This document shows, piece by piece, positions 1 through 64,000 of a stretch of DNA of 64,000 bases. Origin of the DNA: Perna viridis (lineage: Eukaryota); contig CM074519.1 in assembly GCA_037379345.1 (NCBI GenBank), positions 22,284,103-22,348,102 on the forward strand. The letters are read 5' to 3'. Each line of letters begins with the position of its first letter. Position 1 is the stretch's first letter. The position numbers were made by a program, and so were the translations under genes. Under the pieces are notes generated by a model. That model was not told the origin of the DNA, did not search any database, and saw only the letters and a list, made by a program, of their open reading frames with translations.

Positions 1-70
1 ATACATTCTATATTATTTAAGTGTCATTAACTGAGTTATCTCCCTTAATTTTGAAATCAACAGTGTATTG

Positions 71-258
71 TAAAGGACACACCTCTTGCAAATAATTGGA
101 ACGTTTGTATTCGACTTTTTACATTAATCTCATGTAAGCATCAAAGTAACTTGGATCGATTTCATTCTGTTTCAGATAAAAGCTTGGTAGGCTTTGGTGT
201 AATAGAATATGGTATCACTGATTTCAAGATATAAATCCCTTACCCCACGTCTACCTAC
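71..258. mobile_element. Kolobok-like MITE copy (left end truncated)
   Basis: Same internal sequence as 40324-40534, 48475-48671 and 60592-60804. Right terminus GTCTACCTAC is followed by TTAA. Confidence 0.6.
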
Positions 259-342
259 TTAAAACAACGTAGCGTGCAACATCTTGTTAAATTCAATCGC
301 TGTAGAGTGGAGCGACAAAAAAGCTGAATACTTATAATTAAT

Positions 343-520
343 ACAGTGAAACCTTTCTAAATCGAATCCCTACGTAGACCAAAACCCTGTCTAAAGAAGA
401 CATCTTTAAAAATACTTTCACAACAATTATAATGTATTTTGAACCTTGGAAAATCAAATACATGTCTAACCGAACATACTATAGAGTCCAAAGAGGAGTT
501 AGTTCAGAATAGTTTCAATA
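343..520. mobile_element. Degenerate TA-flanked Tc1/mariner-like MITE
   Basis: Starts TACAGTGAAACC and has a decayed inverted end (GTTTCAATATG). A related copy lies at about 59598-59750 (TACCGTGAAATC...GGTTTTACTGTA). Confidence 0.4.
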
Positions 521-1002
521 TGCATGCATTGATTAAGTTTAAAATTTAAGGCTTGTCCCAAGTAAAAATCTAAAACGCACATTAACACACACAAGAAAGT
601 CAATTTTCGTTATTTCAATACATTCAATACTTTATAAGCTGAAACTTCCTATGTAGGTATATGTATATTATGCAGTTCAGGGCGACAGTCAATCTTTCAA
701 ATAATACTATTAAAATGTAATATTTAAAAAACGTCTACTAAAGATTCAAATCATTCAAACACTAAAACAATATAAACGTCAATAACCATCAGTAGAAGGT
801 CACATTTTTACAAGAACGCATTTCAAATCAAAGATAAATAATCTCAATATATCTATATCTTCTCTTGTTAATTAGTAGTCGTGGTAAGAGTCATGCGAAT
901 TATGAACTATGTGATACGCCCCCCCCCCCAAAAAAAAAGCTACACTTTATTCTTATCAACTATGTTGCTGTAATGGTCTTTATAATGAAATCCAATTTGC
1001 CT

Positions 1003-1375
1003 GCGCTTAGGAGATAATCAACTAGTAAATCCAACAGTTTATATAGTATTTCAGTGTCATGTTCTTTGTTGTGTATGTTTGTTTTTCATGTCTGGTCTTT
1101 GTCTCTGGATTACATTCTTTTAATTACCGCTATAACCTTGGTTCCTTTGATTACTCTTTGCAAGAGTAATCTCCCTTAATTTGAATTTCATAGTGCATTC
1201 CTTATAATTTATACCTCCTATGAAAAGGGGTTTTATGAAAACCAATACGTTAATTTCTATAATTTCTCTACTTCTTTTTACTATATCATTTTGAACAAAT
1301 ATCAAATGTAAAAATATGTAGGCTTTCCAACCACGAATCGCATTTCGCACGATTTTTAGCTGGAGTGCTACTTAA
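1003..1375. repeat. Dispersed repeat interrupted by a Penelope-like 3' tail fragment (about 1061-1158)
   Basis: Aligns by eye to about 41580-41815, which lacks the insert (TTCAGTGTCA|CTTACAGAGTTAC). A further fragment is at about 20-66. Confidence 0.6.
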
Positions 1376-1572
1376 TAACTTCATTTGATTACTCCAGTAG
1401 TCAAAGCAATGTTAATCGTAATGAATAAATATATGACTTGAAGAAACGTTTGCACTTTAGTTCATCTTCAACCAGTCTCTTTTTTCAGAAGATGTACTAT
1501 AAATGATCCTAGGTGTTATAAGAATCTCTGTTTTGTATTCCTTGTTAACTAATTCTAAATATGTGACCAGAA

Positions 1573-1804
1573 CTAAGGTATAGGATAGTTTTTGCAAATG
1601 AATATTAGAAGAACACTACAATCATTTTCAGACCACTGTCCATTGCATTGGTTTTTACTTTGAAATTCCGTAGAGAGACATCTTTCTATGCCACTAAAAT
1701 TCGTGGGTTGTGATGGAAACCAAAAGGCAAGTCAAGCTGGTTGCCATTCGTTAACTTGAATATTTCTCTTTCATTTTGGTTTGCACCTACCCACCAATCG
1801 AGTC
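1573..1804 (-). pseudogene. Terminal exon of a C-type lectin domain gene with a 1-nt frameshift
   Basis: After acceptor tttcag: LDWWVGANQNEREIFKLTNGNQLD / frameshift near 1730 / AFWFPSQPTNFSGIERCLSTEFQSKNQCNGQWSENDCSVLLIFICKNYPIP*. It has the CTLD hallmarks (WIGL-like, QPx, E-x-C, WND-like, F-I-C). No upstream exons were found. Confidence 0.75.
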
Positions 1805-2462
1805 CTGAAACAGTAAAATATTGTTATAATAAAAAAAGATACGGAGAAACAACATTAACACTAACACTTAGGTAACCGTCCACATAAAATGCAGACACTG
1901 CTAATAGAAAAATGATTCCTGTCTATATGTGCTATGTTTTTGCATACCGATAATCATATCTGTATTCAAATCTGTATTTTTGAGAAAACAATACACCAAG
2001 AACCATAACTTTTGCAAAATGTAAATTTTATGTACAATCGATATAATTTTTATCCAAAAGTACAAGAACCAAATGAAAAACTAAGACTAATTATGTGATC
2101 TGAAACTTGTTCTGAACAAGAAATTAAACAGAATTCAGTGTTTTTTTGACACGCAGAGATAAGTTCCTGTCTGATTTTTTTATAAAGACTACTACTTAAT
2201 TAGTTGGTATGATAATTGCAATACATGTATATATTGGATGAGAGTTATTTTTTCCTTGAAACTATAAAGAAAAAATAAATGATTTGTAATTCATAACTAA
2301 TAAGAAAGAATACATCGATAAATAAGTTGTTATGAAATAGCAGAAGCACGCCATTTATGCAGGTACAATGGAATAAGAAGACATTTTCTTAATAATGATA
2401 ACACAAATAAAGCTGATATTTATATTATTTAAGTAAAATATAATAGATTCATAACGAATTAA

Positions 2463-2632
2463 GAAGGTAGTCCTAAGGTAAGGAAAATAACTCTTGAAAT
2501 CAGTGATATGTCTGTATTATATTCAATTTCACCAAAGCCTATCGAGCTTTCATTTGAAACAGAAAGAATTCAGTCCATGTTGTTTGACGCTTACATGTGA
2601 TAGGGTTGTGTCCCATTTTCTAGGTCTACCCC
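2463..2632. mobile_element. Kolobok-like MITE copy (internally deleted)
   Basis: TTAA|GAAGGTAGTCC ... TAGGTCTACCCC, with an internal sequence shared with 40324-40534 and 48475-48671. Confidence 0.6.
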
Positions 2633-3289
2633 AACAATTAATATTTTATATTATACATCTTACTTAAATTTCTGATTTCCTTAGTTATAGCTAGTTGCTT
2701 TTCATTGCTATCTAGAACTACCAATATTTCATTCTGATTTTCACATGTCTTTTTAGCATGACTCTATGACAGTCTAATAGTGGACAACTGTATACATGTT
2801 CTCAGACCCATCATGTACAAGTAACAAGTAGACGGACAGGCTTAGATTGATAAATATATAAATGATGATGAAAAAGCATCTTTAAAATCTACAAGGATGC
2901 ACACTGCATACAATTTAGCTTTTTCACAGTATAAACAATCCAAATAGCTCATCAAGCAAGACTTATACTGATATAAATATCTCGTTCGAACCGAACTGCC
3001 AAACTCAGAAACTTAACTACTCTTGAACGTCGATGTATCTCTCTGCACCATGAGAACCTATATGTTCTTCGTTTCATAATTTTCCTTTACTCTTTCGTCT
3101 ATACCGGACTTGAATTTTCGTACGCAACTCGGTGGGTGTTTCTAGAAAAGCAGAGGATGTTTGTCATACCGGTCCATGCTCTTAGTTTTACGTACAGCCC
3201 CTGGAATGCGTTGTTTTGATTTCAATGGAATCCTGATTGGCTTCATTACTCTTTTAATTGTGTTCACACAATTTCTTTTTAAATTAAAG

Positions 3290-4780
3290 ATAAATACAGG
3301 TCAATTAAATAATTTATTCAAAATCAATATCAATACAAATAGAGAAATCATCTTTGAGTGATATTACACTGTCAGTTCGGTAGGTTTTTGTCATGCATGT
3401 TTCTAATTTTTCGATAATGCTTAAATCTCCCCTAACCGGAAGGACCATATTTGAATAAAGAGTTTTTGCAAGAATAGTTGTTATAGCCTTGATGTCCTCA
3501 ATCTCGAGGTTCTGCAATAACCATTTATAATTGAAAATTTTGGATGCAATAGGTAAAGTATAGTAATATGAAATGATCGGTATTGATTTGTCCCTGAAAT
3601 ATGGGGGACTTATGTTGCTTAAAGTTTTGTGATAGAGGATGTTAGTCAAATTAATTGCATCTATACCTTTGTTGACAACAAACGGTAGTGGAAGAAATGA
3701 TCACTTTTCTCTATCTTGATCTTCTACACAAACTGGTTTAAAGAGTTTGTGGAAACAAAAATGATGGCAACAAGTCTGTATAATGGCGAGGTAGATCCAG
3801 ATATAGGAGTGTCAAGACTTGTTTTGTAAAGGGAGTGTGGTAGAGTGAGATGTATAGAATAGAGTATAGTTTGAATGTTATGAAGTCCAAGAGGTTTTGT
3901 ATGAGAGGATGAAAACCATCTATGGAGACATCATGTATTTCGGTGACGTATAGTGGCGATAGCCATGACTCCTTTTCCGTCTTGGATTTTTGTCAAATAA
4001 ATTCCTCACATTTATGCTATTGTTTTATTGGCTTGAAAGCTTTCCTATACTTTTGATGTTGTCATTGCACCCGTAGAGTATTGCTGAACCTAGTCTACGT
4101 ATCCAGTATTTCTCATTTTCCCGACGATAGCCTTTACTTATGACGGGACAATTCGTTGGGTGGTAATTATTTTTGGAGAGTACGAACTTTCATAGAATGA
4201 TCTTGTTGATTAAAATTTTGATATACTGTCGGGAATATGTTGGTATTGATTCCGGAACTATAACAGCACATTCGTTTGTTTAATCGTTCTTGTGATTCAC
4301 TGACATATACTAGACCACATGAATCGCATATTAATCCATATATTAATATTGAATTTGTCGTTTTGCAACTTAAGTCATTGTTACTTCTTGAGTTATAGGT
4401 TTTGTTCGTAAGGGTACTAGTGAAGAAAGACTCAGTTATTAGAATGTTGCCTGCTTTTAATACCAAATTTTGATATAGCACGTTGTGGTTTGTCAACATT
4501 GTAGTCAAATATATCATTTAAAGTGATGGAAAATGGTTTGATTACGTTGAAAGAGTCTGAATTGTTGTACTGGAATAGATAGTCTGCAGACTGTGCGATT
4601 GGGTACGTTTTGTTGGAATTGTCGGAGCAACATCAATTCCAGATGTGAGTGTGCTAGGATTCCCATCTGGGGACATCATAGTCTAACAAGACAACAGTGT
4701 GTCCGTTGTATTGTCAGATTCGGACTTTTTTTGTACCGGGTGACGTCCGAGCCAGATTTGATTCATTCCTCTTGTTAAAA
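3290..4780 (-). mobile_element. Degenerate Penelope-like retroelement, 5' half with N-terminal GIY-YIG endonuclease (Naiad-type)
   Basis: ORF 4167-4517 contains LSCKTTNSILIYGLICDSCGLVYVSES (GIY-YIG with CxxC). Downstream are YGCNDNIKSIG, RRKRSHGYRHY and PPYFRDKSIPIISYYYTLPIASKIFNYK (ORF 3314-3649), so the endonuclease precedes the RT-proximal linker. Multiple frameshifts and stops. Confidence 0.8.
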
Positions 4781-6018
4781 CCATTAATTACAGTACTGGG
4801 CTGATGATACCTTCGGGAACAAAATCCACCAGCAGCGGCAGAATCAAGGAGACCAAGATTCTAGCACATATGGAAAGAAGGTAATCCAGGGACATAGACC
4901 TGACATAGAAAACAGACAATCACAACACAGAACATAAAATAACTAAATAATACATACAAAGTAACAAAAGTAAATGAGCAACTCGGACTGCACTAAAAAC
5001 TGGGAGCATGGACCAGGTGCTCCGATGGGGTAAACGTCCTCTGCTTTTCTAGAAACATCCGCAGAGTTGCTCATGAAAAGTCAATTCCGGGGTTGAGTGT
5101 TAGTTGTTGTGTTTTATTTTATGTATATTGTTTAGGTCTGCTCATTATTTCTGGATTGTGGATAAACTATTCTCTTTCTAGTTGTAACCATGGATACCTT
5201 GTTTTGCTTTAAAGGCATGATTCTCTCTTTTATCTTTGATCTCAGCTTAAGTGCTTGTTTTGTTATGTAAAATTAATATTTTAGTACATGTAGATTAAGT
5301 ATGCAGACTGTGCGATTGGGTACGTTTTGTTGGAATTGTCGGAGCAACATCAATTCCAGATGTGAGTGTGCTAGGATTCCCATCTGGGGACATCATAGTC
5401 TAACAAGACAACAGTGTGTCCGTTGTATTGTCAGATTCGGACTTTTTTTGTACCGGGTGACGTCCGAGCCAGATTTGATTCATTCCTCTTGTTAAAACCA
5501 TTAATTACAGTACTGGGCTGATGATACCTTCGGGAACAAAATCCACCAGCAGCGGCAGAATCAAGGAGACCAAGATTCTAGCACATATGGAAAGAAGGTA
5601 ATCCAGGGACATAGACCTGACATAGAAAACAGACAATCACAACACAGAACATAAAATAACTAAATAATACATACAAAGTAACAAAAGTAAATGAGCAACT
5701 CGGACTGCACTAAAAACTGGGAGCATGGACCAGGTGCTCCGATGGGGTAAACGTCCTCTGCTTTTCTAGAAACATCCGCAGAGTTGCTCATGAAAAGTCA
5801 ATTCCGGGGTTGAGTGTTAGTTGTTGTGTTTTATTGTATGTATATTGTTTAGGTCTGCTCATTATTTCTGGATTGTGGATAAACTATTCTCTTTCTAGTT
5901 GTAACCATGGATACCTTGTTTTGCTTTAAAGGCATGATTCTCTCTTTTATCTTTGATCTCAGCTTAAGTGCTTGTTTTGTTATGTAAAATTAATATTTTA
6001 GTACATGTAGATTAAGTA
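4585..6018. repeat. Near-identical 717-bp direct tandem duplication (4585-5301 / 5302-6018)
   Basis: Both units begin TGCAGACTGTGCGATTGGG and give identical ORF translations (4593.. and 5301..). I found only one mismatch by eye. Confidence 0.95.
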
Positions 6019-7046
6019 TGAAGTAAAGAATTGCAATACTAAATATACTCTTTATCGGTTTGAAGTTTTATTGATATTTTTCAAACCTTATCTTTTAACT
6101 GTGTAGGTAAGATAAACAAAAAGCTACATACAATGCAAAAGAAACCCTGAAATATCAAGGTAAAAAAAACGAATTACCGACGACGATGGCAAGTAAACCT
6201 GATTTCAACGAAAACACAATTAACATTAGTAGTAATTATATAGTGTTGAAAAATAAATATGTTCCATCAATCGATTATTCCTTGATATAATTTGCTATAA
6301 GCGTATGGGGTGAGGTAGAAGGACACAAATGTAAGGTTAGATGATATATTTTGTTACACATATCGATGAAAAAAGTCTTAAATGGGCTCAGTGATAATGC
6401 TTTGGCTTTTTATTCTTTAAGTCGTTGTTTAGATAATCACAGGAACGAAGATTAAAGGGGTAATCAAAATAACTCGTACAAATGAGCAACATTGACACCA
6501 CAAAAATAGGAAGCATGGACCAGGTTGAGTTGTCAGGAAAGAAACCATCTGTTTCCCATTTTCAATTCGATTATCATGCCAATATAAATTGTCAAAGTGA
6601 AAGGGTATTTTATTTTACTTTTGTATCGTATTAATTTTAAAATTAGAAGAAAAAAAAACTGTTAATGGACAAAATAACTCTGCTATTTCAATTTCAAAGT
6701 TTTTTTTTATTTTCCTTTTCGTTCAAATCCTGTATCTTTTTTTTATGATGTGACTGGTCCCATATTTGAATTCATTTCTAAGAACAAAAGCCCGTGTCAG
6801 TCACGATGTGTCCACTTATTAGTTAATGGTTTTGAACTTTTCCTTATATTTTACACGAAACCATTAAAGATGATTATAACATTCCTTGTTGTTTTACATT
6901 ACAAATACCACGTGTGAATAATTTGGAATTTAATAATGTTTCCTTAAAAAAACGAGTCAGTCAAGTTATGTCCGCTAGTTGTTATCAACTATTTACCCTG
7001 CAACATTTCCCTATAGTTTACATGAGACCATCAGTTAAAAGATCAG

Positions 7047-7053
7047 TATAAAA
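7047..7053 (+). promoter_or_regulatory. TATA box of WAP-pacifastin gene A
   Basis: TATAAAA about 105 nt upstream of the ATG at 7153. The homologous position in copy B reads TAGAAAG (27356-27362). Confidence 0.55.
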
Positions 7054-7152
7054 CTGTCCGTTGTTTAACAGTAAACTACTACGTACAAAAATATACGAGT
7101 TTAATTTTGAAACTTTTCATTACATAGAAGATTTTAGTTGTAAAGGAGCGTG

Positions 7153-10100
7153 ATGAATATGTTCTTTGCAATAGTTGCCGCCATACTTTTAGTTAGGGTA
7201 AGTAACTCAATACTGGTAATTTTGTTGTATAAAAAGCAAGTTCTCTCAAAAGTATCATGATTCAAAAGAAACAATAAAACTTTCAAGTTACAAAATATCG
7301 TTCAAAAAACGATATTTTCAAGGCGTTGCAAAACGTATTAAAATGATGCAACATGTTTCCATCAGTTAACGTGATTTTGCAGTTTATTTGTTTTGTAAAT
7401 ACACGAATGAACACAAAAGTTATTTTACATATTGCGAAATTTACCATGTTATCAAAGATTTTGCCGATTGATGATGAACATAGTGTGCATAATTATTAGT
7501 TGTAGCAATGCATTGTTGGATAAGGTATCCTATATAACAACTTACTAGAAAACTGTTCAATAATTATACAAATTTAAATCTTACCAACAAAAGAAATTTG
7601 TAGAGTATGTGGTATAATATCATATTTCCATATTTTAACATTATGACTTGCATATCTGATAGGTCGAGGCAACACCACCTAAAAAAGGCAATTGCCCTTC
7701 TATAAATTCAGGAACGAAATGTGACTGCCATCCTGGGCTTCCGCTATGTATAACGGATTACAATTGCAAAGGGAGTAAGTATGATTAAGGTTTTGTTTGA
7801 AAGATTGAAAGAGTAATCAAGGGAACCAAGTTTCTAGCGGTAATCAAAGAATGTAATCCAGGGGCAACGACACGACATGGAAAGCAGACATAAACAACAA
7901 AGATATAAAGTAAATAAGATAATACATACAAAGCGACAAAAGCAAATGAGCAACTTGGACTCAACTAAAAACTGGGAGCAAGGACCAGATGCACTTGTAG
8001 GATAAGGTCCTCTACTTTTCTAGAAACACTCGCCGAGGTGCTCGTAAAAAAATCAGGGGTAGACGAAATAGGATAGGAAAACTATGACCCGTTGAACAAA
8101 TCAGTTTTCATAGCGCCAATGGATACACCGTAACGATTCACAAGTTCATGATTGTGACCATAAAACTTCTGTAGTGATCACTTCAATCTTGTAGCAACAT
8201 AATTCTCTTCCAGATGCCTACTTGTTAGAAGTCTGGCGCGATACAAAAAGTCTGCGTAGTTTCGGCAAACTCTTGCATAACGTTTGAATTGTGATATGAA
8301 CACTCCATACTCAGGTTCTGAAGGGATGTTGCCACACATGAAAGGAAAGTGAACAATTTTGAATGAAAAGTAATTACGTTTGTCGTAAAGTTTGATCAAT
8401 AGTTTTCCATTATCATCGATTTCTATGTGTAGGTCAAGATATGAGGCTGACTTCCCAGTGTCTCTAGTATTCTTTATCTAAAATTCTTTGGGGTAGCTGC
8501 GATGTATCAAATTAGGATTTATTAAAGATAATACGTCATTTATATATCGGAAACTGAGATTTAAGGATCTAGCTAAACGATATGCTTTCTTTCGGATCAA
8601 AGAAGTCAGCCTCATAATAGTGAAAGTATTGGAATGTCGACATTTTGCCGACAAACGCGTCCACCATACTGGACAATTGTCGATAAAAAAATTCTAGCAT
8701 TTTGTAAACATCTTCTGTATATTTGAAAGATGATTTGGAATCTCTACCAAGAACAATATATTTGTATCTAGGTGTACCATTTTTTAAATAACAATGTATA
8801 ATGTTTTAGTGGGGATTTTGAGTGAGTATGGGAAATAGAATTATACAGTGTTGAGAAAATAACAGGTTATAATGCTATTATATTCTGATAATAGTTTTGA
8901 ACTGATGGTCTCCAGAAGCCCTTTCGAAATTTTCAGGATCTACATTGAATTAGTACCACTACGGGAGTAACACGTGTTGTGGTAGGACTGCAGACCTTCT
9001 TTGACAGCTGTAAATATTGAAGTTAAAGGTTTCAAAGAGGTTTGTTGGTACATTTTGCAGATCCAGCTATTAACGTTATTTGTATGGATATTTGTGGAGC
9101 TTTTGAGAGTATGGTAGCAATTGAGATATTATTACTTATATTATTTTCAACGTCTACCTCTGATAGTAAACATCGGATTTAAAATGTTTTGCAGACAAAA
9201 CAATGTAGTTTGGGCATCTGTCTGCTGGTACGACAACATATTTGTCATGTATTGTAGACAATGTTTTTGCTACATCGGAGTCTTTGAAAACTGATGTGGT
9301 ATTGGCAATAATTGACTTATTTAAAACTTTCTCACGTCCTTTACCCACTCTAACAGAGAACCAATGTCTTGTTCTCATTGTATCCATTTTCTTGCATATT
9401 CTTCCACGGCATCCATAAGAACTTTGAAGTTATAATTCCAATTTATGGAGCGCAGTTCACGGTACTTGGGACCTTTAGAAAAGATATTACTTGAACGAAT
9501 AATCAAGGGAACCAAGGTTATAGCGGTAATCAAAAGAATGTAATCCAGGGACAAAGACCAGACATGGAAAACAGACGAAAACATGAAATGACGTCATAGC
9601 CAAACAATATCGGAAAAACGTACTTCAGATGCCAGTCCTTGATATGATTGAATACAAATACTTTAGAAATTAAGTCGTCCTCATCGTAATTAATTTTTTT
9701 GAAATTCAGTAATTTCTTTTCTGAATAATATTTTATTTTTAGTTTGAGTTCTTGGGAAATACTTCATTGCTTTTCATTGTATTTACTTTTATTGTCTTTG
9801 AAAATTTGAACCCTATCTTATACTTGTAATAAGTTAAAATGGTTGTTTCATAACTCATCATTTCGCTTATTTATCAATTTAATACGAACGTGATATCCAA
9901 TGGAAGTATTTGTAGATATGAAGAGAAATTACAATCTATTGTATCTAGCAAAAAAGGTAGTCTGAATTTTGGAGAAAGTATATCATTGAAGTATGTATAT
10001 TGAATTGCTGACAAATGAGCGTAGTTTTATCATTTTGTTTGGATAAATAATTTGAATTATTTGAAAATCATTACTACTTATGCTGATTGTTTATAGTTTA

Positions 10101-11828
10101 GTTTTGCTTGTGCTTTCATATATTAGCTATCCCAATTATGTGCGATTCCGCTTTCTATGCTGCAAAAGTTGACTGTAAAATCGATAAAAATCAAATGCAA
10201 ATGTACAATATTTTTGTTTATATTTCACTGTTTTCTGTTATCAACATATTATGGTTATTTAAGCTGAGAAATGCTGTCCAATGCCATGCAACTGCATGAA
10301 AAGGTGTGTACCTCCCGGAGGTAAGTCCAAATTAAACATGAAATAAAACATACATATGGTAGATGCATGGTTATGTCTGATTTAGTCAACCCTAATAAGA
10401 TAAATAGCAAATCCTTNNNNNNNNNNNNNNNNNNNNNNNNNNNNNNNNNNNNNNNNNNNNNNNNNNNNNNNNNNNNNNNNNNNNNNNNNNNNNNNNNNNN
10501 NNNNNNNNNNNNNNNNNNNNNNNNNNNNNNNNNNNNNNNNNNNNNNNNNNNNNNNNNNNNNNNNNNNNNNNNNNNNNNNNNNNNNNNNGCATATAAAGAA
10601 TAGTATGTTGTTATAACCGACTGCTTGTTTCCAATGCAATACAGTAAGCGGATTGGCAAAATAATTGCAGTTTTTTGTCCTTGGAAAATGCTCATGAATA
10701 AATAACCTGCATAACTCAATGTCCGTTGGCAGGTAGTGTTCATTACACGATTCATCTTATTTGTAATTGATTCTTTCCAGTCAAAATTCGAAATATATAT
10801 GAATTGTTCATCTGGCAATAACAAATGCACCGATTCTCTGCAAAAGGATGACGGTTCATCTATACGGATCATGACATATCGACATATGACAATATATATA
10901 GTTGTTTTTTTTTAAATTCAACAAACACTCAGTCATTGCTGCTGATGGTGGATATAAGTTCTCCGAGGGTATTAACCATCCCAGTAGTGTAAGCAGAATT
11001 TCCATAAGATTTTACTCATCATATTAATCAAAATTTTAAATATTACATGTACAGATAAGTTTCAAAATAGTTAAAACACTGAGGCTTCATTTTAGGTATT
11101 GCACATGAGTACATGGTAGAACCTCTCGCTTTCTATTACAATAGTATTGGTTTTACGTCTCAGAATGTGACGACACTATTCGCTATACTGCTCCATCGGA
11201 TCATATTGATACAGGGAAAATATATAAACGTATAGAAAGGTCTGAAAACGATTCCCAACGATGTTAGAAATGTCAAATTTGTGATGCAAAGTTTTGGTCG
11301 TTCCCTCCGCGGGACTCGAACTTGTACGGCTGTGACATCTATAGCAACACCGCCTGCACAAAGTCCAGCGTCCTAGACCACTCGGCCAGCTAGGCTATAT
11401 AAAAATATAGCTCTTGCTGGCCAGGTAATTCCTCCTAGTAGGGTTTATCTAGGGCTGTAACTTGGTACTCGATGTATGGTAGTACGGGACAGTTCTGAGA
11501 AAGGTCTGAAAAATTCCCAATGATGTTAGAACAAAAATTTGGTTTTACGTCTCAGAATGTGACGACTCTATTCTCTACACTGCTCCATCGGATCAAATTG
11601 ATACAGGGAAGATAACGTAAACTTATAGAAGGGTCTGAAAAATTCCCAAGGATGTTAGAACTGTCAAATATAGCCTAGTTGGCCGAGTGGTCTGGGGCGC
11701 TGGACTTAGTGCAGGCGGTGTTGCCATAGATGTTACAGCAGTACGAGTTCGAGTCCCGCGGAGGGAACGACAAAAATTTGCTTCGCAAATTTGACAGTTC
11801 TAACATTGTTGGGAATTTTTCATACCCT

Positions 11829-11865
<37 letters not shown>

Positions 11866-24800: not shown

Positions 24801-26614
24801 TACTGATCAGATCCGACAACACAACACTTTTCAAGTATATAAACAAACAGGGAGGGACCAAATCTTCTCAGTTATGTTCTCAGGGAGAAGATGTACGCTT
24901 ATGCATATCCCCCAATTTGCCTGATACACAGAGCGTTAGAATATATGAGGCAGTTCAACTGTCAAATTCTTCTAATTGCTCCACTATGGCCACGGAGACA
25001 TTGGTACCCAGATCTACTGGAACTGTTGATAAAGTTTCCAGTCAGACTGCCAGTGATTCAGAATCTGTTGTGTTAACCTAAGACACAAATTTATCACCCA
25101 GATCTTGATATTTTTAGTCTGACTGCATGGCGTCTGTCGACAGATCCTATCAAACAGGGGGATTTTCAAAAGAAGCTAGGAAACTTCTCTCAGTCTCTTG
25201 GAGACGATGTACACAAAGGGACTATAGTTCCAGTTCAAAAAATATTATAGCTGTTGTGATAAAAGGGAAATCAATTCCAGTTCTCCAACTTTGAGCCATA
25301 TTACAGATTTTCCTGTATCACTATTTGATTAAGGTTTACAATATAGAACAATTGAGGGTTACAAGTCGATGCTTTCAAATGTTCTTCCTCATGTAGACAA
25401 TGTACGAGTAGGTCAGTATCATCTTATTGTTCGTCTCTTTAAAGGGGTCTTTCATTTCAGGCCTCCTAGCATGACATTATTGCCTGAGTGGGATTTACAG
25501 ACGGTTCTTGATATGTTACAAAAACAGTCTTTTGAACCTTTGAATGCTATTGATTTTCAATTTGTAATATTTAAAACTGGCGTTTTAGTGTCTGTAACTA
25601 CTTTTAGGAGATGTAGCGACTTGCAGTCTCTTAGAGTGAACGACACCCAAATGAGGATGCAAAAGAATGGTGTCCCATTTATAAGGTCAGAGTTATCAAA
25701 ACAAGACCATCATAATCACACGCGATCAAAAATGTTTTTTTTTAAATACAATGGGAAGTTAGATCCTAGGAAATGTTTATTTCAGTACCCAAAGGTGACT
25801 AAAAGTTTTAGAAGTACTTTGGAGAAAGATCAATAAGGTAAACCTTTTCTTTCAATTTGTGAACCACACAAATCAGTATCTGTGCAAACTGTTTCCTGGT
25901 GGATTTTCAGAGTAGAGTATCGGAAAATGTAAAGGCTCATTCAAATAGGGCAATTGAACCCTCATGGGCATTATATAAAGAAGCATTATTACATAACATA
26001 TTAGAAGCTGCAGATTGGTCTTCAGAATCCACTTTTGGGAAATTCTATTTAAGAGATTTCTCAGCTGATGTTTTGCATGTAGATAAGTTAATTATTTCGG
26101 CGAGTTGCCTACCAGTTTTGTTTTGGTGAAAGTATCTTAATAATTTATGGTGGAAGTATTCTATTCAAGTGTTTTTTGATGAAGAGTCAACGTGACACAG
26201 TTTATTTGAATGTTCTTTATTCAAATTGTGTTGCTGATATTTCAAGAAATGAGGGAGATATTGCTTTGGAATCATCCATATTGTATCAGTGACAAGTAAG
26301 TATTAATAATTTAAATAAAATTTCTAAATTTGTCATCAAGTTACAATTTTATGAAATATTAATACTTACTTGTCATCTTTCCCACTACCTACCCATGCTA
26401 TGAGTGATATTGGTTGGGTGTTTTGTTACCCGCCGATAAACTGAAGCATATGTGCACGCAGATGATCTAGGTCCTTAAGGTGTTAAATTTAGATCATCTG
26501 TGTGTTGGCGAATTATGGACTGACTCAAGGGGAATAATCCATTTGTATTAGTGAAGTGATGGGTAAGTATTAACATGTCATAAAATTGTAATGTGATTGC
26601 AAATTTTGAAATTT
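21812..26614 (+). mobile_element. DIRS1-type tyrosine-recombinase retrotransposon (degenerate ORFs, intact terminal architecture)
   Basis: Gag-like remnant about 22130-23500. RT 23971-24444 (WAVSLDLNGAYIHI, FKALCFG, YLDD). RNase H (HVNWLEMEAV, IRSDNTT). Methyltransferase-like YAYPP...IAPLWPRRHWYPDLL at 24891-25076. Tyrosine recombinase (RRCSDLQSL, AHSNR, AADWSSESTFGKFY) 25150-26130. Inverted terminal repeats about 21812-21980 and 26418-26560 plus a right extension, and an internal complementary region at about 26270-26377. Confidence 0.93.
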
Positions 26615-27464
26615 CTAACGAAAACAAAATCGACATTAGTAGAAATTATATAATTTTGAGAAATAAATATGTTCCATCAATTGGTCATTCCTTGCTTTAA
26701 TTTTCTTTGAGTGTATGGGGTGAGGTAGAACTGTTGTTATTGCCAGAAGAAGAACACAAATGTAAAGTTAGATGATAAATTTTGTTACACACATCGTTGA
26801 CAAAAGTCTTAAATGGACTCAGTGATAATTTCCTGGCTTTCTATTCTAAAGTCTTTGTTTAGAGTAATCAGAGGAACAAAAATTAGAGGGTAATCAAAGA
26901 ATATAAAATAACCAAAATAACTCATACAAATGAGCAACAATGACTTTTCTGACTTTAAAAATGAGAAAAACTGTTAACAGGACAAACTAACTCTGCTATT
27001 TTAAATTCAATGTTTATTTTTTGTTTTGCCTTGTCGTTCAAATCCTGTATCTTTTTATAACGTGACTGGTGCCTTATTTGAATTCATTTCTAAGAACAAT
27101 ATAGCGTATAAGTCACGATGTGTTCATTTCTTTTAGTAAATGGTTTTTGAACTTTTCCCTATATTTTACACGAAACTAGTTAAGACAATTATAAATTTCC
27201 TTGTTGTTTAATAGTACAAATATCACATAATAATTAGGAATTTAATCATGCTTGTTCTACCGTGTCAGTAAACTTGTGTCCGCTTGTTGTTATTAACAAT
27301 TTGTCCTGCAACGTTTCCCTATAATTTACATGAAACCATTAATTTAAAAGATGAGTAGAAAGGTGCTCGTTGTTGAAAAGTACACTACTACGTGTGAAAA
27401 TATACGAATTTAATTATTTGAAACTTTTCAAGAGTTAGAAAGATTTTAGCTGTAAAGGAGAGTG

Positions 27465-30400
27465 ATGAATACGTTCTTCGCAATTGTTGCCGCCATACTT
27501 TCAGTTAGGGTAAGTAACTCTATACTGACAATTTTGTTGTATAAAAGCAAATTCTCTCAAAAGTATCAGGATTCAAAAGAAACAATAAAACTCTCATGTT
27601 ACAAATATCGTCAAATAGGTGATTGATTCAAGGCGTTGCAAATGTATTAAAACAACATGGTGTAACTTATCTCCTGCAGTTAACCTGATGTTGAATGTTG
27701 TATTATATTATGTTTCGAGAACATTTTGATATAATCATTTTGTATATTCAATAGGTCGAAGTAACTCCAACGCCACCTAAAGAAGTTAATTGCCCTTCTA
27801 CACATTCAGATACGTATACGAAATGTGACTGTCATCCTTGGCCTCTGCAATGTAAAACGGATTATAATTGCAAAGGGAGTACGTCATCATTGTTTTTCCT
27901 TGAGATTCAGTTATATATATGAATAATACTTTATCTTTAAATATGAGTTCTTGGTAAAATACTTCATTGCTAGTCAATTTTCAAAGTTATATAAATTCTT
28001 GTCTTCTTTTTTGTACGAATTATCCACTTCAAAAGTTGAAACCAATCCTATAGATGCAATTAAATAATATGGTTGTTTCTCAACTTTTCAATTAGTTTCT
28101 TTAATAATTTCCATAAATGTGATTTCCAATGGAAATATTTGTAGTGCAGGTGAAAAAATATAATCTGATGTAAGTGACGTGTAAATGGGTAGTTTGTACT
28201 TTGGAGTTGATAGTAAATATCATTTGAAATATGGGTATTAAATGTGTGTGGTTTTATCAATTTTTTGTTGATAATAATTTGAATTATTTGAAAATTATTA
28301 CTACTAAAGCTGATTGTTTATAGGAAAATTCAGTTTTAATTGTGCTTTTATGCATTGGCTATTTGATCAAATGCGTATGAACAAACATTTTTTCTTATGA
28401 TTCACTGATTTCTTCTGTCTACATATAATTATCATCTAAGCTGAGAAATGCTGCGCAATGCCATGCGACTGCTTGAAAAGGTGTCTTCCTCCTGGAGGTA
28501 AGTCTAAATTAAACATTAAACAAAAATAAATATATATGGTAGATGCATGGTTATATTTGAATTAGTCAGCTCTTAGATTAAAAGAAACTCATTTGATGTA
28601 GGTTANNNNNNNNNNNNNNNNNNNNNNNNNNNNNNNNNNNNNNNNNNNNNNNNNNNNNNNNNNNNNNNNNNNNNNNNNNNNNNNNNNNNNNNNNNNNNNN
28701 NNNNNNNNNNNNNNNNNNNNNNNNNNNNNNNNNNNNNNNNNNNNNNNNNNNNNNNNNNNNNNNNNNNNNNNNNNNTTGACTACTTCTTGTATACAATTAC
28801 TGTTTGTATCAAGAACAATATATTTGATTATAATAATACTGATAAAAAAAAACCTGGAAACACGTTTACAACATATCAAAATTTGCAATATATATGACTG
28901 TATCTTTTTTTGCCTTTACTGATAAGTCAGCAACCGGTCATCTATCAGTTAAAAGAAATGATCAATTGAAAGAAAATTTTGAATACTTTGTAATGCACTC
29001 TGAAACAGTACATTTTTGTGTATTTTTCAGACTGTTACTTCAATGGTAAATCGTATCGCATAGGGGAAAGCGGTCCAGCTGCAGATGGATGCAATACGTG
29101 TTCGTGTAATCCTGACAAGACACTAACGTGTACTTATGTTGGATGTAGTGAGTTCTATTTTAGTTTAAGTGTTTTGTCACAAGTATACTAGAGTAAAGAT
29201 TCTAGCTCTTTTTTTACATTATTAATATGATGATCCAGTTTTGAGAAATTTTCTAGGGTAAATGGTAAGGAATCCAATAAGCTGTTGTACGTCTGAATTC
29301 ACCTCAGTCACATCACTTATATGTCGAAAATATTCTGAACCAATGCATGCAGATACAAATTTGACGCTTAAACCAATTAAGTAAATCTTGTCTCTGTGCG
29401 TGTAAATTTTAATTTTCGATAAAATCTGTTTTGTGTATTAAATGGATAACTATTTTGACGAACTAGTATATATTATTTTCCTCATTTCAATTATTATTCA
29501 TTTAAATTATACTAGTATATAGAGACACTACAGAAAAGTCTAAATGCTGGTAATGTCTGGACATAAGTTTTTGACTCTAATAAACACAAACTCGAGAGTG
29601 TCCTGGGGTTTTGTTCCTCTGGACCCCACGAAGGCATTGCCCTGAACACACTGGGGAAGGCTTCAACGGCCCCAGACGGATAAATACTTTTATGAAGTGC
29701 TGGCCTCTTAAGGAATAGGCAAATTTAGACAATGTGGGAACATACTCCATTGTCTATTGAAGAAGGCTTGACATGTCGTCTATCTCAGAAATGTCAAAGA
29801 ATTAATTACAAACGACTTCAAAGGTACAATATGAAGAAAAGGGAAAGTTACCTCCCGTTGATAACGACATTACACTGCATTTCGTAAAATGTATAATTTG
29901 AATTGCTGACACTTTAAAAAGAAATTAATGCAATTTCTGCATTAAAGACTTAAAATAACATTTTGAATGAGATTTTATGAAAAGGCTTGTGGGATTTCTC
30001 ACCATGATTCACCAAATGTCTGATTCCTACAGAGAATAAAACTTAAATACACAAATCGTAATAATGCATTGGATGGTGTCTTTTTTTTATTATTACAAAT
30101 ACATACATGCAAAACATATAATACATATATATGAGTTTAAATTCAAAACCTAAATTACGTATTTTACATTTATTAATACTGAATTTTAATAATACATTAG
30201 ATCGAACACGCATTTTGTTACTGAACATCTGCTTAGGACATTTTTTTTGTAATATGTAAAGATAGGAGAAAGCATGTATTTTTTCAAATGAGAAAATAAA
30301 TGCACAGGTCCCTATTCCTCAATAGATTTTAGCCAGTCCCTTGAAATGCGTTTACTTTTGTAGAAAACAAACTCTTGAAAAATTACGTAAAACATGCATA

Positions 30401-31474
30401 GTTTCAGCCCAAAACTTCAATGTGAAAGCTCTTTTCTGGTTTATGGTTTAAATTTTTTTTTTAAATGTACTTTTGTTGCATGGTTTCTTTCTTTTCTTTT
30501 TTTAGCTCACCTTGCCGGAGGCCATGCAATCTATTGCCATCACTGGGTTTCCGTCGTCGTCATCGTCGGTAATGATTTTTCAAAATTCTACTTCTCTGAG
30601 ACTATTTTACCACTTAAACTTGGTATGAATGTTTCTAGGAGTATCTTGCATAGAAATGATATGGGGATTTTTGATCCATCGGAAAACATAGCCGCTGCTA
30701 CTAAAATAGAACATAGGTTTAGACAGTAGTTTTCCGCATTTATCTCCAAAAGCGTAAGGTTAAGTTGATGTCCGACCTGTAAAAAGTGTTCAGCATGAGG
30801 AGTTCTATATGCAGTCAAATTTTCGCTTTAATCTCTTAAGCCATGTTGGAATTATTGCCCTTTTTCAACGTTTTTTGCTATTTGTAATGTTATTTCTCTC
30901 AAACATCTCCTCTGGCACTATTTTACCAATTGAAATTAAACTTTATATGTATGTCAGCATAGAAGTGATGTGGGGATTTCTGATCCGTCGAAAAACATGG
31001 CCAACATTACTGAAATAGAACATGGAGGTCGGACAGTAGGTTTTCGCATATATCTCCAAAACCGTTAGGTTTTGCTAAATTCTTTCAACAACTGAAATGA
31101 TCCTTATTATCAGGACTTCAAAAGTCTTCAGGAATAAAAGTTGTCAGACGACTCCTTATATGAGTTATCACCCTTGAAAGGGGGAAACATAACAGGTTTT
31201 TCAATCAATACCTTGAAAACTATGATAGATAGAAAGAAACTTTCAATTGCTGAAATAATCCTTATGATAAGTTCTACCAAAGTTTTCTTGAATGAAATTG
31301 TTGGACAACTTCTTGTTAAATTTATTGCCCTTGAAAGACAAAATTCAACCAGCTGAGCGATTCACGCTCCTGGGACCCTCTTGTTTGAGTTAGTAAATTC
31401 GATTCTGTATTTGCATGAGTGCAATAATTGGAATATTATATTATAGTAATAAACTGTAATCAATTTCAGATTAG
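27465..31474 (+). CDS. Secreted WAP-like + pacifastin/VWC-like cysteine-rich protein, copy B (115 aa)
   Basis: Exons 27465-27509, 27755-27878, 28441-28497, 29031-29147 and 31470-31474. Protein: MNTFFAIVAAILSVRVEV-TPTPPKEVNCPSTHSDTYTKCDCHPWPLQCKTDYNCKGTEKCCAMPCDCLKRCLPPG-DCYFNGKSYRIGESGPAADGCNTCSCNPDKTLTCTYVGCN*. AATAAA at 31528. All 16 Cys are conserved with copy A. Confidence 0.88.
30500..31385. mobile_element. Non-autonomous Helentron-type element (HINE) in intron 4 of gene B
   Basis: 5' TTTAGCTCACC...GGCCATG, a (CGT)n microsatellite and internal imperfect repeats (30580-30770 vs 30900-31080). 3' GCTGAGCGATTCACGCTCCTGGGACCCTCTTGTT. Confidence 0.7.
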
Positions 31475-31591
31475 AACAAGGAACAAAGGTATGATGAAGC
31501 AAACTTAACAAAAGAAGATAAAATATTAATAAAGTATAATTGGTTCAAGTATTAGTGTTTTTATACAAGTCATTTCTTTGTATCTCTTTCA

Positions 31592-32753
31592 AAGAGTAAT
31601 CAAGGGAACCAAAGTAATAGCGGTAATCAAAGAATGTAATCCAGGGACAAAGACCAGACTTGGAAAACAGACATTCAAAGAACATAAAGTAACTAAAATC
31701 ATACATACAAAGTAACAAAAGTAAATGAGCAACTCGGATTCCACTAAAAACTGGGAGCATGGACCAGGTGCATCGGTAGGGTAAGCGTCCTCTGCCTTTC
31801 TAGAAACACCCGCCGAGGTGCTCATGAAAAGTCAAGTCCGGGGTAGACAAACGAGGAAAGAAACTATGACCCGTTGAATACATCAGTTTTCATGGTGCTG
31901 ATGGATACACCATAACGATCCACGAGTTCATGATGACGACCACAAAACCTCTGTAGTGATGACTTCAATCTTGTAGCAACATAACCCTGTTCCAGAAGCC
32001 TATTTGTTAGAGTTCTAGCGCGATACAAAAAGTCTGCGTAGTTTCGGCAAGCTCTTGCATAACGTATGAGTTGTGATATGAACACTCCGTACGCAGGAGC
32101 CGAAGGGATGTTGCCACAGATGAAAGGAAAGTTAACAATTCTGAATGAAAAGTCATCACGTTTGTCGGAAAGTTTGGTCAATAGTTTTCCTTTACCATCG
32201 ATTTCTAAGTGTAGGTCAAGATATGAGGCTGACTTAACAGTGTCTGTAGTATCCTTTATCTCAAGTTCTTTTGGGTAGATAAGATGTATCAAATCCCCGA
32301 AATTAGAATTGTTTAAAGATAATACGTCATCTATATAGCGAAAACTGAGATTGAAGGATCTAGCCAAACGATATTCTTTCTTTCTGATCAGATCAGCTAT
32401 GAAGTCAGCCTCATAAGATTGAAGGAATAGCTCAGCAAGTAAAGGAGCACAATTTGTTCCCATTGGAATGCCGAACGTTTGTTGAAAAACACGTCCACCA
32501 CACTGGACAAATATGTTGTCGATTAAAAATTCCAGCATTTTGTAAACATCTTCCTCTGTATATTTGGAAGATGATTTGTAATTATTTCTTACAAAGTATG
32601 AGGAATCTCTACCAAGAACTATATCTTTGTATCTAGGTGTACCATCTTTTTTGGAAAAACAACGATGTATAATGTTTTTAAGTCGGGATTTTAACTGAGT
32701 ATGGGGAATAGAAGTATACAGTGTTGAAAAAGCATAGGTTTTAATGCTATTGG
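31592..32753 (-). mobile_element. 5'-truncated Penelope-like (Naiad-type) element: RT core/thumb + 3' tail
   Basis: Open frame from about 32753 to 31864: KTYAFSTLYTSIPH, FQQTFGIPMGTNCAPLLA, FRYIDD, ending KTDVFNGS* with no C-terminal endonuclease. It is inserted just after the poly(A) signal of gene B and is absent in copy A. Confidence 0.92.
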
Positions 32754-34472
32754 TTTTTATGCACCGTTATCATTAAATAACTGAGTTTAGATGTCGAAAT
32801 ATTTTATTGCGTTATATATTCAAGTATGTGTTCAAAATGTATAATTAATGAAAGTCCTAGAAAACATTTAACAAATCCATATTTGAAAACAGTATATACA
32901 AAATCAAGGATCATTAAAAGTTAAATTAAGGCATAATTGTAGAAAATATTTTTTTTCGACAAATTCAATCAATTTGTTTTAGGTGTTCCGATTTAATGCA
33001 TTGTCCTTCTTCGAAGACGTTCTTTAAAACATTCTTGTTTTTGTGGCTGATATTTGTTTGTAACTTGCTCTAAGTACGTTTGTCTTTTCTCTAAAAAAAT
33101 GTTGGCCGATCATCCTGCCCATTGAATAATATGAAAAACACCTACCATCACATTATAACTAGACCGGCAAACGCTGTACTGTACGAAAACTTTAAATTGC
33201 CGAGATACATTGACCTGATTATATAACAATACATAACAATACATAAGAATGCTTCAATTCAAATAAAAATTCGATAGTACCCAAATCTTAGGAGCTCAAA
33301 TTGAAATTTATTCTGATTAGTATTTATATTTTAACCTATACATTTGGATTTCCTCTGACACTAGACAAAATTTATCTTTAAAGGTCGAAATTCAATGCTG
33401 ATAAATTACTAAATTAGAAACTTTAAAAGTGACATTTTTTACTGTTCAAACCGACACATTGCTTTTGTGCCAATAAGTATTTCATTTGCGCTAAAACATC
33501 TTCGATTTGTCCCACAAACCATTTTTCATTTGGGATTAAAATAAATTATTAAATTTGAGCAAATAGCAGGTAAATTTGAGGTAGCATATTCAAACGGCAC
33601 TTGGGGCACCGATGGTTTCGACCAAATTGTCCGTCCGATTCTTTAATTTCATTAAAAGTCGTATTTTGTAAGTTTCGGGGCCTACAATTCTAAATATAAC
33701 AAATAAATGCCTAATACCACTATCAAACAAAACATCGATTTTTTCCTTAAAGCACTATACATGATTGTAAGTAGTAACAAGCAATTGCTTTACATGTCCG
33801 TTCTACCCCAAGGACTTAATATTAATATTCAGAGTACTAATCGTTAAAACTATTTACTTGAAACTTTATTTATCTTTTTTACCTAACAATTAATTGGAAA
33901 TAGCGCCCAAGAAAGAATTAGTACTTGTTGCAAATGAAATAGTGAATATTGTTAACATTGGGGCAAAAGATGAAGCTGTTTAAACATTAATTAAATGGGA
34001 TTCAATTGTAGTTATCAAATAGTTTTGTTTAATTATGTTTTGGCCCCTTTTTGTATCTAACTACGCACACTGCTTAGCGTTGGTCAAGTACTAAAGTTGA
34101 AAAAAGGTATTTTTTTGCTCTTGACATACTTATAATCATGTTCCCATCATAAATTGTTTCCGCATTTGTCTATTTTTCTTTTGGTCCACGATTGTTCTCG
34201 ATTCAATACGACGTTACGATAAGAGTTGTCGTTAATATCGTTTACGGAAGATAACGTTGTTTTGTTGCTCTGCATTGAATGTGTTTGAAGGAGGTTGAAA
34301 ATAATACTTTTATCACAAAGAAAGATCGAGCAATAATAAAGAAAGAAATGTGATTGAAATAAATTATACTCTCTCAAAAGACTTGAGTCCTACAAATGTT
34401 TAATTGTTTATTTGTTGAAAAAGGTCCGTATTTTTAAAATTTTTTATCAAACTGTAACAAACGATGCCTTTG

Positions 34473-34522
<50 letters not shown>
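34473..34522. repeat. Poly(A) tract, 50 nt
   Basis: Direct observation. Confidence 0.95.
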
Positions 34523-34526
<4 letters not shown>

Positions 34527-35329
34527 CTTTTTACGCGAAGATCTCGTTAAGGCACTTTAAAAAGTAAGACAAGATATAATGAATGTGAAATACAAGTAGA
34601 AAATTCACATATTTCGTCGTCGGGTGTGTGCCGCATTTTTGAATTGGGGTACATTGCTGATCAACTGAAGGAATGTCTAAATATACAGAAGACTACCGCC
34701 GCAAGTAGCCGATTGTTTTTGGGAAAGTTGATTTCGATAGCATTTTGACGATTACAGGTCGTACTTGTAACTTTAAAAATTCCGTGGACACAGGGAAACA
34801 ACACTCAAATGGAGAGAAAAAACAAGACAAAGGAATGAAAGGTTTCCACATTAACATAAAAACGCTTTAGGTAAGCTTAATCTAAGTAGAAAATTACATC
34901 GCAAATTTGACAATTCTAATATCGTTGGGACTTTTTTAGACCCTTCTATAAGTTTATCTTCCCTGTATCAAATAGATCCGATGGAGCAGTGTAGCGAATA
35001 GACTCGTCACATCATGAGACGTTTGTATAATATTGATTTGTTGTGACATCCATCATTAATTTGATCCTCTATCCTACATACTAACACCTAGATGAACTGT
35101 TCCGTACTACCATACATAGTGTACTATGTTACAGCCCTAGATAAATCCCACGAGGAGGAATGACCCGGCCAGCGAAAGCTATATTTTGATATAACCTAGT
35201 TGACCGAGTGGTAGAGGGCGCTGGACTTTTCGTAGACGGTATTGCTATAGATGTCACAGCATTGCAAATTTGACAGTTCTAACATCGTTGAAAAGTTTTC
35301 AGACCGTTCTATAAAGTCTAAAGGAATCT

Positions 35330-36042
35330 GCCAAATGTAATGGGTATCGGATCATTAACCAGCACAGTCACGGGGAAACGCTACAAAATATTTTGCAACG
35401 TGCACTGCAAGAGTGCTTATGTAATAATGTAATATATTTGCTCCACTGTCCCATCTGTGGCCTTCAATATGTTGGTGAATCTAAACAGCCCTTTCACAAG
35501 CGTTTAAACGGACAGAGGAGCAACCTAACAAAAAAGCCTTTACTCCCAGTGAGTCAACACTTCAGGTTACCCAACCAATGCTTCGATGATTTCATGAAAA
35601 TGGAAATCTTCATCGTAGAACAAAACACGATCTGGAGCGATCTACAGAGAGTAAAGCGGGAGGGATTTTGAATAAAACAACTCCGTGTTTTACACCCACA
35701 TGGAATTAACAAAAACATTAAGTTCTTCCTGTTTTGTTTAGTTTCTTTTAATAGTGTTTGTAAATATTTTTAGTTTTATAGTTCAGTATTCAAGATCAAC
35801 ACACAACGTGTGTCTATAACACAATGTTCAAGATCTTTGTTAACTGTCGATAAAATTTTATACGTCACAGGTATTCGGGTATTCACCTGATTAGGTAGTG
35901 AGTTGTGTTCTCAGACCATTTACTTTCATACACACACAGTTTATTTAAGGCACTGAAGAAGGTCATTTGTTGACTGAAAATTTTCCTCATTAAATATTTT
36001 ATTAAAGTGTATTAACATCTTTATCGGTGACGTTGTACAATC

Positions 36043-36045
<3 letters not shown>
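35330..36045 (+). mobile_element. 3' end of a Penelope-like element with C-terminal GIY-YIG (Neptune/Poseidon-like)
   Basis: CNNVIYLLHCPICGLQYVGESKQPFHKRLNGQRS...VSQHF...REGF*IKQLRVLHPHGIN, followed by a 3' UTR with a hammerhead-like core and then a (TA)n tract. Confidence 0.8.
35946..35990 (+). ncRNA. Minimal type I hammerhead ribozyme-like motif (possibly decayed)
   Basis: CTGAAGA-A-GGTCA tttgt TGACT-GAAA-ATTT. The conserved cores and stem II are present, but stem I pairing is imperfect. This is the typical position in Penelope-like elements. Confidence 0.6.
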
Positions 36046-36108
<63 letters not shown>

Positions 36109-36174
36109 TTATTCCCATTAATCAGTTGATTAGAAAACATAAACAAATCCAATTTGAGACACAAGAAAAATAGG

Positions 36175-36208
<34 letters not shown>
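36046..36208. repeat. (TA)n 36046-36106 and (CA)n about 36178-36208 microsatellites
   Basis: Direct observation. Others are (TG)n at about 11841-11864, (TA)n at about 12406-12428 and (CAAAA)n at about 19618-19660. Confidence 0.95.
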
Positions 36209-36210
<2 letters not shown>

Positions 36211-37457
36211 TGAGTAACGTGACAGATTTATGGCGGGGTTACGTGTAAAAATTGTTTTACCAAAATGCTATTTGACCAAGTTGAAGTGTAGAATGAAGTC
36301 ATTACGAAACACTCAATTTATTTTAACTTAGAACGTTGGTAGTTAAAAAGAAATTTTGATGAATAACAATAAGAAATATAAATATTTCGGCTGAACATTT
36401 AATCGTTGTACTTAGGAATATATATTTTGCCCAAAATTCAAATTGTGATGGCTTCAGCTTACAAGAAAAGCAAAACCAACAGCAAATTCAATAAAAATGA
36501 AACATGGGTTCGAAAGACAAGGGAATAGGATCCACAAAGAAAAAGAAAAACATAAAAAGGAATTGTTAGAATGGTAGTATTCATGTATTGCTGTTCAAGC
36601 TTTGTTTAATCCACATTATTCATGTTTAAAAGTTGTTAGTGTGCTATTCGTTGTTTTTCAAACTGTGAGCACAAAAAAATAAACAACATTATTTATATTT
36701 ATTTATGCTAAAAATATACTTTTTTTTTCTAAAATAAGTTATCATGACTTCGTAGGTAATGGAACAAGAGCAATATATAGTGAGACAGCTAACCATGAAG
36801 GAGTATTTATATAAATGCATGCTATATAGTTTGAACCCTTTCAGAAATGTTCCCGTCATAAGAAAGTGGATTTTTTTATAGTAATATTCGACTTTAAGCT
36901 TTTTTTATGACAAGCCCTAATCATGTTTCTACTAGAAATAAAACTATTGATATAGAGACAGATATAATAGACTTCATACAACTTTTTGGTGAATTACTTG
37001 AAACATTCCTTACAGAAGATCAAATATGCTGCTAACTCACCAATCACAAAATGGTTCTCAGATCTGAAGAGAGCTGTAAGTAATTTGGTTGCAAGCTCGG
37101 TGTTACAATAATTCGGAAACAAATTATTTGGGTTCTTTATTAAAGTCGAAGGAGGATTTACTTTAAGCCTTGCCTTTGATATATCGAGTCGTTACTTTGT
37201 TGCACACTTCACTTCATATGTCACTGCACTTGGATTGAGAAAATCAATAGATGTACTAATTTCAAACAATAAATTGATTATACATGTAGAAGATAACATT
37301 TGGCATATTTTCTATGCATTGCTCCAATTTTCAGCAGAGTTGGGAAAGGGTTGGTATGATTTAACATTCAATGTTAAAGGTGACTTAGGTGTCAAGAGGG
37401 TTAAAAGGGGAGTAAAATAGATAAAAAATTATAATAACTTTGGAGGTAGTTTCCTTG

Positions 37458-38285
37458 AACAAATTGTGCTCCTTTACTGGCTGACCTATTCCTTTACTCT
37501 TATGAGGCTGACTTTATAGCTGTTTTGGTCCGAAAGAAAGAATATCGTTTGGCTAGATCCTTTATTCTCAGTTTTGGCTATATAGATGACATATTATCTT
37601 AAAATAATCCTAATTGCGGGGATTTGATACATCACATCTACCCCAAATAACTTGAGATAAAGAATACTACAGACACTGTTAAGTCAGCCTCATATCTTGA
37701 CCTACATTTAGAAATCGATGGTAAAGGAAAGCTATTGACCAAACTTTTCGACAAACCTGATGACTTTGCATTCAGAATTGTCAAATTTCCTTTCATCTAT
37801 GGCAACATTCTTTCAGCACCTGTGTATGGAGTGTTCATATCACAACTCATGCGTTATGCCAGAGCTTGCCGAAACTACGCAGACTTTTTGTATCGCGCTA
37901 GAACTCCAACAAACAGGCATTTGGAATAGGGTTATGTTGCTACAAGATTGAAGTCATCACTACAGAAGTTTTATGGTCGTCATCATGAACTCATGGATCG
38001 TTATGGTGTATCCATCTGCACCATGAAAACTTATTTATTCATTGGGTCATAGTTTTCCTTTCCTCGTTTGTCTACCCGGACTTGACTTTTTATGAGCAAC
38101 TCGGCGGGTGTTTCTAGAAAAGCAGAGGACGCTTACTCTACCGGTGCTCCTGATCCATGCTCCCAGTTTTTAGTGGAGTCTGAGTTCATCATTTGCTTTT
38201 GTTACTTTGTACGTATGATTTTAGTTGTTTTAAGTTCTTTGTTCTGTATGTCTGTTTTCCATGTCTGGTCTTTGTCCCTGGATTG
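37458..38285 (+). mobile_element. 5'-truncated Penelope-like (Naiad-type) RT fragment + 3' tail
   Basis: Same family as 31592-32753 in the opposite orientation (TNCAPLLADLFLYSYEADF, YIDD, RYARACRNYADFL), with in-frame stops. Confidence 0.9.
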
Positions 38286-40017
38286 CTATTTATAAAACAA
38301 ATCTTCCATTGAAACAAACACTGTGTAATTACAATATATTTGTTGGTAATATACGATCGCTGACAGTATATACATTTTGGCTCCACCCATTTTTCTACCA
38401 GCAATATACAATAATGTATACGAAGTAGAAATAAAAAAAGGATTGATACAAATTCGGTACCATTCTAAGCGTCTTTCATACAACGTTTTTATTTCGAGTC
38501 AATACATTTTTATCGGTTAGTTAGTCCAATTAAAGCCTGAGTTTTCCATGTGAGCAAAATTTATAGTTCAATTTCAGAATATATGTTGAAGCATATAGTT
38601 TTGTTTTAGGCAATTTGAAATGATGTTTTACGTTTTATTCATTTGTGTGTTTTTTGCCAGGTTTAGACAATACTATGGTTGGTTATTTTTTTTTATCTTT
38701 CGCCTAATTTAACAGACTTAATTAAATTACTATAATAAATAATAAATAATCAAAATGAACTGTGATAGAAGACGCCTAATATAAAATTTAGATGATTGTA
38801 TACTGTTTACTGACAATTTAAAAACAAATTTACTGCGTTCGAAATTGCTTTTATGCTGTTTTTTATCTTGTATGTGCCAGTCGTAAGAGATACAGGAAAT
38901 AAATTGCATCATCTATCTTGTTCAGTTCAAGTTACGACAACTAATGACTGTGGAGTCTTATTCAGTTTCAGTAACGACAACTTTGTAATTTTGTTTTAAC
39001 TGCATATATATTTTAACACAACTTATACTTCAGAGAATTAGGTAGGTAATAGTAGATTGGATAAAGATTTATACTTTAAAAAATAATTTAGCTAATGTGT
39101 TTACCTCGTTTATGATGATTGAAGATATTTACTATGACCAATTCCATTTTTGATATAAACGACTGACAACGTCATACCAGATGAACATTAAGGGTAGAAA
39201 AATAAAAGTGTAAACAGTTAAATGTATTGTTTGTTTTATATGTAATATCTTATCGTGTAATAATTGTGATAACTTTGAACATTCCACCTACTAGGAAGTA
39301 AATCTATATAGAAATATTTAAATTCATATAAATCTATGACAGGTCAACCAAGTTAATTCTACAGGACGCTTACTCTACCGGTGCACCTGGTCCATGCTCC
39401 CAGTTTTAAGTGGAGTCCGAGTTGCTCATTTGTTTTTGTTACTTTATATGTATGATTTTAGTTACTTTATGTTCTTTCTTGTGTTTGTATGTTTTCAAAA
39501 TAGGGTAACAGAACGACAACAATTCGTCAAAATATTAGGCAAAAAGTAATAGAATGACACAAAATCAGATTAAAACTCAACATATCTTGACTGTGGACAG
39601 GTGCATAAAAAGCGCAGTGTGGTTATCTAGTTTCATAAAGCCTGAATCATCACGACCTCATTCAAGTTAAAAATTAACTTGCACAATGAATTGAACGGAT
39701 AAAAATACCTTTATCACACATTACATTTTAATTTTGCACGATGAAAATCATCATTTTACCATTAGAACCAACAACTATTAGGATTGCAGCAATTAACTAC
39801 TTGATATGAAACAATATTATGTAAAACTTCGACGGATAGTGCTTATTGTTGCATGATTTTAATCATCATTTCACCATAAAATTAAGAAAAAATTTTAACG
39901 AGTTCTGAATACATTTTATAAGCAAAATTGATATTAAAGTGATAAACAGTAAAACATTTATAATGCATACAGTGGACGGATAGCAATATCTCTAGCACAA
40001 TATAGACCATCACTTCA

Positions 40018-43000
40018 CTATATAATTACAAATTGTCTGAAGGTCAATGACCTTCTCGAAGATGTATGACCTATCAAAACAATGTAAACTTCGTTGACAT
40101 TTTCCGGTAAAAGAAACTCTAACGACGGTTTTGATACTGTAGTCAGCTTGACGATGTCGGTACTCTCTTTTGTCGATCCGATTGAAACTTCAAATGTTGT
40201 TATGACTGGGTCCATTCTGAAAACCATATCCCATGTTATCTTGTAATATTCTGTTCTTAAATGCTTAATAGCAATTGGGGAACCTGAAGGAAAAACGACT
40301 TTTATTAGAGAAAAGCAACTTAAGGAGGTAGACCTGGGAAAAAGCCATAACTCTTGAAATCAGTGATATGGTTGTATCATATTCGATTTAACATAAGCTT
40401 TCAAGATTTCATTTGAAATAGAATGAAATCAATATATGTTACTCTGATGCTTACATGAGATTAATATAAACAGCACGACTACAAACGTTTCAATGATTTT
40501 TAATAATTGTGTCCCTTACCTAAGATCTACCTCCTTAAGCAATATTTTCAGTCTGAAAGACCGAGCGAAATAAAAGAAGGTAACAACAATGTTATCAATT
40601 CTCTGTAAAACATGTTGACGTGTTTCTGTTTATTATCTCAACATAAGCGTTACTTTTCGTAACACTTGTAAGCTTTAGTTTGTCTTTACCTACGTAAAAT
40701 GTATTCTGGTAATAGGCTATTGATCGCATGGTTTTGTTTTTCGTCGTCTTTAAATTGTTTGTATGTATAAGACACACTCGTTAAAAAGGAACGACATATT
40801 CAAAGTGTACCTGTTAAAATTGGTTTTCTGCAGTCTAATTCTATAGTGCTATTAATGGCCTCACTAATTAATCCTCCCTCATTTTCTGCTTGTACGGTGA
40901 ATGTGTATTTCCTTTCTCTTGTGGCATCAAGATTGCTTACTGTTATAGAGTTCTTTTTTCCAATTTTAGTCTTATCAAGTAGCTGTTTTTTGTCTGAATG
41001 TAATTCAGAAATATAAGTTTTAAGTCCTGAAGAATCTTTGAAATTGTCCCAGCTAAAAGTAAAGTTCTGATTGTTATCATTATTACAGCCCGGTGATGTG
41101 ACGTGCAACTGCCAATCAGCACAAACTGGCGGCATATATGACATAACTAAAGGCCCTAAACCTGCATACTCAGTCAGTTGTACACTATTAACACAACGAA
41201 TATCAACGTAAACGCTACTTCCATGAGCAAGTTGTAATGGTGGAGATATTAATTCATTAAGGTTTGGTGTCTCGATGAACTTAAGTAAATCACAAGACTT
41301 TGTTGAAGTACCTGTAAAATAAACATGTAAGAAAACGTGTGTCTTTTACCCAGAGTGACATGTTTTAGAATAATACACCATGACATTAATGGTTCAAATG
41401 CCTTCCAAATAACATACAGATCTCAATTTTCTTGAAGAATTTAAGAATCAGTCTTTATAAGAATCATGCCAATTCTGCAATATATGGTACACCTGAAAAA
41501 GGCTACAAATTTATATTTTTGTTATTAAGTTGCTTTGTTGGTCTATAATCTGAAATGTATTATCATCTATTCCAATCTCTTTGCTCTAAGGAGATAATTC
41601 ACAACGATAATTCAACAGTTGATATTGCGTTTCAGTGTCACTTACAGAGTTACTTCCCTTAATTTTGAATCCTATGGTACATGTTTTATAACTAATATCT
41701 GCTACATGTTATTTTTTTCTGTAAAAGTTTGTAACAATATCAACAATAAAAATACGTAGGCTTTCGAACCATAAATCATATTTTGCATGGTTCTAACCTG
41801 GAGTGCAACTTAAATAATTTGTTAAAGATTTTTAAACAGAATTGAATATAACATACTTCAGTATTCGGCTACAGCATGTGAAGCATATATTAAGTTAAGT
41901 TAAATCACAATTCAACATTTTTATTATCACCGAGAATCTAAAAGCCATGCATAAAGCAATTGCTACAAAAACTTTAATTATTTCATCAACGATAAACTTA
42001 CCAATGCAATATTCACAAGTTTTAACTGTACTTTCCTCATCAGACACCATCCAATTTGCTGTGATTACGACTGTCGTATCATCGGTGTTATTGCTGTAAA
42101 TTGCCCCAACTGCACCTTCAGTAATCATTGGAGGTGTCATGTCAAATGCCAAAGGCTTTGATGTAAAAAGAGCAGACATACCTGCATGGTTCTCGACTAG
42201 AGCAGACACAAAAAGTGTCATGCCGTGGGTAAAATTTTTCTTAATGACATCATGCCGATGTAATGGCAAAGGTCGCATATCTAAAATTTCTAATCCATGC
42301 GGTATACTTCCGACGCCTACGGACACTTTCCCGATCCCGCTTTCAGTATCAACTGTTTGAACACACACTGATATTTCATCTTGAGATATTTGTCGAGCTA
42401 TTACGGCTTCAGTGTTCAATTTGGTTATTTTTAAGCCAGAACATTTTGATATGTTGGTGTAAACAGTTGCCTTTTTTCTAACGCCATTAAGCTCTATAGT
42501 AACGTTTACGTTTTGAACGTCTGTTTGTTCGACCAAGTAAATATATTCTGACCGTACTGATTTATCCGCGTTTTTTAGAAATGGTAATGACATAGTCATA
42601 TCTCCAATGGATAAATGCGCCATGAAATCTAGTTCGGTTATGTCCACTTTGACAACAATTTGAAACAAATCATTGGGTTTACTTGCCACTGATTCAGAAA
42701 TAATCAATGACTTTTGTGTAATATTGTGAATAGATATATCTTTAATAACGCTAAACTTATGGCATTCAAAAGACTCTGGATGAGTACCGTCTATATATAA
42801 CGCATCTGAAGTGACGATTCGACTTTCGTGTCCAGCTGCATCAATTGCCTTTATATGAGCAGTTATGACGTCACCATGTCCAGGTTGACCGGGATAAGGA
42901 AAATAAATATTATCCCCAGCATTTATGAATGCTAAAGAGTCGCTACTGTTCTTTGATATGTTGTTTACTTCAAATGCAATTAAGAAATGGCTTATGAAGG

Positions 43001-46000
43001 AATGCTTGTCATCAAAGCCATGCCATGAGAAAAAAATTGGTTCGTCAGTCGACTGATAAATCTTATTGCTGTGGTGTTTTGTGTTGAATAAAACGCCCTC
43101 TGTTGGTGGTTTGGTATCAAGGAGGAAGCCGTCGGAACTAAACTCTGTCTTTAGACCAATGGTGTTGACTGCTACTACGTTGGTGTAATATTTTGTTCCT
43201 GGTTTGATATCTATACCTGTCCAAGACATTTGCGTTTTCGTTCCAACTTTAGACATCGATACAATATCATCAACTAAAAATAAAAAAAATAAAAAAATCT
43301 TACATGACGTAGAAACACAATATTTACAACAAAAATAAAAACAGAAACAAACCATAAAAAAATTAGAAACCAAACCAAACATGAGCGGTTATATCATAAA
43401 GTACGACAAAAGAATTGAAAATGATATGTTCTTCCGTTTTCGCCGTTTTTATGACGGACAGCCCATGACAGGTAGGTGCACGCTACCGTATCTGTCATGG
43501 GCGAAATTGTTCATCGCAAAGCGCAAAGTAATAGTTGTTCAGTAAAGTTCATAAGGTTGATGAATAAATTAAACAAAATTATTGTGTGCAGATTTTTTAT
43601 AGTTGTCTAACATTATATGTAAATACATTAAAATAACAAAAAGATAAAGAATTAATAAGTATCTCAGGTAATTTTCAGGGTGATTACTAATATTTCTTCT
43701 TCACAAGAGCTTTTAATCATCTTCTTTGAATCAGTGTCCAGTAATTCGACACGTATTTTATGCAAATTATGCATTGACCTCTATTGTAATTCCACTGCAT
43801 TTGCCGTAGAACGGAAGAAATACATGTACGTTCATACATCTTCTGAAAATCTAAGACTTTTAATAACCTATTAATCTTTGTTACAAAGATGTCCGTGTTT
43901 AATTTTGCGGATCACCATGCATAATTTTATGTTTACATGTACGTATCAAATAAGGATTTTACTATCTAAATTATTTATTGCAAACCTCCTTTTGACGTTC
44001 CTAGCGAAACGATAAATTCCAGAATGCCACTTTCATCGTCAGAAAATACACCATTCCAACAACCATACATATTACCGGGAGAGGATATGTAATCAACATC
44101 TTTACCGCATGGTTCAGAAGAATCGGTAATAGAATGTCGTTTATGGATAAAAGGTGGCGTGTGATCCACAATAATTGGCAAGGATGTTGCTATAAAAAAC
44201 TTTTCCTGAGATATCCATGTTCGGACATATGCTATGTAGTATGAACCGTGACTCAGTTCTCCATCTTGAAGACAATAAAAAGCATGTTGTCTTTTACCGA
44301 CATCGTGCCAAGGGTCTTCGATACTCATATTGTATATGCCTTCCCCGACACCGGAGTCATTTCTTCCAAAACTGTATTCGAACCTCTGGAAAGAAAATGA
44401 TTTGTTTTGGTATATCCAACTGCTGTATAGGCATAAAGATGAACCTGTGGCTTTGTTCCATCTATCATCTGATCGTAATGAGATATTTAAATGTAGTTGC
44501 TGCAACATGTCTTGTTTTGACGAAATTGCGTTACAGTCATCCTTTTCTTTAGAGACACATTTCTTTCCAACAACGCCACATGTGCAATGACAGAACGTGC
44601 AACCGACATTGCAAAATTCCATACTGCATGAGTGTTTTTGTATGATGAGCTCCCCTTTAGATTTATCGTATGCTAAAGGAACAACATCTACAGTCACCTT
44701 TGACTCTGGTGATGCCAGACCAGCATCATTCACTGCCCAGATTGTTAGTACTATTTTTTCCGGTAGATCCCCTTTATTCGTTGGTATTTCTGCGTTATCA
44801 GTGTCATTTATCTGCTTTGGTATAACCAGAAAATCTTCTATAATATCTGCATTGCTATAAGTAGTTCCGATGGAAATATGATAGAAACGAATGCCAGACT
44901 GAGCATCGAAAAACCCATACCAAGAAAGAGAAAGGGTGATACTTCCATTGATGCGTTTGTATTTTAACGGAAATTTAAAACCTCCCATTTGTGGGGGTGT
45001 CCAATCGACTATGAATTTGTCACTGTAAGACGTGGTACATAAATCGGCAGCATTACAGGCAGTAACCTTTACCGTGTAAACGTCACCTAGTCGTAACGAA
45101 TCGTTTCTTGAGAGACAAATCGTGTACTCATTAGCATCTGATATAATGATATCATCGACTGGAACATGTGAATCTAGATTACTGAAAATTGAGATTAAGG
45201 TTCTTACAATCGGACTTTCCTTGTCCTCGAACTTCCACATTATTTTTAAATATGATGGATCGGAAATTAATGTCTTGTTTCTGTAGGTTTCCATATGCAA
45301 GTTATAAATAAAAGGCTTCGTCAGCATATTTGGAGGAGTGTCGTCAATGATAAAACCGTCTGAACTTGTTTTTGCACATAAACCTACTTTATTACACGCA
45401 GTGACGGTGACGAAATGGCCAACTCCGACCGCCATATTTAGATTTGATTTCATTAAAGATGACGCCAGTTGTACGTTTTCAGATTTCATCACGTCACATG
45501 ACAATTTTGATGTTCCAATACAAACGTCAAAGTGATCAAGGTCAGAATGCGGATCTTGAAATCCGATCCAGGTCGCATGGACACTTTTCCTATAAATAAA
45601 AGAACCATTGCCATATCATCAGATAAACTTCATTGTATCACTGATGATATCCGACTATACGTAATAATTTACTTGTGTCTAAAATCTTTTTAATTGGAAT
45701 AACATGTGTTCTTTGTAATTCACAATGGCGTTTTTCAAAGCAATTTATTATTTTTCATTGGTATGTTGTAATTGGATTTAGGACAAGTTATAGTATGAAC
45801 GAATTGCAATAAAATAACTCAATATACTTTCAAAGTGAAATTGACGCGATTTTAGAACACGATCTAGAGCTGCTTTCAAAGGAATTATGTAGTTATCAAT
45901 AGCAAGTCCCACCCAATAGCAATGGACCCGCTCTATAAAGCTAACCTGTCCAATTGGTATCTTGAATGCTTTCCTGAATCTCCCACAACAACTAGGCCAG

Positions 46001-49000
46001 GTATTGGTGGTGACGTATCTATGACGACACCGTTTGATGTCGCTGAAGTGCAAAGACGTGCACCGTTACAAGCAATCACTGTTGTATAATATCTGACTCC
46101 ATGAACAAAGAATTGATTCCATGTGATTGCTAAAAAGAGAAATATGAAAAGGAATTCATTAAGCAAAACTATGAATAACCTCATTTGATACCGTACTCTG
46201 TTACAATTAACAAACAAAAATCCCACGATACTTCATTTCTATTATAATTATCATTAAATTATTTTTTATACACTACATAATTTGAATCAAGAATAAGAAG
46301 TACTTGCACGTTTTCAATCCAATATTAGTGAATGGTACTACATCATCTTTGCTAAGTGATGTTCCCAAACCCGCTTTGTAAAAGGTCAGCTTAGAATGAG
46401 GATCGTTGAATCCGTACCAATTTACTCTTATGGACGTTGATTTGATGTGATTCGTATTATCCTTCTAAAACAAAACAAGAAAGTCCTCATCAGCCGTAGT
46501 AACTTTTTTTGTGGCATTATCATTTTTAGCAACTTAAATTCAAGTCTGGTAAACGTTACATTTAACATTTTATGAGAAATATGCATGCACAAACACATTT
46601 TAGCTAAAATTCCAACGATATGTTAATTTTAAGCTACATGTAATGAGTATCGTTAATGTGATATAGATTGCAAATCATTCATTTTTTATAACTGTGATCA
46701 TACCTCATTTACTGGACTTGTTTCTATAACATGCCCCACTGGAGGAGGTGAGCTGTCTACAACAAACGGCAAAGACACAGTGTAAGACCTAAGTCCAGCT
46801 CCGTTTGTAGCCTGAATTAACAATGTTCAAAAACAAATTAACTTTGATGGGACAATTCAAAAAGCTGTTCTGTTAACTATTAAAGAAACTTTAACACATC
46901 AAAAAGTCTAATACTGTCATATAGTATGAGTCACCATCTACATCCTTGCCTTGACAATGTAAAATGCATAGACATGCATTAACTATCGTGAAAGCATTGC
47001 TAAAAATCAAATACAAATTAAAAATAGTAAATTGAAAGAATATATCTACAACAGTGTCCGTATAATTGGAATGAAGAACCACATTGTGTAATGACTTATC
47101 GATATCGGGATATTTGAGCGACAAGCACATAATTACTTGGACGATGATGAAATTTTTACAGAAATACGCTAGTGCGAGTTGTTTTTAGAGCTAAAACCTA
47201 GTACTGCAATGATTTATTTGAAAATCAGCTACCATTTGTAATGTAAATTCAAAATTTCTTTAAGTAAACCTATCAACCGATGAATACAATTAGACTATTA
47301 TGGACATGGCAGATGCATATGAATTTAAAACCCTTTGACAATGATTCAATGCATTAAATGAAAAGAAGTGATTCATGTAAGTTTTAAGCTTGTTCATGGA
47401 TATGCTTAGCAAAATTAATTCACCGCAATATTGACTAGTTTTTTTACAGAAAATTAATTAATCTCACAGTGACAATTGCATAATAGGTATGTCCATCTTG
47501 GGTAATGCCATTGCCATTAATCTCGGCACTATCAACAACTTCTTGAAACGGTATGACATCAGGTGAGTTGTTGTGTGACCCTATTCCTACTTCTATTTTG
47601 CGTATTCCACTCTCATCGTCCTCGATACCAGACCAGCGGAGATATATGGAATGAGCAGCAACATATCGATGACCTTCAACTTCTATTGCACCAGAAGTTG
47701 GAGGTGAAGAATCATATATTACGTGGTTAGAATATGCATCGACAGTGCGGTTAACATGACTGAATGCTACAACAGATAATTATTTTATTGAGAAATCATA
47801 TTATGCAGTTTTTCAAAAAGGTATTTCAGGTTTATTTTTCATTTATACATTGTGAAATCTATGTTCATTGCATTTCCGATAACATATAATCTAGAAGAGT
47901 TTAATTAACACCTAAATATCTATAACTTAATCTAAGAAATGATAATAAAGTAAGAATTAGAAAATAAACCTGAGAGGCGGTATAATTCTTACAACATGCT
48001 AATCTTTGAAAATGGTAAGAGTAAATATTTTCATCTGTATTTTACATTTATTTAATTCTCAATATCAGAATTGATCGTAAATAGATTTTTGCCGCTAGCA
48101 CTTAAGAATGTGTATACACTACCATTACCTCTTACAGTAGCATAATACGCATGCCCAGGTTTCAGATCAAGTCCAACAACAGCGGCCGACTCTGACAGAC
48201 CAGCTGATGTAAATGGCAATACATCATCAGCTCCTTTATTTGTTCCTGGCATGTAAATATGTTAAAGGGTTAATATTAACAATGATATTTATTCTGATAG
48301 GTTTAAGCATTAGCAATTAGTTCTGTATTTAAAAACCAAGGATACCTTTACGTTGATGTTTTGTTTTAGAATTCTCTAAAATTGTATATTCACTAATGGA
48401 ACTCAAACCTGCAATATTTAGGTTGATGTATATAGTTAAGTCAAACTTAACATGTTTTATAATAATCTGTTTAAGGAGGTAAAACTAGGATAAGGGACAG
48501 TGATAGGTTGGTATCATATTCAATTTCACCAAAGCCTATCAAGCTTTCATCTGAAATAGAATGAAAAGAATCCATGTTGCTTTGATGCTTATATGAGATT
48601 GTTGTCAAATACTGAATACAAACATTCCAATGATTTGTAAGAGTTGTGTCCCTTAACCTAGGTCTACCTCCTTAAAAACGCTATTATTGTATAATTCAAT
48701 TACAAAGATATGTAGAAGTATGTAAAATATTAGATCTTTAATTGTAAAGGTTGTATTTTAAAATCAAAACTCTTACCGATAGCATATTTGTATTCTGAAA
48801 TATCTGAAATATAACCAAGCTTTAATGCGTCCTTATTTCCCCTGAAACCTGTCCATGTAACAGTTAGCTGTGTTCCGTCAGTGACATAATTATTATTTGC
48901 ATCAATAAAAACTCTTCCTGCTCTTGGAGGACCTCCATTAATAAGAAAACCATTGCTGCATACCCTGAAGTCTAATGACATTGCACATATAAACAGGAGC

Positions 49001-52000
49001 AAAGTGTTTTTGAAGAATGGGTTTTTGAAGTCTAAAAAGCCACCTGTTGTATTTGTTGAGAAAAGACAAGAAACATCTAGAGAGCACAATGTAATAGGGA
49101 TTTCGCGTTTGGAAGTAAGATACCATGTAATTTGTGTTCGTGGTCTACCAATGACGAAGCCGCCAATCCTCACATTTGAATCAGCGAAATCCATTTCAAA
49201 TTTAGGAAGCATCTTAAGCTTTGATCCAATGTTAGTAGTATGCTGATATTTCATAAGATCTCGGGAAACTGGATTATTGAGGTTCAGATCATACAGAACG
49301 TCCTTACTAAACGTATTAGGGTCACTGATAAAGTCAATTGGAGAGCAAATGTGAGGCTTCCTACCATCAGAACAGAATGCTTCAACACATATGGAGCTGT
49401 GCTTGTAAGGTAACAATTGTGTAGCAAGAAAAACGGCATCCTGGAAAATAGTTGCAGAATAGAATAATTATTAAATCATAAATAAACATATAAATTCCGT
49501 TAAAACATGATTTAAATTTATAGTTAATGATAACCTAAAACTATATAATCAGTTGGAAAGATTTCAATTTTCTTGAAAGTAAAAGATAAGAATATTATTC
49601 AAGATCCAAATACCTCTATCAATTGACCATTTGATGATTTATCTACAATATATTTCCAGTGTGAGACCATTTTGTGTCCTTCGAGGTCAGCAAAAAGTGC
49701 CCACCTGTAAGCCTTTGATAATTCATTACCACTGCACATGTATTTTTCAATAGTTACAGCAACATTGAGATAAGTCCCGTTTACTGTTGCCTTAGCCGTG
49801 GAATGTAATGAAGGGATACGAGTAGGCACAATTGAAAATTCTTCAGAGGATACAATCGGGAGACAAACTTGTCCAAAACAAGGCCGTACAAGCGCTTTAT
49901 ATAAACCCGTTGAAAATTTCCCTGTAAAATTATACGACGTCGCGTGTCCTGCATTCGAAAATATCGGGATATTTTTGCATTTTCCTTCGTGCACTTTACA
50001 AACAGCAACTTCAAAGTGTGTAACGAGTTTTGAATATTCCTCATTTAAAATCCAATGTATTGGTATATATCTTTGAGACATTTGAGTTCTTTTGAAGGGG
50101 TTGCACTGGAATAAAGATGCATTTGTATAATTCTCATGTCCATTGTCATACAACGTGAAATTAGTTTTATCAGTGCGTCTTAGAGCCATAAACGTAATAA
50201 CGTAATAATTATAATACCAACGGGTTGCGAGAATAAGGATGTGCTTGCTTTGTAAAGAAATGTTTGCGGACGAAAAAACAGAGTATACAGTGCCAGCGAC
50301 TAATGGTAGTTTTGAATTCACTGCAATATTTGAATTCTCATGAAGATTTTCAGGTGATCCAGTTTTCAAACATTCTTTACCATACAACACCGTCACCAGT
50401 GGAAAAACCTTTGATTTCTTTAATGGGAAGAATCCATCTGAGGAAGCATAAGTTGTTCCTCCTGAGCATGAAGCTTTAATTGTAACAAAATATTGCTGAT
50501 CGCTGTCGGTGAAAGAATAGTTCTCACATACCAAATTATTCGTTCTATTGAAAGGTATATCATGAAAAGAAACGGTATCATCATTTCTAGGAGATGTCCC
50601 TAGACCAAGCTGAAGTTGAATTGTCTCATGGTGATTAAAGCCAATCCATGAAATACAATACTCATTTAAATCGAAGGTAACGTCGATATCATGGAAAGGT
50701 GGTATGCTATTACGCAGTACATCCTTAACTATACCAACTCTGGGTGGAAACAAAGATGGAATACGAAACGGTTTCGTTGTAACATTACAGAAATGCCCTG
50801 CATAGTTGTAGAATTTGAGTTGGGTGTAGAATTCATACCCATCCATCATATCGTATTTTTGTAGCCTTTGTACTGGGTACTGTATACATTGGACGTCTGA
50901 ACCACATTTACCACCTTGGTTTTCTATACTCCATTCCAGAAAAGGTGTGATAAATCTGTTACCAAAACCTGTGTAGAATACATGTTAAAAATTAAAAGGG
51001 AAACACGTTAGAATTTTTTAAAACAACATACGGAATTTATATTAATATGCCTTCATGCGAGGTTTAAATTTTCGTTATATCTGCAAGGTCTCGGGAATCG
51101 CGAGAATCAAAGCTCGCCAAATTTACGTCTAGATACTTTATATATATTTTCCATTCCATTAAATCGGAAAAATAAAGACCATGAAATTAATAGAGCAAAT
51201 TTCGAAATTTAGCATCCGCTTAAAATTCCCTTTATACAATATCTGCTTTATTTGGGACATTTTTCACACCATTTTGCAATTTTTGTGACGAGACATGCGC
51301 TTTATAAACGTTAATGCCGTGCACATATTTTTTCATGGACTACAATACAGTGAAGCGAAAAACAACCGCAAACTAACGACATGAAGATGGCAGAATTGTG
51401 AAAAAAAAAATCGTACGTGTACTTACCGAATCTAAACATAACTATCCCTATTTCGTCAGCTTGTTCTGTATCAAAAACCTCTTTTGTCATCCATTTCAAC
51501 ACCACATTCTTTCCTTTCACGACGGTTTGTATAGTTGTTAAGCACACTGGAGGAGTTTCGTCGGCAAGTATTGGTCCCAACCAAACTTTACTCTCTAGCC
51601 CAGCTCTATTGACTATACGTATGAATATGTAGAAAATATTTTCTCCAATAAGCCCTGGATGATGTTGAATGTACCTTGTTGGATGATGCACCTCAACATA
51701 ACCCTGAATGTCTGGGCCCTCAATACTTCTCGGATCGTTACCGAACCCAACGTAAGTACCAGTTATCTGACTTCGGTCTTCAGATATATCCCACCTCACG
51801 TCTAACACATCATTTGGTACGTAGATCACGTGACCGTTGTAAAGAGGCATATTTTGGCAAATAAATTCTGAGATATTTAATCCATTGCTGTATGCTTTTG
51901 ATTCTGGTATGAATTTCGCAATGATGTCATCGGATTTGTTCTTACATTTTGATAAACAAGCAGAAACGTCCATGGCAACTTTAACTAAATTTTCTTTAAT

Positions 52001-55000
52001 AAGCCATGCCTTACCATCAAGACAAGCAACAGATTCCTTTATTTTCGAATGTTTAAGAGAAATATTCGATATGTTTGGAAGCGACTTGTCAAATATTACC
52101 CCGTCTGAACATACAACCTTTGAAGGACTCAATGCATGATTATACGCGATGACAGATACAAAGTAACGTCCCTCTCTATTTGGAAATCGTAGTTTCGTAG
52201 AAGTTTGGACTATTTCCTGAACGAAAGTATCATTTTTGAAACCCGGTATCCATTGCTCCAGATCGCTGAGGCATTTTCCACTTAAAGCTACTTTATATAT
52301 TTTTATTCCACTTTCATGATCGACGAAATCGTGCCAGTGGACTGTAATCTCATCATCGCTGGTATAGTCAATGTCTTGAAAACCACTAGGACCTTCCAGA
52401 ACAACCCCACCTTCTGGTGGAGAATCATCAACAAGAATGTCAGTATGGTCAAATGAACGGAGATAAGCGTTGTTCATGGCTTCAAGGGTGAAGAAATATC
52501 TTCTATTATGCAGTCCAATGTGTTTATTTTCGCTTTTCAGTTTCTTTAAGTTTGCACTAAACAACATGCTGCTACAATTACCAATCATGGGACAGTAGAA
52601 TGACGAGGAATTATCAGGATTACCCTACAAAACCAAAAAAGAAAATATATAAAATACTGATGATAAATACCCGTAATTAATAATCAACTATAACGAAATT
52701 GATTTTAAAAGTAAAGACTAATATAATAAGTCATAAAAATTACGAATAACAAAGAATGTTGAGTTTTCAACACTAGTAAAGACTTCAATATTACCTTTTC
52801 TACAAAGACAAACAAACTATATTATATAATAGATATCATATAACTGAAATGTGAATCTTACTTACAACAGACTTGACTCCGATGGCTTTCTCTATAAGAA
52901 CAGTATTGTTTTCATAAGTCCCAAATGTCCATTTCATCTCACGAACGCCACTGTGAACATCGAATGCTTTAAACTCTATTGCCATATCTGATAAGTCTAT
53001 ACTATGATGTACAAAAAGTTGTTTGTATCCGTTCCGTGTTAACCAAATGTCAGATATTTCCGGAACAGAACGGTCAATGTACACGGAAACACTGTCATTT
53101 AGAGTGTGGTTCATTATGTCTTTGGCTTGTAATTGAAATGTAAACTCGTCCCCATCACTCATAGTTGGGTACGTACAGAGAGCTTCCGATGTAAAGTTTT
53201 CTACTCGACCGGAAGTGACGTATATGTCATTTCTAAGTATTGCATAGTAGAATCCATTTAAGCCATTTACATTTACGGTACCATTAATTGGTAGAATACC
53301 AGAAATTTGATCATAAAGACCAATTACATCACTATATGTGTCCGATTTGATTGGATGGAAGGGATTGTTTTTCTTGTAATAATTATTAAAATATCTTTGA
53401 GACCAAGAATAACACAGTTTCTCGTGATTATTTTGCCATTGGTAATTACTTGCATTTGAAGCCGTTTCAACACGCAAATGATGTTGATCATTGACCCCAA
53501 TAGCCGAAGTATTGTCGTACAAAACAAATCTACGGGCATGGTGGACATTGTTAGCATAGTCCGTTACTTCAAGTATCATTGTATACAGCATAGGATTTTT
53601 CGAAGGTAATTCTATTTCAATATTACTCCCGATGGACTCAATACTTATGTTTTCTTTTCCTTTTGATGACTGATCCCTCATAAGAGTTTCAGGACTCGAG
53701 GCTATCACTTCATAAACTTCTATAGCATAACTTTTAATACCAGATGCTAAAAAAGATGCATTAGCGATATTAGGAGGAAGAGGATCTATCCATCCATCAA
53801 TTTTGACATGTACTTTCCTGGAGTTGGTAACCCGTGTGGATAATTTAAGGGGCTCGTATTTACAGCTTCCTTTCTCGGAACAATGCATTGGCGTTGCTCT
53901 GTCATATATATAGCATAATGTTTTGTTTGTTGCATCTGTTTTATCATACGGAATTTTAGTTTCAACATTGTTTACAGTTTTTGAAGTTAAAAATCCCCCT
54001 CCTTTCATACTAAAAGTAACGCAAAGTCTGAAAAAAAAAAATAAATGCACATGTTTTAAATATTCAGAATATCCAACAGTTGTCAAATATGTTCTACTCC
54101 GTGGCTGTGAGTGCTGGCTTCTAAAGAAAGATTTTGAAAATTAAACCAACTTAATTATCAAAGATTTAAAAGGTAATTTCCAGATACTTGCAAAATAAAT
54201 ACAAAGAATAAGTGTGATAAATTTTACTTTCCAAGAGTAAACATCTTTCTTGGTGACAACACACTAACATTCCCTAGTCTACTGAGTATCAGTTCACAGT
54301 TTATCTGTTATTTTTGTGCCTGTAATTTTTTCAAAGACATCCTGGTCGATTGAGGAAACTGCCTGGTAAGCTGCCATTATGAGGGTATTTAAAATCTCTG
54401 CTATTATCACCACTAGAGATGCATTAGGATCGCCATCACAGTTTAATCAATTAATATGATGCTTCTATCTAACAGATGAGATACTCTATTAGATTGCCAA
54501 CTCATTAAACTTGAAACATTCAGGATTTTATCTACTTTCAAAATAAGTGGTGCAGATCGTGGAAAATAACATGCGTACATTTACAGAGTTTGTGGTGTTT
54601 TCGGGTTTATTTGTTTGCTCTCTTCTTTTCAATTGTTTCGTTTATTCTCATTTATGCCAATGCCATTTACTTAGATTTTGATGTTCCAACACACATCAAC
54701 ATAAAAACAACAACAATCGATTATGGTTCCGAAATGGTCAACAAGTAGAAAGGCATGTAAAGTACTTCCTCGCCAGTTGTTTCTACTCAGCCTAAACAAT
54801 TAATGTGTTAATATTGTATTTCATACCTTTCTCCATTTCCAAGTCTTGCATTTGTTGAAACATTCGTACCTCCATTATACCCTTGTTTTATACTCAATGG
54901 ATATTTGTCGCCCATTAACTTCTTGTGTGATAAGAGTACCTTAGACCCTGAAAAATCAAATATTTATATCGGAGTGAATAATAATAAGTTCGTTGTAAAG

Positions 55001-58000
55001 TGAACAACGTAGTAGCAGAATACTAATCCTAAATCAAACCAACTTCTAAGCGCTACGCTCGTAGGTGTTAAGCTGGAAAAAAAAACAAAAAAACAAAAAA
55101 AAAAAAAAACAACAACAAAAAACAAACAAACAAACAAACAAACAAAAAAACAAAGAACTCATAATTCAACAGTCCATCACACTAATTTTTTTTTTTTTAT
55201 TTATTGAAATTTTATGAAAGTCAGATCCGACGGTGATATTAAAATGAAGCCTTAAATTCCAAAACTTTTCGATTATAGACTATATACAACATTTCGACAT
55301 TATTCACATTGACTATTCAACGTGTCGTAGTTTTCCTTTCCTCTTTCGTCTACCCCGGACTTGACTTTTTATGAGCAACTCCGGGGATGTTCGAGAAAAG
55401 CAGAGGACGCTTACCCTAGCGGTGCACCTGGTCCATGCTCCCAGTTTTTAGTGGAGTCCGAGTTGCTCATTTGCTTTAGTTACTTTGTATGTATGATTTT
55501 AGTTACTTTATGTTCTTTGTTGTGTATGTCTGTTTTCCTTGTCTGGTCTTTGTCCCTGGATTGCATTCTTTTGATTACAGCTATAACCTTGGTTCCCTTC
55601 ATTTCTCCTCCACAATCGTCGGAAAACTAACTATTGTTCGTTGTTGTGATTGTCTGTTTTCCATGTCTTATCTTTATCCCCGGAATGCATTTGTATGATT
55701 TCCGCTAGAATCTTGGTTCCTTTGATTACTCTGAACAATAATCAGCCTTATTCTTACCATTCAAGATGAGCTTATGAATACTTATGGAAACTTCAGACAC
55801 TCCAAAGTTCTCATTTGAAACATATCGCGGTCTGTTTTCAATTGTTTTGTTGTTGATAAGTACTTCGTATACACCTCCGATATCAAGTATGAAATGGTGG
55901 ACTTCAAATCTGCCGTAAAAATCATTCTGTAATGAGCATTCAGAAGCGCCATCATGTGATGATGTTTCTGTTCTGTCGCTTGAAATTGCTCTAACCCTAC
56001 AGGTAGTTATATTTGGTGTAGTTATTGCTGAAATATTAAAAAAAATATACTTGTCAGAATACCGTTAACTTATAGTCAAAGACTAAGATCCTAATATGAA
56101 CCACAATTAAATGAAATGTCGTTCAACATCTTTTCTCCTTCAAATTACATTATAGCCGTGCACCGTGTGAACATAGATTGATTTAAAACAGGAATGGAAA
56201 GTTTAATTAATATATGGAGTATGACAATATGGTCAGTTAAAATTGATTAAACAAGTATTGATTGCAAATACAAAAGTACATTCATATTAGTATTGAAAAA
56301 TTCGATATGCTGAGCATGTTATCCAAAGAGTAAAACTGCAGCATTAAAATAAAATACACATAAATATCTAGATATATAAAAAAAAAAAATTAAAAAAAAT
56401 CAATGTGTATTGGAAGAACTCAAAACCAAAAACTGTCGCAAAAGGAAGGAAACTCTATCGCAAAGAGTTTTTGCCATGTACAATGAAAGATATGAAGCCT
56501 CAGTACTCTAGGAAGTTCGAAATTTGTAATGTTGTAAATTTTGATTTATGATATATGATATAATTCGGGGTCAGACAAGTGTGACTGCTGTGTTGGTGAA
56601 TACTAACGGGTACATTTGGGCACACCGGTCGAGAGTAATACCTACTATAAAAGGACCTTTTATACCTGTACACGAATAAGTGATGACCTGGAATGACCTA
56701 CCAATCAATTCAATGAGATACCTAACGATAGTTTATCATATAAACCCTAAATGATTTTGAAATAAAGTGGAATCGGAACTAAAACATAACCGGAAAACTA
56801 GAAAGAGTTTAATCATAATTAACACGTGTTCAAGTGTCAATACAGAAGTAGTTGTGGACAAAAGTAACGCAGTGTAATTGGTCATTTGACAACACGTAAA
56901 AAGGATCAATTGTTTAGCTAAACAATAAGAAGTGTGACATTCTTTAGTATGTCAGAATTCTAGTAGTCTCGACCTGTTTTTAGCAACAAAAATGATGAAC
57001 AACGGAACACTTATTTCATGAAAAAAATTTCATGAAAAAAGAAACCATGGTGTACGACAAAAAGTTGATTAAAAGATTGATGTTCATTACTTTTTTGAAC
57101 AAGTCGTGCATTTGGTGTGCTAATATATTCAATTAGATATAAAAGATAATCAGCTATAGAGGTTATAATTGCCTCTTTATTTAATATTGAAAATGTCTTG
57201 AAATGTTCTTTTTATTTTAAAGATTATTGGAGGTTTTCAGGTGGCAAAAAATAATCTTATTGATAAATGTATCAACAGGTCAAAACAAAATGGATTTTTA
57301 TTCAGAGAGATTGATAAATGTCGTTGTGCATCTACTCCTGAACAATCTTGTTAGTACCATTAGCGTACCTGATTTCATTTGAGTACGTTTTAAAGTGAAA
57401 GTCCGCGATTCTTACAAGTGGGCTTCATTTATAGACTTATAGCAATTGTGCAAATGTATTTTGCTATGCAACGAATCGACGTGTTTCATTTTTACTGAGT
57501 CCCGTCAATTTTATGCTTATGACATAACAAGCAAAACCCCGAAGTACTGAACTATGAAACCCGATAAATAAGTTTTACAATGTAGTACCAATAGGTCGGC
57601 AAATACAAAAGCTCGTAAGCATTCACAAATGAATAAAATTACTACTTAACTTATCAAGTTGGAGTAACACTTTTCATTTGATAAACTTATTTTTCAAGAT
57701 CTAAAAAAAATGTTTCAAAAATATTCTCTGCAAGACTTACAAACGGTTATTTCTTAGTATCACTTCAAGTCCAGTTTTTTTGTCGTTCAACAGTTAACTG
57801 CATTGTATATTGGACCTTTCCAGCCCATGAACAATTTCCTGTTAGTTAATTCAACTACCGGCACGATGAAACATGTCACTTGGAGATTCAATTTTCAATT
57901 TCCGATCTAACAATTAACAAATAATCGACCAATTAATGAATCCCAATCATTATGGTTTTACTTCAATTCGGCTATCGAAAACTTTTGATACTGTATAAAC

Positions 58001-61000
58001 TATCGCGAATACTGCTTGCGAGAATCTGATCTAGCATCGACAATTTGGCCTTGTTCGACACGTTTATGAAAGACAAATAGAAAGACTAAATTGCAGATTT
58101 ACAGTTTCAAAACATTTTACGCGGGAATAATAATGAATACATATTTATACAATAAATGTTTAAACGATTTACCAGATATAAAAATGAATCGCAATTTTTT
58201 TTTTTTACAAAAACTGTCATTTTCGAATATAAGATATCGATTTTGTATGGTATTTAAAATTTAAAAATGAAGGATAGGTACTCCAAAATACCAAGTTTTT
58301 TTTTATAATATATGATTAGTTCGAGCTTATTTGTGTATTACCTGGGACATTAATTTAATTATTAAAAATCAAGTCATATCCTGTCAATAAAAACAAATAT
58401 ACATAATGTGATTGGCCACCTATGTAAAAGCACGGTGACATTATGCTGGAAGTAACTGACACGTCTAATATAGAGCATTAAACGGTTAACTTGAGTTGAG
58501 TGTAGGAAAAATCGTGGAATTACTAAAAGTAAATATTTACGTATAAGATTTAAAGTCTTCGGCAAAAACCTGAGGCAAAACAATAGTTTATATCACAAGG
58601 AATGTAAAAATGGCTAAAATACATAAATAATTGAGTTTAAAAAATGCATGGACATAAACATGATAAGAAACATTAATTTTTCGTCACCGCTGAAAATAAT
58701 AGAAGAGCTCAAACAAACAGCGGTCACAATTAAAGATTATGTTAAGTTAATTACGGCGACATTTGTAGTGTTGTAATCTGACATATCGCCTTTTAACGTG
58801 AAGACTATTTGACTCTTCAAGGTTGAAAAAAAGGTATCTTTAACACGCTTTTTTGTCAAAATTGGAGATTTCTATTAGCAGGAATAAATTGGTTGTTTTT
58901 GAAAACTTAAATAAGTTCTTTGCATTTTCAATTTAAAAAAAAATGCAAACTAAGAGTTTAAGTTTATATTCAAATTTTATGATTAAATTAATATTTTGCT
59001 ACTTTACGTATTTTTCCACATCACGAGGAGAAGGGGATTTAATTATGTGAGATATGTCTACAGTTATTTAAGTTGTACACTATCTTTACAAATTTTGGAC
59101 AGAAAATTGAAAAGCTTATGAATATTGAATTAAAACCTTTGGGGAAACTTACGCTGACACTGTGCAATTGTTCCATTGTATGCTCTTCTGAATCCTGTCA
59201 TACATTTGCAGTTACTAGCATATTCATCGCTCCCACACGTTCCTGGCCAGCACCAACGGTTTAAAGAAGAACAAGCTTCTACAGAGTACAAATATTGATA
59301 AAACCATCAAGTGTTTATTTGTAAATAGTCTACACAATTCTAAATAGATACAGTTTACACCATATAACAAGTCCACATTATACAAACAAGTGGATCTGCT
59401 ATCTAATGATCTAACTTTCATAAATTCTTTCGTTGTTAGATATCAAAACTAGTCTATTCCAATATGTTAACAGACATCGCTATGATATGACATTTTCCAT
59501 TGACATTTGAATTGGTTTGACAAAAATGTGTCCAGTTTTACCAGTAACTTATTTTTAATCCGAGTGAGAGGAATAAGTTATTCAAAAACAATAACAATAC
59601 CGTGAAATCTGTCTTATCCGACCCTTTGGCTTGCAAAATTCATTTGATTTAGAGGGGTGTTTGGTTTGACCAGTATCAAAATGAATCTGAACTGATCTGA
59701 AGAAACAGTTTTTTTTCGGTTTATTCAGTTTGTAGACGGGTTTTACTGTAATTATGATTCAACAAAAAGTAACTATCAAAAAAACCGGGTCCGGCAAATT
59801 AAAGCTAACAAATTACAAGTCTAAGATAGACTTCAATTTTGTATTTCCCAACTCCCAGAGTTATGCAATTGTTAACTGAATGGGGAACTATTTCAGTCTT
59901 ATCAAAAAGTTTAAATTTGGACTTTGATTTTGATTAGATAGTTATAAGATAAGAACAATAAATTATATAAACATGTTCCGAAACTAACCATTTTAATTCA
60001 GGTCATGTATTCATTTTAAAAGACTGCTCTTGGCGAATTGCTTAAAACAATACAATTGCGACTGCACTGAACTTAAATTCAATTTACCATCGCAAAATGG
60101 TCCTGTGAATCCGGTCGTACAATTACATTTATCTGGTTTTACACAGGTTCCTCCGTTGGGGCATGTTGTAAATCCATAGCAAAGTGCTGCAACATAACAT
60201 TGGCGTATTACAGATAAACTTTCTACAACAGTTATGTACCTACTCGTAAAAATGTGTGACATATTTTTTATACTAAATGAAACTTTTCCTTATTGAAATG
60301 TGACGAAAAGCTATAAAATATAAGGAATCAATTTTTTAATGAAATGTCAAACCAGTACTTTTTTGTTCCATTGATTTAAGAGAAGAACTGTATAATTTCA
60401 ATACGGTTATTTTAATTTATATAAAAAAGAATGCATCATATTTCATGTAAAAGCAATTGCAAGAAAAACCATGACGTTTGATCTGATTCTAATGATGATA
60501 TGTTAGTTTTTATAGTTGTAACCAACAAATGTTGACTTTCAGTTAAACAATTACATGTACATATATTTCATAAGCCACTAACTATCGTTAAAGGGGTAGA
60601 CATGAAGTAAGGGGCACGACTCTTACAAATCATTGGTACGTTTGTTTTCAGCATTTTACATCAATCTCATTTAAACATCAAAGTAACTTGGACTGATTTC
60701 ATTCCATTTCAGATGGAAGCTTAATAGGCTTTGATGAAATTTAATATGATACAAACATACCACTGAATTCAAGAGTTATGACCCGTAACCCCTGGTCTAC
60801 CTCCTTAAATAGGGTTTAGCAGGCTATACTATTTTATCAGAGAAAAAACTTACTACCAGACATAAAATCAATATCGATTTTGTCAACTTGGAAACAATAT
60901 TTTTTCATAAATTCCAGTTTCAAGAGTTTAATTCAATATATATAACACTATAAATAAAACTACTACATTACAAATATATTCAAGTATCAAAGATAACAAT

Positions 61001-61827
61001 ATTAAAATAAGCATTGTGTTCAATTTAAAAAAAACAAATTCCTGTTAAACGACAGATTTAAATTTTGACACTTATAGAACGTCACAGCTCTCATTCAAGT
61101 GCACTTAATTTTATCATAATGACACTTCGGGTCTCATTGATATGTATTTAAAATAAATTGTAATCTCCTGTCTACTACAAACCCTAAAAGATTAAGTCAT
61201 TTAATAATCACCTTTTTGTCGTATTCTAGATAAGATACTGCTTGACATACTATATTGTTTGTGCTTAAGCACTTTATTTACATGTATCGGTGATCGAAGG
61301 TCAACTTTTTACAATCTATTTCAATATATAATAAACAATTTTAAAATAATCTCTGCAGATTGGATAGAAAGTAATACCGTTTTATTTGCGATGGATAAAA
61401 CAATGACACAGATAAACATTCCGTAGTACAACAATAATAACATGGGATCTCTGTGAAATGTCTCGATACTTATATGACGGGGGTTTTTACATATTTACGA
61501 AAAGACCAAGCCCATGTGTTGCAAAAATGTCGAAAAACGTCGTACAAAATTTTACTGTAAAATCGGGAAAAACTAGTAAAACGTATCTATGCAATGCAAA
61601 TAAGACATTCATATGTAAATAATGGTGGTCATATGTTTATTATCGTTTCATCACGGTTGTAGTCTAAAAGCCTTTTTAGTACTCTATATTGAAATATATA
61701 TTAAATAAGGAATAAATATTAATTTCTGTTTAGCTTACAAGCAATACCTTGAGAACATCCAGCCCCAGTATAGCCGGGACAACACTTTTGATCCTCACAT
61801 GTTTCTAAGTATGTTTCAAATTTCTTC
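40018..61827 (-). CDS. Very large uncharacterised extracellular-type protein: EMI-like/EGF-like N-terminal modules + many FN3/Ig-like repeats (5' end not found in window)
   Basis: Phase-compatible exons (5'->3'): 61827-61748, 60186-60088, 59278-59153, 56027-55758, 54947-54827, 54027-52866, 52624-51427, 50968-49614, 49440-48777, 48245-48129, 47766-47468, 46811-46704, 46464-46308, 46129-45946, 45589-43986, 43273-42002, 41311-40811, 40283-40018. Total 9,583 nt with no internal stops. Motifs: KCCPGYTGAGC, CPNGGTCVKPDKCNCTTGFTGPFC and a repeated D-x-(T/S)-P-P ... W-x-G-F-x-D-x-(E/H)-S-G-I ... (I/L)-G-(T/S). Confidence 0.9.
40324..40534. mobile_element. Kolobok-like MITE (TTAA target duplication, GG...CC TIRs), intronic
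   Basis: TTAA|GGAGGTAGACCT ... AGATCTACCTCC|TTAA. Confidence 0.75.
48475..48671. mobile_element. Kolobok-like MITE, intronic
   Basis: TTAA|GGAGGTAAAACTAGG ... CCTAGGTCTACCTCC|TTAA. Confidence 0.75.
55320..55732 (+). mobile_element. Penelope-like (Naiad-type) 3' tail with partial duplication, intronic
   Basis: Matches 38050-38285 and the reverse complement of 31592-31865. Other tail pieces are at about 3080-3185, 4840-5090, 20810-20980, 21105-21340 and 39362-39495. Confidence 0.85.
60592..60804. mobile_element. Kolobok-like MITE, intronic
   Basis: TTAA|AGGGGTAGAC ... GGTCTACCTCC|TTAA. Confidence 0.72.
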
Positions 61828-62479
61828 CTGAAAAAATATAGGTATAGAAATATAATGTTATACATTATAAAAATGTCGTATGCTGTATAATAATGATATA
61901 CCTATATCAACCCTTAGACATTGAATAATTTGTTTGCATAATAAATTGTTATACAATGTATTGTTAATATTCTCGAGTGCCTTAAGACTTAATTTATGTA
62001 ATTACAATAAGGCTTTTTTCCTCCTCCTTTGACGTATTGTAAAATTAATTTAAACTAGTGTTCAGGTTCACAATATCTTAATATCAGAATGACGGGAAAT
62101 GAAGAGTAATAACAAAATAACAGAATTGATAGTTGTAAGGAATATCAGTTGGAGACAACCATGGGGGTCCTTGGGTGAAACCACTACTACTACGGTTCAT
62201 TATTTCCAGTAAATTCAAACACGGAAAAGTATCGATAAAATCTTAATATCGGTATTAAATTTAAGGCAGCGTACATGTATGAAAATTATTATCTAGGTCC
62301 AAAGAACAGTGTTTATAGGCATGTTTCGTGTTCATTATTATTTGTTTTACGTAATTGTATAGATCTTCGAAAATTGAAGACCGTGTGGTGCCTTGAAGAA
62401 GTTTAATTGTTCGTTGCGTGGCATTTGGTGGATCTCATTGGGAATCATATCGTATCTCCTCACGAAGGGAGAAAAGACA

Positions 62480-62712
62480 TTTTTTCCGACGTCTTTGAAT
62501 ACTGGTTTAGGTAGATCACCCATGCAGTGTTTGCAAATGTGACGTTGTACCAAAGACCTAACCGCTTCAACCCAATCAGACAGTGAGTTAAGTTCTGGTT
62601 CCTGTTCTTTCTTTGTCTCTATCTATACTTTTGAAGGATCTTCAACTGCGTGTATTATGATTTTAAAGAATAATCAAAGGAACCAAGGTTATAGCGGTAA
62701 TCAAAAGAATGT
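62480..62712 (-). mobile_element. Penelope-like fragment (pre-RT linker + tail piece)
   Basis: AVEDP...EQEPELNSLSDWVEAVRSLVQRHI resembles the segment after DAVEEYARKW in the 9375-9500 copy. A tail motif is at 62670-62710. Confidence 0.55.
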
Positions 62713-62999
62713 TTTTTAAAATTACGTTACCAGTTTACTTGAAGTTCAGGCCGTGAGATATAACCTATCGTAAATTCTCATTTTGAATTATTTTCAGATC
62801 ACCAGTGACAATATGACAAGAGAGATTGTTAACAAAAAGAAAATTTTGAACAGTCACAAGTCAAATAGTTAACGCTGTTTGCTTATAAACAACTTCTTTT
62901 CAAAATTATTATTAATATTAAATTATATATATATATATAACTCTTCTGAATAAAATGGAAATAATGTCAATTTCGTTTACCTTCTGATAAAAGAGTGGG

Positions 63000-63900
63000 C
63001 ATGACAATGTTGATGGAAAATCTTTAAATATATTGATCATGCAAAAGATGTTTACAACCTCGCCAATTGTTATCGATTAAAGGTTATAATAATCATATAC
63101 CACCATGCAATTTGCTGTCATCACATTTTTATACTTGAAGAAAAAATGCCAATTGGGGTGTAAATTCAGAGACGATTTTATATGACAACATGAATGGCTC
63201 TAAATCGTTCTGCTGGAAATGACGTACATGTATTTGGGACATTATGTTTGCAGGTAGGACATTCCGTTGTCAAAACATCAGCGATATTAAAAATAACGGT
63301 GCTATGTCACATTGTAGATGGCTCTATTCGTAATAAGCAATGACTAAAACCACTGCACCAGTAATAAATTAACTGTTCCTAAACACTTTCTACGATTGAT
63401 AACTCAACTTAGTAATTCATCATTCTTTTTAAACTTTGATTTGTATAGCGTCAATTTTATACAAAGTCCGTTGTGTCATTGTGGTCATACATACGAGACT
63501 ATGCATCATTGCTTTTGTATGACCTTTTTATAACAATGCAAGAACCAAACTAATGAGCGATCTACAGTGGGTTCTTGAATTTTTGCAATATCGACCTTTA
63601 TCTACTTGTTTGTCTTGCAGAAAATCAATAGAAAAACGATATCAGGTTATGTTGGACCGTGTATATCCCTTCGTGTAATGCATTAAATTATTCCTTATTG
63701 ATTGAGATGAATTAGTACACATCACATTTTATCACATCAACTAATGCTATATTTTTACTGTCTCGTTTTAACTTTGTAAAGCATAAATAACACTAGTGAA
63801 TTTGTATGCCAATTACTTATTGTAATTATTATTATTTCAGGAGAAGACTTCATAAGTATGTTATTTTACTTTTGCCTGATCCATTTTGGTTATTACAAAA
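63000..63900 (+). mobile_element. Highly degenerate CR1/L2-like LINE 3' remnant
   Basis: Frame at about 63402-63525 reads TQLSNSSFFLNFDLYSVNFIQSPLCHCGHTYETMHHCF, resembling the C-terminal SPxCxCG...E...H zinc-knuckle region of non-LTR ORF2. Boundaries are approximate. Confidence 0.5.
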
Positions 63901-64000
63901 AAAATATGTTTAAACTAAACTAACACCATACAGATTTATTCACTTCGAAATAAAAAACGCTTTTTACTATATTTCATTTTTATAGTCTCGAAATTGTATA

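What the first reader, a model, noticed from the sequence alone, without database searches (positions are those of the whole stretch)
7153..31474. Hidden tandem pair of secreted WAP + pacifastin-like two-domain proteins
Seen: two intact 5-exon genes invisible to the ORF track, each encoding signal peptide + WAP-like domain + C-x18-CN-x-C-x-C-x7-CT-x3-C domain ending one residue before the stop. Established: CNxCxC...CTxxxC is the pacifastin (MEROPS I19) signature, best studied in arthropods as a regulator of protease cascades. WAP domains (I17) are protease inhibitors or antimicrobials and also occur in mollusc shell proteins. Inference: a compact double-headed inhibitor/defence protein. I do not recognise this architecture as a named family, and it is the strongest candidate for an undescribed system here. 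The C-terminal domain could instead be a truncated VWC-like module.
Basis: partly seen in the sequence, partly recalled or inferred. Interest (0 to 1): 0.8.

Follow-up and report, generated by a model that had tools for sequence, protein, structure and literature searches.

The report
Tandem secreted WAP plus pacifastin-like genes
Two neighbouring small genes in what is probably a bivalve genome each encode a secreted protein with a WAP domain joined to a six-cysteine module that is intermediate between insect pacifastin protease inhibitors and the first half of a von Willebrand C domain; the genes look real, but this module class and its pairing with WAP in molluscs was described in silico in 2026.

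Summary
Gene A (7153-15199) and gene B (27465-31474) are tandem paralogues on the + strand. Each has five GT-AG exons with the same phases. They encode 111 and 115 aa: a signal peptide, a 10-cysteine WAP domain split over exons 2 and 3, and a 38-aa six-cysteine module (exon 4). A 5-base last exon adds Asn and the stop. All three N gaps lie in introns.

The C-terminal module sits between families. Pfam gives Pacifastin_I 24/19 bits and VWC 22.5/18 bits, all below threshold. A confident AlphaFold model (pLDDT 92) fits VWF/mucin E modules, VWC subdomain 1 and fibronectin type I over all 38 residues. It fits solved pacifastins over about 31 residues. The 18-residue C1-C2 loop matches the "ancestral" long-loop pacifastin-like class published in 2026, which is common in Mollusca and co-occurs with WAP.

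The genome holds at least 138 such modules. They include WAP genes with 4 to 13 or more modules and a roughly 40-repeat array.

RNA support is thin. One low-depth spliced contig joins exons 3 and 4 of gene B, and three deep RNA runs show nothing.

The most likely function is a small two-headed protease inhibitor or defence protein. This is inferred, not shown. I class it as a new member of a known kind, of moderate-low interest. This scan had not noted the family elsewhere in this genome.

The parts
7153..7197 (+). Gene A exon 1: ATG plus a 15-codon signal-peptide exon (hydrophobic core FFAIVAAILLV), phase 0 donor AGG|GTAAGT
   Evidence: Conserved with gene B exon 1. A TATA-like AAAATATACGA lies about 60 nt upstream in both copies (by eye).
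7663..7774 (+). Gene A exon 2: end of the signal peptide, a Pro-rich linker and the N-terminal half of the WAP domain (5 Cys). Ends in phase 1.
   Evidence: Pfam WAP 15.6 bits on profile positions 1-25/41. A profile of this exon and its paralogues retrieves only WAP proteins.
10264..10320 (+). Gene A exon 3: C-terminal half of the WAP domain (KCC...C.C...C, 5 Cys), phase 1 to 1
   Evidence: The joined WAP aligns across the exon 2/3 junction with the Ostrea edulis eppin-like WAP: 44% identity over 52 aa with all 10 Cys aligned (sandbox only).
10417..10588 (.). Assembly gap inside gene A intron 3, 96 nt after the exon 3 donor
   Evidence: Not coding in the model.
12029..12145 (+). Gene A exon 4: six-cysteine long-loop pacifastin-like / VWC-SD1-like module, phase 1 to 1. 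The putative P1-P1' is Leu-Met in CTLMGC.
14958..15096 (.). Assembly gap inside gene A intron 4, 98 nt before the exon 5 acceptor
15195..15199 (+). Gene A exon 5, coding part: AT completes the Asn codon and TAG is the stop. The 3' UTR continues to an AATAAA at 15247-15252.
   Evidence: The acceptor and the ATTAG are conserved with gene B. No RNA evidence for this junction.
27465..27509 (+). Gene B exon 1: signal-peptide exon
27755..27878 (+). Gene B exon 2: linker and WAP N-terminal half (4 codons longer than in A)
28441..28497 (+). Gene B exon 3: WAP C-terminal half
   Evidence: Covered by the spliced contig of run X8 (table 8, record 1).
28606..28775 (.). Assembly gap inside gene B intron 3
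   Evidence: The X8 contig skips it, joining exon 3 to exon 4.
29031..29147 (+). Gene B exon 4: six-cysteine module. The putative P1-P1' is Tyr-Val in CTYVGC.
31470..31474 (+). Gene B exon 5, coding part (AT + TAG). AATAAA at 31528-31533.
22131..26129 (+). Degraded retroelement (reverse transcriptase plus RNase H ORFs, frames broken) lying between the two genes. Not part of them.

Best explanation
Shown: two tandem, recently diverged paralogous genes. Each encodes a secreted precursor of about 111-115 aa. A signal peptide of about 17-18 residues is followed by a short Pro-rich linker. Next comes a WAP domain with the canonical eight cysteines plus one extra CxC pair on each side. Directly abutting it is one 38-residue six-cysteine module that ends one residue before the C-terminus.

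The module belongs to the long-loop ("ancestral-type") pacifastin-like class. Structurally this is the same unit as VWC subdomain 1 and the VWF/mucin E module: a pacifastin core plus an N-terminal beta-hairpin.

The genes are the one-module members of a family in this genome built from phase 1-1 module exons. Other members are WAP + 1, WAP + 4 to 13 or more, and module-only arrays of about 40.

Inferred: the mature protein of about 92-97 aa is a compact two-headed canonical (substrate-like) serine-protease inhibitor or antimicrobial of extracellular fluids. In the module, the C5-T-P1-P1'-x-C6 loop at the free C-terminus would act as the binding loop, as in locust PMP-C/SGCI (CTLKAC). P1 would be Leu in A and Tyr in B, which predicts chymotrypsin-, elastase- or subtilisin-like targets. 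Paralogues with Asp, Glu or Leu at P1 would extend the range. The WAP domain would be the second head or a cationic antimicrobial part.
For: - Gene models and conservation.
- Same exon plan in further paralogues (L007, L008).
- All 16 Cys kept, dN/dS 0.54.
- Spliced exon 3-exon 4 contig in run X8.
- WAP identity. Pfam N-half hit. The exon-2 profile finds only WAP proteins among 1.84 billion. 44% identity, with all 10 Cys aligned, to the Ostrea edulis eppin-like WAP, which itself passes Pfam's threshold and is paired with a Kunitz inhibitor domain.
- Module identity. Pacifastin_I 24.0/19.0 bits and VWC 22.5/18.0 bits. The module profile hits solved pacifastin inhibitors at E 3e-4 to 2e-3 and FCGBP/MUC5AC/VWF E modules. 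The AlphaFold model has pLDDT 91.9. Foldseek lists pacifastins at TMq 0.53-0.64, rmsd 1.6-2.5 A, 31-41% identity. VIA gives pacifastin Z 3.1-3.5.
- The C1-C2 loop of 18 residues, rich in G/Y/F, fits the published long-loop class found in 109 mollusc proteins and linked to WAP (PMC13388995).
- The chain ends right after C6, as in free pacifastin peptides and unlike VWC or E modules.
- The C5-C6 loop and C4-C5 loop are the most variable parts among WAP-linked paralogues, while Thr after C5 is invariant in these six. dN/dS is 0.98 in the module's C-terminal half against 0.27-0.6 elsewhere.
Against: - No biochemical activity is known for any long-loop module. The 2026 paper is wholly computational.
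- Both genes miss Pfam's Pacifastin_I threshold, and both lack the Gly of the C4-C5 loop that the family description calls conserved.
- Over its full length the model fits E modules, VWC and FnI better (TMq 0.69-0.78; Z 3.8-5.0) than it fits pacifastins. Those folds are binding modules, not inhibitors.
- The same module forms huge arrays and scaffolds in this genome. "VWC/pacifastin" and WAP proteins occur in mollusc shell matrices (PMC4094399, PMC5854119).
- The extra cysteine right after WAP C2 sits where elafin/SLPI have their binding loop (my knowledge), so WAP inhibition is uncertain.
- Expression: zero reads on exons 1-4 of gene B in three deep RNA runs. The only spliced contig has depth 2.3 and retains 32 nt of intron 2.
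- The excess divergence near the putative reactive site is not significant (Fisher p = 0.06).
Confidence: 0.5

Rival explanations
1. The protein is a binding or matrix protein, not an inhibitor. The six-cysteine module would work as VWC subdomain 1, E modules and FnI modules do, as a small beta-sheet protein-protein or protein-mineral binding unit. Candidate partners are the shell or byssal matrix, the mucus network, or a BMP-type ligand. The WAP domain would act as in lustrin A or perlwapin, modulating crystal growth or protecting the matrix. A and B would be the shortest members of a scaffold family.
For: - Full-length structural matches are best to E modules, VWC and FnI.
- 48 of 60 genome modules match Pfam VWC at E <= 1e-3.
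- The same genome holds WAP + 4 to 13 or more module genes and 15- to 40-module arrays.
- The Lottia shell proteome lists a 'VWC/pacifastin' protein and an 'antistasin, WAP' protein.
- WAP and VWC-repeat proteins occur in bivalve shell proteomes.
- The 2026 paper itself proposes matrix-tethered roles for long-loop domains.
Against: - A and B are tiny and carry a single module that ends at a free C-terminus. They lack the second VWC subdomain (CCxxC).
- Their closest WAP relative is paired with a Kunitz inhibitor.
- CN after C2 and CT after C5 are pacifastin-type signatures.
- Hydrophobic P1-type residues and loop hypervariability among paralogues are typical of inhibitor families.
Confidence: 0.3
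2. The genes are young duplicates that are silent or decaying. The intact frames would simply reflect recent duplication, and the protein has no current role.
For: - No reads on gene B exons in three deep RNA runs, and only one contig of depth 2.3, partly unspliced.
- No predicted protein of this architecture in 5.8 and 1.84 billion-protein collections.
- Neighbouring relics: a module with a premature TAG at C9:22375089 and a WAP exon with stops at C9:44623503.
- dN/dS is fairly high at 0.54, and near 1 in the module's C-terminal half.
Against: - At dS about 0.27, both copies keep every splice site, the frame, the tiny last exon, the poly(A) signal and 16 of 16 cysteines. By my arithmetic the chance of that is near 1e-4.
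- One correctly spliced junction is observed.
- More distant paralogues (L007, L008) keep the same plan.
- Tissue- or stage-restricted inhibitor genes are commonly absent from bulk RNA runs.
Confidence: 0.12

Closest known systems
Long-loop ('ancestral') pacifastin-like domains of Lophotrochozoa (Rodriguez-Aguilar et al., Sci Rep 2026, PMC13388995)
   Same: Six-Cys scaffold, Asn after C2 and a C1-C2 loop of 13-20 residues (here 18) forming a G/Y/F-rich beta-hairpin. Abundant in Mollusca, often in multidomain proteins, with WAP, VWC, TIL, Kunitz and Kazal listed as partners.
   Different: A and B lack the Gly of the C4-C5 loop. Their putative P1 is hydrophobic (Leu, Tyr), whereas the paper finds Lys, Glu and Thr dominant in molluscs. 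The exact minimal WAP + one-module protein is not described there, and nothing in that class has been assayed.
Conventional pacifastin inhibitors (MEROPS I19; locust PMP-C/SGCI/SGTI, crayfish pacifastin light chain; PDB 1GL1, 1KGM, 2F91, 2VU8)
   Same: CNxCxC core, CT-x3-C binding-loop frame (A has CTLMGC; PMP-C has CTLKAC). About 31 residues superpose at rmsd 1.6-2.5 A with 31-43% identity. The chain ends just after C6.
   Different: The C1-C2 loop is 18 residues rather than 9-12, with an extra N-terminal hairpin. The loop Gly is missing. The Pfam score is below threshold. The module is fused to a WAP domain rather than released from a multi-PLD precursor. It is molluscan rather than arthropod.
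VWC domain subdomain 1 / VWF-mucin E module (Pfam VWC PF00093, TILa PF12714; PDB 5NIR, 5NB8, 2MHP, 8OES, 8RDE)
   Same: Whole-module fit (35-38 residues, rmsd 1.1-1.9 A, TMq 0.69-0.78). Shares the C-x-Y-x-G-x-x-Y-x-x-G-x-x-F and CxxCxC motifs.
   Different: No second subdomain (no CCxxC) and no VWD-C8-TIL context. It carries the pacifastin-type Asn after C2 and Thr after C5.
Eppin-type two-headed inhibitors (WAP + Kunitz), e.g. Ostrea edulis eppin-like XP_056003343.1
   Same: A small secreted protein with a signal peptide, then one WAP domain with the same 10-Cys variant (44% identity), then one small disulfide-rich inhibitor-type domain.
   Different: The second domain here is the pacifastin-like module rather than Kunitz.
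Lustrin A / perlwapin and 'VWC/pacifastin' shell-matrix proteins of molluscs
   Same: Secreted mollusc proteins combining WAP with cysteine-rich repeats. The multi-module relatives in this genome resemble such scaffolds.
   Different: A and B are minimal two-domain proteins, and there is no evidence that they occur in shell. For lustrin A the comparison rests on the literature only (and my knowledge).

Membership tests
WAP four-disulfide core (Pfam PF00095, MEROPS I17) | Eight cysteines spaced C1..C2..C3-x5-C4-x5-C5C6-x3-5-C7-x3-4-C8 | tested here: met
   Both proteins have C-x8/10-C-x-C-x6-C-x5-C-x5-CC-x3-C-x-C-x3-C. That is the canonical eight plus one extra Cys after C2 and one after C7. 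The same 10-Cys variant occurs in paralogues and in the Ostrea edulis eppin-like protein.
WAP four-disulfide core (Pfam PF00095, MEROPS I17) | Score at or above Pfam's gathering threshold (20.8 bits) | tested here: inconclusive
   The domain is split by an intron. Exon 2 of A alone gives 15.6 bits on positions 1-25/41. B exon 2 and the 20-aa exon 3 pieces give nothing. The joined domain was not sent to Pfam, because that step was left out by rule. Indirect support: it is 44% identical to a WAP that scores 26.1 bits, and the exon-2 profile retrieved five full-length proteins that all carry Pfam WAP, plus one 55-aa fragment without a family hit.
Pacifastin, conventional (Pfam PF05375, MEROPS I19) | C1-x(9-12)-C2 spacing | tested here: not met
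   The spacing is 18 in both genes.
Pacifastin, conventional (Pfam PF05375, MEROPS I19) | C2-N-x-C3-x-C4 and C5-T-x3-C6 motifs | tested here: met
   CNKCSC / CNTCSC and CTLMGC / CTYVGC. Asn occurs in 50 of 60 and Thr in 35 of 60 genome modules.
Pacifastin, conventional (Pfam PF05375, MEROPS I19) | Conserved Gly in the C4-C5 loop | tested here: not met
   Absent in A (TPAKMVV) and B (NPDKTLT). Present in 42 of 60 other modules of the genome.
Pacifastin, conventional (Pfam PF05375, MEROPS I19) | Score at or above Pfam's gathering threshold (27.9 bits) | tested here: not met
   24.0 bits for A and 19.0 bits for B, aligned only from C2 to C6. Some relatives do pass: P0001 scores 31.3 bits, and the best genome module reaches E 1.2e-9.
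Pacifastin, conventional (Pfam PF05375, MEROPS I19) | Three-stranded sheet fold with disulfides C1-C4, C2-C6, C3-C5 | tested here: inconclusive
   The model (pLDDT 91.9) has three strands and superposes on 2VU8, 1GL0, 2F91 and 7SND over 30-34 residues at rmsd 1.6-2.5 A, TMq 0.53-0.64, Z 3.1-3.5. The E-values are not significant for so small a domain. The disulfide pairing could not be read because the tool returns no coordinates.
Pacifastin, conventional (Pfam PF05375, MEROPS I19) | Tight-binding inhibition of serine proteases through the P1-P1' bond between C5 and C6 | not testable with these tools
   Needs recombinant protein and enzyme assays.
Long-loop ('ancestral') pacifastin-like domain (PMC13388995) | Six-Cys core with a C1-C2 loop of 13-20 residues forming a G/Y/F-rich N-terminal beta-hairpin, and TM >= 0.5 to pacifastin | tested here: met
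   The loop is 18 residues with the motif Y-F-N-G-x-S-Y-x-I-G. The model shows paired residues 2-3 and 6-7. TMq to solved pacifastins is 0.53-0.64. The class's conserved loop Gly is missing.
VWC domain (Pfam PF00093) | Ten cysteines including both C2xxC3xC4 and C8C9xxC10 motifs (two subdomains) | tested here: not met
   Only the first motif and six Cys are present, and the protein ends one residue after the sixth Cys. The Pfam alignment covers positions 1-36 of 57 at 22.5/18.0 bits, below the 27.6 threshold.
E module / TILa (Pfam PF12714) of VWD assemblies | Six-Cys module following TIL within a VWD-C8-TIL-E assembly | tested here: not met
   Fold and profile similarity are good: FCGBP E 2e-8 summed, VWF TIL'E' E 0.006, TMq 0.69-0.78. 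But there is no VWD, C8 or TIL context. The module follows a WAP domain.

The most novel reading that the evidence does not exclude
The one-module WAP-linked genes would be an independent molluscan 'liberation' of a soluble inhibitor from a matrix-type module. This would parallel what is proposed for arthropod pacifastins. A VWC-SD1/E-type cassette exon (phase 1-1) would have been captured behind a WAP domain, given a free C-terminus by a 5-base terminal exon, and its C5-C6 loop then diversified to hydrophobic P1 residues (Leu, Tyr). The result would be a lineage-specific family of two-headed inhibitors. It would also be a living intermediate showing how pacifastin inhibitors derive from VWC-like binding modules.
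Probability: 0.15. Interest if true: 0.55.

Novelty: new member of a known kind. Interest (0 to 1): 0.32.

Why it matters
If the proteins are active inhibitors, they would be the first functional evidence that long-loop pacifastin-like modules outside arthropods inhibit proteases. So far this is only predicted. They would also add a compact WAP+PLD two-headed design to the bivalve immune or matrix-protection repertoire. The family in this genome runs from one module to about 40 modules, with one module per phase 1-1 exon. That makes it a clean system for studying how small disulfide-rich cassettes move between scaffold and soluble-effector roles. It also shows that Pfam's Pacifastin_I, VWC and TILa models overlap on one module class. 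As it stands, this is an annotation gain of modest surprise.

Tried and rejected
- Word-index protein searches. Open frames containing the module (L003 frame, 42-134 aa window; L007 frame, 81-257 aa window) found only P0001, a 132-aa module protein with a lipobox-like leader, or nothing. Searching with the Ostrea eppin-like WAP found only WAP+Kunitz and multi-WAP proteins. No WAP+module protein turned up. The queries were short exon pieces, so absence is weak evidence.
It gave 6 hits, none with a PLD. The module itself was not searched in that library.
- The ESM Atlas look-up failed twice because the machine was busy.
- The RNA test could only be laid on gene B (6-kb limit, one call). Gene A and junctions 1-2, 2-3 and 4-5 remain untested.
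- Reading through the exon 4 donor was rejected. The resulting tails (11 and 14 residues) are not conserved between A and B, whereas the donor, the distant acceptor and ATTAG are conserved.
- A plain full VWC domain was rejected because there is no second subdomain.
- A conventional pacifastin was rejected because of the loop length, the missing Gly and the sub-threshold score.
- Positive selection at the putative reactive site was not established (omega 0.98 on 14 changes; Fisher p 0.06).
- Notes of this scan searched by words gave nothing on this family.
- Left out by rule: the joined (spliced) proteins were not sent to Pfam, database, structure or cluster tools. They were built only inside sandbox scripts for translation, dN/dS and one local blastp. 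The letters under the N gaps were not read from the second copy.

Full report
OBSERVATION

The window is AT-rich eukaryotic DNA, about 32% GC. A self-comparison shows that 6007-12159 plus 15162-15739 is a diverged tandem copy (70-82% identity) of 26611-29160 plus 31442-33190.

Reading the conserved blocks gives two co-oriented genes with five exons each.
- Gene A: 7153-7197, 7663-7774, 10264-10320, 12029-12145, 15195-15199.
- Gene B: 27465-27509, 27755-27878, 28441-28497, 29031-29147, 31470-31474.

All eight introns are GT-AG with good donors, and the phases (0, 1, 1, 1) are the same in both genes. The last coding exon contributes only AT plus TAG. It is preceded by the same tttcag acceptor in both copies and followed by AATAAA about 50 nt downstream. 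The products are 111 and 115 aa.

The three N gaps lie in A intron 3, A intron 4 and B intron 3, so no reading frame crosses a gap. The exons of each gene do sit on different sides of scaffold joins. Three things support continuity. Both copies have the same order. An RNA-type contig joins B exon 3 to exon 4 across the gap. A second, gap-free copy of the block is colinear; I used its coordinates only and did not read its letters.

GENE REALITY

A and B differ at dS about 0.27 and dN about 0.15, giving omega 0.54. They nevertheless keep the frame, every splice site and all 16 cysteines. By my arithmetic, at about 20% neutral divergence only about 0.55 of Cys codons would survive, so 16 of 16 has a chance near 1e-4.

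More distant paralogues (L007 at C9:23.01 Mb, L008 at C9:26.22 Mb) have the same three-exon core with the same split of the WAP domain and the same phase 1-1 module exon.

RNA evidence is thin. Three raw RNA-seq runs of one study, each sampled at 19-25%, put no reads on exons 1-4 of gene B. One 160-nt contig (depth 2.3) from a run guessed to be RNA joins 28409-28495 to 29029-29101. Given the 2-nt AG ambiguity, that is the predicted exon 3-exon 4 junction. The contig still carries 32 nt of intron 2. The heavy coverage at 30.4-31.7 kb belongs to repeats. Junctions 1-2, 2-3 and 4-5, and all of gene A, are untested.

N-TERMINAL DOMAIN

Exon 2 of A hits Pfam WAP at 15.6 bits on profile positions 1-25 of 41. 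This is below threshold because the intron splits the domain.

A profile of exon 2 from nine paralogues (A1) was searched against 1.84 billion proteins and returned six hits at E <= 1e-3. Five are full-length WAP proteins by Pfam, and the sixth is a 55-aa fragment with no family hit. The informative hit is Ostrea edulis "eppin-like" XP_056003343.1, which is WAP plus Kunitz. Others come from Saccostrea echinata and Magallana gigas. These suggest the host is a bivalve.

In a sandbox blastp, the spliced WAP of A aligns without a break across the exon 2/3 junction to the O. edulis WAP. Identity is 44% over 52 aa with all ten cysteines aligned. The domain is therefore a WAP with the canonical eight cysteines plus an extra pair, one after C2 and one after C7. 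This variant is shared with oysters.

C-TERMINAL MODULE

On its own, the 38-aa exon 4 peptide scores below threshold for both Pacifastin_I (24.0 and 19.0 bits, aligned from C2 to C6 only) and VWC (22.5 and 18.0 bits, profile positions 1-36 of 57).

The genome (723 Mb; the window is C9:22,284,103-22,348,102) holds at least 138 matches to this module. They include:
- genes with the same WAP followed by at least 4, at least 8 and at least 13 module exons (L018, L020, L019);
- single-exon arrays of 15 to about 40 modules (L014, L013).

As whole proteins, these arrays score 571 bits on Pacifastin_I or 181 bits on VWC. Of 60 non-identical modules, at E <= 1e-3, 48 match VWC, 40 match Pacifastin_I and 13 match TILa.

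A profile of the 60 modules (A2) was run against PDB sequences.
- FCGBP E modules match over the whole length (summed E 2e-8).
- Locust and other pacifastin inhibitors (2VU8, 1WO9, 1GL1/1PMC, 1GL0, 2XTT) match at E 3e-4 to 2e-3 over positions 11/16-38.
- MUC5AC, VWF TIL'E' (E 0.006), NEL and FnI follow.

AlphaFold2 on A's module with this alignment gives pLDDT 91.9 and a small three-stranded sheet plus an N-terminal hairpin.
- Foldseek lists mucin, VWF and FCGBP E modules and collagen IIA / CCN3 VWC at TMq 0.69-0.78 over 34-38 columns (rmsd 1.0-1.8 A). It lists pacifastins at TMq 0.53-0.64 over 31-34 columns (rmsd 1.6-2.5 A, 31-41% identity).
- VIA-align gives Z 4.7-5.0 for FnI and E modules, 3.6-3.9 for VWC and 3.1-3.5 for pacifastins. 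An unbiased scan of 48,161 chains finds nothing else above these values.

For a 38-residue domain these scores are individually weak. The hit list is coherent, though.

Conclusion on the module: it is a pacifastin core (CNxCxC ... CT-x3-C) with an extra N-terminal beta-hairpin, and that is structurally the VWC subdomain 1 / E-module / FnI unit.

LITERATURE

In 2009 no pacifastin was found in Mollusca, although Trichoplax had a 42-domain precursor (PMC2689174).

A 2026 structural-phylogenomic study (PMC13388995) defines exactly this class. It describes "ancestral" pacifastin-like domains with a 13-20-residue, Gly/Tyr/Phe-rich N-terminal hairpin, against 9-12 residues in arthropods. It reports 109 proteins in Mollusca. 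About a third of the long-loop proteins are multidomain, and the listed partners include VWC, lustrin, laminin G, TIL, WAP, Kazal and Kunitz. That work is entirely computational.

A and B fit this class (loop of 18, Asn after C2). They lack its conserved C4-C5 Gly. Their putative P1 residues are hydrophobic (Leu-Met, Tyr-Val) rather than the Lys, Glu and Thr said to dominate in molluscs.

Shell proteomes list "VWC/pacifastin" and WAP proteins (PMC4094399; PMC5854119).

MECHANISM

Shown: a secreted architecture of signal peptide, 10-Cys WAP and one long-loop pacifastin-like module with a free C-terminus. These genes are the minimal members of a cassette-exon family.

Inferred (about 50%): a two-headed canonical serine-protease inhibitor or antimicrobial. 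Four observations support this.
- The C5-T-P1-P1'-x-C6 frame is the binding loop of locust inhibitors, and A has CTLMGC where PMP-C has CTLKAC.
- The chain stops right after C6, as in free pacifastin peptides.
- Among six WAP-linked paralogues, Thr after C5 is invariant while the next three positions vary (L, Y, D, E, E, L at P1).
- The nearest WAP relative is fused to a Kunitz inhibitor.

Omega is 0.98 in the C-terminal half of the module against 0.27-0.6 elsewhere. This agrees with the scan's other note on this exon (s1-758131), but it is not significant (p = 0.06).

Main rival (about 30%): a matrix- or ligand-binding protein. The arguments are the better full-length fit to binding modules, the giant arrays and the shell-matrix literature.

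Minor rival (about 12%): silent young duplicates.

NOVELTY AND SCORE

The genes appear unannotated in the collections I could reach. The exact minimal WAP + one-module protein is not named anywhere I could find. The module class, its abundance in molluscs and its co-occurrence with WAP are published, however, and WAP plus a second inhibitor domain is a familiar design. I rate it a new member of a known kind, interest about 0.3.

Noticed in passing
G000:C9:22504000-22529097 (L021, L002, L006) against window 2528-13592 and 27529-30642: A second copy of the whole A-B block lies about 216 kb downstream at 99.5-99.7% identity, introns included. Exons 2-4 are 100% identical at the protein level. This is either a very recent segmental duplication or an uncollapsed haplotype in the assembly. 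The copy has no Ns at the places of the window's gaps; I did not read those letters.
   Followed up: partly
L013 = G000:C9:23170500-23177500, ORF 1083-5885 (+): A single open frame of 1600 aa made of about 40 head-to-tail 39-aa copies of the same six-cysteine module (period 117 nt). Pfam Pacifastin_I gives 571 bits in 40 stretches. It recalls the 42-domain Trichoplax TAPP-1. The opposite strand is also open for 1574 aa, probably a by-product of the repeat.
   Followed up: partly
L018, L019, L020 (G000:C9:23080500-23089500, 23110500-23120400, 23130000-23138000): Three genes with the same two-exon 10-Cys WAP followed by at least 4, at least 13 and at least 8 module exons, one module per exon. 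This shows that the finding's genes are the one-module end of a WAP + n-module family. Full gene models were not built.
   Followed up: partly
L014 (C9:23188500-23192500), L015/L012/L011 (C11:6.24-6.25 Mb), L016 (C9:32323500-32326500): Further module arrays of 599, 463 and 394 aa open frames. Some score best as VWC and others as Pacifastin_I. One L016 module has the literal locust-type stretch GKTFKDKCNTC with a 16-residue C1-C2 loop.
   Followed up: partly
window 22131-26129 (+): A degraded retroelement between the two genes. Its ORFs hit RVT_1 (42 bits) and RT_RNaseH (21 bits), and the frames are broken into several pieces.
   Followed up: partly
window 31563-31700 and 7805-8879, 9491-9583, 20810-21347, 31588-32751: A dispersed repeat family present in A intron 2 and downstream of gene B. 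It is heavily represented in the RNA runs (depth 170-270 per strand class), with many loose ends, so the reads come from many copies.
   Followed up: no
G000:C9:22375089-22375184 (L004/L024), C9:44623503-44624547 (L017), C9:22699989-22701233 (L003/L022): Relics and partial members of the same small family. One is a module exon cut by a TAG with no WAP exons within 8 kb. One is a WAP first-half exon with a second-half exon carrying two TAA. One has intact WAP second-half and module exons, but its first-half exon was not found within 6 kb.
   Followed up: partly
P0001 (Logan contig, 132 aa): A protein with a lipobox-like leader (LSGC) and one long-loop module that passes Pfam Pacifastin_I (31.3 bits). 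It is possibly one of the bacterial pacifastin-like proteins discussed in the 2026 paper. Its origin is not known.
   Followed up: no
window 11800-11870: A (TG)n microsatellite in gene A intron 3, read as CVCVCV in ORF lists. It is absent at the matching place in gene B.
   Followed up: no
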